DNA of 64,000 nucleotides, taken from assembly GCA_963588175.1 (NCBI GenBank), contig CAVAGP010000002.1:51515-115514 (forward strand), in the 5' to 3' direction. The DNA is from Faecalibacillus sp. Lineage in GTDB: Bacteria; Bacillota_I; Bacilli_A; RFN20; CAG-826. Positions within the stretch are counted from its first letter, which is position 1; each line of letters begins with the position of its first letter. Of the stretch, positions 1-64,000 are shown piece after piece. Both the position numbers and the translations under genes were made by a program. The notes under the pieces were generated by a model. It searched no databases, was not told the DNA's origin, and saw only the letters and a list, made by a program, of their open reading frames with translations.

Positions 1-464
1 ATGTCTATTTTCTTTGGAATGCCTCTAATATTCCTTGCATTCTCGGTGACATCATCACCTTGCGTTCCGTCGCCTCTTGTAGCTGCTGTTTTTAGATTAC
101 CATTTAAGTAAGTCAATTGCAATGATAATCCATCAATCTTTGGTTCAACAACAATCTTACAATCTTGCTTCTTAGTGAATTCTTCTACATCCTCAATCGT
201 AAAGACATCTCTCATAGACTTCATTGGATACTTGTGCTTGATCGTTGCAAACCCCTTCTGATGATCTGCACCAACTTTTTTAGATGGTGAATTAGGATTG
301 ATAAGTTCCGGGTTCTTAGCTTCTAGTTCCTCTAACCGATGCATTAACGTATCGAATTCAGCGTCCGTCATGATTGGTGTATTGTTATAATAACCATCAC
401 TCGCTTTAATTAACTTTTCTGTCAATGCTTTGATTTTACTTTCTTCACTCAGGCTAATACTCAT
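1..464 (-). CDS. ligA: NAD+-dependent DNA ligase, N-terminal adenylation domain (rest of gene lies outside the window)
   Basis: Not in the ORF track because it is open at the window edge. Own translation from ATG 464..462: MSISLSEESKIKALTEKLIKASDGYYNNTPIMTDAEFDTLMHRLEELEAKNPELINPNSPSKKVG...KIVVEPKIDGLSLQLTYLNGNLKTAATRGDGTQGDDVTENARNI. It has the KxDG adenylation motif and the TRGDG motif of LigA. A TTGACT-17-TAAAAT promoter (526..498) and an AAAGGA SD lie upstream. Confidence 0.8.
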   Translation of the reverse strand, partial: MSISLSEESKIKALTEKLIKASDGYYNNTPIMTDAEFDTLMHRLEELEAKNPELINPNSPSKKVGADHQKGFATIKHKYPMKSMRDVFTIEDVEEFTKKQDCKIVVEPKIDGLSLQLTYLNGNLKTAATRGDGTQGDDVTENARNIRGIPKKID

Positions 465-560
465 AACTGTCAATCCTTTCTGTGAATCCATGCTTTTATT
501 TTAACATCTAAAAATCATTTAGTCAATACCTATCCAGCAAAAACTGGATAGGTATATCGA

Positions 561-1589
561 CTATTTTTCGAGCGACTGTTTGTACACCTCTACAGCCTTG
601 CGCAAATAATCCGTAGCAGCATCTGCGTCTCCCCACAATTCCGCTGGAATAATAGACTTCAATGCCTTTTTGCTTGGAGACTTAAAGGTGCGTGGTTTCT
701 CTTCTGCTTGAGCCTTCTTCAGCAAAAATAACAAATCATCAGACACAAGAAGTTCATCTCCCTTTGCTTCTACTGTCTTTTGGATCTTTACCATATCTTC
801 GGTCTTAACAAATCTCTTGAAGAATGCCTGTGTAGACGCTTTATCCTCATCACAGTATTTGTAGATAAAATTCCACAACACCTGCTGATTCTGTAATGTG
901 GTTTCTTGTCCAAGTCGTGTAAGATACAAAGCTACCGGAGACATAGAGAGTGTCTTGTCATCTACCATCTCAATAATTTCAGCAATGCAATGCGCTGGAA
1001 TAATCCGACGAACAGTACGTATATATGATACAGAGGTATGTGACTTTTCTGCAATCTCTTCGAGCATTTGCTTTGTGCCCGAATTTGCTCCTTGATGATT
1101 CATTGCTTTTGCCTGCATCTCAAACGCCAGTCCATATTCGGATGGTAAAAGCTCTTGTCTGCGATAAACGTTGGTATTGACATACACCAAGTCACCGTAC
1201 TGAAAATCGTTTGCACTGACTTTCTCATATGAGACAACTTCTGCTTTTATTGTCTTAGACGCATCAGCATATCTCTTCAGGTTTTCGCGAGCAGCAGTTG
1301 TTCGTTGTTTGCCTTCCAGCACCTCATACTTGCCTTCTTGTATGCCAGACGGAAAAACTGTAATAGCTTTCATCTGGCCCTGTTCATACAGGCTATCAGC
1401 TAATTCAATTATTTGCTCGTGGGAGTAATCGCGAAAAATTGGTCTTCCGTTCACGTCCTCGCGGTGATACCAAATAATATCATCAAGCGGAATTTCTCGG
1501 ATACTAGGCGTCTTCTTCTCAACCACTGGGGCTTCCGTATTTCCTACGAGTTTTTTTGAGATACTGCTCTTCCCTCTTAGGCTGCTCAT
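561..1589 (-). CDS. ParB/Srx-fold partition protein candidate (third gene of par operon)
   Basis: 342-aa ORF whose ATG overlaps the parA stop (ATGA). The N-terminal region IREIPLDDI...AITVFP...YEVLEGKQRTTAA resembles the ParB N-terminal domain (GxxR box). Placed directly downstream of ParA. Confidence 0.6.
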   Translation of the reverse strand: MSSLRGKSSISKKLVGNTEAPVVEKKTPSIREIPLDDIIWYHREDVNGRPIFRDYSHEQIIELADSLYEQGQMKAITVFPSGIQEGKYEVLEGKQRTTAARENLKRYADASKTIKAEVVSYEKVSANDFQYGDLVYVNTNVYRRQELLPSEYGLAFEMQAKAMNHQGANSGTKQMLEEIAEKSHTSVSYIRTVRRIIPAHCIAEIIEMVDDKTLSMSPVALYLTRLGQETTLQNQQVLWNFIYKYCDEDKASTQAFFKRFVKTEDMVKIQKTVEAKGDELLVSDDLLFLLKKAQAEEKPRTFKSPSKKALKSIIPAELWGDADAATDYLRKAVEVYKQSLEK

Positions 1590-2365
1590 CCTACTACCTC
1601 CAGCAATTCAGTTACAAACTGCTCATAGTCCTCTTTTACCTTATGCTTACGTCCTCGCATAAAAATATTCTGATGTGTCAAAGATGATTCACCAAGAGGA
1701 GTTTTTGCTGCACGAATCTTCGTGTTAAATACTTTGATATTCATCTCGTCAGCATACTCTTGCATATCACTGATAATCTGCTTTTCAACTCGCAATCCAG
1801 ATCCTCTTGTCTCAACTCTTGTAAATAAGATTCCCGCAATCTGGAGTGCATCATTCAGCTTTTTTGTATTCTCTATTGTGTTATAGAGGTACGGTATATT
1901 TTGTACTGACATGTTGTCAGCATCTGTTGGGATAACCACATAGTCGGCGGCAGCCAATGATGCAAGCTGCAACCAGCCCAGATGAGGAGGAGTATCAATG
2001 ATTACGTAATCATACTCATCGCGGACCTCATCAATGATCTCTCGTAAGACAAGCGGATCTGTATCAGCTCTGTCCATATCCCACAACTTTCGAGACCCTA
2101 TAATCACATCACCAAAAGAGGTTCCTTTGATGATAGAATCTTCAATACTTAATTCTCCATCAAAGATCAGTTCAAAAAGGGTCGGATGGTCATCTGATAT
2201 CTCATCAAAGGTTTCAACCATAAAGTTGCTCGAATTACACTGCGGGTCTGCATCGACAATCAGAACCTTTTTGCCTCTGCTAATCAGATTGCCTGCTGTC
2301 ATAATTGCCGACGTCGTTTTTGCTACGCCACCCTTTTGGTTCGAGAATACGATTACTTTACTCAT
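1586..2365 (-). CDS. parA: ParA/Soj-type partition ATPase
   Basis: Deviant Walker A in MSKVIVFSNQKGGVAKTTSAIMTAGNL, followed by VLIVDADPQCNSS and IIDTPP. Start moved from the ORF-track 2407 to ATG 2365 (AAGGGGG SD; overlaps the stop of the upstream RHH ORF). Confidence 0.9.
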   Translation of the reverse strand: MSKVIVFSNQKGGVAKTTSAIMTAGNLISRGKKVLIVDADPQCNSSNFMVETFDEISDDHPTLFELIFDGELSIEDSIIKGTSFGDVIIGSRKLWDMDRADTDPLVLREIIDEVRDEYDYVIIDTPPHLGWLQLASLAAADYVVIPTDADNMSVQNIPYLYNTIENTKKLNDALQIAGILFTRVETRGSGLRVEKQIISDMQEYADEMNIKVFNTKIRAAKTPLGESSLTHQNIFMRGRKHKVKEDYEQFVTELLEVVG

Positions 2366-2507
2366 GATGATCGACCCCCTTGTCTTCTGCATAGTACTCC
2401 ACAACAATTTTCCGAAGTAGATTACTTATCGTTCTCTGCTCTTCTGCCGCTTGCTTTTCTAACTTTGCCATTGTCTCATCGTCCAAAGCAACGGTCTTCC
2501 GTATCAT
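2358..2507 (-). CDS. Ribbon-helix-helix (CopG/Arc/MetJ-like) small DNA-binding protein, first gene of par operon
   Basis: 49-aa ORF below the ORF-track cutoff. Own translation: MIRKTVALDDETMAKLEKQAAEEQRTISNLLRKIVVEYYAEDKGVDHHE. It shows the beta-strand/helix/helix pattern typical of RHH repressors. GGAGGTG SD 5 nt upstream; stop overlaps the parA ATG. Confidence 0.6.
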   Translation of the reverse strand: MIRKTVALDDETMAKLEKQAAEEQRTISNLLRKIVVEYYAEDKGVDHHE

Positions 2508-2530
2508 TGCATTCACCTCCTGATACGCTT

Positions 2531-2559
2531 ATATTACAGCATTCGTAACGAAATGTCAA
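2531..2559 (-). promoter_or_regulatory. par operon promoter with flanking GTAACG/CGTTAC hexamer repeats (likely RHH operator)
   Basis: Minus strand: TTGACA (2559..2554), 17 nt, TAATAT (2536..2531). Three copies of CGTTAC/GTAACG lie at about 2545..2590, bracketing the -35 box. Confidence 0.5.
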
Positions 2560-2814
2560 TAACCGTTACCGTGTATTTTTTCGTTACTCAGTAATTTTTT
2601 GTTTGTATGTTAATAACTCTGTTAATATCCTGTGTATAACCTTGTTGATAACTTCTGTTTTCGCAATGTTCACTTTCGATATTGCGGATTTCGAGCTGTC
2701 GGAAACAAGTACATATATAATACTATGATAGATATAAGACTGTGATATATAAGACTGGTTAGAGCAGATCAATCCGCGCAGCAAAAAATCTCTCAAGAAA
2801 TTTCCAGAATCCTA

Positions 2815-2844
2815 TTGACAAACCCATCAGACATCGTGTATTAT
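2815..2844 (+). promoter_or_regulatory. Candidate promoter of the rep-like gene
   Basis: TTGACA (2815..2820), 18 nt, TATTAT (2839..2844), about 200 nt upstream of the rep start. Tandem ATATAAGACTG x2 at about 2731..2757 lies between the two divergent promoters. Confidence 0.45.
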
Positions 2845-3046
2845 TGGAGCGTGAAGATATCTATATGAAAATATATAGGCGTATTCCCAGTGCGCATATC
2901 TTCTTTTCACACAGACGCTATAAGAGTATGGTCGTATATTTAGTAAGAGGTTATAATTTATATTATAGCTTTATTAAGTTTACTCTTTTTTGATACATGT
3001 AGCACCTGTGACAACAGGTGCTTTTCTTATTTTTAGGAGCTTTATT

Positions 3047-4003
3047 ATGGCAACAGTAATTAATCTTACAATACATCGTTTACCGCGCGGCGGCGACAAT
3101 AGCTTTACGATGATTCCAAACTCAATTTTGAGAGATCCAAATATGTCTTGCAAAGCCAAGGCTGTTCTGATGTACCTATTGGGCGAAAAAGATAATTCCT
3201 ATCCTCCATCCTCCAATGATGATGTTTGGACAATGACTATCAAAGGACTTACTGCGGCTTTTAAAGAGAGTGTTGGTAGTATCAAGCGATCCCTTGACGA
3301 ACTTATGTCTTTGGGTTATTTGGTGCGCACCGATATTTTAAATAAGCGAAATCTGCGTGTTCGAAGCGAGTACACAATTTATGAAGAACCTATCGAGAAT
3401 CCAGATGGAAAACCGTTAAAAAGATACGAAGACGAAGAATATCAGCGTAAAATTGAAACAATTAAGAAAGAAAAAGAGATTGTTGAAGAAGCTGAAAAAG
3501 AAGCTACTGAAGCCACGCTCAAGACCACAATGAATTTTGAATGGCTTGCTAATGAATATGGCTATGATGTGGCGCATGAGATCATCAAAATTGTAATGGA
3601 CGCTATCTCTTCAAAGCATCGGCTCTGGTTGAATAAGTTCCCCACTCGCCCATCGGATATCGCAAAAAAAATATATGCGTTGGATTGTATTACAGTAGCG
3701 GAAGTTATTGAGAGAATCGAAGAACGGCCTAATGTTCGGAATAGGGACAAGTATATTCTTGCTTCACTTTATTCAGCAGGCAAAAAAATAAATATCCCAA
3801 CTGATGATGTTGTACATTGTGTTGCGACAATGAAGCAGTTTATTTTAGCATACAAAAATAATGAACATATTGAGTGGTGGAATAAAAATAATGCCTCCCT
3901 TTCCATCTTAGAAAGCGAGGCTATACATCAATTTATTTCAGACAAATATAAATGGGATAATACTGCGTATAATAATATCATTTCTGTGATGCGAGGTTTT
4001 TGA
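3047..4003 (+). CDS. Winged-helix replication-initiator-like protein (RepA_N/DnaD-like)
   Basis: Start moved to ATG 3047 (TAGGAG SD at 3034). The N-terminus FTMIPNSILRDPNMSCKAKAVLMYLLG...TIKGLTAAFKESVGSIKRSLDELMSLGYLVR looks like Firmicutes plasmid/phage initiator wHTH domains. Divergent from par and followed by an iteron-like array. Confidence 0.5.
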   Translation: MATVINLTIHRLPRGGDNSFTMIPNSILRDPNMSCKAKAVLMYLLGEKDNSYPPSSNDDVWTMTIKGLTAAFKESVGSIKRSLDELMSLGYLVRTDILNKRNLRVRSEYTIYEEPIENPDGKPLKRYEDEEYQRKIETIKKEKEIVEEAEKEATEATLKTTMNFEWLANEYGYDVAHEIIKIVMDAISSKHRLWLNKFPTRPSDIAKKIYALDCITVAEVIERIEERPNVRNRDKYILASLYSAGKKINIPTDDVVHCVATMKQFILAYKNNEHIEWWNKNNASLSILESEAIHQFISDKYKWDNTAYNNIISVMRGF

Positions 4004-4201
4004 TTTTATCTTTAAGTAGTAAAATCCCCTCCTCGGTTCCCAGCCGAAGAGGGGCACAGACGCTCCATATTAGGAGTCATTATGACGTAATTTTTTATTA
4101 CGCATATATTATAACAGCCGATCATTTATTTTGCAAGCCCTTTTGGTTAAAAAAGTTTTAAAATATTTTCGACTCCTTTTGTGCAATATTATAGTCTGAG
4201 T

Positions 4202-4601
4202 ACTTTTGTTAATTTTAACATTAGTGGTTTGTTTTAACGACATCTATTTTCAAAATCACTTTTGTTAATTTTAACATTAGTTGTTCTGAAAAAATAAACA
4301 CGCACTCTGAAATTATTTCGCGAGCTACTTTTGTTAATATTAACATTAGTTAGAGCTTGACGCACGAACCACAGATAACAAACGAAACATTTGACTTTTG
4401 TTAATTTTAACAATAGTGTAATCATACACCTCTCCCCCTGCTGTATATGACTTTTGTTAATTTTAACATTAGTGCTACGTACAAAAATTATGCTATGATT
4501 TTTGAAAACGACTTTTGTTAAAATTAACAAAAGTCGTTTTTTATTTTCAAAAGCAACAACAAGGCATAGGGAATCTGACTATTGTTAATTTTAACAAAAG
4601 C
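4202..4601. repeat. Seven 24-bp dyad-containing direct repeats (iteron / centromere-like array)
   Basis: Copies of ACTTTTGTTAATTTTAACATTAGT (0-3 mismatches) at 4202, 4258, 4327, 4394, 4450, 4511 and 4578. Each contains the inverted half-sites TGTTAA-N4-TTAACA. Copy 6 sits in a 28-bp inverted repeat with two 13-nt arms (4509..4536, CGACTTTTGTTAA AA TTAACAAAAGTCG). Start-to-start spacing is 56-69 bp. Confidence 0.75.
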
Positions 4602-4672
4602 ACCTCAAAATAAATTAACAGACGAAAAAGTGCTAAAAAAAGGGATAGCATACGCTATCCCTTTTCTTATGA

Positions 4673-5524
4673 TTAAATAATGTTCACATATTTAGTTTCT
4701 TTATTCCAAGCAAGTAACCAACCAGAAGCGCAACGGACAAAAACGCTGCCGTCTTCACCGGTCTTAATGCTCTTACAAGTAATCTCAGTAGTTGCTTTCA
4801 GAGTGGCTTCCTTCGCGGACGTGCAGCACTTCTGAGTGTAAGCAGACAGATCTTTTTTAAGTTTAACATCTGCATCTTTTGAAGCTGCTGTTCTTAATTT
4901 TAAATCAGTACGAAGTTTGTACACCTTCCCTACTTCAAATTTCGGAGCAGTGTTTGATTTAACTTTAACTTGACCGTTCAAAATTTTCTTAACTTGAGAT
5001 TTAAAATCAATCCATTCTTTGTTATTGGAACCACACATCTGCTGAGGACAGCTTTTCATCGTACAATCATAGTGTCTCAATACATATGTATCCACCTGAC
5101 TCGCTGAAATACCGAGCTTCTTGCACATATACGCACAAACATAAGCAGCGTTGTTTTTGGTCTTTGAACTTACGCGAGAATTGCCGCTAGTACACATCTC
5201 AATACTGATTGAATTTTCGTTACGGCAATACGGATGCACATAAGACTTAGCGCCTACTGCCCACGCTCTATCTTTTAATTTTACCGATTGGATAATATGA
5301 CTCTCATCAACAAAGATATGCGCAGATGCTTTTCTCCCAGATGTTCTGAAATAGTTACAATTCGCCGCAGCCGTATCTTTGACATTGCCGGTATAGTGCA
5401 TAACCACATACTTCACAGTGCGGCCCGAACATGTCTCGTAGTTGCCACTAGAACAAGCAACATGCCCTATTTGGATACCGTTAATTTTTCCGTTAATCCA
5501 TTGGTCAGAAATATATTTACTCAT
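4673..5524 (-). CDS. Endolysin: N-acetylmuramoyl-L-alanine amidase (Amidase_2/PGRP-type) with C-terminal binding domain
   Basis: VKYVVMHYTGNVKDTAAANCNYF...ASAHIFVDE...NENSISIEMC...LRHYDCTMKSCP are typical zinc-amidase blocks. Start moved to ATG 5524 (GGAG SD). Holin-like genes lie immediately upstream. Confidence 0.85.
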   Translation of the reverse strand: MSKYISDQWINGKINGIQIGHVACSSGNYETCSGRTVKYVVMHYTGNVKDTAAANCNYFRTSGRKASAHIFVDESHIIQSVKLKDRAWAVGAKSYVHPYCRNENSISIEMCTSGNSRVSSKTKNNAAYVCAYMCKKLGISASQVDTYVLRHYDCTMKSCPQQMCGSNNKEWIDFKSQVKKILNGQVKVKSNTAPKFEVGKVYKLRTDLKLRTAASKDADVKLKKDLSAYTQKCCTSAKEATLKATTEITCKSIKTGEDGSVFVRCASGWLLAWNKETKYVNII

Positions 5525-5589
5525 AAAACACTCCATTCATTCCAAAATAAAAAGACCGCCATTTGGCGGTCTTTTATTTACAAATAATT

Positions 5590-5865
5590 TTACTCTTTCG
5601 CAGAGTCAGTGTCCGAACCAATTAATTCTTGCTGGTCGTCCAGCTTGTCATGATCTTCGTTCGGTTGGTCTTTGCCAACAGCGGCTGTATCAATTTTAGC
5701 CTCTGCCAAAATGTATGTAATAATAGATACCAGCGAGACTACTGCGCCAGACACCCCGGTGATTGTGTCTCCATCCAAACCAAACGCAAGCGCCAGACCA
5801 GACACAACACCAGCAATACAAGCCCATAATTTTCTGCTTGATAATTTTTTCAAAATAACGTTCAT
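5590..5865 (-). CDS. Holin candidate
   Basis: 91 aa with two hydrophobic helices (LWACIAGVVSGLALAFG, VSGAVVSLVSIITYILA) and a highly charged C-terminal tail. Lies directly upstream of the endolysin. Confidence 0.55.
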   Translation of the reverse strand: MNVILKKLSSRKLWACIAGVVSGLALAFGLDGDTITGVSGAVVSLVSIITYILAEAKIDTAAVGKDQPNEDHDKLDDQQELIGSDTDSAKE

Positions 5866-6272
5866 ATCAATTCCTCCGCATTTAATTTTTCAGACTCTTC
5901 TTCAAAGTCTTCATCTGAATCTTCGTTGTTGTCTTCAATTTCTTCTGACATTAATTTTTCGTTTTCCATATATTCATCATCAGGATGTACGGCAGGGAAG
6001 TCCTGTTCTACCATTTTCCCTTGCTTATTTAATATTGCGTGTTGAACACTGTTCTTCAGCATCCATAACGCACCACCAGCAGAAAGGGGAAGAGTAACTA
6101 ACTCTGCAACGTTGCTCCAAATTGAAGTGTCAGCAAGTACCACCATAGAATAAATAGCAGCGCCCATCATAATTACTCCGGTGAAGAGCCAGCCAATAAC
6201 CATAGCTACAACAAACAAATCAGAAAAATAACAGATAGGGGAGTTGCGAATTTTTTCTATGATCTTCTTCAA
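5862..6272 (-). CDS. Membrane protein of lysis cassette (second holin/antiholin candidate)
   Basis: 136 aa with 2-3 predicted TM helices and a very acidic C-terminus (EEIEDNNEDSDEDFEEESE). 4-nt overlap with the neighbouring genes. Confidence 0.4.
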   Translation of the reverse strand: MKKIIEKIRNSPICYFSDLFVVAMVIGWLFTGVIMMGAAIYSMVVLADTSIWSNVAELVTLPLSAGGALWMLKNSVQHAILNKQGKMVEQDFPAVHPDDEYMENEKLMSEEIEDNNEDSDEDFEEESEKLNAEELI

Positions 6273-6568
6273 TTTAAAATCTTTCTTTCTAAATTCAACA
6301 AACGCTCTTCATCTAATTGGATCTTAGCCTCTACGGCTGGCATACGCTTTGCAAAATTATTATGCTCTCGCACCTCACGTGTAAGCTCCTCAATTTTAGT
6401 GTCAGTAATAGCTTGGTGTTTTTCTAACTGCTGTTGAATTTTTGTATCTGCAATCGTTTGACTTCTCTCTAATTGCTGTGTCATTTTTTGTCCGGAGCTA
6501 TAATTGCTCCAGAGTACACCAATTAGAGCAAGTACGCCGGTAATTACAGCGGCGATAATAGTTTCCAT
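6269..6568 (-). CDS. N-terminal TM anchor plus coiled-coil protein (lysis-cassette associated)
   Basis: Start moved to ATG 6568 (AAGGAG SD). METIIAAVITGVLALIGVLW is followed by a heptad-like repeat (QQLERSQTIADTKIQQQLEKHQAITDTKIEEL). Confidence 0.35.
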   Translation of the reverse strand: METIIAAVITGVLALIGVLWSNYSSGQKMTQQLERSQTIADTKIQQQLEKHQAITDTKIEELTREVREHNNFAKRMPAVEAKIQLDEERLLNLERKILN

Positions 6569-6658
6569 AAGTGCTCCTTGTCTAAAAATAACATTAATCA
6601 TTTTAATCTAATGTGTTAAAGTATAACATATATTCAAAATATTGTTTTAAAATACAAA

Positions 6659-8449
6659 TTAAATTTTGCTTTCATCCAGTTCGCCCGTTATTGTTCCGTC
6701 AACTGTGTAATCTTCCAAAGCTCTAATTTGATTCGCAAAAGGTTTACTCGTCGTGCTTACTGAATACTTGCTCTTCCAAGTTTCGACTACAGAAGACGGA
6801 ACATAAATATACCCGTCCCTTAATCCATCTGGATTGTACGTACTATCTACTTTGCCTGTATAATGATCGCAAGTGCTTAATATGTCTCCTAAGTAAAACA
6901 ATCTTGTTGTAGATCGTATGACAAATGAAACTAAAGAGTAACAATATTTAAAAGCAGTCTTATTGATCGAGTATATAGAAGAAGGAAGATCTATTGATGT
7001 TAGCGCAACAGACTCCAAAAAAGCACAGTTTTTAATCGTAGTTACAGAAGAGAGGTTTATCTTGGTCAAAGAATGACACTCCTGAACAGCGTGTTCTCCA
7101 ATCGTGGTTACAGAAGGAAGATTTACCGAAGTCAGAGAAGTACACTTCTGAAAAGCATAATCTCCAATCGTGGTTACAGAAGGAAGATCTACCGAAGCCA
7201 GAGAAGTACAATTGCTAAAACTATCATAGCCAATGTAATCAACAGAAGGAAAACTTTCTGGAGTCAGAGAAGCTAAAGAAATGCAATTTTGAAAAGTTTC
7301 AAGCATAATCTTAGTTGTAGCAGGAAGGTTTATCGAAGTTAAAGAGGTGCAGCCTCGGAATGCTCCGCGGTCAACCGAAGTCACGAGAGGAAGGTCTATT
7401 GAAGTTAAAGAGGAGCAGTTTTGAAAGCCTCCGTCAATCTCAGTAACAGAAGGGAAAATTTCTGAAGTCAGAGCTGTTAGAGGAGTGCTGCCACCAAAAC
7501 CACAAATCTTAGTTGCAACAGGAAGGTTTATTTCAGTCAAAGAGGTACAGTTATCAAAAGCACCGACATCTGTTGCAACAGGAAGGTTTATTTCAGTCAA
7601 AGAGGTACAGCTATCAAAACCACGAATCTTAGTTGCAACAGGAAGGTTTATTTCAGTCAAAGAGGTACAGTTATTAAAACCACCGACATCTGTTGCAACA
7701 GGAAGGTTTATTTCAGTCAAAGAGGTACAGTTATCAAAAGCAGACGAATCAATTTTAATTGCAGAAGGAAGACTTATCGAAGTTAAAGAAGAACATTCAT
7801 TGAAAGCATCCGAATGAACCATAGTTACAGAAGGAAACTCTATTGATATGAGAGAAGTGCAGGTTTGAAAACCATATCTTCCGATTTCAGTTGCAACCGG
7901 AAGATTTACTGAAATCAGAGAAGTGCAGCTTTGAAAACCCCATTGTCCGATTTCAGTGGCAACCGGAAGATTTACTGAAATCAGAGAAGAACAGCTATGA
8001 AACGCACTATCTTTGATACTAGTCACAAGCGGAAAATCTATTGAAGTCAGAGCAGTACAATTCCGAAAAGCATCCTCTCTAATTTCAGTGGCAACCGGAA
8101 GATTTACTGAAGTTAGGGAGGAACAATCTTTAAATGCATATTTTCCGATACTAGTAGCAAGAGGAAGTGTTATTGTAGATAGAGCAGCACAACCCTGAAA
8201 AGCATAGTCTCCGATTTTAATTGCAGAAGGAAGACTTACCATGGCCAAAACAGTACAATCTTTAAATGCATTCTTTTCAACAACAATTGCAAAAGGGCGA
8301 CTTATCTCAGTTAAAGAGCTTTTGTTGGAAACACCTTTGACAGTAGTTTCAAAAAGTTCTTCTGGAAGATAACTGTGAAGATAACTGTTAAGATAATCAA
8401 CGTAGTTGTTTGCTTGCACAGCTAATGTTCTCGCAATATTATCTGTCAT
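6659..8449 (-). CDS. BspA-type leucine-rich-repeat protein, probable receptor-binding/tail-fibre protein
   Basis: More than 20 tandem ~20-23-aa repeats of the form F..C.SLTSI.LP..VT.IG..AF (LRR_5/BspA pattern). Lies at the distal end of the tail module. Confidence 0.75.
   Translation of the reverse strand: MTDNIARTLAVQANNYVDYLNSYLHSYLPEELFETTVKGVSNKSSLTEISRPFAIVVEKNAFKDCTVLAMVSLPSAIKIGDYAFQGCAALSTITLPLATSIGKYAFKDCSSLTSVNLPVATEIREDAFRNCTALTSIDFPLVTSIKDSAFHSCSSLISVNLPVATEIGQWGFQSCTSLISVNLPVATEIGRYGFQTCTSLISIEFPSVTMVHSDAFNECSSLTSISLPSAIKIDSSAFDNCTSLTEINLPVATDVGGFNNCTSLTEINLPVATKIRGFDSCTSLTEINLPVATDVGAFDNCTSLTEINLPVATKICGFGGSTPLTALTSEIFPSVTEIDGGFQNCSSLTSIDLPLVTSVDRGAFRGCTSLTSINLPATTKIMLETFQNCISLASLTPESFPSVDYIGYDSFSNCTSLASVDLPSVTTIGDYAFQKCTSLTSVNLPSVTTIGEHAVQECHSLTKINLSSVTTIKNCAFLESVALTSIDLPSSIYSINKTAFKYCYSLVSFVIRSTTRLFYLGDILSTCDHYTGKVDSTYNPDGLRDGYIYVPSSVVETWKSKYSVSTTSKPFANQIRALEDYTVDGTITGELDESKI
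7501..7740. repeat. Four exact-period 60-bp tandem repeats inside the LRR gene
   Basis: Units at 7501, 7561, 7621 and 7681. A 39-bp core gttgcaacaggaaggtttatttcagtcaaagaggtacag is identical in all four. Each unit encodes NLPVAT(D/K)(V/I)xxFxxCTSLTEI. Confidence 0.95.
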
Positions 8450-8455
8450 AATTTA

Positions 8456-8644
8456 TCACAACCATTCTGCATATTCGGCATCATAAAAATATAGTTGTCG
8501 TGTGTCAATTTCAAAATAAGAAGAACCGTTTGGAATGCTCATCCCCTCGAATTCTTCAATTGGTTTTTCGTCTCCAGATGTGCCATATAGTTCCATCACA
8601 TTTTCATTCGTATGTTGACCATATGCGCTTAAAGTTACAGCCAT
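8456..8644 (-). CDS. Small hypothetical tail-module protein
   Basis: Start moved to ATG 8644 (AAGGAGT SD 6 nt upstream). 62 aa, no motif recognised. Confidence 0.4.
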   Translation of the reverse strand: MAVTLSAYGQHTNENVMELYGTSGDEKPIEEFEGMSIPNGSSYFEIDTRQLYFYDAEYAEWL

Positions 8645-8648
8645 TAAA

Positions 8649-9047
8649 TCACTCCTTGCTATTGTCTTGTACAAACATAAAGTTAAGAATGCGCATCTCG
8701 GCGAGGCTCATCGGAATAGAGAACTCCGACAGCGGAATCTTTGTGATTGTAATTTCGTTTTCAATTTTTAAATATTCTTCAATTTTCGAAACTACATTTG
8801 TATACTCCTCTGCGAATTCACTCTTACACATCCAAGAACCATCTTCCGCTTTGAAGAATGCTTCCTTCTGCTGAAGGGGAGAGAGGAGCTTTTCTCGCTG
8901 TGAATCAAACCGAGATACGATAGTCTCCATTGCATCTATGTTTGCGTATAAATTCCAAGCCACCTGAGCAGGCAGCTTTACACTTTCATTGCAAATAAAA
9001 AGGAGGCCCTCATGGGCCTCCAAAATCTGTTTGGTTGTTAATGTCAT
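8649..9047 (-). CDS. Hypothetical tail-module protein
   Basis: 132-aa ORF. Its ATG overlaps the stop of the upstream giant tail gene (ATGA). No motif recognised. Confidence 0.45.
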   Translation of the reverse strand: MTLTTKQILEAHEGLLFICNESVKLPAQVAWNLYANIDAMETIVSRFDSQREKLLSPLQQKEAFFKAEDGSWMCKSEFAEEYTNVVSKIEEYLKIENEITITKIPLSEFSIPMSLAEMRILNFMFVQDNSKE

Positions 9048-12000
9048 ATAATCCTTTCTTTCAATTCAGAAACTGTTTTTTGCAGTTCTTCAATTTGTCT
9101 ATGCTGTTCCTGTATCAATGCTAACATCGGAGGGACGATATATCGTTCGGACCAGTTGACTATTTCACCTGAATCATAGTCAGCCGCAACAGGATATTTT
9201 TCTGCTACTTCCTCAGCGATCAATCCTATAACATTCTGATTATACCGATGGTCTTCTTCAGACAGATAGTCTTCATTAAATTTATACTGTCTCACTGGGA
9301 TATCGTACAACTTGTGAGGATCAAGAACTTCATCACAAACAGAAGTTATATCATGCTTAAATTTAGCCGACGAACCAGAAGTCTTACCAATTCGACCATT
9401 GCTATTTATAAACATATTAGGACTCGACGAGAATTCTGCTGTCTTACCGTTAGCATAATAATCGCAATAAAAATGTTCTGCATGAACAGTAGAACTCGTA
9501 GTTATTCTTTGAGACATGCTATCGAAATCAAATGGTCTCAAGTAACCATTTACTGTCATACCAAGTGCATTCGTAGATGTTGTTTTCTTACGACTACCAG
9601 AGTATTTCAATTCATTGACAATCTCAATATAACTATATGTAGTTCCATTATTTGCAGTATATTTTTTGCCGCGAGAAGCTACGATCTTGTCAGTATAAAC
9701 TCCGTATGCGTGTAGGTTGCCAGATGTCTTGAGACCAACGTTTTTACCACGTCCTGTTTTCAAATCATCAAATAAGAAGCCGTAATTATCATACTGAGAA
9801 CTTTCACCGTCGGTATCTGTCATTTCAGGATCAGAAGTTCCAGTCTGAGAAGTGTCATCGTCTGAATTCAAAGAAGATTCGCCATACGACGAATCGCGTA
9901 ATTCGCCTACATCTAAACGGAATCCTCCATAATTCATTGCCAGAGCATACTTAGTAGAATCGGAACTTCTTCCAAAAGTAAGAGAGTTATAAGCATGAAT
10001 GTCATTAGCAAAAATTTTGTCGGCAAGCAGTTCTGCAACTTCTACTTTCAAAGCGCTGATAGTTCCAGCCGTAATAGCCCCACCGTTGATCATAACACCA
10101 TCTTTGTCTACAGAAGACAACGAAGACATATATTCAAGATAATTATCTGAAGTTTCGCCTACAACTGGAATTACTCTTTCGATCAATGGTATGGAATAAG
10201 TGTCTGTATTGCTAGTATAAGAATTGTAACATACAATACGATAGGCTGACGCATTTAATGTTGCATCAAAAGTAACATCTACATAGTTGCGCGAACTCGT
10301 TGAGTGAGTTACTGTATTCCATGTATTGCCGCCATCGGTAGTATAATCTACACAAGCGTAACTAAATATTCTGGTTGTAGACCCGTTTGAAATATAACAC
10401 GGACGCAATGCTGATAATGTTGTGATATTATAGGCTCCGGCGCTATCTATAATGATACAAGAAGGGATTGCTTCTCCGCTGGAAGTCAATATATCAAACT
10501 GAGAATATTGCACTCCAGTAGAACGAGTGTAAACTGTGTATATCGCCTTACTACCTCCGCAGTACGTGTTCTCAGTACTCTTCTTCCACATATATGTACC
10601 CGTAGTAGGCTTTTCTTCAGACCATGTTGCAGTAGTCGTATAAGACGTATAGCTACTTGAAGAAGTATACAGAGGTACGGATGTAGAAATTACTTTATCA
10701 ACACTAACAACGGAATTCTTTGAAATAACAAGACCATTAGTCGTATCATACGTCATCGTGCCATTGCCAACATTCAAACTGCTAGATGCAATAGCTCCCG
10801 AAACGGAAACATTACCAGAACTATCTACAGTAAAATTCTTTGTTCGAATCTCTCCGGTCGTTAAGAATATCTTTGTTCCGGCAGTGGCTTTATTATTAGA
10901 TTCAGCATAATTGTCAGATTGAATATAATCTCCGATAAACTTATGAGACGTGATCTCACTAGCAACTATCTTGTCCGCCGTAATTGTCTTAGCTGCAATC
11001 TTATTGCCTGTAATTGTATTACCAGAGATTTTATCTCCAGTAATTGTATTAGCTGCAATCTGGTTTGCAGTAATAGAGCCAGTATAAATCTTTGCACCAT
11101 CTATCAGAGTGGTATCATTGTCAGAACACCATTGCGCCTGTAATGCGTCTGCGTCAAGAATAACAGAGACTGTAACTCTTGCCAAAGGTACGCTATTGGA
11201 TGTATCAGTAGATGCGTATAATGTAGCAACAATGCTTTCAAGCTCCGTAGTAGAGCTACTAGATTTAATAGCAGGGGAGACAGAGACAGACGATTTTGTA
11301 TAAGTCGTACTGTCAGTGTAAGAACCATATTTACACTGCACTAAAATCCTACCAGTATATGCTGAGCGAGCAGCGTCGCCCTTCTGCAAATAAGAAGTGA
11401 ATGTAATACTGCTCGGAGAATAAGCCGTGTGCGAAATGTTTTTTGACACGCTAGAAGCGGATGCAAGTACGGAATAAACAGTAGCATCAGTACCCGCGTC
11501 GCCCGGATCACCTTTATCACCTTTGTCGCCTTTATCTCCTTTTTCTCCGGGGGTTCCCGGAGTAGCTGTAGACACAACGCTACAATCGGATATGGCTGAA
11601 GAACCATCTGAATATGTAGTCAAAGTTCTTTGCCATAAATATTCTCCGGTTTCTAATGTCGGTGATTCAGTCGTCCATTCAGCCGGTTCGTCATCTATAG
11701 ATTTCGATTTACCGTACTGAATAACAACACTTACAACACTCTTAGATGTTCCAGAGCTATTTTTAAATTGGGCCGTACCGTCAATAATTAATTGTCCGCT
11801 AGAGTCTAAATATAATAAATCCGTACACGAACCATCAGATTCTTTTCGACGCACTTTGAACAGCGGAATATCATTAGAGGTTTTGCCAGTAATAACCAAA
11901 CCGTTGCTGTCAATAGAGACCGAACTGTCCGGCGTGTAGAACTTAGCCTCTTCACCAAGAATAGAAGTGCCGATAATTTTCTTTGCGATAATACCGTAAT

Positions 12001-14677
12001 CTTCTATAGTGTCGCCAGTCTCAGGGTCAATATAATTTATCTTGCCTAATGCTGTTCCAATTGTTTTCCAATTATCTGAAGTAATAGCAATTGTGCTATT
12101 AATAATCTTCATCTGTTCATTCGCATAATCCTCAGTCACAGGATCATACTTACGGAACAACATACCATTCTCCGTCCAAACTTGATCTTGGTTTGTCGCA
12201 TTGTTCATAATGTTCAGATTGGCAGCATCAAGACCGCGCTCGACCCAATGGTCTACAGACTTCGTAGTGTCTTCCGCCGTAGATGCCTGCCGCTGAACAG
12301 TGCTGTAAGAACTGCTCATAGAGCTGGCTTGAGAAATAACACTCTCTAAATCAGACAATCCATTTACAGTATTTTTTACGTCAGAAAATTCTACATTTAA
12401 TGTAGTTAAATCATCAAAAGATAAATCATATTGAATTAATCGAAGCTTATAAACCTTGCCGTCAATACGAATACGAATCCAGTTTCCGAGTTCAAATGAA
12501 TCAAGTAACGGTTCGAATTCTTTCATGACAAGCAGGTTATTCAAAGTGCTTGAAATGGAATGCTGCAAATTAGCGCTCTTATAGATTTCCTTTTGCGCAG
12601 TCTCAAAAAACTCCATTGCTCGCGCTACAATCTGAGCGTTCGTCAGAGCATCTGAAACATAATTATCGTTGCTGTATGAGCTGTCTCTGCGATACGAACA
12701 GAACTCAGTCCAATAATCTCCAATATATTTCTTGAAATTTAATTTATCATAAATATCATTTTGCAGCTTGGTTACGGCTTGCATAGTATCTGAGATAGTG
12801 CCAGATTCAAATGTTCCATCGTCGTGTTGAATACCAATCTCATCCGCGCGAACCTTCATTTCTTTTGAAATAGCTCGTTCTTTATTATAGTAGGGGAGAT
12901 AGTATGACTGATATAATTCATGCTTCGGATCGCCATAACCAGCTTCCTGCATGATGCTTAACACATCTTCTGCACACTGATAAAACATGTTCAGACTGTC
13001 ATAGCAATACTTATGCAATTCATCAACAAATGCACCGGAATAAGTGTCGTCTGAAACCGTTATATCCTTTTTGAACAACCCGGTAATACTAACGTCTTTT
13101 GTATTCTCATCATTCAACGCAAGTTCAATTTTCTGCTTAATGTAATTCTCATAATCGTCATTGATATAAATAGGAGAACTTTCCGAAATTGTGATCGTTG
13201 AATACGCCACACCTTCGGTATAGTTCTCTTCGTCACCTTCGGGAATATATGAGTTTTTTACTGTCAGCTTACCGGACCAAGCATGAGTAGAAGAGTCATA
13301 CTTATATTCAGATGCTGTTACATCATACCGAAAATCAACAATGGTTTTTGCCTTTGAGATAACAGCTTTTTTCGCAGCAGCCGTTGTTACAGATTCTAAA
13401 TCTGCAACTGCAACCGGAGACAGGGAAGAGGATGATAACTTTGCTGCTTCTTTCGCGGCGGTCGTATCGTTCAGTGTTGCGCTCGGCATTAACTCCGATT
13501 TTAGATAATAATAAAAATCTACTGTGTTATAATACGCCAACGTTAAATTGCTGAATCCTTTAACGCTTGTATCAATTGTTTCAATCTTAGACTCTGTGTC
13601 AATCTGTTTATATTTTTGTACGAGCGTATTGTAGGTGCTGATATCTAAGCTCATCTGATAATCTTCGTTGTAGTACTTATATTGTTCATCATAAGATGAG
13701 AGCTTTTCTTGTAATCCGGAAGACATATCATCTCTGGTCTCCTGCGGGATGTGCCACAAATAATCAGAACCATTCGGATTACAACTGCGGATTGCCGCAG
13801 TCATAACGTCGTCGCCAGCAACTAAGTTGAAACAGTTCTTTACATTATCAATATCTGTTGTGTACGTAATATCTTGTGCCAAGTTTTCTTTTGCAACAAA
13901 AATAGTGGAGTCGTTTCCGTAACCATGAGAAATATTTGTACTTCCGCATTTCGGACAGGTCAGCATATTCTCTTCACGATAACGATAACCCTTTTGCACG
14001 TAATAACTGCATGAATCGTTATGACAGTAATTTTCTAAATCATATACGGAAATGTCACGGTGAATCTTTCCGTCATCTCCGGTGTAAACATCTGTCACAA
14101 AGATGCAGTTCAGTTCTTCTGCAATATCATTAAAAGCATCCCACATGCTCTCATCGTCAAATTCAAACTGACGATACAGTTTTGCTATGCTTGTATCTAC
14201 ATGAGCATAAGTATAATGGGGGATCTTCTCACTGATACGATGCAGTAGAGAGCCTTTAGTGTCTTCTGCGTTCCATAAACAAGTGGGAACATAATCATCC
14301 AAAGCAATATCGTCGTCTGTGTTAATCTGTATATTATACAAATTAATCTGAGACAATTCAGCGTGCCCAACATCCGTGCCTGTAATGTTTTTTACCGTGC
14401 CGGATTCTTCGGATACTTCTACATAAATCTCAAACCATTGGTTCCAGTCTTTCAACCAAACAAAACGGAGATCTTTAATGTCATCCCAATATGGATATTC
14501 TTCTCCATTATTATATTTGCTGACTTGGAATGAAATAGAATAACCGTCCGTCATTGAACCAGTGATGTTATAATTGTAATAGGGGAGTGCGCCAACTAGT
14601 GCTCCGGACCGATGACCGAGAACCAGCGTAGGCTGAATCGGGTTATGATTTACATTGAATCTAATTTTCTTTGCCAA
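9044..14677 (-). CDS. Giant tail-tip/tail-fibre protein (Tal-like N-terminus, collagen-like segment, C-terminal S74 intramolecular-chaperone domain)
   Basis: 1877 aa, directly after Dit. It has a Cys4 ribbon (CHNDSCSY...CPKCGS) and a Gly-X-Y run GEKGDKGDKGDKGDPGDAG (about 11497..11555). The C-terminus KFKHDITSV...IGLIAEEVAEKYPVAADYD...NWSERYIVPPMLALIQEQHRQIEELQ matches the endosialidase-type autocleaving chaperone (Peptidase_S74) pattern. Confidence 0.8.
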   Translation of the reverse strand: MAKKIRFNVNHNPIQPTLVLGHRSGALVGALPYYNYNITGSMTDGYSISFQVSKYNNGEEYPYWDDIKDLRFVWLKDWNQWFEIYVEVSEESGTVKNITGTDVGHAELSQINLYNIQINTDDDIALDDYVPTCLWNAEDTKGSLLHRISEKIPHYTYAHVDTSIAKLYRQFEFDDESMWDAFNDIAEELNCIFVTDVYTGDDGKIHRDISVYDLENYCHNDSCSYYVQKGYRYREENMLTCPKCGSTNISHGYGNDSTIFVAKENLAQDITYTTDIDNVKNCFNLVAGDDVMTAAIRSCNPNGSDYLWHIPQETRDDMSSGLQEKLSSYDEQYKYYNEDYQMSLDISTYNTLVQKYKQIDTESKIETIDTSVKGFSNLTLAYYNTVDFYYYLKSELMPSATLNDTTAAKEAAKLSSSSLSPVAVADLESVTTAAAKKAVISKAKTIVDFRYDVTASEYKYDSSTHAWSGKLTVKNSYIPEGDEENYTEGVAYSTITISESSPIYINDDYENYIKQKIELALNDENTKDVSITGLFKKDITVSDDTYSGAFVDELHKYCYDSLNMFYQCAEDVLSIMQEAGYGDPKHELYQSYYLPYYNKERAISKEMKVRADEIGIQHDDGTFESGTISDTMQAVTKLQNDIYDKLNFKKYIGDYWTEFCSYRRDSSYSNDNYVSDALTNAQIVARAMEFFETAQKEIYKSANLQHSISSTLNNLLVMKEFEPLLDSFELGNWIRIRIDGKVYKLRLIQYDLSFDDLTTLNVEFSDVKNTVNGLSDLESVISQASSMSSSYSTVQRQASTAEDTTKSVDHWVERGLDAANLNIMNNATNQDQVWTENGMLFRKYDPVTEDYANEQMKIINSTIAITSDNWKTIGTALGKINYIDPETGDTIEDYGIIAKKIIGTSILGEEAKFYTPDSSVSIDSNGLVITGKTSNDIPLFKVRRKESDGSCTDLLYLDSSGQLIIDGTAQFKNSSGTSKSVVSVVIQYGKSKSIDDEPAEWTTESPTLETGEYLWQRTLTTYSDGSSAISDCSVVSTATPGTPGEKGDKGDKGDKGDPGDAGTDATVYSVLASASSVSKNISHTAYSPSSITFTSYLQKGDAARSAYTGRILVQCKYGSYTDSTTYTKSSVSVSPAIKSSSSTTELESIVATLYASTDTSNSVPLARVTVSVILDADALQAQWCSDNDTTLIDGAKIYTGSITANQIAANTITGDKISGNTITGNKIAAKTITADKIVASEITSHKFIGDYIQSDNYAESNNKATAGTKIFLTTGEIRTKNFTVDSSGNVSVSGAIASSSLNVGNGTMTYDTTNGLVISKNSVVSVDKVISTSVPLYTSSSSYTSYTTTATWSEEKPTTGTYMWKKSTENTYCGGSKAIYTVYTRSTGVQYSQFDILTSSGEAIPSCIIIDSAGAYNITTLSALRPCYISNGSTTRIFSYACVDYTTDGGNTWNTVTHSTSSRNYVDVTFDATLNASAYRIVCYNSYTSNTDTYSIPLIERVIPVVGETSDNYLEYMSSLSSVDKDGVMINGGAITAGTISALKVEVAELLADKIFANDIHAYNSLTFGRSSDSTKYALAMNYGGFRLDVGELRDSSYGESSLNSDDDTSQTGTSDPEMTDTDGESSQYDNYGFLFDDLKTGRGKNVGLKTSGNLHAYGVYTDKIVASRGKKYTANNGTTYSYIEIVNELKYSGSRKKTTSTNALGMTVNGYLRPFDFDSMSQRITTSSTVHAEHFYCDYYANGKTAEFSSSPNMFINSNGRIGKTSGSSAKFKHDITSVCDEVLDPHKLYDIPVRQYKFNEDYLSEEDHRYNQNVIGLIAEEVAEKYPVAADYDSGEIVNWSERYIVPPMLALIQEQHRQIEELQKTVSELKERII

Positions 14678-14689
14678 TTGCGCACCTCC

Positions 14690-15496
14690 TTAAACTCCAC
14701 TTTTAATTGACGGTTTATACGATATCTCGATTGTACAAGGCAACGAACAAGTGAATTTTGTTTTTGTATCGCTGTATGTATTCTGTAGCGCAAAGAACTC
14801 AAAATTAAAATTGCTCGGAATATCATGAGACGAATTCGAAGATGAGATAATCATTTCCTTACCTTTGATTGTAATAACCTCGTTAGCTGTGCAGCCTTTA
14901 ATTATCGTATTGTATCCTGTAGTTTGATTTGCTATAGTTAAATCGCCAGCGCTTTTAATTGTGATTTTCATGTCGGGATAAGTACATCCAATTACATCAG
15001 AGACATCTTCCATCTCATTGACAGTAGACGAACTACTGATGATAAATGTTTTAGACACCGTAGCTCTGTGTGTGTGAGGGGAGTCAGTAGTCATAGTTAA
15101 ATCCAAACCGACAAGCCGTCCGCCGACACGATTCTTTTCAACATTAAAACTGGCATTATAATATGCAACTTCGCTTTGATTTGGAAAAGAAAAGCCGCAC
15201 TCTAAAAATTGTTCTCTATTTAACCAACGCATAATGCGTCTATATTCTAAATCTGTAATTTCTAAATTATCATTCTTGCAGGGATTTTTTACAATTGTAA
15301 ATGTCGCAGAGAGGGCCGTTTCATATTTCGTATCTGTTAACATCCAGTATTTCCCGGAATGAGTAGATACCGTGTCAAACGAAATAGTAGATTCGTCGCT
15401 CATAGTAAATGAACCATCAGATGAATCAATAGAACCAATAACAAAACCAAAATCACTTAGTAGTTGTCCGTCGTACATCATATCAAAAGTATCCAT
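14690..15496 (-). CDS. Distal tail protein (Dit-like)
   Basis: 268 aa. Lies in the conserved position between TMP and the Tal-like protein. No catalytic motif; call is by synteny and size. Confidence 0.55.
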   Translation of the reverse strand: MDTFDMMYDGQLLSDFGFVIGSIDSSDGSFTMSDESTISFDTVSTHSGKYWMLTDTKYETALSATFTIVKNPCKNDNLEITDLEYRRIMRWLNREQFLECGFSFPNQSEVAYYNASFNVEKNRVGGRLVGLDLTMTTDSPHTHRATVSKTFIISSSSTVNEMEDVSDVIGCTYPDMKITIKSAGDLTIANQTTGYNTIIKGCTANEVITIKGKEMIISSSNSSHDIPSNFNFEFFALQNTYSDTKTKFTCSLPCTIEISYKPSIKSGV

Positions 15497-15810
15497 TACG
15501 ACTGACCTCCCATAAAGTCTTTTCTAAATTGGTTCATATCTTTATTGTATTTTGCTTTTAATACAGCAAGTTCCTTGCTCATTTGCTCGTATTTCTTTTT
15601 AGCTTCTTTAGATAGTAAAATACCTTCTTCATAATCTGCTTTTAATCTGTTTACAATTTCCTCTACTCGTGATTCTTCACGGTCGTCCAAACGACGACGT
15701 ATCTCTCTATTCTCTTTTTCCAACTCTTGAATTCGCTCTTCAGCAAACACCAAAGACGAATTGAGCTGTTCTATTTTCGAGCGTAATGCTCGTTCTTTAA
15801 ATCCGGTCAT
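15496..15810 (-). CDS. Coiled-coil hypothetical protein
   Basis: 104 aa, strongly heptad-like and charged (EERIQELEKENREIRRRLDDREESRVEEIVNRLK). AAGGTGGA SD; stop overlaps the Dit start. Confidence 0.45.
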   Translation of the reverse strand: MTGFKERALRSKIEQLNSSLVFAEERIQELEKENREIRRRLDDREESRVEEIVNRLKADYEEGILLSKEAKKKYEQMSKELAVLKAKYNKDMNQFRKDFMGGQS

Positions 15811-15827
15811 TCAGTTCCACCTTTTGT

Positions 15828-15861
15828 TCAAAACAAAAGAGAGGAGCTAACGCTCCTCTCT
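15828..15861 (-). terminator. Intrinsic terminator (minus strand)
   Basis: AGAGAGGAGC-gtta-GCTCCTCTCT followed by UUUUGUUUUG on the minus strand. Confidence 0.6.
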
Positions 15862-15883
15862 AAACGGGTCGGTGTCTAATTTT

Positions 15884-15961
15884 GTAAAACAAAAGATGCC
15901 TGATACTCCCTACATGTGAACTCCGCGTAGGCACGCAGAGCTTCGGGAATATGGAGGCATC
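15884..15961 (-). terminator. Long interrupted hairpin plus U-tract (second minus-strand terminator or structured RNA 3' end)
   Basis: Nested helices GAUGCCU/AGGCAUC, AUAUUCCC/GGGAGUAU and CUCUGCGU/ACGCGGAG (loop GCCU), followed by UUUUGUUUU. Confidence 0.45.
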
Positions 15962-15982
15962 AAATGTTCATCTAAAAAATAC

Positions 15983-16011
15983 TTGACTTTTTAACGAGTA
16001 TCCTTTAGAAT
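15983..16011 (+). promoter_or_regulatory. Promoter of type I toxin-like mRNA, copy A
   Basis: TTGACT (15983..15988), 17 nt, TAGAAT (16006..16011). Predicted +1 at G16019. Confidence 0.6.
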
Positions 16012-16162
16012 AACAATTGTAGAAACCAAACTGGTCTGTATCGAATTTCAGCCTTTATAGATCAGAACGGTTAAAAGACGGTTGCTTCTTATCTCGCACG
16101 AGCGGAATGGAGGCGTGTATATTGCTCCTCGCGGGAAATACTCTCGAAGGGAGGAAGATTAC

Positions 16163-16282
16163 ATAAACATTTTGAATATTCTCTTTGTAACGGTTATTAT
16201 GAATCTCGATAAGATTTGTAATGTAATCATGTTCGTGCTTTATATGCACGACCGATACCATGCTAAGAAGAATAAAGAGTGA
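16163..16282 (+). CDS. Small hydrophobic peptide (type I toxin candidate, copy A; start codon position is ATA)
   Basis: GGGAGG SD (16149..16154). The codon 8 nt downstream, where copy B has ATG, is ATA. Reading from there gives (M)NILNILFVTVIMNLDKICNVIMFVLYMHDRYHAKKNKE. In-frame TTG at 16172 and ATG at 16199 lack an SD. Confidence 0.35.
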   Translation: MNILNILFVTVIMNLDKICNVIMFVLYMHDRYHAKKNKE

Positions 16283-16382
16283 GCCGTCTGCTGCAACAGA
16301 ATGGCTCACTAAGTCGTATGAAAATTCACACTTCATACAATTTAAGTAAACTATGATTTGGTAGCAACCGTCTGGTTTCTAC
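16268..16382 (-). ncRNA. Antisense RNA (type I antitoxin candidate), copy A
   Basis: Promoter TTGACT (16417..16412), 17 nt, TATAAT (16394..16389), +1 about G16382. Terminator GUGAGCC...GGCUCAC (16309..16279) followed by UCUUUAUUCUUCUU. Fully complementary to the last 5 codons and the 3' UTR of the toxin mRNA. Confidence 0.55.
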
Positions 16383-16480
16383 ATTTTTATTATATATTTT
16401 TTCACCCAATAAGTCAAGTAAAAATTAGAAAAAGTGCGTACTTTTTGAAATAAAAGTACGCACTTTTCTTACATGTTTCG

Positions 16481-19400
16481 TCAGAAACGAATATTATTTT
16501 TACTCATTGACGACTTACCCGTCAATGGATTAACAAGCATCGACGTAAGCCATTTCTCCACACGCTTGTCCTTCTGCATCTCATTCATAAACTCTGAATA
16601 GTTCTGGACGTTCGGCAATGTGAATTCGATGTTGATAGGGGAGGAGATGTCGATCTGGCTGACGTTGCTCTGCAAGTCGACAGGGATAGATACCTTCGGC
16701 AGTTCTGCGACAGCATCCATCAGATCAGGAGCAAATGATACGAGCTTCTCAAAGTTTTGGTTCTGCTCTGGAGTAAGCACACGCTCTCCAGCCTTCAGTG
16801 TATTGATTGTAAAATCAGTATCGCCATTACGAGACAGGATCTTCTTTGAGTTGCCTACAACGCCGCCTGAAGCAAATCCAGTAATCTCAAACGGATCTTT
16901 ATCTGTCGGTCCGTTCTTCTCTGGATTCTTATTTGTTACAGCGTATGCAATCTTATCAGCCGCTGCGTTAATATCGCTGGACAGTGTTTTGATTCCGGTG
17001 ACAGCAGCGGACACGCTCGCAGAAATAGTTCCGTATTCAGAATCCGTTCCCCAAATCTTAGTCATTGCATCAGACATAGTATAACCAACAGAATCTGTAG
17101 CCTCTTTAATTGTTGATGATACATCGGCAGAATTAGCGTCAATGCTATTGATTAAATCATCTGCATTATCTCTGAGACTATCAATGATGTCGTCGAAGTG
17201 GTCACTCAATTCGTCCTCTAAATCACTAAGCAAGTCTTGTGCTGCGCTGATATACTGATCGTACTCCGCATCGGACAAGTCTTGCTGCGCATTCATTAAG
17301 TTTTGATTTGCTTGCTGAATACGTTGTTTTGCTTCTTCAGAGTCGTCGTACTGATATGCTTGCAATTGTTTCTGATAAGTGGTGATGTCCTTTGTGATGT
17401 CCTTGATATTTTGCTGGTAATCATAAATATCTTTTTGTGCATTTAACACATCAGAATATTTAGAAATCAATTTATCAAGCGCATCGAGTTGAGCATCGTA
17501 ACCATCCTGAACAAGATCAATCAAAGATTCTTTCTCGTCTTGGGCTGCGATGATTGCATCCTGTTGCGCTTCAACAAGCTCTTGTCTGCGGTCAAGATAA
17601 TCTTTATTTAAGCTATCGTCAGCAAATTGTTCGTCTAATTCTTTAATTGCTTCTGCATAATCCTTAGCTTGCTGAGTATAAGTCTGATAATTCTGGACAT
17701 GCAAAGCCTTGACAGCCTTGCCGTATTCCGTATCATTGCCAGTGTCTTTGTCTTGCAAGTCTTTATAAGACAACAGATCAATTAGAAAATCAGTTTCACT
17801 CGTCAGGTTTGAAATACGATCTTGTAATTCGTCGAAGCGATCCCAATTTAACTGATTAATAGATTGTTGATATTCTGCAACCGCAGCTTCACCCTCAATT
17901 AATGAAACAGTTAAATCATTAATAGCATCCAGTGCATCATAGTATTCGTCACTACCAACCGTTAAGTCGGAGAGGGAAGCCTGTAATGCATTTAATTCCT
18001 GACGCATTGATTCATTCTGCGCTAATTGAGCCTTTTGTTTTGCAGTGTAATACTTTGCAGAATCGCCATAACCAAGTGCTTGATTTTTAGATTGCTGTGC
18101 ATCAATAATAGATGCTTCATTATCATATTGCTGTTGCTGACGTTCGTAGCTCTCCTGAATATTCTGAAAGGCTTGATAAGCAAGAGCTTCTTTCTCTGCT
18201 TTGAACGACGCTTCATCAATTTTTTTCTGGGCCTCTGCTTGCAGTTTAGCCTGATAATATTGATGGTATTGCAAACATGCATTGTAGAACGATCTCCAAA
18301 CATAACCTTTTGAGTTATATTCAGCGAGCTGAGAGATCATATCATCAGTAATGTCTTCTCCGGAAGCCGCACGGCGTTTGCATTCCTGTACTAATGCTTC
18401 TACTTTTTTACGAGTAGCAGCACTAGCCGAGTTAATTGCTTTACCATACGCAGTACTCTTTGCAATTTTTTTAGCAGCAGAATTTACGCCAGAAGCCATC
18501 TCTGCAATTTCAGCATCGTCGTTGCTCAACATTGTGTCATAAAGACTAGATGCTTGCTTGAGTAGTTTATTCTTTTCCTCTAAGGTTGTAGCAACATCAG
18601 CTTGAGATTCTAATAAATCAATCTGGTCATTTGCTTCGTCATCCATTGCATCATAAATGTCTTGGATGTTTGAAATAATATCAGCATTGTTTTCAGCTTT
18701 TGCAACGTCGCGAGCAAGCTTTGCTTCGTCAAGTGCTTGCCGCTCGGCGTTGTATTTAATAATTTTAGCTGCGAGTTTGTTCGCATTCTTGGCAGAAGTT
18801 TTACCAGTTGTCTTCTTAGCATAATTTTCAATTACACTTAAATCTGAACTAGACACTTCTTTGCCGGACTTAATCGCAGCTTGAGCTGATTTAACTGCCT
18901 TCTTATATTTCTTATATTCTGACTTAGATGTACCTTTATGACGCTTTGCTTTTGATTGTTGCTTTGCAGCATTCTCAGCAGAATTTTGTGCTCTACCATA
19001 ATCCTTACGAGTCTCTTCGACGCGCGTCTTATACGCATCATTCTGCTTTTCAAGATTATCGTTTGCGTAACGCAACTGAGCAGCCTTTGCCGCAGCAGTA
19101 TAATTCTGTGTAGATGTATTGATGTCATCCAGAGAGTCGATAACATCTAATTTCGCCTGCATCTGTGCTTCATGCAATTCCTCAAGAGCATCTACGTAAT
19201 CAAGTACTTTATCCTTCAGCTCTTGAATTGCATCCGCAGCATCTAAAGATTTATCGTAGAATTCCTTATAGTCTTTAATGACCTCTTGCATTCTGTCGCC
19301 GTAGGACTTAATGTTAAGAGAACCGTCTTTAACTTGCTTACGAATTGCTTTTGCTTGCTTATTGTTGATAAGACCTTTGCTTACTGCACGATTAAGTACA

Positions 19401-22400
19401 GAATCTGCTTTGTCTTTATATCGACCTTGAACGGTAGTCTCTCTGCCAATCTGTCCGATTGTATAAGAGATGCCTTTACGATATAAATTCTCAGAACGTT
19501 GCCAACGTTGCTGATTCATTGCTGATTCAGCTTTTGTAATTACGTTGTCTATTTTACGTTCTACACGGTCTAAACGAATCTCAATCCAGTCGAAGAACTT
19601 ACCAAACCACTCTTGAAAGTTTGATAAGACTTTATCTTCTCCAGAACCAGAAGCAAACGACATACCTCCGACAGTACCGTTAGCGTGAGATGCGCCGATG
19701 AATTTGCCGTAAGAAGATGCTTTGCCAGAGTTTAAAAGGTCACGAGTCTGTGCTGCATTAAAGACAATATCGTCTTTTTGCAGATCTGCAAATCCGGGCT
19801 TGCCTCCGTTATGAATAAACCAACGACCTTTTCTGGAAATAATCTCCGGGCCGACCTCATTGACGAGAGCACGTCCGCTCTTACCGACGCTCCAGTCCCC
19901 GCTTGCTTTTGCTGGTCCGCCAATTTTTGTTGAACTTTCAGAAAATGCAGTTCCAGTAGCAGGACTAGTACCGTCGCCACCTATAAAACGTTTTACGTAG
20001 TTTACGATAGTCGTCATAGGAGAAGGAGCTTCTTGACTACCCTTGGTGTAATTAACCTCAGTATTCTTTGGGTCCGGCGTTTGTTGCAAACCTAGATTAT
20101 AATCTACTTTTGTATCTTTTGGATCAGGATTAATTTGGTTTCCTTTAGTATAATCTACCGGGGTGGTTTTGCGAGAAGGGCTTTCCTGAGATCCTTTAAT
20201 GTAATCCATTAAGGCATTCATAGCGTCAGGATTGTCCTGATTAGCTTTTATATAACTCAGTAAAGCATTCATAGCCACTGGATCATCTTGATGCTCGATG
20301 ACATAATTCATCAATGCTTCTTGATCTTCAGGATCTTCTTGGCTTTGAACAGCATAATCGAGCAAAGCTTGTTCTTCTTCAGGAAGTTCTTGGCTAGCTA
20401 TTTCGTAATTAACTTTGACAGTTTCATCTGTTTCGGAAGTTTTTTTATTACTTTGTCTACAACCACTAGAAGGATCATCTTTAGAGGTTTTAGCCTTGTA
20501 CTTTTTTGTGCCCTCTTCAAAAGAATCATCAGAAACATCGTCTTTATCTTTGTTTTGACGTTTACGTTTATTCTTTGAATACTTTCGCTTAGAAGTGTCG
20601 CCGCCAAGTTTCTTAATATAATTGTCCGCGTCTTCACTTAATGATATGAGTTCTGCGAAAAGACCGTCTTTCTTAGCTTCTTTTTTCCATTGAGCAACAG
20701 ATTTACCACTCTTCTTAGCAGCCGCAAAACTATCTTGCACCGCAAGCTCTGCTTCTTGAATCTTGCGTTTATATTGCTGAATATCTGTTATCTGGTCATC
20801 AGATAAAGTATTAATATTCTTTCCCATAAAATCGCTAAGATTTTCAGCAACGTTGCGAGAATTAACATAAGAATCATTAACCCAGCTCTTATACTTACCA
20901 TTCTTAGTTTTGAATGAGTTGTGATCTCCGCTTTCCATCGTCGAGAGATCTCTCTCATTGGTAGAGATATATTCCGCAAGAGTTTCGTGGGAATCATTAC
21001 CATTGTCAATAAGGTTTTTTAATCTAACCCTCTCTGCGCGAATTTGTGCTTCGTCTAATTCGGCTTTAATCTTGACTGCAATTTCCGGATCGAACTTTGA
21101 AAGGTCTCCATCAAGACCATCAAGATACTTTTCAAACTCATCAATATCATTCGACAAAGCGTCTCTAGTATCAGAGTCTTCGATGCCATCTCTTGCGGTT
21201 TTCAATTTATCCAAATTAGAAGATGCTTCATCATAAGCTTTTGCTACACTCTGAATGTTTTTAATTTTGAAACTGCCGTACTTGGTGATGTCATAATCGC
21301 CGAGACGACCCATAATAGCTTCAACAGAGCGGACCGAGATGCCGAGCTGATCAGCAACTTCTGCGGTATTTTTAAACTCTTTACCAGAGGAAGCTAAATC
21401 GCTTACAAAGTTATTTATACCAGACTTGGTGTACTCACCATCGTCGTTGGTTGTGAAATATCTCTGAAGTTTTTCATAGTTATCAGCAAAGTCACGCTTG
21501 TATTTTTTACCGTCAGGATCAATGAATTTAGCAATGGTCTTGAAGTCGTCTGTGCCAACAAGACCTTTGTCATACAAATCCTTTCCTGATTTCAGATAGT
21601 TACCAAGGTTCTCAAAGTCAGCACCTTCATTTGCTGATTCAGCGGCTTTTGCAATGCCTTCTAAGGTGCCATCTACTTCTTTGGCTTTTTTCTGAGCTTT
21701 AGTAGCAGACTCAGATAAATCATCAAAATACCGATTAAGATTCTCTACATTTTCAACACCAAGATCATCTAATGAAATACCAAGAGCGGCAACTACATCA
21801 GAAGCTTTCTTGCCGCTCTCAGCCATCTTGTCTAATATTGTACTTTGCAACTGTGAACGTGAATCCGTGCCGTTATTAAAGAAGCTTTGTAAAGTTTTTA
21901 GATCTTTCTGAAGAGGAGTGGCATTAGATGTATCGCTTTCATATTTAAGAAGAGCAGCATTCGCTGCATCAAATGCTTTTTGGTAATCATCATTCCAGTA
22001 AGTTGAACCAATGCCCTTAGCAAGTTCATCTCTCGCTGTCTGAATGTCGGCAGCTTCTGTTGCGGCTTCAGCTTTTAAATCAGAAAGTTTTTGCTTCTGA
22101 TCGGAAATCCGTTTGTCTAAGTCATCAGTGTTTTCGCCTTTGTCTTGGAGCTTCTGCCTTTCGTTTTCCAACTTCGTAAGATCTTTTTCTGCTAACTTCA
22201 TCTTTTTGAGATTAGCAGTCAGATCTTCAATAACATCTCTACGACCTGAGAATGATCCGCCATTAGCACCAGTAATCTTTTCACCGGAGATTGCTGCACT
22301 TTCATTATGATAAACCTTTGAGTCATCCGTTAAAAGCTCATAATTCTCGTCAACAGTATCTTTTAAATCTGCTTTTGCTTGAGCTTCTAATAATGTCTTC

Positions 22401-23140
22401 TTTCTCTCAAGTTCAGCATTTTGTTGCTTTAACGTTTGGAGTTCAGCCTCATCAGTCATACTAAGACGACCGTTTGCAGATAACTTTTGCAATTCTTCTA
22501 TACGAGATTGCGTAGTTGATAACTCATCATTCACAGAACTCAAATCAGATTGCGTGCTTGCATACGTAGACGCAGCGTCTTGAGCCGCCTGTTTGTTGTT
22601 GTCATACTCATGTAGTTTATCCGAAATAGCACCAATAGCAATTCCAATTGCAGCCATTGCAGCCATCTGCGGTAAGACAGAGACTAAGGTGGCTTTTAAT
22701 CCAGATAAGACAGTTCCAAAGGTGCTAAAAGATGTAGATACTTTTCCAGAAGAAACATTTTGAAATTGCTTTTCAGCTTTCGCAAGTTCCTTCGAGGCTT
22801 GGATTCGGTTTTGTCGTGCCGCATTATATTTCTCAGTAGCCTTAGCTTGTTCTTCAATGGAGGACGTAGGAGATTGAAGAATGTTACGTAAATTATTTTC
22901 GGCACTAGTCAAATCCTTGGCTGCCTTAGCGCTCTGGCTCCTTGCTCCATCAAGATTAGTCTGCGCTTTGGTTAAAGCATCTTGAACGATAAGTTGATTC
23001 TTTTGTGCATCTGTTAAAGAACTGCTTTCAACCACAACTTTCTTTTGTGAGTCTGAAAGTCCATCCAAACTTTTTCGGACGATATCAATATTTTTCTCGC
23101 CTTTGATGCTTTTTATTGCTTCTCCAGTTGTTTTTAGTGA
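16481..23140 (-). CDS. Tape measure protein, exon 4 (C-terminal 2219 codons)
   Basis: 2220-aa ORF-track ORF that begins only with an in-frame TTG, with no SD and no ATG for about 155 codons. Long coiled-coil, Ala/Lys/Gln-rich sequence with a hydrophobic segment (VLPQMAAMAAIGIAIGAI), typical of TMPs. The in-frame join to exon 3 is proposed at 30574|23140. Confidence 0.7.
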   Translation of the reverse strand, partial: SLKTTGEAIKSIKGEKNIDIVRKSLDGLSDSQKKVVVESSSLTDAQKNQLIVQDALTKAQTNLDGARSQSAKAAKDLTSAENNLRNILQSPTSSIEEQAKATEKYNAARQNRIQASKELAKAEKQFQNVSSGKVSTSFSTFGTVLSGLKATLVSVLPQMAAMAAIGIAIGAISDKLHEYDNNKQAAQDAASTYASTQSDLSSVNDELSTTQSRIEELQKLSANGRLSMTDEAELQTLKQQNAELERKKTLLEAQAKADLKDTVDENYELLTDDSKVYHNESAAISGEKITGANGGSFSGRRDVIEDLTANLKKMKLAEKDLTKLENERQKLQDKGENTDDLDKRISDQKQKLSDLKAEAATEAADIQTARDELAKGIGSTYWNDDYQKAFDAANAALLKYESDTSNATPLQKDLKTLQSFFNNGTDSRSQLQSTILDKMAESGKKASDVVAALGISLDDLGVENVENLNRYFDDLSESATKAQKKAKEVDGTLEGIAKAAESANEGADFENLGNYLKSGKDLYDKGLVGTDDFKTIAKFIDPDGKKYKRDFADNYEKLQRYFTTNDDGEYTKSGINNFVSDLASSGKEFKNTAEVADQLGISVRSVEAIMGRLGDYDITKYGSFKIKNIQSVAKAYDEASSNLDKLKTARDGIEDSDTRDALSNDIDEFEKYLDGLDGDLSKFDPEIAVKIKAELDEAQIRAERVRLKNLIDNGNDSHETLAEYISTNERDLSTMESGDHNSFKTKNGKYKSWVNDSYVNSRNVAENLSDFMGKNINTLSDDQITDIQQYKRKIQEAELAVQDSFAAAKKSGKSVAQWKKEAKKDGLFAELISLSEDADNYIKKLGGDTSKRKYSKNKRKRQNKDKDDVSDDSFEEGTKKYKAKTSKDDPSSGCRQSNKKTSETDETVKVNYEIASQELPEEEQALLDYAVQSQEDPEDQEALMNYVIEHQDDPVAMNALLSYIKANQDNPDAMNALMDYIKGSQESPSRKTTPVDYTKGNQINPDPKDTKVDYNLGLQQTPDPKNTEVNYTKGSQEAPSPMTTIVNYVKRFIGGDGTSPATGTAFSESSTKIGGPAKASGDWSVGKSGRALVNEVGPEIISRKGRWFIHNGGKPGFADLQKDDIVFNAAQTRDLLNSGKASSYGKFIGASHANGTVGGMSFASGSGEDKVLSNFQEWFGKFFDWIEIRLDRVERKIDNVITKAESAMNQQRWQRSENLYRKGISYTIGQIGRETTVQGRYKDKADSVLNRAVSKGLINNKQAKAIRKQVKDGSLNIKSYGDRMQEVIKDYKEFYDKSLDAADAIQELKDKVLDYVDALEELHEAQMQAKLDVIDSLDDINTSTQNYTAAAKAAQLRYANDNLEKQNDAYKTRVEETRKDYGRAQNSAENAAKQQSKAKRHKGTSKSEYKKYKKAVKSAQAAIKSGKEVSSSDLSVIENYAKKTTGKTSAKNANKLAAKIIKYNAERQALDEAKLARDVAKAENNADIISNIQDIYDAMDDEANDQIDLLESQADVATTLEEKNKLLKQASSLYDTMLSNDDAEIAEMASGVNSAAKKIAKSTAYGKAINSASAATRKKVEALVQECKRRAASGEDITDDMISQLAEYNSKGYVWRSFYNACLQYHQYYQAKLQAEAQKKIDEASFKAEKEALAYQAFQNIQESYERQQQQYDNEASIIDAQQSKNQALGYGDSAKYYTAKQKAQLAQNESMRQELNALQASLSDLTVGSDEYYDALDAINDLTVSLIEGEAAVAEYQQSINQLNWDRFDELQDRISNLTSETDFLIDLLSYKDLQDKDTGNDTEYGKAVKALHVQNYQTYTQQAKDYAEAIKELDEQFADDSLNKDYLDRRQELVEAQQDAIIAAQDEKESLIDLVQDGYDAQLDALDKLISKYSDVLNAQKDIYDYQQNIKDITKDITTYQKQLQAYQYDDSEEAKQRIQQANQNLMNAQQDLSDAEYDQYISAAQDLLSDLEDELSDHFDDIIDSLRDNADDLINSIDANSADVSSTIKEATDSVGYTMSDAMTKIWGTDSEYGTISASVSAAVTGIKTLSSDINAAADKIAYAVTNKNPEKNGPTDKDPFEITGFASGGVVGNSKKILSRNGDTDFTINTLKAGERVLTPEQNQNFEKLVSFAPDLMDAVAELPKVSIPVDLQSNVSQIDISSPINIEFTLPNVQNYSEFMNEMQKDKRVEKWLTSMLVNPLTGKSSMSKNNIRF

Positions 23141-23156
23141 CAAAATGTGATATATT
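23128..23156 (+). promoter_or_regulatory. Candidate promoter of zinc-ribbon gene (straddles the TMP exon 4 boundary)
   Basis: TTGTTT (23128..23133), 17 nt, TATATT (23151..23156) with an upstream TG (extended -10). Confidence 0.4.
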
Positions 23157-23176
23157 ATATAAAGGAGGAAAACAAT

Positions 23177-23662
23177 ATGAGAAAAATAATTTGCAAAGAT
23201 TGTAATGAAGAATATGACGTAAATGACAGCAAATGCAACAAATGCGGCTGTTTAACATCAGACACAAAAGAATATTATAAAATTAAGTATTCGGAGAGTT
23301 TTGAATATGTATTTGATATGTGTCCTGTCATATGCGAGTGTAATAAAAACTATAGTGACCAGAATATATACATTAGAGATGATGCGATATATACCTATTG
23401 TCCAATTTGTCAAAATGATCGCGTAATTGCACCATTAGACCTCGAAAGAGCCAAACGTTTTAACGATGTGCGAAGAAAAGGTTTTTATATGGCAGAACAA
23501 GAATCTCAAAACAAATGCGTTCCACATTGTCCAACATGCGGTTCAACCAACATAAAAAAGCTTAGTACAACCAAACGTATTACTCACGGTGCGATGTTTG
23601 GATTGTTCAGTAAAACCGCTCGTTCTCAGTGGGAATGTAAGAATTGCGGTAATAAATGGTGA
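23177..23662 (+). CDS. Multi-zinc-ribbon protein (unknown function)
   Basis: Start moved to ATG 23177 (AAAGGAGG SD). Four CxxC pairs: CKDCN...CNKCGC, CPICQ, CPTCGS...CKNCGNKW. It is the only plus-strand protein gene in the island. Confidence 0.6.
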   Translation: MRKIICKDCNEEYDVNDSKCNKCGCLTSDTKEYYKIKYSESFEYVFDMCPVICECNKNYSDQNIYIRDDAIYTYCPICQNDRVIAPLDLERAKRFNDVRRKGFYMAEQESQNKCVPHCPTCGSTNIKKLSTTKRITHGAMFGLFSKTARSQWECKNCGNKW

Positions 23663-24133
23663 GAAAAAGCGACTGTAAATACAGTCGCTTTTTATATGTA
23701 GAAATAAAAGAGTATTCAATGTTGCAATTTCAGATTTAGACATATGAACAATTTTGTTTGGATGTATCGAATTTAATGAATGGTATATCTTATATTCCAT
23801 CAAAATATTCTGTAATTTTTCCAAAGATAATTTATCTATGGTTCTTCTGTAATTTAATAATTCCTCACATAGTTCGACTGTAAAAGTATTATTAAGTTGA
23901 AGATAACTATCCTTTTGAATGACAGTTTCAATAGGATCATCTGAATAAACCACGATATTGCTCCGGAATGCAGCCTGATATTCTTTGCCTTGTAACGAAT
24001 CCATATGTGCAATTTCAATGTAATCATCATTAATCGCTACTATTAAACAAGGATGTTCTTTATCAGCAACTACACCATCATTATTAAAACGTACTCGCAA
24101 CCAAAGTACTTGTCCAATCTCTAAATCTTTCAT
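23543..24133 (-). CDS. MazF/PemK-like (SH3-barrel) toxin candidate partnered with Panacea-like gene 1
   Basis: N-terminus GQVLWLRVRFNNDGVVADKEHPCLIVAINDDYIEI resembles the MazF/PemK G.i..v.f.......K.RP.lVv block. ATGA overlap with the upstream gene. The ORF runs through the 23664..23693 terminator and 120 nt into the convergent gene. Confidence 0.4.
   Translation of the reverse strand: MKDLEIGQVLWLRVRFNNDGVVADKEHPCLIVAINDDYIEIAHMDSLQGKEYQAAFRSNIVVYSDDPIETVIQKDSYLQLNNTFTVELCEELLNYRRTIDKLSLEKLQNILMEYKIYHSLNSIHPNKIVHMSKSEIATLNTLLFLHIKSDCIYSRFFSPFITAILTFPLRTSGFTEQSKHRTVSNTFGCTKLFYVG
23664..23693. terminator. Bidirectional intrinsic terminator
   Basis: A5-AGCGACTG-taaata-CAGTCGCT-T5 (stem 23668..23675 / 23682..23689). 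Confidence 0.65.
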
Positions 24134-24624
24134 AAGTCAATTCTGTCTATAACCTTTAACATATCGGAATACTGTTCGACATATTCCTTATGATGTCCTT
24201 CGGTGTCCATTTTCTGTTCTGCTCCAGTACAATTTCGTTTCTCTTGCCAAGCAGAATCTTCATGAGAAAGTTCGATTAATTCTTCTAATGAAGCATTTTG
24301 CAGAACATAAAAAATCTTGTCTAAAAAACAACGGACAGAATTATCTGCTTCGGTAAAAGATTTTGAGTTTGAAAGCAAGGAAGAATAGTTTCGATAGACA
24401 TCGTTTACTACTGCTCCATTAGCATAAGCAAGCAAAGGGTCTGCAAATAAAAGATTACCAGTCTTAGCGTAGAAAAGGTTTTGCGAAATGTGTAAATATT
24501 TATTCAGCCTAGCATTGCCAGAATAAAAATTATGGCCATTCCGACATGTTAAATCTGTAGTGAAAATATTATGATTAGGATCTTTTGAAAGATAATACAA
24601 AGCAATATCTCTTGCAGAATACAT
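24130..24624 (-). CDS. Divergent Panacea (DUF4065/SocA-like) antitoxin-domain protein 1
   Basis: Start moved to ATG 24624 (AAAAGGAGG SD). MYSARDIALYYLSK...LNKYLHISQNLFYAKTGNLLFADPLLAYANGAVVNDVY is weakly DUF4065-like. Own promoter TTGACA (24796..24791), 17 nt, CATAAT (24773..24768). Confidence 0.45.
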   Translation of the reverse strand: MYSARDIALYYLSKDPNHNIFTTDLTCRNGHNFYSGNARLNKYLHISQNLFYAKTGNLLFADPLLAYANGAVVNDVYRNYSSLLSNSKSFTEADNSVRCFLDKIFYVLQNASLEELIELSHEDSAWQEKRNCTGAEQKMDTEGHHKEYVEQYSDMLKVIDRIDL

Positions 24625-24809
24625 AACAAAACCTCCTTTTCTATATGAAAATGGCTCCATAAAAGTAAGAATGGGGATAGTTTTCACTAGCCCCACCCGT
24701 CATCTTCACTCGGTTATTTTTTGTTTACCGACGAGTCGGAACCGTCACTCGTCATCTTCTTTACTATATTATGAAGCAAAATATGTTAAATGTCAATAGG
24801 AATTTTTTA

Positions 24810-25298
24810 TTATGTAGAATTATCTGTAGTCTGAGTCAGTTGAGATTCAATAGCAGACACATCAGGAAATATAATTTTTACGCCTTTACGATGAAGAACT
24901 AATACTCTTTGAGCTTTAGCCAATAACTTTGCTTCAGCAACTTCGTCCAAACGAACAGATTTGCCATGATTAAAATATTCATCATTAACATAATCTTCTG
25001 TTACTGGACACATATTTTGAATCAAGAATGCCTTTTTATATCCGAGAACATATGCAAAGAAAATAGTATCACAACGATGATGTCTTTTCATCTTTTGATT
25101 ATAAATTCTTTTGAATTTACTTACCTGAGAAGAAAATGGAATCATCCAATATAAGCCAGTAGTTGGATCTTGAAAGGCATAATAACAAGCTCTTCCGTGC
25201 GGCTGACCGTTTTGTTCTTCTTTGTTTTGCATCAAACAAGGATCAGAAAAAGTAGAAAAATATTGGTCTTTGAGAAAATAAAAATGTCCAGTTTTCAA
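24810..25298 (-). CDS. ToxN/AbiQ-family type III toxin (endoribonuclease) candidate
   Basis: FYFLKDQYFSTFSDPCLMQNK...GLYWMIPFSSQVSKFKRIY...AFLIQNMCPV resembles ToxN/AbiQ blocks. Preferred start is TTG 25298 (GAGG SD 7 nt upstream); an alternative ATG lies at 25328. Preceded by tandem RNA-type repeats. Confidence 0.65.
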   Translation of the reverse strand: MKTGHFYFLKDQYFSTFSDPCLMQNKEEQNGQPHGRACYYAFQDPTTGLYWMIPFSSQVSKFKRIYNQKMKRHHRCDTIFFAYVLGYKKAFLIQNMCPVTEDYVNDEYFNHGKSVRLDEVAEAKLLAKAQRVLVLHRKGVKIIFPDVSAIESQLTQTTDNST

Positions 25299-25347
25299 AA
25301 TAAATACCTCATATGAAAATAGCTCCATTCGATAAAGAACGGAGCTA

Positions 25348-25450
25348 CAAGATTTGAACTCGACCTTCTTTGAGTTGCGTATCGAGAAGCAACAGACATT
25401 TGGACTCGACCTTCTTTGAGTTGCGTATCGAGAAGCAACAGACATTTGAA
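25348..25450 (-). ncRNA. ToxI/antiQ-like repeat RNA (type III antitoxin candidate): 2 full 46-nt repeats plus a partial one
   Basis: Units at 25359..25404 and 25405..25450 (ctcgaccttctttgagttgcgtatcgagaagcaacagacatttg[g/a]a), plus a partial copy at 25348..25358. Directly upstream of the ToxN-like ORF on the same strand. Confidence 0.65.
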
Positions 25451-25467
25451 ATCTTTTCTGTATCAAT

Positions 25468-25496
25468 AGTATATGCTATATCTTCAGAAAAATCAA
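25468..25496 (-). promoter_or_regulatory. Promoter of the type III module
   Basis: TTGATT (25496..25491), 17 nt, TATACT (25473..25468). Confidence 0.5.
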
Positions 25497-25539
25497 TATT
25501 CTATGGGTAAAAATTGAACATTTTTATTATGTAAGTTAT

Positions 25540-26427
25540 TTATTTGCCATCATCAATACTGGAGATATTTCCTGATCCATTAGCAACTTCGTCTACAAGC
25601 CGATATTGATGATTGCCAATATTAATTTTTTCTGGAAAAGACATTTTCGAAACACCAAGAGAGATAATTGTAATCACAGCCACAAAAGCTAAAACTCCTA
25701 TACTGGCTATAATTTTAGCATTCCACTTTCTCTTCCCATTTTTGTCTCGAATAACTTTGTCGTTAATTTCTCTCAAAAAATCTATTAGGATCGACACCAA
25801 AAGGACAAAAACTAATCCAATTACGATAGCAATAACCACGAGATCTAATGTTTTGGCTTTGCCAAGATTGTTTAAGACAGAAGTCGAAAAGGTAAATGCT
25901 CCTACAAAAGCTAACATAATAGAAGCAAAGATTCCCAAGATTGTGATATACTCCTTTTCTACGCCCTTAATCTCATTATGAAGGTCTACTTTCGCATCTA
26001 CAATTCGCTGTGCAAAAATGTCATTCATATTTTCGATTTGGTAATTGACCAATTGCGTATGGTCGTATATTTTTGTAACTATTTTTACAACATCATCATT
26101 AATACTATCTTCTTTGCTCAGAGAATAAATAAGCAGATTCTCAACATTTGTAAGAAAGATAGCTCTTTTGTCCGGCTCTAAATTAAACAAATAATTACTA
26201 ATTTCAGAATATGGAATCCTAGCTATTTTATCTTTTGTATTCACATAGAGATCAATCTGCTTAATTGTTTTCTCTGGACGATATTTTTTCGTTTCGATTG
26301 TTAGACAGTAGCAAATACTATTTATCCTTCGTTTGGTTGTATTATACTTCTTAGAATCAGTACTAAGAAATTCGTCAGAAGAATCATCTACTTGTTGAAG
26401 TGAATCAAGAGGATTTGTGTCAAGCAT
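25540..26427 (-). CDS. Membrane protein, toxin/effector candidate partnered with Panacea gene 2
   Basis: 295 aa. A soluble N-terminal ~165 aa is followed by three hydrophobic helices (ILGIFASIMLAFVGAFTF, LVVIAIVIGLVFVLLVSILI, IIASIGVLAFVAVITIISL). 8-nt overlap with the upstream antitoxin-like gene. Confidence 0.5.
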   Translation of the reverse strand: MLDTNPLDSLQQVDDSSDEFLSTDSKKYNTTKRRINSICYCLTIETKKYRPEKTIKQIDLYVNTKDKIARIPYSEISNYLFNLEPDKRAIFLTNVENLLIYSLSKEDSINDDVVKIVTKIYDHTQLVNYQIENMNDIFAQRIVDAKVDLHNEIKGVEKEYITILGIFASIMLAFVGAFTFSTSVLNNLGKAKTLDLVVIAIVIGLVFVLLVSILIDFLREINDKVIRDKNGKRKWNAKIIASIGVLAFVAVITIISLGVSKMSFPEKINIGNHQYRLVDEVANGSGNISSIDDGK

Positions 26428-26899
26428 GGAAATACTCCTTTATAGCTTTGGGTGAGATCTCAGTGTTCTTCCCTTGCTGATAAGCATTCTTCCACGGAGC
26501 TTGGCGATGAGTAATAGCTACTAAATCAGTTGCAGAGTAATCAGAAAATTTATCGACGACTGCTTCAATCATATGTTTATCCGTTTTTGTGATAACGTCA
26601 TCATCGTATTCCAGTATCCTTGAATTCCAAATATTATCCTCATCAACATCCACGATAAACGAAGTGGTTGGAATATCTCCACTCCCGAATTGCTTATACC
26701 TTTTATATGCTTCTGGAACAACTGGACCAAAATCCCATGCTATAATTTTTTCTTTAAAACATTGCTTATCGGCGACAATCAAGAAGTACGCCTGAACGAA
26801 ATATAACATTTTCTGAAGTTTTAAGTTAGAAATACCATAGTCTTTTTTATTGCTGTAATCAATTATATATTTACAAACATCTAATACATCATAGCTCAT
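26420..26899 (-). CDS. Panacea (DUF4065/SocA-like) antitoxin-domain protein 2
   Basis: VLDVCKYIIDYS...ISNLKLQKMLYFVQAYFLI...EKIIAWDFGPVVPEAYKRYKQFG...HRQAPWKNAY. Own promoter TTGACA (27018..27013), 17 nt, TATACT (26995..26990). The 5' UTR ends TTTTCATATAGAAGAGGAGGT, nearly identical to that of gene 1. Confidence 0.7.
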   Translation of the reverse strand: MSYDVLDVCKYIIDYSNKKDYGISNLKLQKMLYFVQAYFLIVADKQCFKEKIIAWDFGPVVPEAYKRYKQFGSGDIPTTSFIVDVDEDNIWNSRILEYDDDVITKTDKHMIEAVVDKFSDYSATDLVAITHRQAPWKNAYQQGKNTEISPKAIKEYFHA

Positions 26900-27033
26900 C
26901 TACTACACCTCCTCTTCTATATGAAAATAACCACACCGTAAGATGTGGTTATTAATACGATTTTGGTAGGCTTCGTAACCTCTATTAACAGTATATGCTA
27001 GAATAATATAAATGTCAATATAATTATATTATC

Positions 27034-27486
27034 TTAATCATTTTGAGCTTCTTCATATTTTTTGGCATAGTAGTTTCTCATTGTTTTGCATGAGATAGGA
27101 TCTGTACATACTTCCCACGCATAAGCTTGATGACGCGCTTCTTTCCACGGGTGTTCTGAACAAGCGAGCCACTCAAGTTGATCTCCGGTGAATTCTCCAT
27201 ATGTGTTATATACTGCATTTAAAACATATAACGTGTCATCTGAAAATAATGAGTAATCACAATTCTCTTTAGGTATTTCTTTCCATCCATATTTGGAGAA
27301 TTGCCGATAGAGGGAAGGAACTACAGGGCCATGAACCCACGCCTGAATTTCATCCTCAAACAACCGATCTCCAGCAAACAGAGCACAACTCCACGCCTGA
27401 GCATAATAACAAAGTTTTTGAAGTTTTTTATGCGTCATTGAATCTTTACTCAAGAACCATTTGGCAATATCAGCAACGGCATACAT
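27034..27486 (-). CDS. Panacea (DUF4065/SocA-like) antitoxin-domain protein 3
   Basis: VADIAKWFLSKDSMTHKKLQKLCYYAQAWSCALF...DEIQAWVHGPVVPSLYRQF...SEHPWKEAR. SD TAAGGAG; starts 12 nt after the stop of the 148-aa ORF. Confidence 0.75.
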   Translation of the reverse strand: MYAVADIAKWFLSKDSMTHKKLQKLCYYAQAWSCALFAGDRLFEDEIQAWVHGPVVPSLYRQFSKYGWKEIPKENCDYSLFSDDTLYVLNAVYNTYGEFTGDQLEWLACSEHPWKEARHQAYAWEVCTDPISCKTMRNYYAKKYEEAQND

Positions 27487-27498
27487 AATAGAATCTCC

Positions 27499-27945
27499 TT
27501 AATGATTGTAAGCAGAATAATCGAAATCAAAAGCGATTACATGCATAAGATTAGGTTGATATATATCGTCTTTACATATAATACGATATTTCTGCTGTCC
27601 AAAACGAAACACAGTAAGTTTTGTTTCATCCGTAACTAAGTTCTTTTGAATGCAAATAGACTGGATTTTATTTGACATTTGTTTTAGGGGAATTTTTTCT
27701 AACCCAGCAGTTTTGCCTCGATCTCTTGCTTCGGTTACTGTTATCTGAGATAATTCATATAGTCTTTTGTGTAAATGTTCATATGCCTTGCATTTATCAG
27801 AAGTGCTTTTCCGGAAATATTCAAAGCCATGAGAGGAGTCGAAACTCATATAAGAGAATCCAAAACAGATGTTTAGGGGAGACTGACCTAAATTGCCAGA
27901 GGATAGTTTCGGCACAATCCTTCGTTTGTCTTTAGCTTTCATCAT
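27499..27945 (-). CDS. Toxin candidate (possible RelE/ParE-like fold) flanked by two Panacea genes
   Basis: 148 aa. The C-terminal part LTVFRFGQQKYRIICKDDIYQPNLMHVIAFDFDYSAYNH resembles the RelE-superfamily ...yRiiy......v..i...H..Y pattern (weak). Overlaps the stop of Panacea gene 4 by 14 nt. Confidence 0.35.
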   Translation of the reverse strand: MMKAKDKRRIVPKLSSGNLGQSPLNICFGFSYMSFDSSHGFEYFRKSTSDKCKAYEHLHKRLYELSQITVTEARDRGKTAGLEKIPLKQMSNKIQSICIQKNLVTDETKLTVFRFGQQKYRIICKDDIYQPNLMHVIAFDFDYSAYNH

Positions 27946-28402
27946 CTACATAATTTTCCCTGAAGTATTTTTTCATAGTGTCTCGGCTAATAATCTGGTT
28001 CAGGCGCTTACCATGATTGGTAGCTTCTATCCAAGGAGATTCTTCATGAGTCCGGTTCCTTAATGCCCATGCAGAATATTGCCCAAACACATCAAATACT
28101 TGTGTCAAGAATATTGAATCATCCTTAGAAAATTTTCGAGCATCTTGAATATCTTCGTCTGTCAATTGTAAATTATACGGATCAGAATAAGCATAGTAAA
28201 CTTCTTTGACAACAGGACCATGTTCCCAAGCTAAGATATCTTCATTGAATAAAGATTTGTTCTTAATAGCCAAATAAGAACCTTCGGCGTAATATAATAA
28301 TTTCAAAAGTTTGAGAAGTGACAACGGTTCTCCACCAAGATCGTCTTGTGCTTGTTGGTTATGATATATAAACCAATGAGCAACATCAATCGCACGATAC
28401 AT
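27932..28402 (-). CDS. Panacea (DUF4065/SocA-like) antitoxin-domain protein 4
   Basis: AIDVAHWFIYHNQ...LSLLKLLKLLYYAEGSYLAI...EDILAWEHGPVVKEVYYAY...HEESPWIEAT. GAAGAGGAGG SD. Confidence 0.75.
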   Translation of the reverse strand: MYRAIDVAHWFIYHNQQAQDDLGGEPLSLLKLLKLLYYAEGSYLAIKNKSLFNEDILAWEHGPVVKEVYYAYSDPYNLQLTDEDIQDARKFSKDDSIFLTQVFDVFGQYSAWALRNRTHEESPWIEATNHGKRLNQIISRDTMKKYFRENYVDDES

Positions 28403-28465
28403 AACAAGACCTCCTCTTCCTTATATGTTATTATATTATGAATCAGATCATCAAAAACATCAAGA

Positions 28466-28497
28466 CAAAATATAAAAATAGCGGGGAAATCCCCCGC
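28466..28497 (-). terminator. Intrinsic terminator (minus strand)
   Basis: GCGGGGG-auuu-CCCCGC followed by UAUUUUUAUAUUUUG on the minus strand. Confidence 0.6.
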
Positions 28498-28531
28498 CGT
28501 TCGGTGGACTAGGGTCTTACGACCAGCCCAA

Positions 28532-28714
28532 TCAGTTCGAACTGTTATCTTGCTTGCGAAATGCAAATAATTCTAATTTAGCTCGCGCCTTCTCCAAAGA
28601 AGGGGAGTGTGGTTGATAGTTCTGAAAAGAACTATTATCAAGAATTGATTTCAGACTCTCGAAAGAAGCGGAGTCTTTTATATAGAATTCTTTTGTGATA
28701 GAAGATGTTGCCAT
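28532..28714 (-). CDS. 60-aa protein downstream of Panacea gene 5 (partner of unknown nature)
   Basis: CGAGGTG SD 5 nt upstream of the ATG, 12 nt after the stop of the upstream gene. Hydrophilic; no motif recognised. Confidence 0.45.
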   Translation of the reverse strand: MATSSITKEFYIKDSASFESLKSILDNSSFQNYQPHSPSLEKARAKLELFAFRKQDNSSN

Positions 28715-28726
28715 GAAAACACCTCG

Positions 28727-29167
28727 TTATTCTTCCGATAATCCTCCATAATACATTGCCATGCTTTCTTGTGTAATAATATTATCTGAACCAACACCCA
28801 TAGGCAATCCTTTTCGAGCTTCATTCCAAGGCGCTTCCATATGGGTAAGCTGACTTAGCCATTGGGCATTATGACAAGCGTAATGGTCTAACACAATATC
28901 TATAGTCTCTTTCTGAGAATCTGACAAAACAGATATATCTCCCGGTTCGTCGTTCTCAGTTACTGCAAATATTCCTTGCGTCTCAAAGAACAACTCTCGA
29001 CACACAGGACCATTTGCCCAAGCATGAAATTCCTCTGGGAACAATGGCTCGTCATCCCATACAAGAGACCATGCTTGACAATAATAACAAAGTTTTTGCA
29101 ACTTCATTGTAGAAAGCTTTCCTTGTTTGTGTAGAATGTATTTTGCTACATCAAATATACTTGCCAT
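28727..29167 (-). CDS. Panacea (DUF4065/SocA-like) antitoxin-domain protein 5
   Basis: IFDVAKYILHKQGKLSTMKLQKLCYYCQAWSLVW...EEFHAWANGPVCRELF...THMEAPWNEAR. Confidence 0.75.
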   Translation of the reverse strand: MASIFDVAKYILHKQGKLSTMKLQKLCYYCQAWSLVWDDEPLFPEEFHAWANGPVCRELFFETQGIFAVTENDEPGDISVLSDSQKETIDIVLDHYACHNAQWLSQLTHMEAPWNEARKGLPMGVGSDNIITQESMAMYYGGLSEE

Positions 29168-29602
29168 ATGCTCCCCGTCCTATCGGTTGATATTATATTC
29201 TGCTTTACAGAAATAATAAAATGCGTGTTACAATGCTGGCTGTCAGCCCAGACGTTAATGACGCCTGTAATCAAATCATCGTATATCCTCGATGCAGGCT
29301 GCGTGTCCTTTCGAACACAGATATGTGCGTGGTACTTATCCTCCCCAGCCGGAGCACAGCTTTAACGTGTCGCCACACGGAGAACGTTTCGATCTCTTGA
29401 ATACTGAGAAGGAGACTAGCACAATACAGTGCCATAGTCTCCTTCTACGATTGACTTTGCCGTTATCAGGAAACCCCTCCAGATCCCACATCTGGAGGCA
29501 TTGGCAGGCATTGTCGTCGCTTACTGACTATGCTCAACGCGGAGCATCCCTGATTTTACACGTCAGCGTCGTGGATTTTCCTTTAGAATTTAATTTAAGC
29601 TC

Positions 29603-29631
29603 TTGACAAGGAAAATCCAATCTGTTATTAT
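29603..29631 (+). promoter_or_regulatory. Promoter of type I toxin-like mRNA, copy B
   Basis: TTGACA (29603..29608), 17 nt, TATTAT (29626..29631). Predicted +1 at G29638. Confidence 0.6.
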
Positions 29632-29772
29632 CGAAGAGTGGAAGCCACCGACCCGACTTGGATTGGGGGGGTGGAACGGTTCCGAAGACGGTTGCCTGTC
29701 ATCTCGCAAAGCGCGGAATGGAGGCTTGCATATAGCTCTTTGTGGGAAATATTTCCGAAGGAGGACGAACAC

Positions 29773-29871
29773 ATGATTACTACCCTGAGTATCACCGGAA
29801 ACATTTCCAGCATTCTCGGTTTCGCATTCGCGATCTTCGTGTTTACATACCAGATAAAGAAAAAGAAGTGA
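29773..29871 (+). CDS. 32-aa hydrophobic peptide with Lys4 tail (type I toxin candidate, copy B)
   Basis: AAGGAGG SD (29759..29765), 7 nt, then ATG. MITTLSITGNISSILGFAFAIFVFTYQIKKKK has a single TM-like helix and a cationic C-terminus. Confidence 0.55.
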   Translation: MITTLSITGNISSILGFAFAIFVFTYQIKKKK

Positions 29872-29972
29872 ACTGTCCGCCACAATAGACAGCTTCACAG
29901 GATTTATGAAGTTACCAGCTTTATAAATCAAAAATAAAAATCACAAATCTGTAGCAACCGTCTGGTTTCCAC
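29855..29972 (-). ncRNA. Antisense RNA (type I antitoxin candidate), copy B
   Basis: Promoter TTGACT (30007..30002), 17 nt, TATAAT (29984..29979), +1 about G29972. Hairpin GUGAA(G)CUGUC...GACAGUUCAC (29898..29868) followed by UUCUUUUUCUUUAU. Overlaps the toxin stop and KKKK codons. Confidence 0.55.
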
Positions 29973-30060
29973 ACTTTTATTATAAACTTCTTATTAACAA
30001 AAGTCAATATGTCCCCACACTTTGAAACAAAAAGTTTTTATAAAAGATTGAATTTATTTG

Positions 30061-30090
30061 TTGACTTTGACGATAAACACCATGTATAAT
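30061..30090 (+). promoter_or_regulatory. Promoter of small plus-strand RNA
   Basis: TTGACT (30061..30066), 18 nt, TATAAT (30085..30090). Confidence 0.5.
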
Positions 30091-30096
30091 ATACAC

Positions 30097-30178
30097 AGAT
30101 GGTAAGTATCACTTACAATCGACAAAACTCTAACGAGAGTGGTTGTGCTGCATTCAGTATGACCACTCTTATTTTATT
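30097..30178 (+). ncRNA. Candidate ~80-nt sRNA antisense to the 3' periphery of the TMP intron core
   Basis: Downstream of the promoter lie hairpin GUAAGU-auc-ACUUAC and terminator AGAGUGGU (30136..30143) / ACCACUCU (30162..30169), followed by UAUUUUAUU. No ORF with an SD. Confidence 0.45.
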
Positions 30179-30276
30179 CCCATTTGCGGCAGGGAAGAGC
30201 CGAATCACATTTTAGAACAAACATTATTAGCTGCACATCTAAGGCGTATGCAACTAAGAGGGTGGGTGCTCGTTGG

Positions 30277-30573
30277 GGATGAATACCATTTAAAAAGCTT
30301 ACCTCATATTATTGAGATGTGCTTTACCTAAACGTTTGGTATCCGTCCTGCTGATTGCAGTCAATGCATCATATCTTTTTAAACCATGCCATATATCATT
30401 ACTGATTCTGTTTTGGCATATAATACTCTTGCTTCCCAGCATTTACCCCTCTAGGTATTTTAAATCATCAAGAACCCCTATGTTAATATTACTTGTTCAC
30501 AACACCATTTTTATTGTGTTCTTGTAATAAAGTAGACTCGCTATACAACCCTATGTCTTTTGGGTCAATCAAA
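30277..30573 (-). ncRNA. Group I intron catalytic core (TMP intron 3)
   Basis: - P1: exon UCAUCAAGAAU (30584..30574) with guide GUUCUUGAUGA (30476..30466), 11 bp including U.G.
- P3: UACCUA/UAGGUA (30457..30452, 30330..30325).
- P/Q boxes: AAUGCUGGGAAG / GCAAUCAGCAGG (30443..30432, 30358..30347).
- P7: GGAUACC/GGUAUUC (30344..30338, 30287..30281).
- P8: AUCUCA/UGAGGU (30318..30313, 30306..30301).
- P9 hairpin lies just outside this span at 30257..30227. Confidence 0.7.
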
Positions 30574-31179
30574 ATTCTTGATGAATGCAGCAATACCGCT
30601 GCCAACAGCTATGGTTCCTAAAGAACCCATTGCACTAGTTATCTGATTAATGACTTGTAAGAATTCATTTGCACCAGAAACAGCACCTTTTAGAAAATCT
30701 GAATCTGCTAAGTTAGAAGAAGTCTCTTGGAACGTAGCCTTTAACTGACCAAGACGTCCTTGAATAGACTCCATATAACGAGCATTTTCTTGCTCGGCAC
30801 TACCTGCGGATTCGTACTCCGCTGTCTGATATGCTTCTTTAATCATATCAACATTATTCAGAGCAGCAGCAAGTGCGTTTGCTTGGTTCTTACCAGCGAG
30901 AGTTTCAAGTAATGCAGCCTGATCTATGTCAGACAGACTATCCCAAACCTCGCCGATACCGACGATAATATCATACATATTTTTAAATGTTTTACCGTCG
31001 GATTCCATAATGTCAAAGCCTGTCATGCTTTGCACAATGTTTTGTAATTTAGACGAGCTTGTGACTACATTATCTGTGTCTTCGCCCATTGTCTCAAGTT
31101 CAGTAGATGCACCACGGATACGAGCAGATACTGTTTTCCACATATTGCCTGTACGTGCTGCATCCTGTACGACAGCATT
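30574..31179 (-). CDS. Tape measure protein, exon 3
   Basis: Begins NAVVQDAARTGNMWKTVSARIRGASTELE and ends with the hydrophobic segment ...SLGTIAVGSGIAAFIKN. 606 nt, in phase with exons 2 and 4. The ORF-track ORF 30565..31143 is its 3' part. Confidence 0.8.
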
Positions 31180-31611
31180 CTATTGTATTCAATAAGGTCG
31201 TAAATCTTATTATGTATTATTTACATCATTATGTTTCCATAATGTATAGGTCATCTTTTCACCTGCGCCATTATGCGATCAGGGTACACTCTTTCCATTT
31301 AAGGGGTTTTCACCCACGCCATATACGATTGCGCCGTACTCCTATTGACTAATATAGTCCCGACACGGGGATGACCGTCGAACCTCTACTCTTACCGCAA
31401 AGCAGTAAGGCTTGGCTGCTGATTGCCAATTGCATAAATCTTTAGCACCCGAAGGCTTTTTTTCAGCATAGATTCATCTCAATATTTTTTTCTGCTTTCG
31501 CAACATTCACGTTTGTCTTTTCGACTGCGTTGTAGTATATTGAGCTTTATGGGTTCCCAGCAATTAAGTGTATTCTTAGGCACATATTTCTATATACCGA
31601 ACCTCTATCGA
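31180..31611 (-). ncRNA. Group I intron (TMP intron 2, 432 nt, no ORF)
   Basis: 5' splice site GGAACU|UCGAUAGA. Guide GGUUC pairs with exon GAACU (U.G at the site). P box AAUUGCUGGGAA, Q box GGCAAUCAGCAGCC. P7 is GGUCAU/AUGACC. Ends ...CAAUAG| with a terminal G. Confidence 0.8.
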
Positions 31612-31729
31612 AGTTCCTGTTGTTAATGCTATAGCTTGAGATAAGTCAGTGTTTGCTACTTTAAAACTAGCAGAACTACGTTGCAGAGCCTCGCCGATAT
31701 CATCAGACGATATTGCGAAATTATTAGAT
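31612..31729 (-). CDS. Tape measure protein, exon 2 (118 nt)
   Basis: Encodes (V)SNNFAISSDDIGEALQRSSASFKVANTDLSQAIALTTGT, the missing middle of the TP901-type TMP core. Too short for the ORF track. Confidence 0.8.
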
Positions 31730-32016
31730 CAATTGTTACTTTTCAAATTGAAAAGGCTAGGTCATTTCTGCCTAGCTCTCACGTTTTATATTTTTGATTA
31801 TTGCGTGAGGTCGGACTGTATATTCATCCTATAAGAGCAGGAGGATAACTTCAGTAAAATGTATTACTACATTAAACCCGGCAGTCTCTACGGATTCTAT
31901 AATTTTAAATCATAGTCTTTCCTCGGTCTGAACCATCTCTGGCCTTTAACCGATATAGTTATCGTCAACTCTAAAAAGAGAAGCATATGTGTTGCCACAT
32001 ATGGAGGCATCTGTTT
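31730..32016 (-). ncRNA. Group I intron (TMP intron 1, 287 nt, no ORF)
   Basis: 5' splice site AAUGAGGU|AAACAGAU. Guide GCCUC pairs with exon GAGGU (U.G). Q/R-like AAUCCGUAGAGACUGCC and S-like AUAUACAGUCCGA (P7 is GACUG/CAGUC). Ends ...AACAAUUG|. Confidence 0.8.
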
Positions 32017-33518
32017 ACCTCATTGAATTTGTCTACAACGGATTCTGCTTGATCTGCTTGTAATCCAAAACCTTGCAAGGTAGATGTCAAGCTGCTAGTA
32101 GCAGTATCAATATCAATATTGTCGCCAACGTTCTGATACAACGCAGCAACTTTAGCTAATTTGGTTGAATCCTCTAATCCGTATCCTTGACGTACCCAGT
32201 CGGAAGCGGAACGAATTACATCACTAACGGTATTGCCAGTTTGTTGAGCAATACTGCCTGCATCTGTAATGACCTTCTTATAGTCATCCGCACTGCCTGA
32301 CGATACTTTCTTCAGTTCAGTGAGGGCAGAGTCCAAATCAACTACATTGCTTACAATTGATTTAACGCCTTGTAACATATACTGAAAACTCATTGAGGTC
32401 ATCATATATGTTCCAAGAGTTTTAAATTTAGAAGTCAACTTACCAAAGACACTATTCGATGCCACGCCAGCTTCAAGAGCTTGCGTCTTGAACTGCGTGA
32501 ATTCGCCATTTAATTTATTGATCTCACTAATCTGTTCATCCGTATAAGTTCCTGTGGTTTTATACGCTGATACCAAACCTTCGACCTGTTGTCGAAGAGC
32601 TGAAGCATTACCAAAATCTTTAGCTTTCTTATTCGAGTTAAAGAAGTTTGCCATCTTGTTTTGCAGATTGATAATGCGATTGTAGGCGGCTTCTACTTCT
32701 TTTGCATTTTTGACAGCAGAGCCATCAACCAATAAACCATTGTTAGAAAAACTTTGTTTTAACGAATTGTGCTTTGCATTAAAATCCTTTAAAGAATCTT
32801 CGGTTAAATATGAACTATTTCGTAATTCATTAAACCTGCTATACTGCGCATCAAACTGTCTCTTTAATTCAGAATTATCGCTGAATAAGTTGTTTTTCTG
32901 TAAGACAGTTTGCAATTTAGCATACTGGCCTTCGTAGTCTTTTAAAATGTTGCTTCTATTCGATACTGCATTTGTTTTGTCTTTGGATAAAAAGGCGATA
33001 TCCTTACCGTTTCTTTTTGTTAGTGAGTACTGAAAATCCTGAGCAGCTTGTGCTCCCTCTTTAAAGGAGACAACCATATCTTTGCCCATTTGTTTATATG
33101 TAACACTAACATTCTTTCCAAGAGTAGTCGCGTTCTTTTCAATGGCGCTCCACTCTTTTTTTATGCCGTCAAAACTACCAGAAGCATAGGGAATATCAAA
33201 GCCTTTAAATGCTTGCTTCAATCCTTTGTTCTGGCTCTTAACCATTTTGGAAAAATTCTTTAAATCATTTGTAGATTTTTTGGTATCTACTTTTACATCA
33301 AGAGGCTTCTTTTCAACCGAGCCTTTTGCTACGTTTAAATTTTGGAGAGAAGAGGCAAGCCTCTTAATTTCATCGGCGGCAGTTCCATCAACGCCAACTT
33401 TGATTTTCCATTCTTTGCCGGTAATCTGTTTTTCTAATGAAGCTATGACTTCTTGGGCCGCAGACGCATCGGCAGTTACATTAACTTTAAGATCTGCACT
33501 TACAGATGTATTAGGCAT
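32017..33518 (-). CDS. Tape measure protein, exon 1
   Basis: GAGGTGGAG SD. Ends ...TLQGFGLQADQAESVVDKFNEV, the start of the conserved TP901-type TMP core. The ORF-track tail NRCLHMWQHICFSF is intron read-through. Confidence 0.8.
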
Positions 33519-33529
33519 TTATCTCCACC

Positions 33530-33982
33530 TCACTTAGCTTGCAACCCTGCGGCTGCAACTTGTCTTCGTAATTCTTCAGTCATATATTGTTGTGCTAGTG
33601 GTTGCACTGACCGCGAATTCCAAAACACTTTTTGACCACTTCTTAAATTCGATGCTTTTAAATTAAGAATCCGACTAGATTCATACATTTGAGCAAACGG
33701 TGCGTAAGTGGCCATGCCAAACCAAGAGGCTTGCGGAGCAGCTTTCGGATCAACCATGCCATGTGCAGATAAACCACTCGACATAACTTGGCCCGAATAA
33801 GTCCCAGAGTTAGTAAGCTGATGCGGAGTTGGAGAGTTTCCGGCGTATAAAGCAGCATATTTTGTTTTTGTATTATCAACAGTCTTTGTCATAATACTTT
33901 CCACAACGCCGGGAAGCTGAGTCTTTACCTCTTCTACATGTTGTTTGGTAAGTTGGTTGAGTGCATCCACTAAGCTTCCCAT
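33530..33982 (-). CDS. Hypothetical protein between chaperone-like gene and TMP (tail assembly chaperone-T position)
   Basis: 150-aa ORF. Call is by position only. Confidence 0.35.
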   Translation of the reverse strand: MGSLVDALNQLTKQHVEEVKTQLPGVVESIMTKTVDNTKTKYAALYAGNSPTPHQLTNSGTYSGQVMSSGLSAHGMVDPKAAPQASWFGMATYAPFAQMYESSRILNLKASNLRSGQKVFWNSRSVQPLAQQYMTEELRRQVAAAGLQAK

Positions 33983-33984
33983 TG

Positions 33985-34425
33985 TTATTCGCCGCCTAAC
34001 AGCGGATTCTCACCTTCGTCGAGGCTTGCCAAAAATTCCGGCAGACTACCGATATTCGAGATAGCCGTCATAATAGACTGCATGTCTTCCATTAGACTAT
34101 GAAACTGAAGTCCAGCCAATTGCTCCTTTTCTTTATGCTCACAATAACGTCGTACTGCATTCTTAACTTCATTGAGCTGTTCTCTATCATCAATGTGAGT
34201 CATAACCGTGCTCCACATCGCCGCGTCATAACAAAACTTATATGATTCATCCATATCCTTCGGAATCGGAATATCTGTATAAGCCTCAATGATAGCACGT
34301 CTCCAGATGTAATCCTCAAATTGATATCTATATTCATCACCGTCGTACAGACTATCAATCATAGTTGTGTACAACAGATTCATTTCTGTCAAAGTTAAAT
34401 TCTTTTTAATTTCCATTCTGTTCAT
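33985..34425 (-). CDS. Tail assembly chaperone candidate (gpG position)
   Basis: 146 aa, acidic, located between the major tail gene region and TMP. No slippery site identified. Confidence 0.35.
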   Translation of the reverse strand: MNRMEIKKNLTLTEMNLLYTTMIDSLYDGDEYRYQFEDYIWRRAIIEAYTDIPIPKDMDESYKFCYDAAMWSTVMTHIDDREQLNEVKNAVRRYCEHKEKEQLAGLQFHSLMEDMQSIMTAISNIGSLPEFLASLDEGENPLLGGE

Positions 34426-34858
34426 CCTTTAATTTTTTCTTTAGTTTTCGTTCTTTTCGTGCCTTTTGTAGCTGTTCATATTCAATCCAGCCGCCATCAA
34501 TTTTAGAGTACGATACCCATTGATAGTCTTTCTCCGGATATTTGTATAAAAATAATTTCCGCTTTAATTTTGCTGTCGCGTCTGGCATACCTTTAATATC
34601 AACAATTACTTCGTATCCATTGGTATACTCCAGAACAAAATCAGCCACATAATTAATTGGTCTTATCAAAGAACCATTATGTCGAAACGACGGCTGTAAT
34701 TCATACTTTACCTGACGCTCGACAGATTTAATTTCTCCTGCTTCGATTCGCGGAACAACATAATCCCGCATAAATCTCATTTCTACAGCAGAATCATATA
34801 CAACGCCATCATAGGTGCGCTTGGATGTATCAGCAGAAACATTGTATTTACTTTCCAT
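34406..34858 (-). CDS. DUF1064-like PD-(D/E)xK nuclease-fold protein
   Basis: Start moved to ATG 34858 (AAGGA SD). KYNVSADTSKRTYDGVVYDSAVEMRF...INYVADFVLEY..GYEVIVDIKG....AKLKRKLF matches the DUF1064 pattern (D...D/ExK). Confidence 0.55.
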   Translation of the reverse strand: MESKYNVSADTSKRTYDGVVYDSAVEMRFMRDYVVPRIEAGEIKSVERQVKYELQPSFRHNGSLIRPINYVADFVLEYTNGYEVIVDIKGMPDATAKLKRKLFLYKYPEKDYQWVSYSKIDGGWIEYEQLQKARKERKLKKKLKDEQNGN

Positions 34859-35036
34859 AACAATCCTTTTATGCGATAAAAAAAGGGGAGACACTATAGT
34901 CGCCCCTTAATGTTTCAATTCGTTCTTCATGTAGATTTCGAAACACGCCGGGCAACAACAATATTCACGCCAAAAGAAATACATCTCTTTCGCGCAATCA
35001 CAAATTTGATATTCCTTCCCGCAAATACTGCATGTC

Positions 35037-35357
35037 TTATTCCTCAACTTGAGTCTCTTCAATCATCGTTTTATTCTTTGCTTTTGATTTCTTAGCATCT
35101 TTCTGGATGTTTGTCATCTGTTCTTGGATCTCTGGAAGAAAGGTTTTGATTCGTTCTTTTGAAAATCCAAGAGCATTTATCTGATTTACAGCTTCAATCG
35201 AATCGTGGTCCAAAGTATGCTTCGACAAAATCTCAAACAGCATAAACTCTTGCGGGTCGCAAGTTAGAGTTCGCCAAGGTGTGAAGGTGCGAACACCCTC
35301 ACACGTTGGACAAACTTTATACTTCTTCCCGCATATTTTACAGATGCGGGTTGCCAT
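35037..35357 (-). CDS. Small Cys4 zinc-binding protein
   Basis: MATRICKICGKKYKVCPTCEG... No further motif recognised. Confidence 0.5.
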   Translation of the reverse strand: MATRICKICGKKYKVCPTCEGVRTFTPWRTLTCDPQEFMLFEILSKHTLDHDSIEAVNQINALGFSKERIKTFLPEIQEQMTNIQKDAKKSKAKNKTMIEETQVEE

Positions 35358-35363
35358 CAATTA

Positions 35364-36152
35364 TCAGCCTTCGCCCGGTACGACGATGTGGAACAGTTCC
35401 TGATTCTCGCTGCAATAGTCAACCATTGCCTCAATGGTGAACGGATGCTTGTCTTCCGCAGTCAGGTTGATAGTTGCGTTATTATCCATAACGGCAGACG
35501 GGAATACAATGTAGCCGTAGTATTCCGTGGACTGGTCGCACTTATCTGCAAACAGAACTTCCAGACGGAAAATACCAGAGATTGATGTGCCATTCATGGT
35601 GTCAACTACAGAAACGGCGTCCGAAGCCTCGTACTCGTACATAACACGGATGTAATCAGTAGCATCCAGACCACTGGTCGGCAGAGTAACCGTCTTGTCA
35701 GAAACAGATGCAACACTTGCGCCAGCAGTAGTAGAAATCTCAATGCTCTCAATCAGCTCTTTGCCACGATCCATATGGGCAATCGAAATCGAACCAGCAA
35801 CCGGAGTCTGCTTCAGGGTTACAGTCTTGTTAGCGCCAACCAAGAAATCATCATGGGTCGGAGTAACAATTTTAGAGCTAGAAGAACCTACGGTCTTAGT
35901 AGCACCAGTCTGTGCTGCCAAAACACCCAGAGAGAACGTACCGTTCTCGCCAGAGAACTTAGCAGTCTTCTGACGGTCATACGCTGCAATATTGAAGCCC
36001 AGACGGTCAGTAGAATAAACCTTTTCGCCGCCCAGTTCCAAAGACGGGCTTGCGATATCATTACAAACGAACTTAACGCTCATATCAGACTTGCTAAGCA
36101 TAGTGCCAGACAACACGTCTTTAATCAGCAAATTGTCTTTGTTAAAAGCCAT
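35364..36152 (-). CDS. Major tail (tube) protein candidate
   Basis: 262 aa, strong SD (ATGGAGGT). Lies in the position upstream of the chaperone/TMP block. Confidence 0.5.
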   Translation of the reverse strand: MAFNKDNLLIKDVLSGTMLSKSDMSVKFVCNDIASPSLELGGEKVYSTDRLGFNIAAYDRQKTAKFSGENGTFSLGVLAAQTGATKTVGSSSSKIVTPTHDDFLVGANKTVTLKQTPVAGSISIAHMDRGKELIESIEISTTAGASVASVSDKTVTLPTSGLDATDYIRVMYEYEASDAVSVVDTMNGTSISGIFRLEVLFADKCDQSTEYYGYIVFPSAVMDNNATINLTAEDKHPFTIEAMVDYCSENQELFHIVVPGEG

Positions 36153-36188
36153 GTAATAACCTCCATAAATAAAAATAAAAAAGATGCG

Positions 36189-36905
36189 TTACAATGAACG
36201 CATCCAGTCTGTGTATTCAGAAACGTCGGATAATTTAACTCCAAAATAACCACCTGTAATCATAGCCTTTGCCGTGCGATTTACTTGGACTCGCTTTACG
36301 GCATCCATAAAAGCAAAATACGGCATGTTCCAAACTTCTTCGTGGTTATACTTGAATTCAGAACAATTCACCATTGCTGAAATCAAAGGGAAGAGATATT
36401 CATCTTCCTTTTTGTTAGAAGCTTTTTTTCGTTTTTTTATCCGATCAATTTCTATCATTTTTTCACGCGTCAGCGCATTGCCTGCAATTCTCGGAGCATA
36501 CTTCAAACCGCAGAATTTGCGCAGCGTGTCTGTCATTTCTTTATATAATTGCTTATCAAATACAAAGTTTGTTTCTTGATTCCAACGTACTAATTCATCT
36601 TTGCGTTGACCTAATACCATCTTCTCAGGTTCCCAGTCCGGAAAAACAATAGAGACACTATTGCTAGATAGGGAAGGCCATAAACTTGTGAGAAAAAATT
36701 CATACTCATCTATGTCTTCGTATCGTATCCCTTTGTCTTCTAACTCCGACATATAGTCCGTAGGTATAGAACAAATGTGAGAAACTAAAGATATAAACTT
36801 TATCTGACCATAATCACATATCTCACCGAGGGTTGGACCATGAAACACCAACGGCCCAATATATCCATCTCGTCCACGATATAGCTGAAGTACATCCATC
36901 AGCAT
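36189..36905 (-). CDS. Hypothetical neck/tail-completion module protein
   Basis: 238-aa ORF in the same-strand packed array. No motif recognised. Confidence 0.45.
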   Translation of the reverse strand: MLMDVLQLYRGRDGYIGPLVFHGPTLGEICDYGQIKFISLVSHICSIPTDYMSELEDKGIRYEDIDEYEFFLTSLWPSLSSNSVSIVFPDWEPEKMVLGQRKDELVRWNQETNFVFDKQLYKEMTDTLRKFCGLKYAPRIAGNALTREKMIEIDRIKKRKKASNKKEDEYLFPLISAMVNCSEFKYNHEEVWNMPYFAFMDAVKRVQVNRTAKAMITGGYFGVKLSDVSEYTDWMRSL

Positions 36906-37363
36906 GAACCCTGCGACTCGTTAGATACATAAATCAATTCTCTGGCACGATGAAATTGTGTAAGGCTTGTCTCTGTGCTAGACAATAACAAAAGTTTCCC
37001 AAAGCCATATTTAGAACTGCCTAAAAAGATATCGTCGCAACGTGAAGCAATATAATCCAATCGTGTTGCTCCATAGTCCGTCTGCATCAAGTCTTGATGA
37101 ACAATAATGCAAATCTTTAAAGCAATACGGCGAACCATATTTTCCGGATGATAAACTTCCGGATAATCCATACAGATTGCTAAATATGTAGTGGTCTCAG
37201 TATCAGCAGTCGGAACACGGAAAAACGGGAAGATGTTTTTGTAGACCAGATCATCCGGCGATTCAGCGTGAGGATCAATCGCTGTAACTAAAGCATCGTT
37301 CTCTAAAATCTCTGAGATAGCACGCTGCTTATATTTTTCAATTGCGGTATGCAAATTACTCAT
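36899..37363 (-). CDS. Hypothetical neck module protein
   Basis: 154-aa ORF. Overlapping start and stop with both neighbours. Confidence 0.45.
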   Translation of the reverse strand: MSNLHTAIEKYKQRAISEILENDALVTAIDPHAESPDDLVYKNIFPFFRVPTADTETTTYLAICMDYPEVYHPENMVRRIALKICIIVHQDLMQTDYGATRLDYIASRCDDIFLGSSKYGFGKLLLLSSTETSLTQFHRARELIYVSNESQGSC

Positions 37364-38337
37364 TATACCAACCCTTTCAGCGCAATCAATACATCCGTCC
37401 GGTATTGGTCGTCAGCATCTACAACAGATAAAGTAAGATAACAACCGATTAAGCGAGAATCATTTTGGACCTTGAATGTGATAGACGTATCGTCTGTCGA
37501 GTACTCAACATACGGCTTACATTCTTCCGGAACTCCAACATCAAACTTGAGTGGTAGCGAAACATTATTAGTAATCGTCGGAGTAAATGTTTTCTTCGCG
37601 CCGCCAACCTTTACAACCAAATCTGTATCAAACGTAATTTCAGCCATAGGTTCATCAGCACTTTCGTAGTAATCAGCTATCATGAGTTCTTTATTATCTG
37701 TATCTGGATTAAATGGACACTGCAATAGAATTACATTTAACAAACCAGTATCATAACCATATGTCGATGGGTCAACATAAGTTACGCGATAAGCACTTGG
37801 ATAATCCAAACGTTTGTCGATCAAAAAACGATCTTCATTGTCAATAAGCAAAGTATGTTCATCGACAGGAATGTACATTGCAAACTGACCAGAAACCAGC
37901 GTAATTCTCTTGTTAGGAGTTTCACCAGTATTAAACTTCGTAGTGTTTACGATGATAACAGGATATTCTTTAACTTCGCCATCGACTTTAGAAATAAAAC
38001 GGATTGTGTCAGTACACTGTTCCATTTTGCCATAAGCATAAATCCCATCATCAGTAGAACAGCTTGTAATATAATAATTTTTCTTTGCAAAGACGATATG
38101 GTCTCCAACACCAAGATCCTCTCCCGGAAGAGCAATAACAGTCTTCGTATTTAGATCTTGTGTTGAAGCTACCGTCACATGACGAGAAACATTATTAATG
38201 AGCACAGAATGAAACGCCGGATTATCAGGGGCCAATGCAAGAATGTCTCGATGTAGATTTGCAATATTTCTATCTCTCGCAGTAGGGCCGTTATATGTCA
38301 GCAGTTTTTCATATACATCAAATGTCACGTAAACCAC
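37363..38337 (-). CDS. Hypothetical structural protein
   Basis: 324-aa ORF in the packed array. No motif recognised. Confidence 0.45.
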   Translation of the reverse strand: MVYVTFDVYEKLLTYNGPTARDRNIANLHRDILALAPDNPAFHSVLINNVSRHVTVASTQDLNTKTVIALPGEDLGVGDHIVFAKKNYYITSCSTDDGIYAYGKMEQCTDTIRFISKVDGEVKEYPVIIVNTTKFNTGETPNKRITLVSGQFAMYIPVDEHTLLIDNEDRFLIDKRLDYPSAYRVTYVDPSTYGYDTGLLNVILLQCPFNPDTDNKELMIADYYESADEPMAEITFDTDLVVKVGGAKKTFTPTITNNVSLPLKFDVGVPEECKPYVEYSTDDTSITFKVQNDSRLIGCYLTLSVVDADDQYRTDVLIALKGLV

Positions 38338-38623
38338 CGACCTTACGAATAATACGGATACACTTAAAAATTTCTCTCCGATAAACTACTGGATCGTAAT
38401 CTTCATTTGATAATTCGATAAGTGTATTAATCACTGCCATATATTCGGTTCGGTCAAAAGTACTGTCAAGAGTTTCAAAACTTCCACGCAATTCAACGAT
38501 CAGAGAATCCATATAAGATTTTTTGGTTTCAAGATTCGTCTCGCAAATCGGTAAGATCTTATATATCTTTCCGGTTAATCGCTCGGCATAAGTCCGAGTA
38601 TCAGTTTTAGAAAAAGTAATCAT
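38318..38623 (-). CDS. Hypothetical head-tail joining protein
   Basis: 101-aa ORF in the packed array. Confidence 0.4.
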   Translation of the reverse strand: MITFSKTDTRTYAERLTGKIYKILPICETNLETKKSYMDSLIVELRGSFETLDSTFDRTEYMAVINTLIELSNEDYDPVVYRREIFKCIRIIRKVGGLRDI

Positions 38624-39069
38624 ATTGTAATCCCCGCAATATCTACTCCGGGGTGCGTGTATGAATACTGATACAACCGATTCTTTGCATCTTTGCGAGC
38701 ATCTTGATACGTTTCACGAATTTGCGCGTGAAGGTTAGCAGGGGAGAAGATGGTATAATCTTTTGTAGACATACCATTTCTCATTAAATCAGAATTATAT
38801 AATTTCTGTTTCAGCCATTCTACACGCATCAAATCAACCAGAATGTCGATTGTCTCTTCACTTAAATCGGAATGAAAGATCCCTGTGTCATTATCAACAT
38901 CCTTCAGATCGTCCAAACATGCATCTTGAAACTTCGCCGCAGCCGATATGATATAAGCATATAAGATTTCATTGCGATCATCCTCATCCAAACCTAAGTA
39001 AGAATACTCTGTAACGGAAGGGATGAACCGTTCAATGATATCATCAAAGCTAACTGCCAATTTCGTCAC
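38620..39069 (-). CDS. Hypothetical head-tail connector candidate
   Basis: 149-aa ORF, GTG start. Call is by position after the capsid genes. Confidence 0.4.
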   Translation of the reverse strand: MTKLAVSFDDIIERFIPSVTEYSYLGLDEDDRNEILYAYIISAAAKFQDACLDDLKDVDNDTGIFHSDLSEETIDILVDLMRVEWLKQKLYNSDLMRNGMSTKDYTIFSPANLHAQIRETYQDARKDAKNRLYQYSYTHPGVDIAGITI

Positions 39070-39073
39070 CTAC

Positions 39074-39691
39074 TTATTCAGTAATTACGAAACCAGTAGT
39101 CTCTTCAATTGCTTTAATCTTCGCATTAGAATCTAAGTCTCCAGACTTATACTTCTCATGAGCAATAGCTGCAATAGACTCTTTCAAACCGTTTCCAACT
39201 TCTGACACAATCTTGCGAATCTTTGCCGGTGTATAGGTAAAGATGTTATATACATCTTCAGCAGAATAAACACCATGGTAATACTGCGTTGCGCCCAACG
39301 CTTCTAATGCTTCTTGGTCATCAATCAGAATCCAATTCTCAGAAAAGAATGTCGGATACTGAGAGCGCATAGCCTGCAAATCCTGAAAATCTAAAAACTG
39401 TTCGTCTCCAAATTCCGTCCAGACTGTTTCTCTACCGTTGTATAAACTACTTACATAAACAAGCTGTCCGTTAGCAACACCAGAAACACAACAGATCTTC
39501 GTATCCAAAGGCAAGGCGTTAGTCGCCATGCGCTTTGGACGTGAAGAAGCTGAAGTCTTAATGTCCGCATCAATAGAAGAAGCTACCTCTGATTCTACAG
39601 AAGTAGCTTTCGTCTTTGACTTTGTTCCTGTGCTGTTGCGAGAACGCGGTTTCTTTGTTTGTTCAGCCATATATAAATTTAATCCTTTCAT
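39074..39691 (-). CDS. Hypothetical protein with basic Ser/Thr/Lys-rich N-terminus
   Basis: 205-aa ORF. The start is uncertain (ATG 39691 or 39670). Confidence 0.4.
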   Translation of the reverse strand: MKGLNLYMAEQTKKPRSRNSTGTKSKTKATSVESEVASSIDADIKTSASSRPKRMATNALPLDTKICCVSGVANGQLVYVSSLYNGRETVWTEFGDEQFLDFQDLQAMRSQYPTFFSENWILIDDQEALEALGATQYYHGVYSAEDVYNIFTYTPAKIRKIVSEVGNGLKESIAAIAHEKYKSGDLDSNAKIKAIEETTGFVITE

Positions 39692-39705
39692 TCAAAAATA
39701 TTTAA

Positions 39706-40722
39706 TTAAGCAAACTGATACTTGCCAAATGCCTGATTAACGACAATGCCGATGCCAGTGCGCTCCATGTACAGCCACTCGTAAGTCAGATCAGAGTTAT
39801 CAAAACCAGAACGCTCTTCGATCATTGCGTCGCCCTCGGTGATATACTTGATCGGCTTGTCCGAAGATCCCATAACGAAGATGGTCTTGTCATCCAGAAC
39901 GAAGTCAGTACTATTGGTCTTATGAGCCTGAGTCAGAGCAACAACATCACAGCCATAGAACTTGCCCATGTAACCCATGTTGTTCAGCTCATTCTTGCCA
40001 GCTTCAGAAGTGGTAACAATACTCGGAGCGATTGCACGAAGAGCCTTTTTAGTACCAAACAGGGTCGGAACAATGCCAGTCTCTGCCTCTACATGAGCGA
40101 TAATATCAAGCAGTGCAGATTCAGAATAGTTGCCAGCAACACTCGGAGCATAAACACTACCCAGCGTGTCAGCGCCGATACTCTGCCAAGCCTTCATAAC
40201 ACGCTCGTAATTTGCCTTGTTCAGAGAAACCAGAGCACGATCAATCATGTCGTTAAAGTCAATACGTCCAGCCAGCACACGATTAGCCTCTTCGTACAGC
40301 TTGATGCCATGCAGAGAAGTCGGAACCGTAAAGTAGCTGCCACCCTCAAGTCTCTGACGACGCAGCGCAGTATTACCCTCGGAAATGTCTGCTACAGCAA
40401 AGAAAGACTTGTCCGGAACATAGAACTGCTGCTCGTCTCCCAGAGCCATATTGCGATAATCAACAATGCGATTTACAACCTCATTGTTCTCCCAATAGCG
40501 GTTCTCTTCTCTCTGAATAACCTCTTCGATCAGAGCGTAAATCTGAGCACCACGCTCACCGCGCATTGCTTTGCGATCAAACTTAGTAGAACCACCGTTC
40601 AGCTCGATCAACTGCTCACGCAGAACTGACTGAACATCATTCTTACTATACTTAACTGCCTCGCCTACGCCATGTCGGGAGTCAAGAGCCAGCTTTACAA
40701 ATTCTTGCGCATTAAAAGCCAT
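39706..40722 (-). CDS. Major capsid protein candidate
   Basis: 338 aa, very strong SD (AAGGGAGGA). Lies after the scaffold-like gene. Size and composition fit an HK97-fold MCP. Confidence 0.6.
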   Translation of the reverse strand: MAFNAQEFVKLALDSRHGVGEAVKYSKNDVQSVLREQLIELNGGSTKFDRKAMRGERGAQIYALIEEVIQREENRYWENNEVVNRIVDYRNMALGDEQQFYVPDKSFFAVADISEGNTALRRQRLEGGSYFTVPTSLHGIKLYEEANRVLAGRIDFNDMIDRALVSLNKANYERVMKAWQSIGADTLGSVYAPSVAGNYSESALLDIIAHVEAETGIVPTLFGTKKALRAIAPSIVTTSEAGKNELNNMGYMGKFYGCDVVALTQAHKTNSTDFVLDDKTIFVMGSSDKPIKYITEGDAMIEERSGFDNSDLTYEWLYMERTGIGIVVNQAFGKYQFA

Positions 40723-40742
40723 ATTAATTCAATCCTCCCTTA

Positions 40743-41261
40743 TTAACCTGCAACCTTGATGGTGTAGTAAGTCATTGTTGCACCATGCTGAAATTTCGTC
40801 TCAATTGCTGTGCAAGTGCCAATAACAACAACGTCATCGCCTGCTGCACCAACCTTCATGATGTGAGCGTCCTTTTCTACAATCAGCGTCTGACCAACCG
40901 TCGGTGCTGTACCGCCAATACCCTCCGCACTAACAGAGAACTCGGTCTGCGGCAGCAGATAGTAACCACGAATAATCTTACCTGCTTCGTTAATGAAGTC
41001 ACGCAGAGTCTTGTGATCGCTCTCATCATAAATAAGTTCCGGAGCTGCAATCAGAACAAGATCCTTAATAGTTGCATCTTCCGGAACATCCGTATACTTA
41101 TGTGATTCTCTTTCTCCATCCTCTAACGCACCAACATATACGATAGAGCCATTCTGGATCTCAGCCTGAGCACCGGAAGCATCATAATAACGTCCGTGCT
41201 CCAAAAAGGCCGGATTGCGTGTACCAGCCAACAGGTCGGTACGAACTACACAATTTGCCAT
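40743..41261 (-). CDS. Hypothetical head protein (decoration/auxiliary candidate)
   Basis: 172 aa, TGGAGGT SD, located between the scaffold-like gene and the MCP. Confidence 0.4.
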   Translation of the reverse strand: MANCVVRTDLLAGTRNPAFLEHGRYYDASGAQAEIQNGSIVYVGALEDGERESHKYTDVPEDATIKDLVLIAAPELIYDESDHKTLRDFINEAGKIIRGYYLLPQTEFSVSAEGIGGTAPTVGQTLIVEKDAHIMKVGAAGDDVVVIGTCTAIETKFQHGATMTYYTIKVAG

Positions 41262-41276
41262 TTAATTTACCTCCAA

Positions 41277-42734
41277 TTAAAGTTGTTTCATATTTCTCAA
41301 GAGTCCGCCATACGCTTCTGCTTCGTTATCATTTGGAACATCAATCGGAACACGAATTGTCGAATTGGTTTTAACAGAGAAGTTCTGTTTGCCCAGCAGA
41401 GCAAAACACTGAGTCTCCAATTCTTCTATAGAATAATTAGCGGATTCTTCTTTTAATTTCTTATATTCGTCGCTGTGCTTCAGCGAATTGTCGAATTTGC
41501 TAAACAATGCCTCTTCAGCAGAAGCTCTCTGTGCTGCGAGAGTATCATTACGGAACTTGGACAGCGTTTCTACTTGCTGATTCAGATCATTAATTTTAGA
41601 ACTATATTCCGTTTCAGCGGATTCTTTTGCTTTATTAGCTACTACTTCAATCAGGCTAAAATGATAATCCTCATCTGCAATGTCCTGCTTCGGAACGAAT
41701 GTTAATCTCATTTCTTGTCCATTATCAAAATCAATTACTGCATTACCGTCAACGATTTGATATTTGTAAGCAAAATATTTGTCGTCCCATGTGCCAACGA
41801 AGCATGTGTCAAATGTGAAATCACATACATATCCATCTACGTCTTTGTTCATTAATGCTGCAAATAACATATTCCGAATCTCATTTGCTGTATATATAAT
41901 AGTTTGCGGAGTTTCCTCCGGAGCATCTTCCTCAATATTATCTTCAACAATAATACCATCCTCGGAAGCAGCGACGTTCGTGCTAATCCCCGGTTCTACA
42001 TTAGTAGAATCAGTAACATCTACGCTGGCTACTACAGTCTCAGCAACGTCAATATTCTCTTCCTGCACAGTTGCTTGTACATTTTCCTGCACTTTAACAC
42101 CTCCTGTTAAGTTTGCATATTCTTCAAGCATCTCTTTAACTTGGCTTTTAAATGAATCCTCTTTTGAAAAAACCTGTAAAGCTGCCTGCTGAAAACAAGG
42201 TTCGTCGCGTTCTAAAAGACAAAACGCTTCGAACTCGAATTCGTTAATATTCAAGATATCGTCTTCAATATCTCCTTTTCGAATCTTAATCTCAAATGAT
42301 TGAGCTGTGACTCCATCTTCCGCAATCTTCTCATAGCAAGGTTGCCGCTTCCAAAGAATTACATTGTCAATACAGAAATACTCATGCGGTACATTATCAT
42401 CTACAAGAGTCTCCCAACGATATGTAGCTGACTCCGGAATAACACCGACAGGTTCTGTAATGTTGATAATCTTTTCTCCGGATTCGGTTTCAACAACTCC
42501 CATATCATGACCGCCGATGGTATTCTCAGCAGCATCATAGTTCGCAACAATAGGGCAATTAAACATAGACGGAGCACTTGCTTCGAATGATTCATGCGTA
42601 AAATTTGTACCATTCGGGTTGTTGCCCGTATAAGCTACACGCAAAGTACCTAAAGCAAAACTGCTATTCAGGTCACGGATATTTGTTATCGGAGATTCTA
42701 GGAGAGAACTAAACGTATATCTTCCCATATTCAT
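41277..42734 (-). CDS. Scaffold / prohead-protease-like fusion candidate
   Basis: Start moved to ATG 42734 (GGGAGGTG SD). The N-terminal ~200 aa are globular (CPIVANYD...IGGHDMG). The middle is acidic and low-complexity, and the C-terminus is a coiled coil. Confidence 0.4.
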   Translation of the reverse strand: MNMGRYTFSSLLESPITNIRDLNSSFALGTLRVAYTGNNPNGTNFTHESFEASAPSMFNCPIVANYDAAENTIGGHDMGVVETESGEKIINITEPVGVIPESATYRWETLVDDNVPHEYFCIDNVILWKRQPCYEKIAEDGVTAQSFEIKIRKGDIEDDILNINEFEFEAFCLLERDEPCFQQAALQVFSKEDSFKSQVKEMLEEYANLTGGVKVQENVQATVQEENIDVAETVVASVDVTDSTNVEPGISTNVAASEDGIIVEDNIEEDAPEETPQTIIYTANEIRNMLFAALMNKDVDGYVCDFTFDTCFVGTWDDKYFAYKYQIVDGNAVIDFDNGQEMRLTFVPKQDIADEDYHFSLIEVVANKAKESAETEYSSKINDLNQQVETLSKFRNDTLAAQRASAEEALFSKFDNSLKHSDEYKKLKEESANYSIEELETQCFALLGKQNFSVKTNSTIRVPIDVPNDNEAEAYGGLLRNMKQL

Positions 42735-42776
42735 TTTCACCTCCCGTCAAAAACAAAATAACCACCTGTTGGGTGG

Positions 42777-42947
42777 TTAGAATGTAAGAGTACTAGTTAA
42801 GTAACAATCTGACGATTGTGAAAATTTAAGAGGCAGTGCCTCGTTATATATAAAGGTATACTTGCCATTACAAGAATGTAATAACTTATAACCTTCATGT
42901 TGTAATTTGGTTGCAACATCTGATTTAGATGTAACAATAAACCTCAT
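42777..42947 (-). CDS. 56-aa hypothetical ORF after portal
   Basis: MRFIVTSKSDVATKLQHEGYKLLHSCNGKYTFIYNEALPLKF... Only the non-overlapping end of ORF-track 42777..43223 is retained. SD is weak. Confidence 0.3.
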   Translation of the reverse strand: MRFIVTSKSDVATKLQHEGYKLLHSCNGKYTFIYNEALPLKFSQSSDCYLTSTLTF

Positions 42948-42951
42948 AGTG

Positions 42952-44424
42952 CTATCTGTCATTGCCATCATTCTCCTCAGTTGCCTCGCCGGATTCGTCC
43001 AATAAATCTTGTTTGGGTCGTCCCGGCGTACTCTCAGAATCAACTGAGCTGGATTGTGTATGAGACGACGATACTGGAACCATACGTTCTGGTAAATCCA
43101 TAGTCTGAGTTTCCAAAATCGACAACCCTTCAAAATCTGCTTGCGATATCCCAAACGCTGCGCCAGTTGCATACCGAAGCGGCAGACCATACTGACATGC
43201 TTGGAGCATCTGACTTTGAACACTCGATCTGTTATAAATAGTTGTATTCAAAAACGTCAGTTTGAAATGATATGTACCACTAAGCAGCTTTAATTTCTTA
43301 TTTATCCAACGTTCAATCTGCCGCAAAAAAGCATATACCATTGCAGCATCTGTTTCGATAGACAGATTTAAAGCGCCTGAAGATGTAATATTATCTTTGC
43401 CGAGTATCGCTGACGTGACACCAGTGCCACGCCAAAAAGCATTCTCGCTTTGCACAACAGAATCACTGTCTTGCGTAGAACCACTCTTGTCAAAATCAAA
43501 ATCCAATACATCCATCGGTCCCATGCCCAAACCGATTTGCTCAGGTAACTGAGCGCCGAGCTGTTCATAATAAGCACGAGACAACGGTTCTGGAATAGTC
43601 CATTCGCCATTCTCAAACGGAATCTTCAAATACAATAATTTATAATTGCCAGTCTCCGTTTTGGCTTTCATCAAATCTTTGTAATCTGCTATATCGTAAA
43701 TGTCCGGAAAGGTTCCTGCAAACGGAGGAATCGGAAAAGAAAGATCTTCATTTAATTTGAAGCAGACAGACTTCTTGGTATCAAGTTCTTGCCACTTCAT
43801 GTTTGCCGTATCTTTTTTATAAGCTTCATACTTCTTTTGAAATTCGGAAGGGAATAGAGGTAACAACTCTGACCGAGAAGTAAAATAAGAAAAATCAAAC
43901 TCGAATGTATAGATACCATCTTCAATGCCGCTCAAACGACAATAATCAGGATTGAGTTTTTCAATATAGTACGAGTCTTTTGTCTCGTGTTCATATCCAT
44001 AAAAGACATCCTCACGGAAGCACGTAACCATTACCTTCAGTAACTCATGTTTCAAATTCATAAGTTCTACTTGGTCACTGGCTTTTTTAAAAGCCGTTCG
44101 AAATGTCTTGTCGTTTACCTTTGTATTGTTATCAATCTTAACCGGAGCCAGATAATAATCCAGCGTAGACATCTTTGCAAAAAAGTTTATCAGTCTACGA
44201 TAATGATTACTGATATTATACAGATAAATAGAAGCATTACGAATACCCTTTTCATTACGGTCCGGATAATTCAGAAGATCAACAATCTCATCTTTTGTAT
44301 ATCGGACATAGGTATTGTAATAATTTCGGATTGAATGAGGTGGACGCAAATAACCCTTGGACAGTTTTGCAAATTTTTGCCACTGAGCAATTTGTTCTTC
44401 AGAGTATTTTTGTGTTTTTGACAC
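42952..44424 (-). CDS. Portal protein candidate
   Basis: About 490 aa, located between TerL and the scaffold. Start moved to GTG 44424 (AGGAGGT SD, 6-nt spacer). Acidic C-terminal tail. Confidence 0.6.
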   Translation of the reverse strand: MSKTQKYSEEQIAQWQKFAKLSKGYLRPPHSIRNYYNTYVRYTKDEIVDLLNYPDRNEKGIRNASIYLYNISNHYRRLINFFAKMSTLDYYLAPVKIDNNTKVNDKTFRTAFKKASDQVELMNLKHELLKVMVTCFREDVFYGYEHETKDSYYIEKLNPDYCRLSGIEDGIYTFEFDFSYFTSRSELLPLFPSEFQKKYEAYKKDTANMKWQELDTKKSVCFKLNEDLSFPIPPFAGTFPDIYDIADYKDLMKAKTETGNYKLLYLKIPFENGEWTIPEPLSRAYYEQLGAQLPEQIGLGMGPMDVLDFDFDKSGSTQDSDSVVQSENAFWRGTGVTSAILGKDNITSSGALNLSIETDAAMVYAFLRQIERWINKKLKLLSGTYHFKLTFLNTTIYNRSSVQSQMLQACQYGLPLRYATGAAFGISQADFEGLSILETQTMDLPERMVPVSSSHTQSSSVDSESTPGRPKQDLLDESGEATEENDGNDR

Positions 44425-44447
44425 GTATTCACCTCCTAAATTTACCA

Positions 44448-44476
44448 TTGACATTTCCTTTAGACTGTGATATTAT
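44448..44476 (+). promoter_or_regulatory. Consensus promoter firing antisense into the terL-portal intergenic region
   Basis: TTGACA (44448..44453), 17 nt, TATTAT (44471..44476). Confidence 0.55.
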
Positions 44477-44591
44477 AACAAATGTCGAAGCGAATACACG
44501 TAATGTGTCATCGTTCGTGTATTCGCCCTTGATACTTCCTCGTTAATTCGAGCGTGGAAGTTCGCCCCCGGACTTAATGGAGGTGATAGTA

Positions 44592-44663
44592 ATGGTTAGA
44601 ATTAAGACTTCGGTCAAGATCAAGACCACTACTCGTGTACGAGTTAGTATACGGCATCGCTAA
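44592..44663 (+). CDS. 23-aa highly basic peptide ORF on the antisense transcript
   Basis: GGAGGTG SD, 6 nt, then ATG. MVRIKTSVKIKTTTRVRVSIRHR. Translation is unproven. Confidence 0.3.
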   Translation: MVRIKTSVKIKTTTRVRVSIRHR

Positions 44664-44676
44664 TAAGTGATGACAA

Positions 44677-44711
44677 CCCCGAAGCTACGCACAGCTTCGG
44701 GGTTTATTTTT
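44677..44711 (+). terminator. Intrinsic terminator (plus strand)
   Basis: CCCCGAAGCU-acgcac-AGCUUCGGGG followed by UUUAUUUUU. It abuts the terL stop codon. Confidence 0.7.
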
Positions 44712-46680
44712 ACCTTTTTCGTAATACCGGCTGTCGGAATGGCATCTTGAAATTACTATAGTCTATCTCCGGCTTACGGCGAACTACTTGCCCGCGACGG
44801 AGAGAAGCGAGATACCAACATAACAAACCAAATGCAAACACACGGTCATCGTGCATTTTGTTTCTCTTCTCCACTGGGAAGTCATAACGAACATTACCCT
44901 GAGAAGTAAATTTACACATAGTGATGATTTCTTTTTTCATTAATTCTATCTGTGAACATGCAACTAATTCTTGCGGTGACAGAGGAGTAACAATCTCTTT
45001 ACCTTCATCATCTACGTGCGTTAAATAGTCTCGACCCTCTGGATCAGCGGGGAAGGAGACCACACCTAACTTAATCATACGTTCAATTGCGTCAAAGATA
45101 GCGTTGCGATTACCCTTAGGGTCAACTAGGGTCACAATATCCAATGCGTCCGGATAAGACCGGACTGCCGACGCATATGCCTTATGAGATTTATCTATAA
45201 TGCCTTTATGCTGCTTGCCATGTGAATCTGTCCAAGACTCCAGCATGTAGTCAGCAACCGAACCAATAATTTGTCCGCCAGCACCAGCATCAAAAATGAC
45301 TTGTTTGATTTGCTCGTAGTCAAGGCGACCACTTTCTGAACCGTTATAAGCCAAAAGCAATTCTTTAAATTCTTTAACTTGCTCCGGGAATCTTTTTGGC
45401 GTGCGCTGCTTTGTGTTAATATCGACTAGTGATACAACATTAAGAATGCGCATATGCCACCCTAGGTTCTTTTCTTGTTTTGTTGCTGGGTCTACGATAA
45501 TCTTTTCATAGAATTCCGCAATTACAATAACCGAGTTATCGTTCAAGCGAGCAGAGTCCCACGCCATGACAATCAGACGATTGCCCGTATCGTTATTAAG
45601 TATAGGCGGTGTCACTTCAGTAAGATTCATGATGTCACGACGAGAAACAATCTGTCCTTGGAACGAGTCCGCACTAAATTTGTTATAGTATTCTCGCAGA
45701 GCCTTTTCCTTATCTTCTGACATAGCCTTTGCAATAACATCAGGACTGATAATGGAAGCATATTCCTCTCCGTCCATTTTTGCACCTAACAACATATCAG
45801 CATCGTAATTGACCGCAAAATAATTATTATCACCAATGAGCATTCGCTCGCTGATATTTCTAAATTTCTTATAAAATTCAGAAGATGTGTCGGATGCAGA
45901 AGAAGCATATAATAATTGCTTCGGAAATCCCCTTGGTTCAATACTCATATCTTTGTCGCCGCCAAGCACGAAGTTTTCATCTTGGTTGACAAAGGCTTCT
46001 GCCTGCACGAATAATTCACTAGAAAACCAACCTGCTTCATCAAATACTACTAAGTCTGCACGCTTGCCTTTGATGTTCGTCGGATCGGAATTCAAAGTAA
46101 AGACGGCAGCTTCGTTGAATAATTTAAATTCAAATGAACTAGGGTCATGTTTGAATCCCGTGGACATTGTATTAGGACGTTGCAATTCTGCTTCAAAAAT
46201 ATCATTAACGCCGCCAAACGAAGTGATTCGCCTTTGAACAATCTTTTCAATCTTTTCAAATGTTTCTTTTGCTTGGTTGCCCGTATTACCAAGGATATAT
46301 GTAACATGATAGGGGATAAGCAAAGACCGCAGCATAACGTAAATAGCGATCAGCGTAGACTTACCAGCGTTTCGACACTCCAGCCAAAGCACAAACTTTT
46401 TATCCCATGAGTTTATAGTTGCATATTTCTGCAAATCCAAAAGTTCGATTCCAAGAATATAAGCAGCAAAATCAACAGGGTTCTTACGGCCCCACTGTAA
46501 TATCTTACAGTATCGCGTAAACTCACGAATCTTTTTTGCGCTCAGTAACGGATAAGCTCGGTAAAGCAAATCAAGCAGATCTTCATCTTCAATATCGTAA
46601 GAGTCTATATCAACAGAAGCGATATCAAATTGCACTGTGTCAAAATACAGCTCACCGTCAAATGTAATTTTTTCACCCAA
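44710..46680 (-). CDS. terL: Terminase large subunit
   Basis: Walker A LECRNAGKST and Walker B ADLVVFDEAGW. The C-terminal RNaseH-like nuclease region has VMAWDSARLNDNSV...DDRVFAF. TTG start. Confidence 0.85.
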   Translation of the reverse strand: MGEKITFDGELYFDTVQFDIASVDIDSYDIEDEDLLDLLYRAYPLLSAKKIREFTRYCKILQWGRKNPVDFAAYILGIELLDLQKYATINSWDKKFVLWLECRNAGKSTLIAIYVMLRSLLIPYHVTYILGNTGNQAKETFEKIEKIVQRRITSFGGVNDIFEAELQRPNTMSTGFKHDPSSFEFKLFNEAAVFTLNSDPTNIKGKRADLVVFDEAGWFSSELFVQAEAFVNQDENFVLGGDKDMSIEPRGFPKQLLYASSASDTSSEFYKKFRNISERMLIGDNNYFAVNYDADMLLGAKMDGEEYASIISPDVIAKAMSEDKEKALREYYNKFSADSFQGQIVSRRDIMNLTEVTPPILNNDTGNRLIVMAWDSARLNDNSVIVIAEFYEKIIVDPATKQEKNLGWHMRILNVVSLVDINTKQRTPKRFPEQVKEFKELLLAYNGSESGRLDYEQIKQVIFDAGAGGQIIGSVADYMLESWTDSHGKQHKGIIDKSHKAYASAVRSYPDALDIVTLVDPKGNRNAIFDAIERMIKLGVVSFPADPEGRDYLTHVDDEGKEIVTPLSPQELVACSQIELMKKEIITMCKFTSQGNVRYDFPVEKRNKMHDDRVFAFGLLCWYLASLRRGQVVRRKPEIDYSNFKMPFRQPVLRKR

Positions 46681-46690
46681 TTACATCAAC

Positions 46691-47815
46691 TCATTTCTTC
46701 TGTTTCTGAATTTCCTTTAACTGAATTCTCAGTAAGCGATTCTCTTCCTCAAGTCCTTCGTTTTCATCTTGTAGCTTTGTTACGAATTCTCTCTGCTCTG
46801 CGCAGAGACGAGCATAATCGTCTCCGGTCAAATTCATCTCTTCAATAAGAGCATGAGCATTTAATTTTGAAATCTCTTTAAATGACTCAGCCATACGAAT
46901 ATCATGTATATTAACTTTAGATAGAGAGAACTTCTTCTCTAACATCTCTTTTTGTTTCTCGCTAAATGTATTTGCTCCTTGAGCAGAACGTGCTCCTGTC
47001 TTAGCGGCAAATCCATTTTCATTTGCTATTGTAGTCGCTGTGCGAGAAAGTTTCTCTTTCATGTTGGTAAGGTTTGTGACAAGCTGCATATCTGGAGAAG
47101 CTAGGTTTAATTGCATATCCAGATTCTTATCTATAATCTCAAGTTGTAAAAACGTCTTAACCATCATCAAAACGTTTTGTAATTTATGAGAGTCTTGTTC
47201 TACAGCATCCGTAAGATAACCAGCAAATGTGTTATACAAGAATCGGAGCTGTTCATCTGTATGGCCAGAATCGGCAAACGGATCATAACCCAAGCGAGAA
47301 ATTACGCTATCTCTATTTTTCTTATCCTCAATTGTCCATTTAGCTTCAGAATCATATTGTGGCAACTGAGTAGCATAATCAGCAGGAACAGCTTTTTGTA
47401 TATCAATATAATTATCAGCGAATGTCCGAGACTTGCGTTTCATATTAATGTATCGCAAATACTTGCCGATCTTCATGTTGTCACTATCAATTAGCGACTT
47501 AGCGTATTCCTTATCATAATAATAATTAAACTCTGCACAGAACTTAATAACAGCCTGCAAGTCGTCATTGCCGCACTCTGCGACATAATCATTAAAAATC
47601 TGCTCTGCACAAGTTTTGCAAACACAGAGATAGTCCTTTTGTCCTGAAAGAGAAACAGAGCCAGACTTCTTAAAAAACGCCGACTCAGGTGACTTCGGAA
47701 CAATACCACATCTTGTACATTTTACATGATTAGATGTCCAAACATAGTATTCTCCGTTCTTTTCGTTTTTCTCTGCTGCTTCACGTTTGGTTTTGTTTAA
47801 TTGAATAATATCCAT
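46691..47815 (-). CDS. Zinc-ribbon plus coiled-coil protein upstream of terL (possible small-terminase/packaging accessory)
   Basis: Start moved to ATG 47815. CTRCG...CVCKTC motif and a C-terminal leucine-zipper-like coil. Call is by position only. Confidence 0.3.
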   Translation of the reverse strand: MDIIQLNKTKREAAEKNEKNGEYYVWTSNHVKCTRCGIVPKSPESAFFKKSGSVSLSGQKDYLCVCKTCAEQIFNDYVAECGNDDLQAVIKFCAEFNYYYDKEYAKSLIDSDNMKIGKYLRYINMKRKSRTFADNYIDIQKAVPADYATQLPQYDSEAKWTIEDKKNRDSVISRLGYDPFADSGHTDEQLRFLYNTFAGYLTDAVEQDSHKLQNVLMMVKTFLQLEIIDKNLDMQLNLASPDMQLVTNLTNMKEKLSRTATTIANENGFAAKTGARSAQGANTFSEKQKEMLEKKFSLSKVNIHDIRMAESFKEISKLNAHALIEEMNLTGDDYARLCAEQREFVTKLQDENEGLEEENRLLRIQLKEIQKQKK

Positions 47816-47817
47816 AT

Positions 47818-48780
47818 TTACAATCCGCACCGATCTTTTGCATCACGGATACTCTTTTTATCCGGCTGCAAGTAGTGCTTACGTGTCGTCTCCGTCGATT
47901 CATGGTTCAGCAATTCAGCAATCTCCTCAAGAGACATGCCTGCTTGTTTCAACAATTGAGAACCAGAATGTCTGAAGTCATGCGGATGCAAAGTCGGAAC
48001 GCCAATCATCTTGCCAATCTTTTTGGCCCATGCTGCCAACACTGCTGAATCGGCAGGCTTAATATCTCCAGTACGCTCTTTACCAAAGAAGATATATCCA
48101 CCGTCATCAATGTAATTCCATTCGCGGAATTGTTTGAGCTTAATCAGTTTTTCTCTAACTTCTTCAGAGAAGTATAAAGTTACAACCTTACCTTCTTTTT
48201 CAAGCACATCCGAAATAAATCTTTCACCAAGGTTTACTTGTTCCCATCTCAGGCGACCGATAGCAGAAACACGTGCCATAGTACTGAGAGACAGCAAAGC
48301 ATAAACCTCTAATGTTAAATTGCCAGACTCAGCAAGCTTGCGTTTCATCAAGTCAACTTGATCCATTGTTAAGAATGTCTGTTTAACTACATCATTATCT
48401 TTAATTGGACGGTCTATAAACTCCATGGGGTTCTCCGAGATCTTGCGCTTCTTCCGCAAAAACTTATAAAAAGCAGAAACAGAAGAATAACGACGACGCA
48501 TCCGTCGCGTATTATTACCGTTCATTTTACACCAAAAGAAAAAGTCAGTAAGATCATTCTCATCCAACTCTCTTACCGAACGATTATCCTGATTATCTAA
48601 GATATAAATGAACCATTGAAATAAGTCGCTCTGATAATTTGTAATGGTTCCTTGAGAAAGTTCACGCAGTGTCATATCTTTTTGATACATACGCCACAAA
48701 CGCATTGTTTCAGGATTGACTAATTCAATCTTATCTTTATCATACATTACGACGCGTTTGCTTCGTTTTGCATATGCCAT
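47818..48780 (-). CDS. Tyrosine recombinase (XerC/D / phage integrase family)
   Basis: N-terminal SAM-like domain. The catalytic region has ...ARVSAIGRLRW..., HPHDFRHSGSQLL and LNHESTETTRKHYL (R..HxxR..Y). Confidence 0.85.
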   Translation of the reverse strand: MAYAKRSKRVVMYDKDKIELVNPETMRLWRMYQKDMTLRELSQGTITNYQSDLFQWFIYILDNQDNRSVRELDENDLTDFFFWCKMNGNNTRRMRRRYSSVSAFYKFLRKKRKISENPMEFIDRPIKDNDVVKQTFLTMDQVDLMKRKLAESGNLTLEVYALLSLSTMARVSAIGRLRWEQVNLGERFISDVLEKEGKVVTLYFSEEVREKLIKLKQFREWNYIDDGGYIFFGKERTGDIKPADSAVLAAWAKKIGKMIGVPTLHPHDFRHSGSQLLKQAGMSLEEIAELLNHESTETTRKHYLQPDKKSIRDAKDRCGL

Positions 48781-49115
48781 TAGTCATCACCTTCCTCAAA
48801 GTCCACATCATTTTTTGTTTTATCAAATTTTGAAACAGGCTGACTTTCTACTGACTCTTTTAAATCTCCAATAGCAGTGATTCGTACTCGATACTTCGTC
48901 GGCATATATACATTTGCTTTTGCTGCAATGTTATATCTGCTACTACCTTTCTTAGCATAAACTTCAAATCGCGCAAAGTTAGGGAGCTTAACGGTTTTGC
49001 CTGCGTTCAGAGCATCAGCAATTTCTTTTTCGTACAACAAAACAAGTTCCTTGACGTACTTATCTGTGACGTTCAGGTCTTTTGCTATCTTATGTACAAT
49101 ATCCATTCGCGTCAT
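48780..49115 (-). CDS. HU/IHF-family DNA-binding protein
   Basis: MTRMDIVHKIAKDLNVTDKYVKELVLLYEKEIADALNAGKTVKLPNFARFEV... fits the HU fold pattern. Confidence 0.65.
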   Translation of the reverse strand: MTRMDIVHKIAKDLNVTDKYVKELVLLYEKEIADALNAGKTVKLPNFARFEVYAKKGSSRYNIAAKANVYMPTKYRVRITAIGDLKESVESQPVSKFDKTKNDVDFEEGDD

Positions 49116-49336
49116 GATATCCTCTCCTCCTTTCGAGGGATGATATCAATGTCGGCAGTCGTGAATTCAAAATGCGCGTTTGTTCCAGCAAAGTTCTCCA
49201 GCAACTGGTCAAGCATATATTGTCCATCTTCAGCGCGGATAGATATCCGTCCGTTGCCGTCAATAGAAATATATCCTTGTCCACTCAAGCAAGACAACTC
49301 TGAGAACGTCATCTGTATTTCAATCCATTCACGCAA
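49112..49336 (-). CDS. Hypothetical small protein
   Basis: 74-aa ORF in the packed array. A competing overlapping ORF at 49090..49284 was not preferred. Confidence 0.35.
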   Translation of the reverse strand: MREWIEIQMTFSELSCLSGQGYISIDGNGRISIRAEDGQYMLDQLLENFAGTNAHFEFTTADIDIIPRKEERIS

Positions 49337-49500
49337 TTCTTGTAAAAGAACTCATAATCATATCCGCGCATTTGTGCAACCAGCTTCAATGCATCGTAAT
49401 CATCATTGCAAACGTAGTGCTGCCTACGTGTCTGCACCAAACGCTGGTTCATGTTTTTCTTCAGAAGTGCCTTGACTTCTGGCTTTTCTAATTTAATCAA
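49309..49500 (-). CDS. Hypothetical small protein
   Basis: 63-aa ORF, the first gene after the terminator at 49586..49610. Confidence 0.35.
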   Translation of the reverse strand: MIKLEKPEVKALLKKNMNQRLVQTRRQHYVCNDDYDALKLVAQMRGYDYEFFYKNCVNGLKYR

Positions 49501-49585
49501 TCAATTCAATCCTTTAATATCTTCATGTTCAGCGGGATTTTAAAGCGGGACCCAAACCGCGAACACATATTTAGTATCCATATAA

Positions 49586-49610
49586 ATGAAAAAGACTGCC
49601 GAAGCAGCCC
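49586..49610 (-). terminator. Intrinsic terminator (minus strand)
   Basis: GGCUGC-uucg-GCAGUC followed by UUUUUCAUUU, just after the stop of 49617..50255. Confidence 0.55.
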
Positions 49611-49616
49611 TTTTCG

Positions 49617-50255
49617 TTATCTATTTTTGAAGCATTCGTCGTACAGCGTATCAATATCATTATCAATTAATTGATGTGATCCGCTATTATTAAACGGAAC
49701 CAACAATTTAATATTCGCAGACTTGCTCTTTACATTTCCATTCCACGATCGAGTTGTGTTCTCTTTTTTATATTCGGTGCGATCAATATAATCAAATACC
49801 TGCAACTCACGGAGATAAGATTCATATACGCGTGTTCTACTATATCCTAACCAGTGACATAACATTTCGATAGACATATCGAAACAATTGTCTTTATCAG
49901 CGGCTACCTTTGCGTAGCAAAGAATAGCTAAAGCTGTGCGACGAATGCGATCATTATCAAACCGAGAAGTAATCTCTTCAATATCACGTTCAGATATACG
50001 GACAGTTACATCTTCACGCAGTCTGCGTTTATCATTCTCGGCTTTGTAAATTAATTGGTTGACGTTAAGCTTTGTGACATTCAAATATAAATGCCGTTCC
50101 GTAGCCCATTCAAAAATATTTTTTCGCACTTGCAGCGGACTACATCCTTCTTGTAGCCAGTACTTAGCTAACAAATAGCAGTACCCATACATGCATTTTT
50201 TATACACCGGTTTATCACTTAACAGATCCTGAACCAATAACATTTCGTTGACCAA
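49617..50255 (-). CDS. Hypothetical protein (possible wHTH)
   Basis: 212-aa ORF immediately downstream of the polymerase gene. Confidence 0.45.
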   Translation of the reverse strand: MVNEMLLVQDLLSDKPVYKKCMYGYCYLLAKYWLQEGCSPLQVRKNIFEWATERHLYLNVTKLNVNQLIYKAENDKRRLREDVTVRISERDIEEITSRFDNDRIRRTALAILCYAKVAADKDNCFDMSIEMLCHWLGYSRTRVYESYLRELQVFDYIDRTEYKKENTTRSWNGNVKSKSANIKLLVPFNNSGSHQLIDNDIDTLYDECFKNR

Positions 50256-50257
50256 AC

Positions 50258-50882
50258 TTATATCTTCTCCAAACTATATTTATTTCCCAAGTATTCATAC
50301 TCGCCATTGGGATCTCTGATTGGCAGATATTGTTCAGTCTGCTTTAAGTTGGCGAGTATTCCTTCACCTCCGCAGACCCACATAAAGTTTTTGGTTTGCT
50401 TGGGGTATCTCTCATAACAGATCATCACACAGTAATTTGCCAGCTCACAAACGTCAGGGCAAATATCAAAACATGCAAGACGATATTTGTTGTGGAATGC
50501 TTGCCAATTAATATCAGCAGTATATGTTCCGTCTGAATTGTTTGCACTCTTAGTCAAAGACTTTCGATATGCTTTTATCAGACTATCAGCTTCTTCTCTA
50601 AACGCTATATACAACCTTTCTATTTCATCCATTTTGTTTTCGTCGATAGGGATATTCTTGTCAATCATGATTGTGTAATCAAACGACTTGTCTCGACGCT
50701 TGTATTTAAACTGATTATGCCAATGCTCTATATCCCAACACAGTTCGTTCATATTGCTATGTGTTTTAGATAATGTCTTCATGGTTGCATAATACGGAGA
50801 TGCATACTTCATGAAGTAGGGAAGAGGTTTGGCATATTTTGCAATATAACGAGGTATCTTATAAATTACTCCAGTTTTGGCG
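50258..50882 (-). CDS. RdRP/YonO-like RNA polymerase, exon 3
   Basis: The reading frame is open upstream of the ORF-track ATG (…AKTGVIYKIPRYIAKYAKPLPYFMKYASPYY…). It joins exon 2 as GCG AU|C GCC. Confidence 0.7.
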
Positions 50883-51162
50883 CTATCTCATCATTGGACT
50901 ATCTCTTCATCTCTAACGAGATGGGCGGCGCTACGGACGAATGACTTTCACATCGTCCTCTTATCCTTTCGGAAATTTAGTCTCTGCACCTTCAACAAAG
51001 CTTGGCACAGGATTGCATCATATAATAAATATACGTGTTTTCCTGTTAGCAGAGATCCTAACTACCATTATCCTGTAGTTCCTCAACGTGACCTCTACAC
51101 CTCTTTTGAGTTCACCGTCTTTTTCTCATCACTCGTCGCCGAGTGAGGCGACAGATTAGTCT
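50883..51162 (-). ncRNA. Group I intron (polymerase intron 2, 280 nt, no ORF)
   Basis: 5' splice site GCGAU|AGACUAAUCU. Guide GUCGC pairs with exon GCGAU (U.G). R box AGAGACUAAAUUUC and S box AAGAGAUAGUCCA (P7 is GACUA/UAGUC). Ends ...GAGAUAG|. Paralogous to intron 1. Confidence 0.75.
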
Positions 51163-51440
51163 ATCGCTTTGCCATTAATTACTGAGAGTAAATCTATATA
51201 AGATTCATATTTTTTTTGTTGTTCTGGTGTCTTCGGTCTTTTGTTATGATACGTAGTAGCACAATTGCTCGTTTCACCAATCAACGAATTCTCTCCTCGC
51301 AAAATTGCTTTTGCCTTGTTTTCTGGAATATCTTCTTCTTCAAGAACAGTAACTTTATCCTCTATGTCTATCACAATGGGTATATCTCTATGTACCCCTT
51401 GCATCATAGTTTTGTTATCCACTACCAAAACTAGGTCGCC
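51163..51440 (-). CDS. RdRP/YonO-like RNA polymerase, exon 2
   Basis: Begins GDLVLVVDNKTMMQG, completing the DFDGD motif. 278 nt. Confidence 0.75.
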
Positions 51441-51724
51441 CGTTATGGACTATCTCTTGCCCATGCCTTAAAAGGTTTAGGGTGTGGCACTACGGAGAGG
51501 GGAGTTGCACCCCACCCCTCTTATCATTATGAAATTTAGTCTCTAAAGGTTCTGAGTTAATATTTCAGTTTCCCACGGGATTCTCTTAGACAGCAGTATT
51601 CCCCGTTAGCTTGCCTTCTAGCTATCAGTTACTATAGCTCCTAAACGTAAGACAAACACCCTGCAATTACAGGTTCACCACGTAAGCGACATAGGTTTCC
51701 CTATGAAGTGACAGCGACCAGCGT
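51441..51724 (-). ncRNA. Group I intron (polymerase intron 1, 284 nt, no ORF) inserted in the DFD|GD catalytic motif
   Basis: Exon ends GAU UUU GAU|. The intron starts ACGCUGG... and ends ...CAUAACG|GGC GAC. It shares the blocks GAAAUUUAGUCUCU, CCUCUUAUC, GC(A/G)CUACGGA and GGACUAUCUCUU (plus-strand reading) with intron 2. Confidence 0.8.
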
Positions 51725-53251
51725 ATCAAAATCGCTACCAGATAGTCTTTGAGCTACAAGTGAATTTCCGTTCACCATGCATACATTAACTAAATGGCAG
51801 CACCATTTATCTGTTAAATCATTATTAACAGCGTTGAGAATAACATGTTCTGATCGGCAGATATGTGGATTGCGCTCGATCAGATATTCTCCATTAAACT
51901 TACCGTTCCGATTAAAAGTAAAGAACTCATCCTCTTTAAGGCAGCCAACCGGAGGCAGTCCTCCGATGTGTTCCATCAGCATAACAAGATCTGGAGCTTC
52001 AAATTTAAAACATGCTTTTAAATAGAGCTTTCCACACTTCATCTCATTGATGGTTTTATCAAGCAAAGACCTAACGTATTTATACGTTCCTTCTTCCTTA
52101 ATCATTTCTGAGTTCTTAACCAGAGCTTCCATATAAGGATTCATTCCTTTGTGACTGTCTGCAAACATACCAAGAAATACATAGAGGGCAATCTTGTCTC
52201 CGTTCAAGATTTTTTCCATCAGCTCACAGGAATCATTTGCAAGAGTTTGAAACTCTTCGTATGGCAAATCAAGATCCTGTAGTATTTGATAGTTACCTCT
52301 CGTATAAATTGGTTCTTCCTCCGCAGAGAAGTTCCACTTCGCGACACCAATACAGTGGTTATACTTCCGGAACATATTCCAATAATGTTCCCAGTCACGT
52401 TTGTCCTTATAATTCTTAAAGTATTTAATGCCCTTATACATAGACTCGCACATGATGATAGCAGGTTCAGCAGTAGGGGAGACATCATATTTTTTTCCCC
52501 ATACGTCTGTAATCTCTGTTATACCATGTTCCGCAAAAAAGTCTGTGTAATTCATTTCATGTGTAACTCCTTTAATAAAAGGAGCACGCCATAGAATAGA
52601 TGTTGGATCAGACTTTGCATCCAACATGCCTCTCACTGTATCTGTGATATCCGGGTGATGTATGCCGCAACCATCAAAGACATTTATCTTGATGTCTTGA
52701 GTGCCAGTTGCAATATCTTTCTGTTTCCACGGAAAAGGCTCTCCAGTCTCTTTATTTATTAAAGTCAGCTCTTTATCGTACACATACTTAATACGTTGCT
52801 GAGGGAGCACCTTTTCATAATCCGGAACAATGATAATTCTCGGATACCAATCTTCAAGACAGTGACATGATGACAACATCAACCCACGATAAGCATACCA
52901 TTTAGACAGTACAGTCTTATCAATATGCAAATCCATAGTTACTCGACGGGTTAGTTCTTCGCTAATAGACTCATCAACAAAAGATAAGATAGAGGTACGA
53001 ACCATGCTTGCAGAACGTTCTCCGACTACATAGTGTCGGTCTCCAATCCAAAGTCCTTCATGAACCAAACCAACCATTGCTTCTTTATGAGATTTACCGC
53101 CTTTACAATCAACAAAAATAATATAATCGTTATATTTGCCGATATCTCCAGTAATCAATCGTATCTGTCGGAATAACATATTGTCTTGCTGATTAATGTA
53201 GTAGCATCTCAAAAAATCTTCGTCGCCCGGAAGATGATTATTATTCTCCAT
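51725..53251 (-). CDS. RdRP/YonO-like (two-barrel) RNA polymerase, exon 1
   Basis: The C-terminal part EYLIERNPHICRSEHVILNAVNNDLTDKWCCHLVNVCMV...LSGSDFD matches the cellular RdRP/QDE-1/YonO pattern RNP...D..vl.AV....l.hl.nv.....(n)lsGgDxDGD. The spliced product is about 809 aa. Confidence 0.6.
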
Positions 53252-53301
53252 CAAGAGAGATAATTGAAACTTTTTTACTTTGTATAATGTAGGGGCGAAG
53301 A

Positions 53302-53460
53302 TTAAGCATCACCCCCATCACTATATTCAGAAATCATCTCATCGTAATCTCTGATCCTCAAAAGTAAATCTTGTTTATATTCTTCTTCTAAAATATCATC
53401 CAGTAACGTAACGTCGCCAGTCTCTTCATACGCTTCAAACAGTTCCTGTATCGTCTTCAA
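53302..53460 (-). CDS. 52-aa acidic hypothetical protein
   Basis: Below the ORF-track cutoff. TTG start with a GGAGTG SD. (M)KTIQELFEAYEETGDVTLLDDILEEEYKQDLLLRIRDYDEMISEYSDGGDA. Confidence 0.35.
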   Translation of the reverse strand: MKTIQELFEAYEETGDVTLLDDILEEEYKQDLLLRIRDYDEMISEYSDGGDA

Positions 53461-53920
53461 GATAGTTCACTCCGCAATGGTAAATGTTCGAAACGTTTGC
53501 CACTGGAGTGACTTTCGATTTCTTTTTATTTCTTTTGTCTAAGTATTCTTCCGTCCACTTGCAAACATTGTTCTCGCAAGGCTCCCAAGTTTTGATAAGA
53601 CTAAGTGCAGCGTGGACATTGACCTCAAGCCCCTTGTACATAGTCATCGGAATCACATTCGTCAGATAAAGATATTTTTGCAGTTCCTGCATGAGAGCAA
53701 CGTGCATAGCTCTATCATCAGAATAACCAACTCTAGCAAGCAGCTCTTTACAACGAGCACTTTTTGCCTCCGAAATACGCTGTGCGCTCTGTTTAGAAAT
53801 GAGACGGCGAGCCTTCTCTGCATACATCTCTTGCAGTTGTTCTTGCAATTCGAGTACCTGAGTATTCGACTCTACCAATGCCTGCTGAACGACTGCTAAA
53901 TCTCTGTAATCTTTACTCAT
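53435..53920 (-). CDS. Hypothetical protein
   Basis: 161-aa ORF with ATGA-type overlap with the upstream gene. Confidence 0.45.
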   Translation of the reverse strand: MSKDYRDLAVVQQALVESNTQVLELQEQLQEMYAEKARRLISKQSAQRISEAKSARCKELLARVGYSDDRAMHVALMQELQKYLYLTNVIPMTMYKGLEVNVHAALSLIKTWEPCENNVCKWTEEYLDKRNKKKSKVTPVANVSNIYHCGVNYLEDDTGTV

Positions 53921-55050
53921 TCAATTAATCCTCCATTTGTTAAATAATTCATAATTCCTGTTGCCCACGACGCAATCTGTTTTACGCTCTTAATGTAATC
54001 GGCCTTAACAGGTTCAGGCAATTCGCTGAGAGTATCGGTGATATAAGCATACCCACCAACACTAACTAAGAACTGACTACACTTAGATGCAAATAACATA
54101 GCATCAGCCGTTGATGATTCTTTATACTCTCTGAACTCGACTTGTTGACGATACATGCTGTTCTGTCGAGACAGGTCTCCAATGAGTTCTTTATCAAGGT
54201 GAGTTGCCTTAGCTTGTTCTTCAATACGCTGCTTTAATTGTTGATTTTCATCCTGCAACGATTCGTAGTCGTCCGGAACAATGGTCTTGACTTCTACGCG
54301 AACTTCCTGATTCTCAAGTTTCTGACACAATTCATCGTTTTCGTCCTGAGCATTTGCCAACTCTTGGCCCTTAACATTAAGCTGCTGTTCAAGCATGTGA
54401 ATCTTATCTACATATTCCTGCACCTGCTTTTGTGTCAGCTTGCTGGCAGAGGGAAGCATAGAGATAAGCTGTACCTGTTCGTCAACCGGAAGTCCTGCAA
54501 TTACACGAGAAGCAGTTGACGCAGAGATTTGTCCGGCTTCTACAGCATCTTGAATTTCCTTCGGAAGGGAAGCAAGAGTTTTTGCACGCTTCAAGGTATT
54601 CAAGTCAATACCCATTTGAGACGCGAGTTCTTTTTGCGTCATATCAGAAGTTCCATTGGAGCTTCTGAATTCTTCACTTTGTCTATCCCCACCATTTTTA
54701 ATTCCATAAATACGTTCTAACTCTTTAATTCGATTGCCCAACATAATTTGACTACCGCCGATTTCGCCGCGTTGACGAATGTTGGTTTCGATTAAGTCCT
54801 TTAGAATTGCATCGTCATTCTCATAAATACGAACTTCAGCAAGAATATCTTCAATACCTAATTTTTTACAAGCACGGACACGCTGATGTCCTGATACAAT
54901 TACTTTATCCTGCGTAACTACAATTGGTTCAATTACACCACTTGTTTTAATAGAATCAATAAATTCATTCCATTTGGCTCCTGACATGTCGTCAAAGAAC
55001 TCACAGTTACGGGGGTGTGGTTTTAATTCGCTGATTTTAATTTTTTGCAA
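53917..55050 (-). CDS. ParB-like nuclease-domain protein
   Basis: IKISELKPHPRNCEFFDDM...GVIEPIVVTQDKVIVSGHQRVRACKKLG is a ParB N-terminal/Srx-fold nuclease domain. An HTH-like middle is followed by a coiled coil. TTG start. Confidence 0.7.
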   Translation of the reverse strand: MQKIKISELKPHPRNCEFFDDMSGAKWNEFIDSIKTSGVIEPIVVTQDKVIVSGHQRVRACKKLGIEDILAEVRIYENDDAILKDLIETNIRQRGEIGGSQIMLGNRIKELERIYGIKNGGDRQSEEFRSSNGTSDMTQKELASQMGIDLNTLKRAKTLASLPKEIQDAVEAGQISASTASRVIAGLPVDEQVQLISMLPSASKLTQKQVQEYVDKIHMLEQQLNVKGQELANAQDENDELCQKLENQEVRVEVKTIVPDDYESLQDENQQLKQRIEEQAKATHLDKELIGDLSRQNSMYRQQVEFREYKESSTADAMLFASKCSQFLVSVGGYAYITDTLSELPEPVKADYIKSVKQIASWATGIMNYLTNGGLIE

Positions 55051-55054
55051 TTAA

Positions 55055-55260
55055 ATTCCTGCCACTCAAAATGTGTTTAAACATACTCAAACACATCGAG
55101 AAATTGAAGTCCTTACGGATACTTCTCACTGCTTCAATGTGTATGCTTTGGCGATTGCAAATAATGCGCTACTCACAAGTTCTTGTACACTCCGCAGTCG
55201 TTAATTCCCGAAATAGCCTTCGGTACATACTTACGTTTGCTTGATTATGCAATCTCGTAA
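55055..55260 (-). ncRNA. Candidate omega/reRNA of TnpB (3' end of element)
   Basis: Hairpins CCGAA-ggcuau-UUCGG and GAAGU-auccguaagg-ACUUC lie downstream of the tnpB stop. Placement is typical for the TnpB guide RNA scaffold. Boundaries are not determined. Confidence 0.35.
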
Positions 55261-56405
55261 GTTACAGCATCTTTTAGATTAAGGGCAGCATTGAAATCCC
55301 TATCTTCAATATAGCCACATGAACAACGATATGTTCTATCTGAAAGTTTTAAATCTTTCTTGATAGCACCACAGCAGTGACATATTTTGGATGATGGATA
55401 CCATCTATCTACAACCCTTAACTCAACACCATTATCATCACATTTTGCTTTTAGCTTAGTTCTAAATTTATAGAATTTCTGTGACGCAACAGCTTTTGAA
55501 AGATGCCTGTTCTTCATCATGCCTGATACGTTCAAATCTTCAATAACTATATAAGATGGCTTGGTTTTCACTATCTCGGCTATTGTTTTATTGATATAGT
55601 CCGTGCGAATATTATTTATCTTATGATGAAGTCTTTGTACTTTAAGCTTCTGTTTTTGTATATTCTTTTGAGTAGACTCTCCTTTCTTTAAATTCTCATA
55701 TTTACGTGAGAGACATCTTTGTTCTCTACGCAATTTCTTTTCCAATTTTTTGACTCTTGCTGACTTATTGATATTTTTATAAGTTTTGCCGTTAGAAACA
55801 ATCGCTAAGTCTTTCAAGCCTAGGTCAATCCCCACACCATCGCCATTATTGTTAGCAATTTTAGTATCGGGAATTTCTACAAGAGCTGATACATAGTATC
55901 TACCTGCTTTGATGGATACTGTCCCGCTTCTGATTTTCCATCCGTCTTTAGTTGTTGGTATATAGCCTTTTTCTTTAATGCGTACCCAGCCTAAAGTCGG
56001 TATGTTTAATCTATGTCTCTCGCATCTACAATCTTTGGGATTGTTTCTTACGAAATACATTTTTACATCAGACTTACCTTTCTTTTTGAAATTAGGAAAA
56101 GCACTTTGATGTTTAAAAAATCTTGTAAATGCAGTACATCCATCTTCAATAGACTTTTTTACAGCTTTTGAAGACACTTCCTTAATCCATACTTTGTCGG
56201 GATTATTTGGAATGTATTCGTTGTTAAGCCATACACTAAAGTCTTTGCCCGACATAAATCTCTCGCCTTTATCATGCAAAGCCTTGTTGTGGCCAAGATA
56301 GAAGTTATAGACGTATCTACAAATGCCAATAGTCTTGTCGATCTTGACTTTCTGCTCGACTGTTGGATTTATTTCCGTTTTGAAGCTTTTTAGTAATTTC
56401 CTCAT
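55245..56405 (-). CDS. tnpB: TnpB (IS605 OrfB) RNA-guided endonuclease
   Basis: RuvC-I GIDLGLKDLA, RuvC-II YIVIEDLNV, zinc finger SSKICHCCG...YRCSCG, and RuvC-III DRDFNAALNL. Confidence 0.85.
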   Translation of the reverse strand: MRKLLKSFKTEINPTVEQKVKIDKTIGICRYVYNFYLGHNKALHDKGERFMSGKDFSVWLNNEYIPNNPDKVWIKEVSSKAVKKSIEDGCTAFTRFFKHQSAFPNFKKKGKSDVKMYFVRNNPKDCRCERHRLNIPTLGWVRIKEKGYIPTTKDGWKIRSGTVSIKAGRYYVSALVEIPDTKIANNNGDGVGIDLGLKDLAIVSNGKTYKNINKSARVKKLEKKLRREQRCLSRKYENLKKGESTQKNIQKQKLKVQRLHHKINNIRTDYINKTIAEIVKTKPSYIVIEDLNVSGMMKNRHLSKAVASQKFYKFRTKLKAKCDDNGVELRVVDRWYPSSKICHCCGAIKKDLKLSDRTYRCSCGYIEDRDFNAALNLKDAVTYEIA

Positions 56406-56514
56406 CTCCTTATATTTGTTTTTTTACACTTACGAAGACCGTACAATCTACAAAAGAAAATGTGAGGTATGGATACAATATCCTGTAATCACTATTGTCA
56501 ATACTTTTAATTAC

Positions 56515-56910
56515 TTATACCTTCTCCTTTTCAAGTAACTCCTTAACAATATCCGTCCGTTCATAATAACAACGGTCTGTCTTCGACCGCTCGACTTTAC
56601 GAACAGCTCCTAATAATTGTTGCAACGAAGAGATACATCTCTTATTTTCTTCTGCCCAATCAACGATAGGGGAGAGAATTTCCGAACCGTCTTTTGAAAG
56701 TCTTCTCTTCTGTCGAATACCCGGCAATGCGTCGCACAGTTTTTTACGATCCAAATAACAATCATTGACCAATTCCAACCGATGTAAAATATCTTGAGTC
56801 TCTTCTTCCATCAATTTGGCGTCAGCATCAAAGATATGCAACTGAGTCTCACAATCATTAAGCCATTTTAAAAAGTCAGAGAGTATTTCACTCGGCAATT
56901 TATCTCGCAT
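56515..56910 (-). CDS. Hypothetical early protein
   Basis: 131-aa ORF in the packed same-strand array. Confidence 0.45.
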   Translation of the reverse strand: MRDKLPSEILSDFLKWLNDCETQLHIFDADAKLMEEETQDILHRLELVNDCYLDRKKLCDALPGIRQKRRLSKDGSEILSPIVDWAEENKRCISSLQQLLGAVRKVERSKTDRCYYERTDIVKELLEKEKV

Positions 56911-57178
56911 TGTCGCCCTCCTTATCTAATGAGGCTAAAAACTTTTTCACTAAGATAACCGCTTGCTGTTTCGGAAAGTCGTCATTAGATGCGTCAACAA
57001 TTTCTGCCATCTCAAGCATTCGATCTCCCAGTGCTTCTTCGTCCGAGTAATCTATATCAAAACAACTCGTCACAAAAATCTTGTGGGAAGCATCTAGCAG
57101 TGCTTCCTTTAATTCATTAACTTCGCTCTGCGTCAAACCCTTATCACTTTCTGTGCAAAGCATTGCATTCAGCAACAC
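56900..57178 (-). CDS. Hypothetical early protein
   Basis: 92-aa ORF that overlaps the downstream gene. Confidence 0.4.
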   Translation of the reverse strand: MLLNAMLCTESDKGLTQSEVNELKEALLDASHKIFVTSCFDIDYSDEEALGDRMLEMAEIVDASNDDFPKQQAVILVKKFLASLDKEGDNAR

Positions 57179-57403
57179 CTGTAGAGATGCAACTTGAATA
57201 TACGTGAATCTATTAGCACAGTTGTCTAAGTCTTCGTTTAATTGTTGTATTTTCTTGTGGTTAAAGATATTTGATCGTTCCTTTCGTCTGAAATATCCAT
57301 ACTGATTGTACCATACTTAAACCAGAATTGCAATATAATTCTAAAAGAAATTTGAGCAAATAAAAAAGCAGCCCCGCCAATCAGCAGGACTGCTCTACAA
57401 ATA

Positions 57404-57781
57404 TTATTTTACAGGATCGTCCATAAAGTTCAAATCATCTAAACTCATATCTGTAACCTTTGATATGATACTCAACTCATCATCAGTGAGTGTCCCTGCT
57501 TTTAGCTTTTTGCAAAACAAAGCATAGGCACCGTTGTATCCGCGTTCATGCATCAATCCATGTAACTTTTGAATAGAAGCTTCACTGTCAAGAATCCACT
57601 GCCGAATAGCGGGGTAGCGCATCTTGCCATAATAACGATCTCCTTTAATAGAATCATGCAAAATCCTATGAACGTTCTGTCGCGTCGTATGATACTTAAC
57701 AGCAATATCGGTAAAACTATAACCATTCAATCGCATTGTATACATATCAATCTTCTGTTGTTTAGATATATATTTATTCAC
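57404..57781 (-). CDS. HTH-domain protein (sigma region-4 / resolvase-HTH-like), regulator candidate
   Basis: MRLNGYSFTDIAVKYHTTRQNVHRIL has a helix-turn-helix pattern. Confidence 0.5.
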   Translation of the reverse strand: MNKYISKQQKIDMYTMRLNGYSFTDIAVKYHTTRQNVHRILHDSIKGDRYYGKMRYPAIRQWILDSEASIQKLHGLMHERGYNGAYALFCKKLKAGTLTDDELSIISKVTDMSLDDLNFMDDPVK

Positions 57782-57989
57782 TCATTGTCTCCTCCAGTAA
57801 TTCTTCCAATCTGTCTGCGGCTGCGCCAGTAAGTGCTTCAACGCATTCCCAGCCATACTTATCATAAAACAAACATTTTTGTCTGCTACAGTCAAGTGAA
57901 TCTGAACTTGTGCTACAAAGCCTTAGTGCCTTAATCAATTCTGTATCTGTCACAATTATTACCTCTTTCACGCAGTAAGGTGCCTTCAT
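57774..57989 (-). CDS. Hypothetical small protein
   Basis: 71-aa ORF in the packed array. Confidence 0.4.
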   Translation of the reverse strand: MKAPYCVKEVIIVTDTELIKALRLCSTSSDSLDCSRQKCLFYDKYGWECVEALTGAAADRLEELLEETMSE

Positions 57990-57997
57990 TGTAAAAC

Positions 57998-58345
57998 TTA
58001 ATCACGATTGTCCTCCTTAAAAAACTCATCCAAGTCGAACCATTTATCCTTCATGATGTTTCCGACCCTATCAACATAACTTCCCCATCCAGTATCCTCG
58101 AAACGAATATACTGACCTTTTAAATTCTCCCACTTCGAAACACCAACAACATCTAACAAAATCGAAATTGACTCCATAGCTTTAGATGAAAATCTTCTGG
58201 TTTTAGTTTCCTCATCATATTCATCAAGGGCGCGGCAGCCAAAACTAAAGCTTCCGAAATTTGCCTCAACAGTAATCATCCATGTCATGATTCCATGATC
58301 CTCTCTACCAAGCATTGTACTCACAATTCGTCCATTCTTAATCAT
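57998..58345 (-). CDS. Hypothetical protein
   Basis: Start moved to ATG 58345 (TGGAGGA SD). Confidence 0.45.
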   Translation of the reverse strand: MIKNGRIVSTMLGREDHGIMTWMITVEANFGSFSFGCRALDEYDEETKTRRFSSKAMESISILLDVVGVSKWENLKGQYIRFEDTGWGSYVDRVGNIMKDKWFDLDEFFKEDNRD

Positions 58346-58361
58346 TAATAATTTCCTCCAA

Positions 58362-59039
58362 TCACGGTAGCAGGGGAGTCGCATCTGTGCTACGATCCGA
58401 CCTTTTATACATCAAGTCAGTATACTCAGTATCAATAATCTCAACGTCATAATATTTACAACGACAATCCTGCATCACAGGAGTGATCGTTAATCTATAC
58501 CCATTCGACAGTAAAGTGTTGATAAAATTCCAAAATGAATTACCAGCATCCATACGTAAACACTTCTTTTTAATTGGCTTCTTTTCTTCGTTCATTACAG
58601 GCTCCTTTGATTTTAATTTAGACTTTGCATAATCAGTCAGTTTATCACCGAGATATGTTGTATTCCAACATTCTACACAAGTCAGTCCATAGTAACTCTT
58701 ACAGACAGAAGAAGTAAGCGCTCCTTCAAAGAAGTCGCCGGGGCAACCAAAAAGATAATCATACACATCACCTTCTAAATTGTCATCAACCCACTGCCGA
58801 TAAGTAATAGATGATTTATCTTTGCAACGCAACTGTTTTGCAGCATCTGTCAAATCTAATTGTGCAAAGACTTGCTGATTCCAGCAAGTATCACAGTCAT
58901 CGCCAAAAGGACATATACCCATACCATCTGTTTTTACTGCACCTTTGAAATAATATCCCGGACAACAACGTACTTCACCATCATATTTTTCGTCTACTTC
59001 GTTAGGTAGAAGTTCTTTAATTTTTTGCTTGTAAGTCAT
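58362..59039 (-). CDS. Cys-rich protein with internally duplicated CPG..F.GA...C...C..CWN module
   Basis: Start moved to ATG 59039 (ATGA overlap with the upstream stop). The two modules are CCPGYYFKGAVKTDGMGICPFGDDCDTCWNQQ and GCPGDFFEGALTSSVCKSYYGLTCVECWNTT. Confidence 0.45.
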   Translation of the reverse strand: MTYKQKIKELLPNEVDEKYDGEVRCCPGYYFKGAVKTDGMGICPFGDDCDTCWNQQVFAQLDLTDAAKQLRCKDKSSITYRQWVDDNLEGDVYDYLFGCPGDFFEGALTSSVCKSYYGLTCVECWNTTYLGDKLTDYAKSKLKSKEPVMNEEKKPIKKKCLRMDAGNSFWNFINTLLSNGYRLTITPVMQDCRCKYYDVEIIDTEYTDLMYKRSDRSTDATPLLP

Positions 59040-59362
59040 ACTAGCCACCAAGTCCCCTGATATGTGTCGCAGTATTCTTGCGCGGAACAATTAGTACAAT
59101 CGCGCATCCAGTTTGGATCGCATGGAAATCCGAAATCCTTAACTAACACAAGACGATCTTCTGGCTCATACCAATCAAGATCAGTTTTACCATCACGATA
59201 ATATTTATCTGCTTCTTTACAACGATGAACTTCAATGTCTATATATCTTACACCATTACACGCATCGGTCAACTGCGCAGTTACACGAGCTTTTTCACGA
59301 ATCTCGGCGAAAACAATAGCAGCTTCAAATCCGCCTCGTTCTTTAACTTTCCATGCCTTCAT
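59036..59362 (-). CDS. Hypothetical protein
   Basis: 108-aa ORF in the packed array. Confidence 0.45.
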   Translation of the reverse strand: MKAWKVKERGGFEAAIVFAEIREKARVTAQLTDACNGVRYIDIEVHRCKEADKYYRDGKTDLDWYEPEDRLVLVKDFGFPCDPNWMRDCTNCSAQEYCDTYQGTWWLV

Positions 59363-59565
59363 TATAGCTTGCCTCCTTCAGTCTTCAGATAAATATCCAA
59401 CACCTGAAGCGCGTCTCCAACCTTGATCTTATGTTTTCTGGCTATAGTGGATGCTGCATCAATCAGACTATCAATATCCAACTTATACTTCCAACATCCA
59501 TCAGGTCTCGCGAGATGAGATCCATACCTCGCACATCCTCGGCATAGTTCGCATTTAACATTCAT
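59362..59565 (-). CDS. Hypothetical small protein
   Basis: 67-aa ORF in the packed array. Confidence 0.4.
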   Translation of the reverse strand: MNVKCELCRGCARYGSHLARPDGCWKYKLDIDSLIDAASTIARKHKIKVGDALQVLDIYLKTEGGKL

Positions 59566-59566
59566 A

Positions 59567-59749
59567 TCAATCCTCCAAGTACCGCAAAGATAGTATCATC
59601 TCTTCGTCTATGTGCTCTTGAGCCAACTCTAAACAATAATGGACCCTTGCAAAAGTTCTGTCTTTAGCTGGAAGTTCTCTTATTATGTGGTGAACAACTT
59701 GCTTTGCAATTGCTTCATAAACCGGCAAGTCTGTTGATGATATCGTCAC
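59567..59749 (-). CDS. Hypothetical small protein
   Basis: 60-aa ORF in the packed array. Confidence 0.35.
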   Translation of the reverse strand: MTISSTDLPVYEAIAKQVVHHIIRELPAKDRTFARVHYCLELAQEHIDEEMILSLRYLED

Positions 59750-59958
59750 AGCACAGTTACCTCCATCTTATAATTATTAAAAGCCTCAACGACGGCTGTC
59801 TTATCAAACTCATGTCCTCGCCCATCATCTAGTGAGACGGCAGGATAGTTACAACCCTCTGTCTTCATATAAAGATCTCCCGAATATCGGAACAGATCAC
59901 CTGCATGTAATTTTTCAAATACAACAAGTGAGATTTTCTCTGTAACTACAATGTTCAT
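59746..59958 (-). CDS. Hypothetical small protein
   Basis: 70-aa ORF. It resembles the next ORF (both carry ...KAGD(L/V)F(R/A)Y...). Confidence 0.4.
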   Translation of the reverse strand: MNIVVTEKISLVVFEKLHAGDLFRYSGDLYMKTEGCNYPAVSLDDGRGHEFDKTAVVEAFNNYKMEVTVL

Positions 59959-59961
59959 TAT

Positions 59962-60165
59962 TCAACCTCCCAAACAGCAATAAGCATTTTCATAATATTC
60001 AACCGCATCGTCAGCGTCGAATAACATAGTCATGCCAGTTTCGAGTTCTACTGCTCTTAGATCGTTACCGCTCAAACGCAAATGAATCACAGTGTCATAT
60101 GCAAATACATCGCCAGCTTTTAATGTATCAAATCTACACGTTTTGCCTTGAGACTTAATCTTCAT
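59962..60165 (-). CDS. Hypothetical small protein (paralog-like of 59746..59958)
   Basis: 67-aa ORF with a shared LKAGDVFAYD / LHAGDLFRYS block. Confidence 0.4.
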   Translation of the reverse strand: MKIKSQGKTCRFDTLKAGDVFAYDTVIHLRLSGNDLRAVELETGMTMLFDADDAVEYYENAYCCLGG

Positions 60166-60383
60166 TTTGTTCCCTCCACCGGAATAATATCTGGAATATT
60201 ATCTAAAGGTTTAAATCTATCTAACCTATAGTCATCTAATACAAAGTCTAACAATTCCATTATGTCTCGTGTCTGTATTGCCTCATACACATCGGCAGCA
60301 GAGTCTGCTTCGATGATTCCTTGCATACGTCCGAACCGGATGTTTCCCGTCGCATAGCCCGGAATATTCACAAAAAATTTCAT
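60162..60383 (-). CDS. Hypothetical small protein
   Basis: 73-aa ORF in the packed array. Confidence 0.4.
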   Translation of the reverse strand: MKFFVNIPGYATGNIRFGRMQGIIEADSAADVYEAIQTRDIMELLDFVLDDYRLDRFKPLDNIPDIIPVEGTK

Positions 60384-60386
60384 AAC

Positions 60387-60671
60387 TTATTCCCTCCTTA
60401 GCGCAGTCCGGAATCGAATATTCGGTCCGCAAAAAGATTCGTCGAACCCATTAAGCGTCCATCTGTCTGGAATATCCAAAGCTCTCAAGCACTCAAACAT
60501 ATTGAACATAGCAACAAAAGCTTTGTCGTTTTCAGAATCATTTCGACTCGAATCAATCTGTGCTCTTAAAATTGGAAGCTGTTTTGATATATCATGTATA
60601 TCTTCCTCAATCATATCCAAGAAATAATGTTGTTTTTGCTTTGTATAAAACAATTTCTCAGCTTCATTCAT
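60387..60671 (-). CDS. Hypothetical small protein
   Basis: 94-aa ORF. It resembles the next ORF (both carry ...H.I.KQLP.LR...). Confidence 0.4.
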   Translation of the reverse strand: MNEAEKLFYTKQKQHYFLDMIEEDIHDISKQLPILRAQIDSSRNDSENDKAFVAMFNMFECLRALDIPDRWTLNGFDESFCGPNIRFRTALRRE

Positions 60672-60677
60672 AGAATA

Positions 60678-60947
60678 TCACCCCTTCATATCCAAAACTT
60701 CCAATTCATCAAACACCGCTACCATCTCAAGTACTATTGCAATCAGCCGCAGAATATGCGGCGCATCATTGACCTTCTCTCTCAACTCCGGTAACTGCTT
60801 CAATATATTATGAGCATCGGATTCAACCGCGTCCAACTGATCGTTGAAAAACTTTTTTGCTGAGTCAAGTGATTCAGCGTATGCTTCAGCATTTGTGTTC
60901 GCAGGTATCACTGCTGACAAGTCGTTAATTAATTTAAACTCATTCAT
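60678..60947 (-). CDS. Hypothetical small protein (paralog-like of 60387..60671)
   Basis: 89-aa ORF with a shared DIHDISKQLPILRAQI / DAHNILKQLPELREKV block. Confidence 0.4.
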   Translation of the reverse strand: MNEFKLINDLSAVIPANTNAEAYAESLDSAKKFFNDQLDAVESDAHNILKQLPELREKVNDAPHILRLIAIVLEMVAVFDELEVLDMKG

Positions 60948-61122
60948 CGTACATATTCTCCTTTATTATTAGTATACTTTTAGACATTGATTACATGTAA
61001 ATTCTTATAGTTAATTACCTATATAACCTACCAATTATATAGGTCGGACGGACAAAGGCGGAGGCTCGCACTAAGCCTGAACATGCTATCTAAGGTCGGA
61101 CATCTCCGGAGTATATATAATA

Positions 61123-62676
61123 CTACTTCCGTATTTGTCCGGTTTTACCCCCCGTATATCGTAGTTCCGTAATATGTTTGCAGTCCTTACCGTTAATCTG
61201 TCTTCTCCCAAGGTCGACAAATCTGTAAGGTAAATTATATTTTTCTAAATACTCGTTTACAATTAATACAGATTTTGAAGAGCGATTTTGACTCCGAGGT
61301 ATCTTCAACTCTTCGATAAACTGATTACGTTCACTCGCATTTAAAAAAATACGACCTCGATTTTTATCCAATAATTCTCTCCGAAAATCATGTGGATTAA
61401 AATCTCGTAGCGGATAAGAAAACCCATACTTATCTTGTACATACTCCAGATACGATTTGCCACTATCTAAAATATCTCTGAATACACTAAGACAGTTCTG
61501 AGCATATAAGAATCTTCCCATAACAGGGGAGAGGTATATTCTTTTCGTGGCTTCATCGTATCTATTCCAAACAGAATCCTTAGTAGCTTCTACAACTACA
61601 CCGTAATGTCGAATAAATGCAGATTCATCGTATTCGCCTAAAAACAAACACTTCTCATATGTACGCTGCAAGGCTTCGCACCGTTTCCAAATTAAATCCA
61701 AAGGTTGTTCTTTTAAATAAAAAGTAATCATCTCATCTGAGTTCAATCGCCTGCGGCCCAAACACTGAATACTTTGTTCAACATCCATTATATTAGATAC
61801 CACAGTTGTAATCTCAGGATCGTAAAGATTGACCCCTACATCCATACTAGTAGTAGCAAATAAGAATTGTTTCGGGAGATGATCTGGATGCTGAAGCATT
61901 TCATTTCTCATCCAAACCTCTGCTGGAGTCATAGAATTCGTCTTATTTGATTCAGAACATACATACATAGAATTAGGATATAATTCACATAGACTCCGTG
62001 CTTGCTGGGTTCTGTTCAAAAAGAAAATCCCCTTCTCGTCATTGCTAGATATAATAGAAGCAATAGATGATAATTGAATATCAGAGCTAAAGCCTTGTAA
62101 ATATACTTTGCTGTAATCCATAGGTATCTTTAATTCCCAGTAGGGAACCTCATCGCCATGCAGCTCCTGAATATGTTTATCCAGCCCCCGCGGAGTGGCA
62201 GACATAAAGAATCTTCTACAGGGATGCTGCATCACAGCCTCTACTAAATGGTATGTATAGTATGCGTCCTTTAATATTGCATCTGAACTTATATGATGGT
62301 ATTCATCTAATACAATAATATCATACAAGTCTAAATCAAATGGTATTCTCTGTTCCATACAATATTCATATTGCTGATATCCGATTACCGTTATTCTATC
62401 TGATGTATCAGCTTCATTAATCTCTATAAGCATTTGTCTCTTCGTAACAATTCTATTCTCAAATATCAGTATCTTCAAATCAAGCTCTTGCGCTGCTTGG
62501 TAAAGATTATGTGTAGCAAAGTATGTTTTGCCACCTCCAGTACCAACCGTTAAAAATACTGAACTGTTCTCCGGCATAGAGAGTATAGCATCTACAGAAA
62601 TTAAATCTGATACCTTTGTAGTTAATGTTGTAAATCCACTAACATCCAAACTCGCAAGTTCGGAAATATTCTTCAA
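61123..62676 (-). CDS. SF2 helicase (DEAH-like box)
   Basis: Walker A LTVGTGGGKTYFA, motif II IIVLDEYHH, and SAT-like MSATP. The C-terminal domain has ...QCLGRRR. Confidence 0.75.
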   Translation of the reverse strand: MKNISELASLDVSGFTTLTTKVSDLISVDAILSMPENSSVFLTVGTGGGKTYFATHNLYQAAQELDLKILIFENRIVTKRQMLIEINEADTSDRITVIGYQQYEYCMEQRIPFDLDLYDIIVLDEYHHISSDAILKDAYYTYHLVEAVMQHPCRRFFMSATPRGLDKHIQELHGDEVPYWELKIPMDYSKVYLQGFSSDIQLSSIASIISSNDEKGIFFLNRTQQARSLCELYPNSMYVCSESNKTNSMTPAEVWMRNEMLQHPDHLPKQFLFATTSMDVGVNLYDPEITTVVSNIMDVEQSIQCLGRRRLNSDEMITFYLKEQPLDLIWKRCEALQRTYEKCLFLGEYDESAFIRHYGVVVEATKDSVWNRYDEATKRIYLSPVMGRFLYAQNCLSVFRDILDSGKSYLEYVQDKYGFSYPLRDFNPHDFRRELLDKNRGRIFLNASERNQFIEELKIPRSQNRSSKSVLIVNEYLEKYNLPYRFVDLGRRQINGKDCKHITELRYTGGKTGQIRK

Positions 62677-62957
62677 TTAATAACCTCCCAGTGTAAATGA
62701 CATATAAATATTCAAAAGATATATCTGATAAATTACCAGTAAATCAATATCTAAAAGATATACTTGAATCTATTATAAAATCAAATACAGTATATGTCAA
62801 TCTCTATTAGAGCTTTTACCGGTACAATTTTTAATTTATTATTTGATATACTTTTACCACTCTAACAGAGATGGGGATGTCTATAATTTAATTTGAATCT
62901 TCTAGTAAGATTTAATCTCATCGCTGAGATCTGGAGTGATGTCATTTATACAAGATA

Positions 62958-62990
62958 GAAACGCATAGCGTTTCGTTTTTTATTTTTTTA
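62958..62990 (+). terminator. Candidate plus-strand terminator
   Basis: GAAACG-cauag-CGUUUC followed by GUUUUUUAUUUUUUU. The transcript it ends is not identified. Confidence 0.4.
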
Positions 62991-64000
62991 TAATCTATAA
63001 TAGAAAGCTGCGTCTTCCTCACTGAAGCGTGAGGTCCGCGCCGGATTTACGTTAGGGTAGAAGATGTAGTAAAGCACCGCGCTCCTCAATATGTGTCACA
63101 GAACTGGGACACTATACTACCAGTCCTTCTCGTTCCTACCTTATATATAGTATAACAGACATCGTGCAAATTGTCAATATGTTTTTAGAAGTATAACTAA
63201 GGTTTGAGAATAACACTATTACTGGAATTCTTAACTTTTTTGTATTGATTTTGTACTAGCAAAAGACTGTCTGACAGTTTGTAGCGACTGGTTTTCAAAA
63301 AATTTCATCTTTAAGTTTTACATATTTACTGGAATTTTTATAGAAATTTTGCAGAAAAACAAAAGAAAATCGTAGAAAAAGTTATAAATTTTATTTATTT
63401 TTGTAGAAAATATAGAAAAAATTATGTAAAAAGTTTTAATGTTTGCAGAATTAATTGAGTTTAAATTTTAAAATTAAGGTAAAGAATGACGAACTATAGT
63501 GCTGGAATAAAATCAAAACGGTTGAAAAATGTTAAATATACCCCCATCTTGTGCAGAAAATGAATGGTTTTGTACCCGAAAATGTTAGATATAAGATCCC
63601 CAAAAATAGCGATTGTTAGCACAATTCCGACAGGATGTAAAGTAAACTTGACATTACACGAAAAATCGTCCTTGAAAGTTTTCCATATCCACCGAGAAAC
63701 TTTCGATTCTATGAACATATGAACAACCATTCATATGTACCAAAATACTAAATAAATCAAAATAAATCCATAATTAAACCCAGTAAATTATCATTAAATA
63801 TCACACTATTACTACAAAAATTAAAATAATTGACCTCAAAAAGCACATATTAAAATGCTTATATAAAATCAAAAATAATCACAAAAATGATACCATCAGA
63901 TACCCGCGCCACATCTGGTCTCCTATCGGGCGACGGGGGAGAGATGCACCCGCTCAAGGTGTTCCGCGCGCCCTCACCTTTAACTGTTAATTACTGTAAA

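Follow-up and report, generated by a model that had tools for sequence, protein, structure and literature searches.

A probable type I toxin–antitoxin-like cassette with a predicted AUA start codon among phage tail genes, and its family in gut Clostridia and their phages

Copy A of the cassette described here occupies positions 15983-16417 of the window, by which we mean the whole stretch of 64,000 nucleotides of contig CAVAGP010000002.1 that was analysed. It is placed among tail genes and adjoins the tape-measure gene. A second copy, copy B, is located in the same window, and the two copies lie beside and inside the tape-measure gene region, amid an unusually dense toxin–antitoxin cargo. A preliminary description had presented copy A as a second type I-like module with its parts in the order of copy B, and every element that it listed was found in the sequence where it had been placed. 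The features are as follows.

15983..16011, + strand: toxin-mRNA promoter, TTGACT-17-TAGAAT (promoter scan, 10/12 consensus matches)
16019..16392, + strand: predicted toxin mRNA, about 370 nt (fold and full-length homology to cassettes in other contigs)
16019..16027, + strand: 5' arm of helix P1, GUAGAAACC, pairing with 16374-16382 (minimum-free-energy fold and RNAalifold consensus)
16031..16065, + strand: 5' hairpin CUGGUCUGUA / UAUAGAUCAG, 10 bp (minimum-free-energy fold, family alignment)
16076..16086, + strand: 5' arm of helix P2, AGACGGUUGCU, pairing with 16363-16373 (minimum-free-energy fold)
16105..16172, + strand: leader hairpin enclosing the ribosome-binding site (minimum-free-energy pair list; conserved in the family)
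16149..16155, + strand: Shine–Dalgarno (SD) sequence GGGAGGA (sequence; spacing to the start fixed at 7-9 nt family-wide)
16163..16282, + strand: peptide ORF of 39 codons, ATA start to TGA stop, (M)NILNILFVTVIMNLDKICNVIMFVLYMHDRYHAKKNKE (family start position, coding signature)
16268..16382, - strand: predicted antisense (antitoxin) RNA, about 115 nt (bracketed by promoter and terminator)
16278..16310, - strand: antisense terminator hairpin, then UCUUUAUUCUUCUU at 16277-16264 (antisense-strand fold)
16361..16395, + strand: mRNA 3' tail, comprising the P2 3' arm 16363-16373, the P1 3' arm 16374-16382 and a U-tract (sequence)
16389..16417, - strand, read 16417-16389: antisense promoter, TTGACT-17-TATAAT (promoter scan, 11/12 matches)
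29603-30007: copy B

The convergent pair of promoters proposed earlier was recovered by the promoter scan. Transcription of the mRNA is predicted to start at G16019, 7 nt beyond the -10 box, and in the family alignment a TATAAT box stands at equal distance upstream of GTGGAAACC. The mRNA has a fold energy of -116 to -121 kcal/mol (z = -6.7 against shuffles). Both of the helices that had been suggested to join its ends are present in the minimum-free-energy fold and are evident from complementarity; the complementary stretches are GUAGAAACC(A) (16019-16028) with (U)GGUUUCUAC (16373-16382) in the closing helix P1, and GACGGUUGC (16077-16085) with GCAACCGUC (16364-16372) in the core of P2. In an alternative fold the 3' tail forms a local terminator hairpin, GUAGCAACC-GUCU-GGUUUCUAC. 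The 5' hairpin is the counterpart of the family hairpin CACCGUCUAC...GUAGACGGUG, from which it differs in sequence.

On the opposite strand, a putative cis-encoded antisense RNA gene overlaps the toxin mRNA. The predicted RNA folds as three hairpins (z = -3.6) and begins with GUAGAAACCAGACGGUUGCUAC, a repeat of sequence present at the 5' end of the mRNA itself and in its P2 arm. Its terminator hairpin (16310-16278) covers the toxin TGA stop at 16280-16282, as had been noted. Two minus-strand terminators had also been reported; that at 15861-15838 stands, but 15961-15895 is an end-to-end match to the Rfam motif DUF3800-VIII, near threshold at 39.6 bits against a gathering score of 40.2. A 93-codon minus-strand ORF at 16055-16336 was rejected as a real gene, antisense open frames ranging from 40 to 123 codons across the family.

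In the minimum-free-energy fold of copy A the leader hairpin buries the translation start. CUCCU (16125-16129) pairs with GGGAG of the SD sequence (16149-16153), and GUGUA (16115-16119) pairs with UACAU (16160-16164), covering the first two bases of the start codon. The SD sequence of copy A is about 80% paired in the ensemble, and the leader/start duplexes average -8.5 kcal/mol across the family. When the 3' tail of copy A was blocked in silico no antisense-induced change in SD accessibility was predicted, and therefore a translational effect of the antisense RNA in the style of bsrG/SR4 is not predicted. A conserved leader uORF from the AUG in GGAAUGGAGG was also considered and rejected, neither its frame nor its stop being conserved.

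The ORF encodes a small (<60 residues) hydrophobic peptide and is provided with its own ribosome-binding site. The ATA at 16163, 8 nt after GGAGG, stands where copy B has ATG, as the preliminary description had observed. The frame is open and terminates in the GUGAGCCGUCUG block, which is conserved; mean hydropathy reaches 1.84 in the best window of 19 residues, and a C-terminal NV..VLY.HDR with a lysine tail is common to the peptides of copy A and of the homologous cassettes L033, L050 and L167. The peptide is atypical in being the family's longest (39 residues) and in carrying Asp-Lys midway along its hydrophobic stretch. Use of TTG at 16172, in frame and put forward earlier as a possible start, is not supported; this codon is 17 nt from the SD sequence and has no counterpart among the relatives.

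Copy A and copy B are both members of a cassette family, GUGGAAACC...GGUUUCCAC, to which copy A aligns over its full length with all four conserved blocks and with ATA at SD+8. The blocks are the leader AGACGGUUGCC...GCGGAAUGGAGGC...GGGAAAU, an AUH start 7-9 nt after the SD sequence, a stop codon within AAGUGAGCCGUCUG and a 3' tail, GUGGCAACCGUCU-GGUUUCCAC, which pairs with the 5' end and the leader. About 175 homologous cassettes were gathered from gut viral contigs (about 79 loci), Clostridia MAGs (29 loci, assigned by record titles to Oscillospiraceae, Lachnospiraceae, Ruminococcus, Monoglobus, Ruminiclostridium, Eubacteriales or Clostridia) and gut metagenomes (105 cassettes), and the layout is common to all of them. 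Exact 3'-tail and long-leader patterns gave no match in the viral contigs, where the loci were found with looser patterns. Of 154 unique homologous cassettes, 140 (91%) have an antisense promoter that agrees with the consensus at nine or more of 12 positions; in 80 of these, as in copy A, 6-7 nt separate the end of the -10 box from the outer edge of P1.

The cassette was found in nine of the 201 species genomes of one Oscillospiraceae MAG's family, some of which carry two to three copies. Among 200 genomes of the window's own taxonomic family there was one match, itself marginal (E = 0.009); the cassette travels with mobile elements and not with the window's lineage. Copy A, copy B and a typical member gave no blastn match in 50,697 deposited phage genomes, and hence there is no cultured phage that we can name as an example. 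A tape-measure gene is nearby at 11 of 175 loci, and a different tape-measure lineage carries the cassette at its 3' flank. Synteny with the tail proteins of the window was rejected, since tblastn placed none of its tape-measure, coiled-coil, Dit or Tal proteins at any homologous locus.

The preliminary description took the terminal helix to be a real one and looked to further homologues for covariation, which is indeed present. In 49 homologues 99.2% of the P1/P2 cells are paired and six pairs are changed on both sides; none of 500 shuffles reached this and slid controls gave 21-51%. Both helices were recovered by RNAalifold. P1, which was absent from the viral and genome search patterns, has four pairs with changes on both sides. 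P2 is 99.8% paired in the 49 sequences, a conservation that is partly by construction because its arms were fixed in some search patterns; in copy A it holds a compensatory U-A against the family C-G. The two copies differ at two P1 pairs: copy A has A-U at both position 3 and position 7, where copy B has G-C and G.U respectively. The change at position 3 of copy A is a three-way one, carried in matching form by the 5' end, by the 5' arm of the terminator and by the 3' arm. The local 3' hairpin is 95.4% paired in the family, with uncompensated mismatches where P1 is compensated. As judged from this covariation, the terminal helix is a real, selected RNA helix. The antisense terminator helix is likewise conserved with compensatory changes (family alignment columns 329-362). 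The start region can also pair with the segment upstream of the P2 3' arm, the duplexes averaging -7.7 for cognate, -6.7 for non-cognate and -4.8 for shuffled partners. The helix is weak in copies A and B; we therefore regard it as a tendency and not as established.

Variable sites in the family frame number 13/13/21 by codon position, with a synonymous share of 32%; the two alternative frames give 15-18%. The ORFs are of 27-39 codons (median 31) and keep a hydrophobic core and a basic tail despite sequence divergence. The start codons of 73 unique ORFs are ATA (42), ATT (11), ATC (3), ATG (15), GTG (1) and TTG (1), in an assignment that is conservative, about five of the ATG calls being leader artefacts. 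At least 77% of these ORFs thus have ATA, ATT or ATC at the start position, and at most 15, copy B included, have ATG. A check anchored on Leu-Gln, which presupposes no start codon, found ATA 18, ATT 3, ATC 1, ATG 2, GTG 1 and ACG 4 at SD+7-9, always a one-base neighbour of AUG. The SD sequence is strong, often extended (GGAGGUGAU), and fixed 7-9 nt from the start codon; many members have an in-frame TGA one or two codons upstream of the start, and 25 AUH ORFs are without in-frame ATG, GTG or TTG in their first 40%.

AUA and AUU starts combined with strong SD sequences yield about 10-30% of the AUG level in Firmicutes (PMC13009471) and AUA and AUU starts 1-2% in E. coli (10.1101/063800); yonT and fst are known to use GUG as a weak start (PMC6562991). 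The comparative sequence data indicate that ATA is the family norm and most likely a deliberately weak start codon. Conservation of UACAUA could be partly a consequence of its modelled pairing with the leader GUGUAU and not of start-codon choice alone. The ATA of copy A had originally raised the possibilities of a silenced or a weakly translated copy. Since ATA, ATT and ATC constitute the majority state and the ATG of copy B the minority, the reading of this codon as a mark of silencing is not supported; weak translation is favoured, as family design rather than defect.

If copy A were a decaying duplicate of copy B, in which a change of ATG to ATA had switched the toxin off and left the rest to drift, this would explain the ATG at the aligned position of copy B, and it would fit the atypically long peptide with charged residues in mid-helix and a pairing of the start and 3' regions that is weaker than in most relatives. 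The copies are not recent duplicates, however. Their leaders are 77% identical (78% in another comparison), below the 85% or so first estimated, and their ORFs about 52% at the nucleotide level. The peptides, initially described as unrelated, are so when compared pairwise, but both belong to a single family continuum. Nearer to copy A are cassettes of other phages (L033, L032, L022 and L036; 68% over 333 nt). Its start codon is that of the majority of the family, both promoters have 10-11 of 12 matches, the ORF is open through the GUGAGCCGUCUG block and compensatory changes, including the three-way change at position 3, keep the helices. We consider decay very improbable; both copies in this phage are intact and have diverged, the one having ATA and the other ATG. 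Equally improbable, in our judgement, is a non-coding structured RNA pair in which the small ORF is incidental and untranslated, and for that reason lacks AUG. Nucleotide conservation is far higher in the leader, stop-region hairpin and 3' tail than in the ORF, and the leader GUGUAU is able to pair with UACAUA, both of which such an RNA would explain; yet third-position variation and the synonymous share peak in the proposed frame, the length, hydrophobic core and basic tail are kept through divergence, the spacing between the strong SD sequence and a codon one base away from AUG is fixed at 7-9 nt, and the open frame of the opposite strand is unconserved.

A peptide that is expressed and regulated by antisense RNA, but as a small membrane protein with a role other than that of a toxin, is unlikely. 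The peptide might then act like a holin or in lysis timing, exclude superinfecting phage or modulate the membrane. Small hydrophobic peptides with lysine tails are also known as holin-like or accessory phage proteins, toxicity of the peptide is a prediction, and the cassette sits among tail genes by the tape-measure gene, as it does again in another phage lineage. Against this, a tape-measure gene lies near only 11 of the 175 loci, bacterial MAGs also carry several copies, and the combination of an SD hairpin, a near-cognate start and a convergent antisense RNA is the signature of a harmful product (PMC6562991, PMC8167048). A further proposal, to which we give hardly any credence, is that A-to-I editing renders AUA AUG-like and makes toxin synthesis conditional on editing. 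Inosine in the third position would be read as G, a formal possibility without sequence support, and TadA editing of hokB is a precedent. However, 14 of 56 non-AUG starts are AUU or AUC and four ACG occur, none of which can be edited to AUG, and TadA needs a tRNA-Arg-like UACG loop context, whereas the candidate A precedes A or C in ...CAUAA....

In the literature and databases searched, the cassette family is without description. Copy A, copy B and five family peptides had no match in Pfam or NCBIfam, and the cassette matched no Rfam family even at E <= 10. The 39-residue peptide had no homologue among 1.84 billion protein representatives, and a 66-residue extended frame gave no match in a word-indexed protein search; homologues would escape such searches through their short length and non-AUG starts.

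The nearest architecture is that of bsrG/SR4 and bsrE/SR5 (B. subtilis prophage SPbeta / P6; PMC3834814, PMC6562991), in which a small hydrophobic peptide is likewise phage-borne. In bsrG/SR4 the ends of the mRNA form a long helix, the SD sequence is within a local double-stranded region, a convergent antisense RNA overlaps the 3' end by about 120 nt and the helix must open for the antisense RNA to bind (PMC3834814), an opening that is predicted from sequence for the cassette. Copy A thus has the architecture of the TxpA/BsrG and BsrE/BsrH systems (P1, SD sequence in a local helix, antisense RNA overlapping the 3' end), and Pfam, NCBIfam and Rfam detected no homology to their peptides or to the RatA, SR4 and SR5 RNAs. 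It differs from bsrG/SR4 in that the 3' tail pairs with two separated 5' segments, most members start with AUA, AUU or AUC where bsrG uses AUG, tail blocking predicts no extension of the SD helix as in SR4, and the hosts are gut Clostridia, not Bacillus. The B. subtilis systems txpA/RatA (skin element) and yonT/SR6 (SPbeta) have antisense RNAs overlapping the 3' end and RNase III-dependent decay; the cassette appears to share this overlap layout, and shares very strong, extended SD sequences, although no homology was detected. Translation of yonT and of E. faecalis fst is limited by the weaker GUG start (PMC6562991). The start of the cassette is likewise weak, but is a true non-canonical AUH and a family-wide trait, not an isolated case.

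In hok/sok (plasmid R1) and AapA1/IsoA1 (Helicobacter) a long-distance interaction between the 5' and 3' ends, of the kind seen here, locks the full-length mRNA inert (PMC8167048); in these the antisense RNA targets the 5' region or ribosome-binding site and 3' processing activates the mRNA, whereas the cassette antisense RNA would cover the 3' tail. The cassette peptides are unrelated to those of either system and there is no mok-like overlapping frame; with no HOK_GEF match, an antisense RNA at the 3' end and an unconserved leader mini-ORF, the cassette falls outside the hok/sok class. It also falls outside the Fst/Ldr (par) superfamily, in which RNA II pairs by way of 5' direct repeats and a bidirectional terminator is shared: there is no Fst-family match, the complementarity is a single uninterrupted 3' overlap and, the P1/P2 mimicry aside, a search for direct repeats in common with the 5' region found none. 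A conserved start 7-9 nt after an extended SD sequence is a feature of Firmicutes infC (AUA/AUU), ccpN (AUA) and cvfC1 (AUU), where starts of this type cut initiation to roughly 10-30% of AUG and are subject to IF3 discrimination (PMC13009471); these, unlike the cassette, are housekeeping or regulatory genes. In the literature searched we found no paper on a type I toxin family whose members start mostly with AUA or AUU.

Our preferred reading, which we hold with a probability of about 0.75, is that selection maintains copy A as a complete member of a type I toxin–antitoxin-like cassette family, widespread and carried by gut Clostridia and their phages. The promoters, covarying helices, coding frame, AUH start position and antisense terminator are demonstrated at the level of sequence, and from them we infer the transcripts, toxicity, decay mechanism and biological role. 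A sigma-A-type promoter would produce the mRNA of about 370 nt for a 39-residue hydrophobic, lysine-tailed peptide. The last 20 or so nucleotides of this mRNA would pair with two 5' segments, in P1 with the extreme 5' end and in P2 with AGACGGUUGC; the conserved leader hairpin would bury the SD sequence and the first bases of the start codon, and initiation at AUA, a near-cognate codon, would yield a small fraction of the AUG level. The antisense RNA made from the convergent promoter would be about 115 nt long and would begin where P1 has its outer edge; its complementarity extends over the 3' UTR and the final codons of the ORF. If bsrG/SR4 and txpA/RatA are a guide, this RNA may pair with the 3' tail, displace the mRNA's own 5' segments and expose the duplex to RNase III-type decay. 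Were the labile antisense RNA lost, through loss of the element or shut-off of transcription, the stable closed mRNA would yield a harmful membrane peptide.

AUA, AUU, AUC and ACG are codons rejected by initiation factor 3. A speculative and rather doubtful extension is that the AUA, AUU or AUC start, with its occasional ACG, serves as the sensor of the system and not just as a throttle. Toxin synthesis would then rise when start-codon proofreading fails or IF3 is limiting, for example upon host shut-off by an invading phage or translation stress, and the antisense RNA would be a second, independent lock.

To our knowledge, type I toxin–antitoxin systems are hard to find and almost all of the studied examples come from a few model bacteria. 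Uncultured Clostridia of human and animal guts, and the phages of these bacteria, commonly carry the present cassette family, for which neither the RNA nor the protein family libraries contain a match; gene callers miss its ORF because the peptide is tiny and starts with AUA, AUU or AUC. It extends the known repertoire of weak starts in type I systems, for which only GUG, in yonT and fst, had previously been reported. A family that selects near-cognate starts would provide a natural, many-fold replicated case for the IF3-policed, trace-level synthesis of a dangerous protein. Should the start codon indeed act as a sensor, the cassette would be a suicide or exclusion module triggered by translation fidelity.

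Copy A (15983-16417), one of two type I toxin-antitoxin-like cassettes in the window, lies on the plus strand within the 670 nt that separate the tape-measure ORF from the tail genes that follow. P1 is the helix that would join the mRNA 5′ end to the 3′ tail, and P2 that between a leader segment and the same tail.

Features of copy A and its surroundings (window coordinates)
14690-15496: Dit-like DUF6558 protein
15496-15810: coiled-coil ORF of 104 aa, the next tail gene
15861-15838: further terminator
15961-15895, minus: 'interrupted hairpin' matching the full Rfam model DUF3800-VIII (1-64; 39.6 bits, E = 2.5e-6)
15983-16011, plus: sense promoter TTGACT-17-TAGAAT (promoter scan, 10/12)
From G16019 (predicted RNA 5′ end) and 16374-16382, plus: P1, GUAGAAACC and its complement GGUUUCUAC
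16076-16086 and 16363-16373, plus: P2, AGACGGUUGCU and its complement AGCAACCGUCU
16149-16153, plus: Shine-Dalgarno (SD) GGGAG, paired with CUCCU 16125-16129 (fold)
16160-16164, plus: UACAU, including bases 1-2 of the ATA, paired with conserved-leader GUGUA 16115-16119 (fold)
16163 to 16280-16282, plus: peptide ORF, ATA to TGA
16310-16278, minus: antisense terminator hairpin, then UCUUUAUUCUUCUU, covering the toxin stop codon (fold)
16417-16389, minus: antisense promoter TTGACT-17-TATAAT (promoter scan, 11/12)
16429-16468, minus: tape-measure terminator, a perfect 17-bp hairpin directly 3′ of the stop codon
16481-23143, minus: tape-measure ORF

The preliminary description had placed convergent promoters, closing helices and an antisense terminator over the stop codon at 15983-16417; promoter scanning and folding located all of them there and, together with the ORF, confirm that observation. 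Both P1 and P2 appear in the minimum-free-energy fold (z = -6.7 against shuffled sequence), and the fold of copy B (29603-30007) is likewise more stable than its shuffles (z = -4.1). On the minus strand, folding of the 123 nt from the antisense promoter onward gives three hairpins, the last being the terminator. A minus-strand frame of 93 codons in copy A was rejected as a gene, showing no conservation across the family. The downstream tail genes would need read-through past the terminator at 16429-16468, or a promoter of their own. The DUF3800-VIII match, between the terminator at 15861-15838 and copy A, falls 0.6 bits under the gathering score of 40.2. The same phage carries a DUF3800-XI RNA at 28483-28530 (62.9 bits), and a RAGATH-18 RNA at 55126-55198 on the minus strand (66.6 bits) exceeds its gathering score.

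The whole assembly holds two cassette copies only, A and B, with identities of 77% in the leader, 65% in the 3′ UTR, about 52% in the ORF and 47% in the 5′ hairpin region; the two are paralogues of old date rather than products of a recent duplication. The two helix differences described previously are correct: copy A has A-U at both position 3 and position 7, where copy B has G-C and G.U, respectively.

Homologues are numerous. Two loose patterns retrieved about 79 true homologues from IMG/VR viral contigs, a third at least 29 from species-representative genomes and a fourth at least 105 cassettes from gut metagenome contigs, while phage GenBank records gave no similar sequence. The genome homologues are nearly all gut or rumen MAGs with Oscillospiraceae, Lachnospiraceae, Ruminococcus, Monoglobus, Ruminiclostridium, Eubacteriales or Clostridia titles. 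For one Oscillospiraceae MAG, nine of the 201 species genomes in its family contain a BLAST-detectable cassette, some with two or three copies; 200 genomes from the taxonomic family to which the assembly of the window is assigned yielded only a marginal match. Such patchiness fits the expectation for mobile-element cargo. The cassette matched no Rfam family, even at permissive thresholds, and the peptides matched no Pfam or NCBIfam model. The window's tail genes are absent from every homologous locus. In 11 loci of another phage lineage (L022, L032, L033, L036, L253, L259, L271, L304, L307, L318 and L320) the cassette adjoins a PhageMin_Tail (tape-measure) ORF, lying a few hundred nucleotides past it and convergent with it; tblastn shows no relation between that tape-measure protein and the window's. 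The PhageMin_Tail ORF of L032 is a 276-aa fragment only, a hint that the tape-measure gene is split there as it is in the window.

Covariation was assessed over an alignment of 49 diverse members, for which RNAalifold predicted P1, P2, the 5′ hairpin, the leader helices and a stop-codon hairpin, with double changes at 13 pairs. In P1 and P2 together, 99.2% of cells hold standard pairs, and both-sided changes occur at six pairs (14 cells), a result matched by none of 500 shuffles; sliding the partner by 1-3 columns lowers pairing to 21-51%. The helices are under selection. Since P1 lies outside all viral and genome search patterns its covariation is unbiased, whereas the near-invariance of P2 is in part by construction. 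The 5′ hairpin of copy A (CUGGUCUGUA / UAUAGAUCAG) differs in sequence from that of the family (CACCGUCUAC / GUAGACGGUG) and keeps its pairing. The 3′ tail can alternatively form a local hairpin, GUGGCAACC-GUCU-GGUUUCCAC followed by a U-tract, which is probably the mRNA terminator. It is 95.4% paired, its mismatches go uncompensated at the very positions where the 5′ end compensates, and selection is clearer on P1 than on this hairpin. Both conformers are plausible. The G-to-A change at position 3 of copy A is matched at all three sites (the 5′ end and the 5′ and 3′ arms of the hairpin), so that both are kept.

The ORF bears a coding signature. The best-sampled peptide subfamily, with 13 unique ORFs of 29 codons, has 13, 13 and 21 variable sites at codon positions 1, 2 and 3; of its codon differences, 32% are synonymous when read in the proposed frame, compared with 15% and 18% for the other two. 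By these substitution patterns the family ORF is coding. Despite strong divergence, the peptides stay within 27-39 residues (median 31 codons) and retain a hydrophobic core and an ending ...D(R/K)-KKK, with the TGA set within AAGUGAGCCGUCUG. The C-terminal half of the copy A peptide is common to one subfamily (compare DKICNVIMFVLYMHDR with DTVVNVMALVLYICDR in L033 and SLVLYVHDRKKK in L050).

The codon 7-9 nt downstream of the SD is ATA in most homologues and ATT or ATC in many of the rest. Under a conservative assignment, which favours a canonical codon wherever one lies near an SD-like motif, the starts of the 73 unique ORFs divide into ATA (42), ATT (11), ATC (3), ATG (15, about five of them leader artefacts), GTG (1) and TTG (1). 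A further check, anchored on conserved Leu-Gln codons in 29 unique contexts and not presupposing the start, gave ATA 18, ATT 3, ATC 1, ATG 2, GTG 1 and ACG 4, the last at SD+8 (L218, L354, L252 and L296) and a one-base neighbour of AUG. All 29 codons being AUG or a one-base neighbour of it fits an initiation codon, not an ordinary isoleucine codon. ATA, ATT, ATC, ATG and GTG interchange inside one peptide subfamily, and in many members a TGA precedes the start, in frame, by one or two codons. As ATA, ATT and ATC predominate, the ATA of copy A is the normal state, and we put at about 75% the probability that translation starts at AUA. A start at a downstream TTG or ATG is unlikely, and that the ORF is untranslated is less likely still. 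The in-frame TTG at 16172, offered earlier as a candidate, lacks conservation and stands 17 nt from the SD, which makes its use improbable. Of the 56 AUH (AUA/AUU/AUC) ORFs in the family, 25 lack in-frame ATG, GTG or TTG in their first 40%. General RNA editing of AUA to AUI is ruled out by the AUU, AUC and ACG members.

Initiation at AUA is credible. Relative to AUG, initiation from AUA, AUC or AUU reaches 1-2% in E. coli (10.1101/063800). Ribosome profiling mapped AUA or AUU starts in Staphylococcus aureus infC, ccpN, cvfC1 and citZ, which need extended SDs and yield about 10-30% of AUG output (PMC13009471); many members of the present family carry an extended SD, GGAGGUGAU. Conservation of UACAUA may stem partly from pairing with leader GUGUAU, a pairing that would accept AUG equally well. 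Copy B has ATG, a minority state in the family that is more frequent in its own subfamily, and its start region is predicted to pair hardly at all with the leader block (duplex energy -0.7 kcal/mol versus a family mean of -8.5); by this prediction it may be the less tightly locked copy. The block GCGGAAUGGAGGC (16102-16114), almost invariant in all homologues, holds a second GGAGG, a possible rival to the real SD in pairing with the one anti-SD (GCUCCUC / GCCCUC); a mini-ORF opening at the AUG of this block is not conserved among homologues.

An opposite-strand promoter with at least 9/12 matches is present in 140 of the 154 unique cassettes with enough flank. In 80, copy A included, the -10 box stops 6-7 nt short of the base that faces the final P1 nucleotide, a position from which the antisense RNA would open with the mRNA's own first 10-20 nt (GUAGAAACCA...). 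About 50 cassettes (L091, L099, L104, L181, L151, L186, L214 and relatives), a second architectural variant, have an added GC-rich hairpin between the P1 3′ arm and the antisense promoter, with the promoter and start 42-45 nt outward. The antisense RNA would compete with the mRNA 5′ segments for the 3′ tail. When the tail was constrained to be unavailable, predicted SD accessibility in 18 members stayed the same (about 0.2 unpaired in both states). From this we infer decay-type action, in which the antisense RNA would mainly form a duplex leading to RNase III-type decay, the mode of action of RatA towards txpA in B. subtilis; a translational switch like that of SR4, the bsrG antisense RNA, appears less likely on these predictions. 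P1 and P2 would probably shield both mRNA ends, giving a long-lived mRNA.

Judged from its sequence, copy A is an intact member of a widespread, unpublished type I toxin-antitoxin-like family, which would work like bsrG/SR4 and txpA/RatA yet falls outside all described families. Among the restraints on the toxin named in reviews of type I systems are SD sequestration, over-perfect SDs and weak start codons, and the sole Gram-positive weak-start examples in these reviews are the GUG codons of yonT and fst (PMC6562991, PMC3834814, PMC8167048); our literature search found no description of a type I toxin family with AUA or AUU starts. Near-cognate AUH starts throughout the family are its distinctive trait.

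Follow-up and report, generated by a model that had tools for sequence, protein, structure and literature searches.

The window, the whole 64,000-nt stretch of DNA analysed, contains a tape-measure protein (TMP) gene on the minus strand that is interrupted by a long insert of accessory genes (Table 1). The N-terminal ORF ends in ...GIAAFIKNFD*, with its stop at 30565, and its last residues, FD, matched ..FFD.. of continuous TMPs in the alignment. The borders of exon 3 were read from the intron-less relative L001. The downstream frame, designated exon 4, opens directly after G23141. Continuous TMPs carry homology to it in their C-terminal parts, in the frame shared with their exon-3 homology. 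As the earlier note had stated, this frame has neither an ATG nor a Shine-Dalgarno sequence (SD); the sole start candidate was TTG 23143, and no purine-rich stretch was found upstream of it.

Table 1. Features of the interrupted tape-measure locus, in positions of the window
Feature	Position	Strand	Details
TMP exon 3	30568..31179	-	ends AAG AAU UUU GAU (K N F D); final base U30568
Predicted group I intron, whole	23141..30567	-	7427 nt; first codon is stop UGA; last base is omega-G G23141
TMP exon 4	16481..23140	-	2219 codons + stop; opens UCA CUA AAA (S L K)
Exon-anchor helix, exon strand	30571..30584	-	UCAUCAAGAAUUUU
Exon-anchor helix, intron strand	30465..30478	-	GGGGUUCUUGAUGA; just 5' of P3
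Hairpin 1	30546..30567	-	UGACCC..GGGUUG; from intron base +1; includes stop codon
Internal guide sequence	30535..30543	-	UAGCGA followed by GUC
P3, 5' strand	30447..30452	-	AGAGGG; partner 30262..30257
P3, 3' strand	30257..30262	-	CCCUCU
P4, 5' strand	30437..30440	-	GCUG, within P box; pairs with CAGC 30353..30350
P4, 3' strand	30350..30353	-	CAGC, within Q box
P6 hairpin	30281..30344	-	GGAUACC...GGUAUUC; loop holds window-specific insertion
P7, 5' strand (R element)	30267..30273	-	A[C]GAGCA; bulged C, G-binding G30271
P7, 3' strand (S element)	30214..30219	-	UGUUCU; C30215 pairs with G30271
P8 hairpin	30228..30256	-	UAGUUGCA...UGCAGCUA
Proposed extended P9.0, 5' strand	30204..30213	-	AAAAUGUGAU; directly 3' of P7
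Proposed extended P9.0, 3' strand	23142..23151	-	AUCACAUUUU; directly 5' of omega-G
Long hairpin past core	30135..30170		scored as terminator for + strand transcripts
32-aa hydrophobic peptide	29773..29871	+	MITTLSITGNISSILGFAFAIFVFTYQIKKKK; strong SD ahead; candidate type I toxin
Panacea (SocA) antitoxin gene 1	28727..29167	-	PF13274, E 4e-16
DUF3800-XI RNA motif (known sRNA motif)	28483..28530	-	Rfam 62.9 bits (gathering score 37.8); terminator-like hairpin at end
Panacea antitoxin gene 2 + overlapping partner ORF	27932..28402 + 27499..27945	-	PF13274, E 3e-19
Panacea antitoxin gene 3	27034..27486	-	PF13274, E 1e-19
Panacea antitoxin gene 4 + overlapping membrane-protein partner	26420..26899 + 25540..26427	-	PF13274, E 2e-22
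Type III TA module	24810..25450	-	CptIN-family toxin 24810..25283 (NF047359, E 3e-55)
Panacea antitoxin gene 5 + overlapping partner ORF	24130..24627 + 23543..24133	-	PF13274, E 4e-7; phrog_13386
Palindromic bidirectional terminator-like hairpin	23664..23693		between convergent cargo operon and zinc-ribbon gene
Intron-associated zinc-ribbon gene	23177..23662	+	antisense to intron; ATG 36 nt from 3' splice site

The insert holds about a dozen toxin-antitoxin (TA) and other accessory genes, and the previously listed cargo was recovered, namely five SocA/Panacea antitoxins (PF13274), a type III CptIN toxin, a hydrophobic peptide ORF, an sRNA motif and a zinc-ribbon gene. In the type III module, 46-nt repeats (x2.2) at 25352..25450 are separated from the toxin by a terminator-like hairpin at 25348..25319; similar sense-strand hairpins at 28498..28480 and 23693..23664 agree with the same-strand terminators described before. 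A promoter-like site on the minus strand (30007..29979) lies near the 32-aa peptide ORF, and a stretch at 16065..16164 is paralogous to that region. With such promoter-like and terminator-like sites of their own, the cargo genes may have their own expression, independent of the TMP gene, such as in the lysogen. Protein family searches found no recombinase genes in the cargo. The zinc-ribbon protein has the conserved C-terminal motif CPxCGS..K..CxxCGxxW and received no family assignment in family and profile searches.

Next, 96 related loci were compared. As the earlier note had proposed to check, relatives without the island were found: in 43 continuous loci, a single protein spans exon 3 and exon 4 (..FFDKLxLFRTTD.. 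across the junction). All of the interrupted loci (n=54) are broken at one and the same codon position by inserts of 930-7427 nt, and the conserved N-terminus of their downstream frame usually lacks a start codon. The zinc-ribbon gene was present in 45 of the 54 interrupted loci and absent from all 43 continuous loci.

Insert borders were fixed to a single base by the occupied/empty pair L035/L037, whose flanks are 98% identical and whose 2057-nt insert lies exactly between GGT and GCA and terminates in ..ACAG. The final exon base is U (GAU/GGU/GCU) in every locus but one, and in all 28 mapped loci the base just ahead of the conserved start of exon 4 is a phase-0 G, in agreement with the 3' splice site proposed after G23141. 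The predicted 5' splice site was placed after GAU (U30568), 6 nt further 3' than the site after AAU (30574) proposed in the earlier note; therefore, the intron would comprise 30567..23141 (7427 nt) and not 30573..23141. Hairpin 1, which starts at the first intron base, was found in relatives with covarying stems (UAGCCA/UGGCUA, CAGACA/UGUCUG, and AGGGA/UCCCU).

A group I core was located directly after exon 3 (~30567..30200, minus strand), where one had been proposed. The covariance model, built from 15 relatives with the window and L001 left out, matched window positions 30206..30285(-) with 39.6 bits and E 4e-8, and 14 of 14 pairs were standard. The suggested search with Rfam Intron_gpI (RF00028) gave no match on 30150..30620 even at E<=10. 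The P/Q boxes claimed earlier proved real (AAUGCUGGGAAG at ~30443..30432 and GCAAUCAGCAGG at ~30358..30347), whereas four of six helix assignments were wrong or unsupported. The former P3 (UACCUA/UAGGUA), P8 and most of the P7 loop fall inside a window-specific insertion absent from relatives that keep the core; the former P7 (GGAUACC/GGUAUUC) is the P6 hairpin, replaced by GAAG-8 nt-CUUC in the L043 group, and the former P9 hairpin is P8, in which all pairs were standard in the model alignment. The P3/P7 pseudoknot had 90% of its cells paired vs 40-54% when slid, with compensatory changes in P3. P7 was 100% paired, both sides having changed in three of six pairs, and its G-C binding pair was invariant; the R and S elements of the relatives are textbook (CAGAGACUAC and UAUAGUCC). 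Past the core, the hairpin at 30135..30170 retains its stem in L140 with an altered inner part.

The internal guide sequence lies ~30 nt inside each insert and pairs with the final exon bases through P1, including the U.G pair, as in UGUCGGU/GCCGACA and CGAGGGU/GCCCUCG of relatives. In the window, P1 consists of only 3 bp (guide GUC with exon GAU; U30568.G30537). Across relatives, the guide also pairs with the opening 6-13 bases of the remote exon (P10), for example UCUGCUAUAAAAG/CUUUUAUAGCAGA (13 bp), CAAGUUAAAG/UUUUAACUUG, CGAAUAAA/UUUAUUCG, and AUAUUAACUUU/AAAGUUAAUAU; in the window, guide UAGCGA and exon-4 UCACUA form five of six pairs, with one A x C mismatch. This pairing covaries strongly, each homologous guide of the 28 loci matching the remote exon of its own locus: the median number of contiguous P10 pairs was 8 within a locus vs 4 between swapped loci, and at least 7 contiguous pairs were found in 75% of own loci vs 6% of swapped loci.

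The 11-bp helix formerly named P1 is a real and conserved pairing, with an intron strand at 30475..30465, shifted by one base from the earlier position. Its supposedly obligatory U is C in several relatives, which rules it out as the splice-site helix. It belongs to an exon-anchor helix with 14 contiguous pairs in the window, and 12 of 21 loci show covariation in this register. At the far end, 30204..30213 of the window is a perfect 10-bp complement of 23151..23142, a proposed extended P9.0 of this one copy; among 236 swapped A+U-rich comparisons, three also gave a 10-bp match. A helix bridging the payload is also found in the L043 group, where it has 8 bp and covaries (UCAUGGUA/UACCAUGA vs UUGUGGUA/UACCACAA).

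Together, these pairings with their covariation, the insert borders, and the distribution over interrupted and continuous loci suggest that 30567..23141 (minus strand) is a single group I intron in the TMP gene, with an accumulated variable payload and splicing in cis (probability about 0.68). The ribozyme (P1-P9) would occupy the first ~370 nt, and the remainder would be a peripheral region hosting the payload, here five Panacea TA pairs, the CptIN type III TA module, a small-toxin module and the sRNA motif, and closing with the conserved antisense zinc-ribbon gene before the 3' splice site. From canonical group I chemistry and the detected pairings, the short P1 would hold the 5' exon, the anchor helix (exon 30584..30571 / intron 30478..30465) would stack beside it, and exogenous G would attack after U30568. 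P10 would then bring in the remote 3' splice site, and in the window copy the extended P9.0 would assist, with omega-G23141 entering the P7 pocket (G30271-C30215). The zinc-ribbon gene and the anchor helix probably both have roles in the intron. The predicted spliced RNA, ...AAUUUUGAU joined to UCACUAAAAAC..., would encode ...AAFIKNFD/SLKTTGEAIK..., a TMP of 2967 aa, and unspliced RNA would stop at the intron-opening UGA and yield a 748-aa N-terminal product. The expressed-looking zinc-ribbon gene runs antisense through the final 0.5 kb of the intron, and the sense strand contains terminator-like hairpins; therefore, a contiguous 7.4-kb precursor needs read-through or antitermination. We infer that both catalysis and such read-through take place. 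The 3-bp P1, the A x C mismatch, the missing RF00028 match, the 10-bp matches among swapped comparisons, the internal terminator-like hairpins and the antisense gene count against the single-intron reading.

The terminator-like hairpins and internal promoter-like sites of the cargo would also suit an intron working as two RNAs, which is rather unlikely. The late transcript (exons 1-3 and ribozyme) would end at a cargo terminator, a second RNA with the intron 3' end and exon 4 would begin at a cargo promoter, and the two would meet via P10, P9.0 or the bridging helix for exon ligation. P10 is unusually long (6-13 bp), a helix spans both sides of the payload, the 14-bp anchor would keep the freed 5' exon attached, and natural trans-spliced group I introns are known in organelles. 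However, the family forms a size continuum whose smallest members have 0.93 kb and are most simply read as splicing in cis, no extended complementarity longer than 8-13 bp was found, nothing places a promoter where it would make the 3' piece, and we know of no description of group I trans-splicing in bacteria or phages. The disrupted TMP or defective element offered in the earlier note is unlikely as a general account of the interrupted family. For the window copy itself, there is a low probability that a true intron has stopped splicing because the payload has become too large and contains terminators, P1 is weak, and P10 carries a mismatch, leaving a defective prophage that makes the 748-aa product only. 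Its payload is the largest of all loci examined, and the relative L006 is clearly decayed, with the G-binding C lost and the downstream ORF shortened. Against such decay, the 2219-codon exon 4 and all other tail ORFs are intact, as are the catalytic elements (P7 G-C pair, bulge, omega-G, U.G pair); a 3-bp P1 also occurs in L002, L034, and L017 with long P10 helices; the core is retained in L001 and L140 (91-93% identity), and one G-C pair of the P8 stem has become G.U in L140; and a contig from an independent sample is 100% identical to window 19628..25387, as for an element in circulation.

It is very improbable that no splicing occurs and that the TMP N-terminal part and a 2219-aa protein are separate, independently translated genes flanking an ordinary intergenic accessory-gene hotspot or a DNA element excised by recombination. 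TTG 23143, an AUG just ahead of the exon-4 start in L073, L031, and L024, and the conserved stop codon closing exon 3 would fit separate genes. However, the TTG has no SD, and many loci have the conserved N-terminus upstream of any start codon or right after a stop. Separate genes would also leave the ribozyme core, the U/G borders and the guide-to-distant-ORF covariation unexplained. The cargo lacks a recombinase, and P10 is an inverted complement with flanking coding sequence, neither a direct nor a terminal inverted repeat.

In summary, the comparative sequence data favour the first option of the earlier note, a self-splicing intron carrying accessory cargo in an essential virion gene. The claim that it had no described precedent does not hold: IStrons are group I introns carrying a 3' transposon payload (PMC4227781), and the coral mitochondrial ND5-717 group I intron carries genes and spans 18-19 kb (PMC6545197). 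Judged from these sequences, dozens of related gut phages would employ one common intron as a variable gene store.

The tape-measure protein (TMP) gene lies in the tail module of an SPbeta-like phage, which runs on the minus strand of the window from about 43.5 kb downwards; the YonD, YomW, and YomU Pfam families were found in relatives. The TMP N-terminal part (PF10145) is in three pieces in the window, the last of which (31143..30565) ends with ...GIAAFIKNFD*. In L001, a related locus with about 90% nucleotide identity, this part is a single uninterrupted ORF of 748 amino acids with an identical end, indicating that the stretches between the window's pieces are two small inserts (TMP introns 1 and 2) and that the terminal NFD* is no artefact of the window.

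A protein search with the exon-3/exon-4 fusion as the query returned 79 TMP N-terminal proteins, nearly all of which end 0-50 residues past ..KN[FLIV][DGA] with tails of unrelated junk sequence, and exon-3 profile scans of GTDB genomes and IMG/VR added 93 further loci from phages and prophages of gut Clostridia. The gene was continuous in 43 loci, running uninterrupted through ...FFDKLNLFRTTDQKNW... for 1200-2400 more codons, with the region homologous to the window's exon 4 in frame with the exon-3 homology. In the interrupted class (n=54), a gap of 930 to 7427 nt separates exon 3 from the remainder of the TMP. The conserved N-terminus of exon 4 (S-L-K, Q-F-K, I-F-K, or R-I-K) matches L-[FL]-[KR]-T-T of the continuous proteins and often stands immediately past a stop codon or 5' of the first ATG. 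These results indicate that the two halves are a single gene and that in most loci the second half is unable to start translation alone; the exon-4 part, for which the earlier note had proposed a comparison with related phages, reads on from exon 3 in the continuous loci. The lack of an ATG or SD for 16481..23140 was also confirmed, since the sole candidate start is a TTG at 23143 that no Shine-Dalgarno sequence precedes. Read on the opposite strand, the 33 nt before this frame form the ribosome-binding site of a zinc-ribbon gene. The island had no megablast counterpart among GenBank phages, and a protein search with the exon-4 N-terminus returned nothing, its candidate list probably being swamped by coiled-coil words. 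Pattern scans of IMG/VR and metagenomes for window-type cores returned only the contig of another TMP locus, L073, itself and an L001-type variant, L140.

The borders of the insert were resolved to the base between L035 (interrupted) and L037 (continuous), whose flanks are 98% identical: the insert of 2057 nt lies exactly between GGT| and |GCA, and its 3' end is ...ACAG. The final sense codon before the break ends with U (GAU, GGU, GCU) in all loci but one, a hairpin begins at the base immediately past this exon-final U in the interrupted loci, and the downstream exon starts in phase 0 immediately past a G in each of the 28 mapped loci. By comparison, exon 3 of the window ends at U30568 and exon 4 begins at U23140, leaving an intron of 7427 nt (30567..23141), for which protein homology to the continuous TMPs is the sole basis of precise insertion. 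The 2219-codon frame begins immediately past G23141, which the earlier note had named as the last intron base (omega-G) and which the phase-0 G bears out. The 5' splice site of the earlier note, past AAU (30574), was 6 nt too early, as several relatives have AAC there and the site excludes FD, which are conserved residues of the protein. Splice sites past the U of UGA were rejected because the pairing partner varies between G and A, and phase-2 sites at the U.G closing the anchor helix were rejected because no G-terminated phase-2 acceptor exists. Exon ligation would yield the product ...AAFIKNFD|SLKTTGEAIK, with the predicted RNA junction ...GCAUUCAUCAAGAAUUUUGAU|UCACUAAAAACAACUGG. In many loci, the first intron bases are an in-frame stop codon (UGA, UAA, or UAG; at 30565..30567 in the window), which forms the first pairs of hairpin 1. 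Owing to this stop, unspliced RNA would give a cleanly terminated 748-aa TMP N-terminal protein, and both a short and a long TMP product are possible from the sequence.

Each insert has a guide sequence about 10-60 nt from its start. P1 forms between the 3' part of the guide and the end of the upstream exon, with a terminal U.G and a length of 3-7 bp in relatives (UGUCGGU/GCCGACA, CGAGGGU/GCCCUCG, AUAGGU/GCUUAU, UAGAU/GUCUA), and P10 forms between the 5' part of the guide and the beginning of the remote exon. When the same search was run for each locus with the downstream exon of that locus and with those of the others, the median number of contiguous P10 pairs was 8 for own versus 4 for swapped exons, and at least 7 pairs were found in 75% of own versus 6% of swapped comparisons. 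Such an own-locus excess is characteristic of group I exon alignment. It cannot stem from a DNA repeat because one P10 strand is conserved coding sequence outside the insert; terminal repeats of a transposon were rejected as the source, since the complementarity takes in exon coding sequence. In the window, P1 is GAU/GUC, 3 bp only (U30568.G30537), and P10 is UCACUA/UAGCGA, with 5 of 6 pairs and one A x C mismatch.

Positions of the intron elements and of other features in the window, with P10 helices of related loci
Feature	Sequence	Position	Strand	Remark
Guide (P10 part|P1 part)	UAGCGA|GUC	30543..30535	-	
Exon-anchor helix		exon 30584..30571 with intron 30478..30465	-	14 bp; intron strand just 5' of P3
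P3	AGAGGG with CCCUCU	30452..30447 with 30262..30257	-	P3/P7 pseudoknot
P4	GCUG/CAGC		-	within the P and Q boxes of the earlier note
P6	GGAUACC...GGUAUUC		-	8-nt loop in the L043-group counterpart
P7	A[C]GAGCA with UGUUCU	30273..30267 with 30219..30214	-	P3/P7 pseudoknot
P8	UAGUUGCA...UGCAGCUA		-	
P10, L042	UCUGCUAUAAAAG/CUUUUAUAGCAGA			13 bp
P10, L085	CAAGUUAAAG/UUUUAACUUG			10 bp
P10, L002	CGAAUAAA/UUUAUUCG			8 bp
P10, L073	UCACUUAA/UUAAGUGG			8 bp
P10, L088	AUAUUAACUUU/AAAGUUAAUAU			11 bp
P10, L055	UCACUU/GAGUGA			6 bp; distance 6.7 kb
Zinc-ribbon gene		23177..23662	+	homologues in 45 loci
TMP intron 1		32014..31727	-	288 nt; absent from L001 and L140
TMP intron 2		31612..31180	-	433 nt; absent from L001 and L140
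Group I-like core		50888..50996	-	E 0.015, relatives-only model
Group I-like core		51439..51555	-	E 0.09, relatives-only model
YonO-like gene, ORFs		53254..51701, 51428..51156, 50812..50258		split by the two cores
RAGATH-18 RNA motif		55126..55198	-	66.6 bits (gathering score 44.9)

The search with Rfam Intron_gpI (RF00028) that had been suggested for the core gave no support, as no match was obtained in 30150..30620 at the gathering score or even at E<=10. The same model gave no match on TMP intron 1, an insert proven by an intron-less relative, or on the homologous core of L043, a related locus with textbook P, Q, R, and S elements. The Rfam result was therefore read as a limit of model sensitivity, and comparative data were used instead. 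The cores of the window, L001, and nine relatives were aligned at both core ends, and 90% of the cells of the P3/P7 pseudoknot were paired, versus 40-54% when the partner was slid by 1-3 columns, with 7 of 13 pairs changed on both sides. P7 was paired in every aligned sequence, with three pairs changed on both sides (GACUA/UAGUC, GAGCA/UGCUC, GAACA/UGUUC, GAGCA/UGUUC), and the G-binding pair G30271-C30215, adjoining the bulged C30272, was invariant in 11 of 11 sequences. The order P3-P4-P6-P7-P3'-P8-P7' with P/Q/R/S elements is that of a group I core, and the R and S elements are canonical in relatives. In the related locus L006 (intron 10580..11710), the C of the G-binding pair is lost (S element UAGUGU) and the downstream ORF has just 647 aa; this intron is probably a decayed copy, to judge from these changes.

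Trained on 15 relatives, with the window and L001 left out, a covariance model of P7-P3'-P8-P7' matched the window at 30206..30285 (-) with 39.6 bits, an E value of 4e-8, and all 14 pairs standard. The covariance support sought for the core thus came from a family-specific model and not from that of Rfam. The assignment of individual helices in the earlier note changed considerably: its P and Q boxes stand and hold P4, its "P7" is P6, and its "P9" hairpin is P8. Its P3 3' strand and P8 fall within a window-specific insertion in the P6 loop, as the same hairpin has an 8-nt loop in the L043 group. Sequence comparison argues for group I splicing of intron 30567..23141, and self-splicing is predicted.

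At the gathering score, Rfam matched only the DUF3800-XI RNA and the RAGATH-18 RNA in the whole window, the latter lying upstream of the structural genes and co-oriented with them. Of TMP introns 1 and 2, only intron 2 was matched by Intron_gpI (31.4 bits, below the gathering score of 50). The relatives-only model also detected two more group I-like cores with canonical R and S elements (CAGAGACUA...GAUAGUCCA), both missed by Rfam, which split a YonO-like RNA polymerase gene (PF05183) whose first ORF ends with ..SGSDFD and has a core just 3' of it.

The 11-bp helix originally taken for P1 holds as a pairing, being part of the exon-anchor helix, but not as the splice-site P1. The anchor register (exon -11..-4, intron about 20 nt before P4) was found with differing sequences in 12 of 21 loci, for example AAAACGU/GCGUUUU, AGAACUUU/GGAGUUCU, CAAGCAU/GUGCUUG, AGAAUGUGG/CCACAUUCU, and AUGGUGC/GCACCAU. 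Because this helix abuts P1, the 5' exon is bound through two helices side by side, with 11-17 bp in total; the anchor would keep the cleaved 5' exon placed until the distant 3' splice site is available.

A further pairing appears to bridge the two ends of the intron. In the window, AAAAUGUGAU (30213..30204), immediately past P7, is a perfect 10-nt complement of AUCACAUUUU (23151..23142) before the omega-G, and this 10-bp pairing, seen in this one sequence, sits at the position of P9.0 and is proposed as an extended P9.0. Among 236 swapped comparisons of these A+U-rich segments, 3 had a chance match as long as this. In other loci, the 3' strand of the bridging helix lies 16-21 nt before the splice site, and the helix covaries in the L043 group (UCAUGGUA/UACCAUGA, UUGUGGUA/UACCACAA, AUGUGGUA/UACCACAU). 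No separation of own from swapped loci was seen in RNAduplex energies for pairing of the post-P7 region with the intron 3' end, and the contiguous-helix version gave a modest difference (7.2 vs 6.3).

The smallest introns (0.93-1.1 kb) consist only of the core and one opposite-strand gene, the product of which varies at the N-terminus and has a conserved zinc ribbon at the C-terminus. This gene was present in 45 of the 54 interrupted loci, the exceptions being mostly truncated contigs, and in none of the 43 continuous loci, with its start codon 36-58 nt from the 3' splice site. Sequence searches against Pfam, NCBIfam, PHROGs, PADLOC, and PDB gave no function and no nuclease family match for the protein; the sole conserved intron ORF therefore matched none of the homing endonuclease families LAGLIDADG, GIY-YIG, HNH, His-Cys, and PD-(D/E)xK. 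Its ribosome-binding site and a TGnTATATT-like extended -10 lie on the other strand within the last 35 nt of the intron, so that the 3' splice site and the proposed P9.0 strand share sequence with the promoter and 5' UTR of this gene. Splicing might conceivably be subject to antisense interference.

The content between the core and the zinc-ribbon gene varies across loci. As had been described, the window payload includes five Panacea antitoxin genes with partner ORFs, a ToxIN-like module (a CptIN type III toxin with a repeat array), and an sRNA (the DUF3800-XI RNA), while the type I module is retained only as a candidate type I toxin. The payloads of relatives include PemK/MazF toxins, GmrSD-N proteins, GNAT enzymes, trypsin-like proteases, DUF2513, TnpB, and PADLOC candidates such as PDC-S45 and PD-T4-2. 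L001 and L140 contain the window's core and lack 29221..25601, indicating turnover of the cargo among close relatives. Within the cargo, about 450 nt of GC-rich sequence (29200..29650) have no convincing ORF and no Rfam match and may be a structured RNA. Two cargo segments (29674..29774 and 29951..29992) are 78-88% identical to 16065..16164 and 16361..16402 just past the TMP stop; they comprise a small hydrophobic-peptide ORF and a promoter-proximal segment and, by their sequence, look like a duplicated small-toxin module.

The architecture most resembles that of IStrons, and phage introns whose 3' splice site is remote, such as that of T4 sunY, are similar as well. IStrons (CdISt1, BcISt1, and relatives) are chimeras of a group I intron with IS200/IS605 or IS607 elements, found in Clostridia, Bacillus, and C. 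botulinum phages with a total size of 0.48-2.6 kb (PMC4227781). The TMP intron shares with them a 5' ribozyme, a payload past the P9 domain flanked by a stem, a remote 3' splice site, removal of the whole element from the mRNA (predicted for the TMP intron), and Firmicutes and their phages as hosts. A TnpB gene is also present in the payload of relatives: TnpB (OrfB_IS605 / Cas12f-like) lies immediately past the core in L081-L083 (~11090..12200) and L033 (~11074..12261), a placement that, on sequence grounds, is an IStron-like arrangement in the same intron family. Unlike the dispersed IStron copies, however, the TMP intron occupies one orthologous site of one gene, carries in the window up to 7 kb of toxin-antitoxin (TA)/defence-type genes on both strands with their own signals, has a conserved antisense zinc-ribbon gene, and lacks P7.1/P7.2 between P3' and P8. 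Family searches found no IS200/IS605- or IS607-type TnpA/TnpB or remnants among the window cargo proteins, so that the window element lacks the transposase that defines an IStron. No second copy was found within the window. The IStron target motif is TTGAT, ATTAT, TTTAT, or GG; the window exon ends with TTGAT, and those of relatives end with CTAGAT, CTGGAT, GTGGCT, or TCGGT at the orthologous site. In the T4 sunY (nrdD) intron and similar phage introns, the core reportedly lies wholly 5' of the coding insert, said to be one same-strand homing-endonuclease-type ORF of about 0.8 kb, and P9.0 and P10 reportedly find the core from afar. The TMP intron family differs in having up to about 12 genes and no recognisable endonuclease.

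The view that such an intron has no described precedent was too strong, given the giant group I intron ND5-717 of hexacoral mitochondria, which is 18-19 kb long, carries genes in P8, and is removed by back-splicing (PMC6545197). Both are many-kb group I introns harbouring several functional, independently needed genes; those of the TMP intron lie past P9 and are mobile accessory genes, whereas those of ND5-717 lie in P8 and are housekeeping genes. The defence hotspots of P2/P4 prophages likewise combine a fixed position in the phage genome with variable TA/defence-type genes exchanged among relatives, but they are intergenic (PMC9122126), whereas the TMP intron interrupts an essential structural gene within its coding sequence and has to be removed at the RNA level. 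Full-text literature searches returned no description of a bacterial or phage group I intron with TA or defence-type cargo, of the TMP intron family, or of its zinc-ribbon gene.

The interval between the core and the acceptor contains several sense-strand terminator-like hairpins and the antisense gene, so a single precursor requires read-through; the alternative is that two transcripts are assembled through P10 and the bridging helix. The individual copy in the window may also have lost its function, for it has the weakest P1 and P10 and the largest payload of the set, but every catalytic element and the 2219-codon exon 4 are intact, and an identical copy was found in another sample. A broader reading, to which we assign a probability of only about 0.3, is that the TMP group I intron family is a dedicated store of defence/TA genes in an essential late gene, whose payload would be expressed from its own promoters in the lysogen, with full-length TMP made only on terminator read-through or trans assembly.

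If the family is such a store, splicing efficiency would gate virion production and choose between the 748-aa and 2967-aa TMP products, and the bipartite exon binding (11-17 bp), long P10, and antisense zinc-ribbon gene would all serve as adaptations to a delay of minutes before the splice site arrives. The split explains the output of gene callers for these TMP genes, an N-terminal protein with a junk tail plus a giant ORF that lacks a start, and the Rfam group I model is shown to miss a whole set of phage introns. The natural series of 0.9-7.4 kb, with its long P10 helices, bridging helices, and second exon-binding helix, bears on how a group I ribozyme locates its 3' splice site across thousands of bases. 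In summary, the intron would show that a ribozyme makes the interior of an essential phage gene safe for kilobases of exchangeable accessory genes, and it would add introns to the known kinds of phage defence hotspots.

Follow-up and report, generated by a model that had tools for sequence, protein, structure and literature searches.

The island in the tape-measure region of this phage is probably an accessory hotspot in which promoter-driven toxin-antitoxin modules serve exclusion or maintenance, accompanied by orphan antitoxins with a possible cross-neutralising effect on foreign toxins. The island is an accessory ("moron") region of about 7.4 kb, located at positions 30565..23143 of the window, as we call the whole 64-kb stretch analysed; the interval singled out by an earlier sequence-only reading is its core. 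It comprises three complete Panacea modules, one CptIN module, one type I-like locus and three genes of antitoxin type whose cognate toxins are missing, and all genes of the Panacea cassettes lie on the minus strand. PADLOC, run on the island, recognised no system.

The phage is SPbeta-like and comes from gut Clostridia. An SPbeta-like backbone is indicated by Pfam matches to YomX, YomW and YomU in the relative L013 and by a YonO-type polymerase of the RdRP fold encoded in the window. According to the ORF map, the tape-measure gene is naturally split into two ORFs, and the island fills the gap that separates them. The earlier placement "inside a structural gene" needs correction, since the island does not lie within one ORF. 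The upstream border is the last exon of the N-terminal ORF (30565..31179, minus strand; TIGR01760 tape_meas_TP901, E 5e-11), whose C-terminal motif, ...AAFIKNFD-stop, is identical in 40%-identical relatives. The downstream border is the C-terminal ORF (16481..23143, minus strand; 2220 aa), which has a TTG start and lacks a Shine-Dalgarno sequence. Convergent to the island lies a multi-CxxC zinc-ribbon gene (23147..23662, plus strand) with homologues in L004, L007 and L116-L122; their position and orientation are unchanged, and the gene is the conserved resident of the gap. In L004 and L007, the ...AAFIKNFD-stop motif is followed by the reverse zinc-ribbon gene and the C-terminal ORF, without an island. 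The gap itself is conserved in these relatives. The island ends at a bidirectional terminator (23668..23700; inverted repeat aaaaagcgactgta..tacagtcgcttttt). Two group I introns are also present, which the sequence-only reading did not mention.

Panacea genes and their partners

Five ORFs, all at exactly the coordinates first reported, match the SocA_Panacea profile PF13274 above its Pfam gathering score of 25.7 bits: PanA1 (24130..24624; 164 aa; 31.0 bits, E 5e-7), PanA2 (26420..26899; 159 aa; 80.7 bits, E 2e-22), PanA3 (27034..27486; 150 aa; 71.6 bits, E 1e-19), PanA4 (27932..28402; 156 aa; 70.5 bits, E 3e-19) and PanA5 (28727..29167; 146 aa; 60.3 bits, E 4e-16). Scanning the entire window in six frames with the HMM gave no further copies. 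At pairwise identities of only 24-38%, the five are paralogues of long standing and did not arise by recent duplication; as had been claimed, PanA1 diverges most. Its mechanical ORF runs to 24696, but an AAGGAGG ribosome-binding site serves the ATG at 24624. The density of copies is indeed unusual: in the survey of Kurata et al. 2022 (PMC8832971) most PanA-carrying taxa had a single copy, five copies were found in 12 taxa and more in 5, and PanA occurred in only 17 phages.

The expectation that each copy has a different partner holds for PanA1, PanA2 and PanA4, but PanA3 and PanA5 are orphans. The three pairs recur, antitoxin first, in unrelated contexts. PanA1, the divergent putative antitoxin of P196, also matches phrog_1281 (E 1e-15), and in L011 and L012 a 49%-identical PanA lies upstream of a 57%-identical P196 homologue. 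The candidate toxin P196 (23543..24133, minus strand; 196 aa) has a conserved part of about 142 aa (24133..~23710), and its homologues are 139-152 aa long; the remaining 56-aa tail crosses the terminator and reads into the convergent gene. Since no stop codon precedes the terminator, P196 may be decaying. We found no Pfam match, no PDB profile match and no recognised toxin domain in P196. Its description as MazF/PemK-like failed every test (Pfam, PDB profiles and hhalign, the last with a probability of 0.07%), and the AF2 model (pLDDT 47) was unusable.

PanA4, P148 and PanA3 form an operon with a putative promoter, TTGATG-17-CATAAT (28435..28463, minus strand; 9/12 consensus match), in a region 72% similar over 36 nt to the cassette-1 promoter (family D9). 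PanA4 overlaps P148 by 14 nt and is probably its antitoxin, as an unrelated integrative element (L015) carries a 59%-identical PanA upstream of a 49%-identical P148 homologue. The candidate toxin P148 (27499..27945, minus strand; 148 aa) had been called RelE-like. The top Foldseek matches of its AF2 model (pLDDT 71) in the PDB are nearly all HigB/RelE, which favours this assignment, but the best has E 0.035 (probability 0.95), none reaches E<=0.001, and P148 has no Pfam or NCBIfam match, so that the fold is weakly RelE/HigB-like. By hhalign, P148 also resembles T150, a family of about 150 aa (probability 72%, E 3e-5). PanA3 is the third gene of the operon. Its 61-66%-identical relatives have an overlapping 184-206-aa gene directly downstream in 12/12 loci among the matches listed; a six-frame search of the window found neither this partner nor DUF5678 or retropepsin-like genes. 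PanA3 is thus a predicted Panacea antitoxin in the orphan state.

PanA2, the putative antitoxin of P295, overlaps it by 8 nt. A Helicobacter prophage (L126) and a Listeria phage (L127) carry homologous pairs, and in both the upstream gene matches PF13274. P295 (25540..26427, minus strand; 295 aa; phrog_5763, E 2e-16) is a candidate membrane toxin with a cytoplasmic N-domain and, as first proposed, three TM segments, placed by hydropathy at 159-185, 188-223 and 234-265; no recognised toxin domain was found in it. Compared with an allele from a second version of the island (version B, below), identity is ~30% over the N-terminal ~150 aa and ~96% in the TM part; for PanA2 it is 66%. Divergence of the N-domain and PanA2 around a conserved TM part fits the report that a standalone Panacea touches a membrane toxin in the region ahead of its TM helices (Ernits 2023, PMC10440598).

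T150 partners PanA5-clade genes in 37/69 metagenome loci and is missing next to several of the closest relatives of PanA5. No remnant of T150, or of the partner families of PanA3 and the 60-aa protein, was found in the six frames of the window, and PanA5 is a predicted Panacea antitoxin without its usual toxin. The adjacent 60-aa protein (28532..28714, minus strand) had been taken for a PanA partner. It belongs to a ~53-aa family (MATSSITKEF..KLxTFVFR), for which a search of 1.8 billion representatives gave 13 relatives at E<=1e-3. In 8/10 genome loci the ~53-aa homologue comes first and a ~180-aa gene directly after, whose profile weakly matches the TacT-type GNAT toxins 7f37 and 6g96 (E 0.02-0.14), and no PanA adjoins the ~53-aa gene in those loci. 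This argues against the proposed partnership; the protein looks like an antitoxin-type product, orphaned in this island. Next to it lies a DUF3800-XI RNA motif (28530..28483, minus strand; Rfam RF02975, 62.9 bits against a gathering score of 37.8; 72.3 bits in L013), ending in an intrinsic terminator (28498..28480, minus strand) found by terminator scan.

Leaders, further modules and turnover of the island

The near-identical promoter geometry reported for cassettes 1 and 2 was borne out: TTGACA-17-CATAAT (24796..24768) and TTGACA-17-TATACT (27018..26990), at 11/12, rank with the best matches of the region. Promoter-like sites in the whole region number 37, close to the 30.9 +/- 5.3 of shuffled sequence, and are consensus matches only. 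The common 5' UTR ending is likewise present on the minus strand (ATTTTCATATAGAAAAGGAGGT at 24651.., ATTTTCATATAGAAGAGGAGGT at 26927..), and the shared cassette leader has the form TTTTCATATAGAA..AGGAGG. Three of the four minus-strand copies of TTTTCATAT in the 64 kb lie at cassette leaders (24651, 25319 and 26927). The cassette-2 promoter and leader (26900..27018, minus strand) include a hairpin at ~26953..26927 and the shared end TTTTCATATAGAAGAGGAGG. The cassette-1 promoter and its 143-nt leader (24625..24796, minus strand) include two hairpins, the shared end TTTTCATATAGAAAAGGAGG and a 14-nt direct repeat, GAAGATGACG(A/G)GTG, whose copies (24759..24746 and 24707..24694) are 52 nt apart, as had been noticed, and occur nowhere else in the window. 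In its 3' part this leader resembles the CptI terminator region (76% similarity; family D8).

Between cassettes 2 and 1, within the interval already inspected, sits a type III CptIN module that was overlooked there. Its CptI region (25311..25496, minus strand) consists of a promoter (25496..25468), repeats (25450..25352) and a terminator hairpin (25348..25319), followed by TTTTCATAT. The tandem repeats are 46 nt x 2.2 (TRF score 191, 96% matches); CptI of E. rectale is a 45-nt unit made from two repeats (PMC4627078). The toxin CptN (24810..25298, minus strand), of an endoribonuclease family, matches NCBIfam NF047359 (CptIN toxin) with E 1.3e-55 and 187 bits against a cut-off of 90. A type I toxin-antitoxin-like locus (29640..30007) has a plus-strand 32-aa hydrophobic ORF (29773..29871, MITTLSITGNISSILGFAFAIFVFTYQIKKKK; promoter 29603..29631) and a convergent minus-strand promoter (30007..29979) with a terminator (29894..29871); a paralogous copy lies at 16065..16402. 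The CptIN module, the type I-like locus and the DUF3800-XI RNA were all absent from the sequence-only reading.

The cassette shuffling suspected from these leaders is seen directly in three island versions, carried by backbones that are 87-91% identical. In version B (L013, L014), PanA3 and the promoter of cassette 2 are missing, and PanA2 and the toxin N-domain are swapped; PanA5 and the 60-aa gene, like PanA4 and P148, are retained, with protein identities of 95-99%. Version C (L116-L125, 23 contigs) has only the promoter and repeats of CptI, without CptN. These are fused via TTTTCATATAGAAAAGGAGG to a PanA3 allele (>=90%), with DUF5678 and retropepsin-like genes downstream, and ~60 nt from the 3' end of P295 survive as a remnant. 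The joints between versions are the shared leader. This shows fast turnover of the island among near-identical phages, by recombination at the shared leader and within homologous genes.

Possible roles of the island

An alternative explanation, which we consider rather unlikely, is counter-defence: the PanAs (especially PanA5 and PanA3), the 60-aa protein and the version C CptI would be decoys against toxin-antitoxin abortive infection of the host, with the linked toxins incidental or serving gene retention. The orphan status of three antitoxin-type genes (PanA5, PanA3 and the 60-aa gene) makes the decoy idea more plausible. The CptI repeats without CptN in version C resemble the pseudo-ToxI with which phage PhiTE reportedly escapes ToxIN. 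Possible targets are the toxins paired with PanA3-type antitoxins on gut-metagenome chromosomal contigs, and the units are co-oriented with the late structural operon, so they would be transcribed in lytic growth too. However, PanA directly and specifically binds its toxin, and natural PanAs are reported to be specific for the cognate one (PMC8832971). Moreover, identity between the orphans and paired relatives is only 61-73%, and three PanAs have linked, translationally coupled candidate toxins.

It is less probable still that the units act in addiction, killing cells that lose the phage genome and stabilising a prophage with possible plasmid-like replication. A ParA-type ATPase (1586..2407; AAA_31, E 2e-41) and a ParB-domain protein (53917..55050) are encoded in the window, no integrase was found among the ORFs scanned in part of it, and classical toxin-antitoxin logic suits any complete module. 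However, ParB-N proteins are frequent in phages for other reasons, SPbeta-type phages integrate, and a single module would suffice, which leaves the orphans and the fast turnover unexplained. We give very little credence to selfish accumulation, under which the gap would be a permissive hotspot of recombination, with cassettes gathering and decaying there without net benefit to the phage. The three versions on near-identical backbones, the P295 remnant, the lost P196 stop codon and the partnerless PanA3 would then be traces of this process, the orphans and P196 being wreckage; but the five PanA ORFs are all intact, as are P148, P295 and CptN, and each has a ribosome-binding site, the gene pairs kept in version B are well conserved, and the orphan PanA3 allele is intact on 23 contigs.

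Under the reading we favour, a hotspot of exclusion or maintenance modules, the island would consist of self-contained units in a row, every one under a putative sigma-70-type promoter of its own, and the complete modules would be expressed constitutively in the lysogen. Each PanA would hold its candidate toxin by binding, P295 via the N-domain before its TM segments. Superinfection or phage loss would release the toxins and lead to abortive infection or post-segregational killing, and the orphan antitoxins, which could equally be functionless relics of deleted cassettes, may broaden protection by neutralising related, non-cognate toxins of the host or of competing phages.

The Panacea genes and their partners

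All five paralogous ORFs put forward by the sequence-only reading as Panacea-like antitoxin genes are present, at 24130..24624, 26420..26899, 27034..27486, 27932..28402 and 28727..29167 (PanA1 to PanA5), all on the minus strand. The HMM search proposed there places every one of them above the Pfam gathering score of PF13274, SocA_Panacea (E 5e-7 for PanA1 and ~1e-16 to 2e-22 for the other four), and a six-frame HMM scan of the whole 64 kb finds exactly these five PF13274 genes and no others. Their mutual identity is only 24-38%, and they are assembled old paralogues, not the outcome of a recent tandem duplication. The proposal that each has a different partner holds in part: as judged from its sequence, the island, an accessory stretch of ~7.4 kb between two tape-measure ORFs (30565..23143), contains three complete PanA-toxin pairs, but PanA5 and PanA3 are orphans whose clade partners are absent from the window, and one small antitoxin-like gene is an orphan as well. 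PADLOC recognised no island protein, and megablast among 50,697 GenBank phage records found no match to the region.

We recognised a PanAT pair as two genes no more than 100 nt apart that are conserved in at least two other genomes or species (FlaGs criteria, PMC8832971). This applies to PanA1 with its neighbor P196 (loci L011 and L012) and to PanA2 with P295 (L126 and L127); PanA4 with P148 was found in one unrelated element (L015) and in a sister phage, and PanA5 and PanA3 form no such pair.

P295 (25540..26427), described earlier as a three-TM protein, indeed has three hydrophobic segments. Its homologues in GenBank phage records are two only, in a Helicobacter prophage and a Listeria phage, each with an overlapping PF13274 gene directly before it; the viral-contig scan returned no relatives of P295. 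PanA together with this membrane protein is a conserved pairing. In the integrative element L015, a PanA with 59% identity to PanA4 precedes a 49%-identical homologue of P148 (27499..27945), after which no further PanA is found; PanA4 and P148 are therefore a pair with the antitoxin first. The same locus leaves PanA3 unsupported as a second antitoxin of P148, as do the sister phages with version B of the island, where the next gene is PanA2', accompanied by its own toxin.

The label RelE-like for P148 is plausible, not established. The top fold matches to its AF2 model (pLDDT 71) are nearly all HigB or RelE, and the top nine in Foldseek are all HigB, RelE or BrnT, as are most of the top 17; however, none is significant, the best E being 0.035, and TM is 0.36-0.54. 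P148 has no sequence-profile match in Pfam, NCBIfam or PDB, tblastn against GenBank phage records found nothing, and an exact look-up shows that its exact sequence is not on record.

P196 (23543..24133) was taken for a MazF/PemK-like protein, and this assignment has to be dropped. As a MazF (PF02452) it is rejected by the lack of any Pfam match at E<=0.1, by the lack of a PDB profile match and by an hhalign probability of 0.07% against a five-sequence MazF/Kid alignment; its AF2 model (pLDDT 47) is too poor to judge the fold. In L011 and L012, a PanA with 49% identity to PanA1 is followed by a 57%-identical homologue of P196. The homologues measure 139-152 aa, and P196 has an extra tail of 56 aa (23543..23710, minus strand): the stop codon is missing where the homologues end (~142 aa), and the tail passes a bidirectional terminator (23700..23668) into the antisense of the convergent zinc-ribbon gene. 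P196 transcripts ending at this terminator would carry no stop codon and might be tmRNA-tagged, and the missing stop may reflect either control of toxin dosage or decay of the gene.

Members of the PanA5 clade have a downstream partner of ~150 aa, family T150, in 37 of the 69 analysable metagenome loci, and this partner is missing beside many of the closest relatives of PanA5. T150 is a distant relative of P148 (hhalign 72%, E 3e-5). For PanA3, the relatives with 61-66% identity always have an overlapping gene of 184-206 aa next; the viral-contig scan found only relatives with 36-37% identity. A weak MAG6450-family signal is common to T150 and the tested 203-206-aa family members. The six-frame HMM scan of the window found no trace of the T150, the 184-206-aa or the GNAT-like partner families.

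The 60-aa protein (28532..28714), previously listed as the partner of a PanA, turns out to be a member of a conserved ~53-aa family. In eight of 10 genome loci (Clostridia and Phascolarctobacterium MAGs) the ~53-aa homologue is the first gene and a ~180-aa protein follows directly, and in none of the 10 does a PanA lie beside the family. The 60-aa ORF is thus rejected as the toxin of PanA5, because in these loci its family is never found beside a PanA and supplies the first gene of a different pair; hence it behaves like an antitoxin-type gene whose partner was lost here. The profile of the ~180-aa protein matches TacT-type GNAT toxins weakly (PDB 7f37, E 0.02; 6g96, E 0.14), and no GNAT-like gene that would make the 60-aa gene part of a TacAT-like system is present in the window. 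Neither the ~53-aa nor the ~180-aa protein matches a Pfam or NCBIfam family. The two-gene module (~53 aa, MATSSITKEF...KLATFVFR, plus ~180 aa) occurs in loci L017-L025, e.g., L018 2666..3387 and L019 4001..4716, and may represent an undescribed toxin-antitoxin family.

Type III and type I-like units and structured RNAs

A CptIN type III system, missed by the sequence-only reading, is located between cassettes 2 and 1. On the minus strand, a predicted promoter and tandem repeats of the RNA antitoxin CptI (25450..25352; 46 nt x 2.2, 96% matches) are followed by a terminator hairpin found in a terminator scan (25348..25319) and by the ORF of the toxin CptN (25298..24810; NCBIfam NF047359, CptIN toxin, E 1.3e-55, 187 bits against a cut-off of 90). 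A CptN-family toxin gene with tandem repeats for the antitoxin RNA and a terminator directly upstream is characteristic of CptIN (Blower et al. 2012, PMC3401426), and the layout in the window matches that of the E. rectale CptIN, which has two repeats with a 45-nt unit (Rao et al. 2015, PMC4627078). The window copy differs in being embedded in a phage structural region, and in that a sister phage uses the promoter, repeats and terminator again, without CptN, to lead a PanA operon.

Directly after the 60-aa ORF, a DUF3800-XI RNA motif (28530..28483, minus strand; Rfam, 62.9 bits) runs into a terminator. The RNA is also present in the sister phage L013 (9422..9469, 72.3 bits), and the island contains no DUF3800 gene; the RNA class has no known function (PMC5737381). 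Upstream of PanA5, at 29603..30007, lies a type I-like locus with a plus-strand hydrophobic ORF of 32 aa that has a ribosome-binding site, convergent strong promoters (11/12 matches on both strands) and a terminator for a short minus-strand transcript. A paralogous copy is found at 16065..16402. Both loci combine a conserved 5' UTR with a variable small hydrophobic ORF ending in lysines (e.g., MITTLSITGNISSILGFAFAIFVFTYQIKKKK) and a convergent promoter for a short antisense transcript, and neither has a match in Rfam or Pfam. Beside the type I-like locus we observed a GC-richer stretch of ~450 nt (29185..29640) with several perfect hairpins and no credible ORF, which folds much better than shuffled controls (z = -5.3 on the minus and -4.9 on the plus strand), is kept in sister phages up to 29222, and has no Rfam match.

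A gap in the tape-measure gene and the turnover of its contents

The N-terminal tape-measure ORF is interrupted by two group I introns on the minus strand (32016..31730 and 31611..31180), each with U as the last nucleotide of the 5' exon and G as that of the intron. Rfam detects the second intron only, and below threshold (31.4 bits vs. 50). Both introns are precisely absent from phages that are 87-91% identical (L013 and L116), where the ORF is intact with 748 aa; this comparison proves the first intron in spite of the Rfam miss. The ORF ends in AAFIKNFD-stop at 30565, and the C-terminal ORF (2220 aa) begins at 23143 with a TTG codon that has no Shine-Dalgarno sequence before it. The same AAFIKNFD-stop is present in the relatives L004 and L007, whose proteins are only ~40% identical; there, no island is present, and ~400-450 nt of conserved non-coding sequence lead to a homologue of the window zinc-ribbon gene (23147..23662) on the reverse strand and then to the C-terminal ORF. 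In a third relative, L006, the tape-measure gene is a single contiguous ORF of 3356 aa. Since L004 and L007 share the split without the island, the island occupies a pre-existing gap (L004 10561..11382; L007 10573..11554), and the split is older than the island. The statement that the antitoxin array lies inside a structural gene is thus only loosely true.

The gap RNAs of L004 and L007 are 80% identical, whereas the flanking coding DNA aligns only over the last 54 nt. Such a pattern would be expected of a mobile or structured element, perhaps an intron. A hairpin at the tape-measure stop codon is kept through base changes, and the spacer between the reverse zinc-ribbon gene and the C-terminal ORF is only 34 nt long. 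The window gap RNA has no similarity to that of L004 and L007 beyond the first ~40 nt, and no group I intron in the gap is matched by Rfam in the window, L004 or L007. That the junction of the two ORFs is in frame is trivial, because any cut made ahead of a stop and behind a start keeps the frame. An intron-like gap through which the tape-measure halves are joined at the RNA level is a possibility; that the whole island lies within a group I intron joining both ORFs is possible but unproven. A different tape-measure interruption in L004 ('...AVGTAFKT' / 'RIRAAKTELEE') holds a 277-aa zinc-ribbon, endonuclease-like ORF (9128..9961). The tape-measure genes of this phage group appear to have been invaded repeatedly by mobile elements.

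The phage backbone is SPbeta-like: L013 has matches to YomX, YomW and YomU, and the window encodes a YonO-like RdRP-fold polymerase (51701..53254, PF05183), which supports an SPbeta-like lineage, along with an amidase. Elsewhere in the window are a ParA-type ATPase (1586..2407), a ParB-domain protein (53917..55050) and, close to the genes for lysis and tail, a BspA-type protein of 596 aa with leucine-rich repeats (6659..8449). On the minus strand, an IS605 OrfB/TnpB gene (55245..56405; OrfB_IS605 and Cas12f1-like TNB domain) has a RAGATH-18 RNA (55126..55198, 66.6 bits) directly downstream, a position consistent with a TnpB guide RNA.

Three versions of the island are found on backbones that are 87-91% identical at the nucleotide level. 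Version A, in the window, reads PanA5-P60-RNA, PanA4-P148-PanA3, PanA2-P295, CptI-CptN and PanA1-P196 (P60 is the 60-aa protein). Version B (L013 and L014) reads PanA5-P54-RNA, PanA4-P150-PanA2'-P298 and CptI up to the contig end, without PanA3 and without the promoter and leader of cassette 2. PanA2' and PanA2 are 66% identical; the toxins of version B and the window are ~30% identical over the N-terminal ~150 aa and ~96% in the TM part. PanA2 and the N-domain of its toxin have thus changed together between sister phages. This co-swap fits a contact between Panacea and the pre-TM region, as has been described for a standalone Panacea domain that contacts a membrane toxin in the region ahead of its TM helices (PMC10440598).

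Version C (L116-L125, 23 contigs; L116 7693..9222) consists of the conserved 5' non-coding sequence, a ~60-nt remnant of the 3' end of P295, the CptI promoter, repeats and terminator (95.5% identical), and PanA3. The CptI terminator is joined via TTTTCATATAGAAAAGGAGGTT directly to a PanA3 allele of at least 90% identity, followed by a DUF5678 gene (85 aa) and a retropepsin-like protease gene (154 aa). CptN is absent from L116-L125, where the CptI repeats are an orphan type III antitoxin RNA and act as leader of this three-gene operon.

The promoter-like sites noted earlier (TTGACA-17-CATAAT and TTGACA-17-TATACT) are both in place, as is the shared leader end TTTTCATATAGAA(A/G)AGGAGG, and the direct repeat of leader 1 is a 14-nt sequence in two copies 52 nt apart that occurs nowhere else in the window. 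A joint made of a hairpin, TTTTCATAT and an RBS precedes PanA1, PanA2 and CptN in the window. Since the same joint is found in the version C fusion, the leader serves as a recombination joint.

Possible roles of the island

With domain identities, conserved pairings, orphan status, unit structure and recombinational turnover established, we draw the mechanism from the PanAT (PMC8832971, PMC10440598) and type III literature. Each complete unit would be expressed from its own promoter, and each PanA would bind its toxin and silence it; release of the toxin would lead to abortive infection, exclusion or post-segregational killing. The orphan antitoxins may cross-neutralise foreign toxins. Extending this last step, we tentatively consider an 'antitoxin pharmacy', in which PanA5, PanA3, the 53-aa-family antitoxin and the CptI RNA of sister phages would provide counter-defence against toxin-antitoxin abortive-infection systems of the host or of rival phages, with the leader TTTTCATATAGAA..AGGAGG as the joint that swaps antidotes and complete cassettes in and out of the tape-measure gap. 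We regard it as possible, if rather doubtful. A purely counter-defensive role of the island as a whole is unlikely. The ParA and ParB genes in the window raise the possibility of plasmid-like maintenance, under which the units would act as addiction modules of a plasmid-prophage; we find this quite improbable. Selfish accumulation of cassettes at a hotspot would seem highly improbable.

Phage antitoxin mimics are known: T4 Dmd acts against RnlA/LsoA, and PhiTE has a pseudo-ToxI. The island resembles them in carrying antitoxin-type phage genes or RNAs without a linked toxin; however, the orphans here adjoin complete modules and do not stand alone, and the target of counter-defence is hypothetical. 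Prophage moron or defence hotspots, e.g., the P2/P4 hotspots and mycobacteriophage prophage-mediated defence, likewise have variable promoter-plus-terminator units at a fixed site on a conserved backbone, with mostly toxin-based cargo. Here, in contrast, the site is a gap splitting the tape-measure gene beside a conserved reverse zinc-ribbon gene, and the cargo consists almost entirely of type I, II and III toxin-antitoxin systems and orphan antitoxins.

Panacea is the textbook example of an antitoxin domain with dozens of unrelated toxins as partners, and to our knowledge the natural exchange of its partners has so far been inferred only from deep phylogenies. PanAT systems (Kurata et al. 2022, PMC8832971; Ernits et al. 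2023, PMC10440598) are toxin-antitoxin systems of type II. As in these, the island antitoxins are small standalone Panacea (PF13274) proteins, the antitoxin gene comes first, the genes overlap or are closely spaced, and among the mutually unrelated partners are a membrane protein and an RNase-fold candidate; occurrence in prophages is known for PanAT, and swapping of partners is a hallmark of the family. Most taxa have one PanA, and PanA was reported in only 17 phages (Kurata et al., PMC8832971), whereas one phage here has five paralogues within 5 kb, two of them without any toxin, and one operon is ordered PanA-toxin-PanA. Swaps of partners and cassettes, including the recombination joints, are visible between backbones that are 87-91% identical.

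Taken singly, the cassettes are new members of families already known. New relative to published descriptions is the combination of five PanAs, two of them orphans, in 5 kb, adjacent type I, II and III units, a hotspot in a split tape-measure gap, and sister phages that expose the swap joints. These closely related phages differ in their PanA cassettes, with joints visible at the shared leader and breakpoints inside PanA2 and its toxin; in one allele pair the antitoxin was swapped together with only the N-domain of the toxin, which points directly at the interaction surface. The split tape-measure gap is also identified as an accessory-gene hotspot in large gut phages. Five PanAs, three candidate toxins and two orphans in one genome offer a ready matrix for specificity and cross-neutralisation, and the same set could test phage orphan antitoxins against toxin-antitoxin-based immunity. 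If the 'antitoxin pharmacy' is real, the locus would be a natural, evolving record of Panacea specificity switching.
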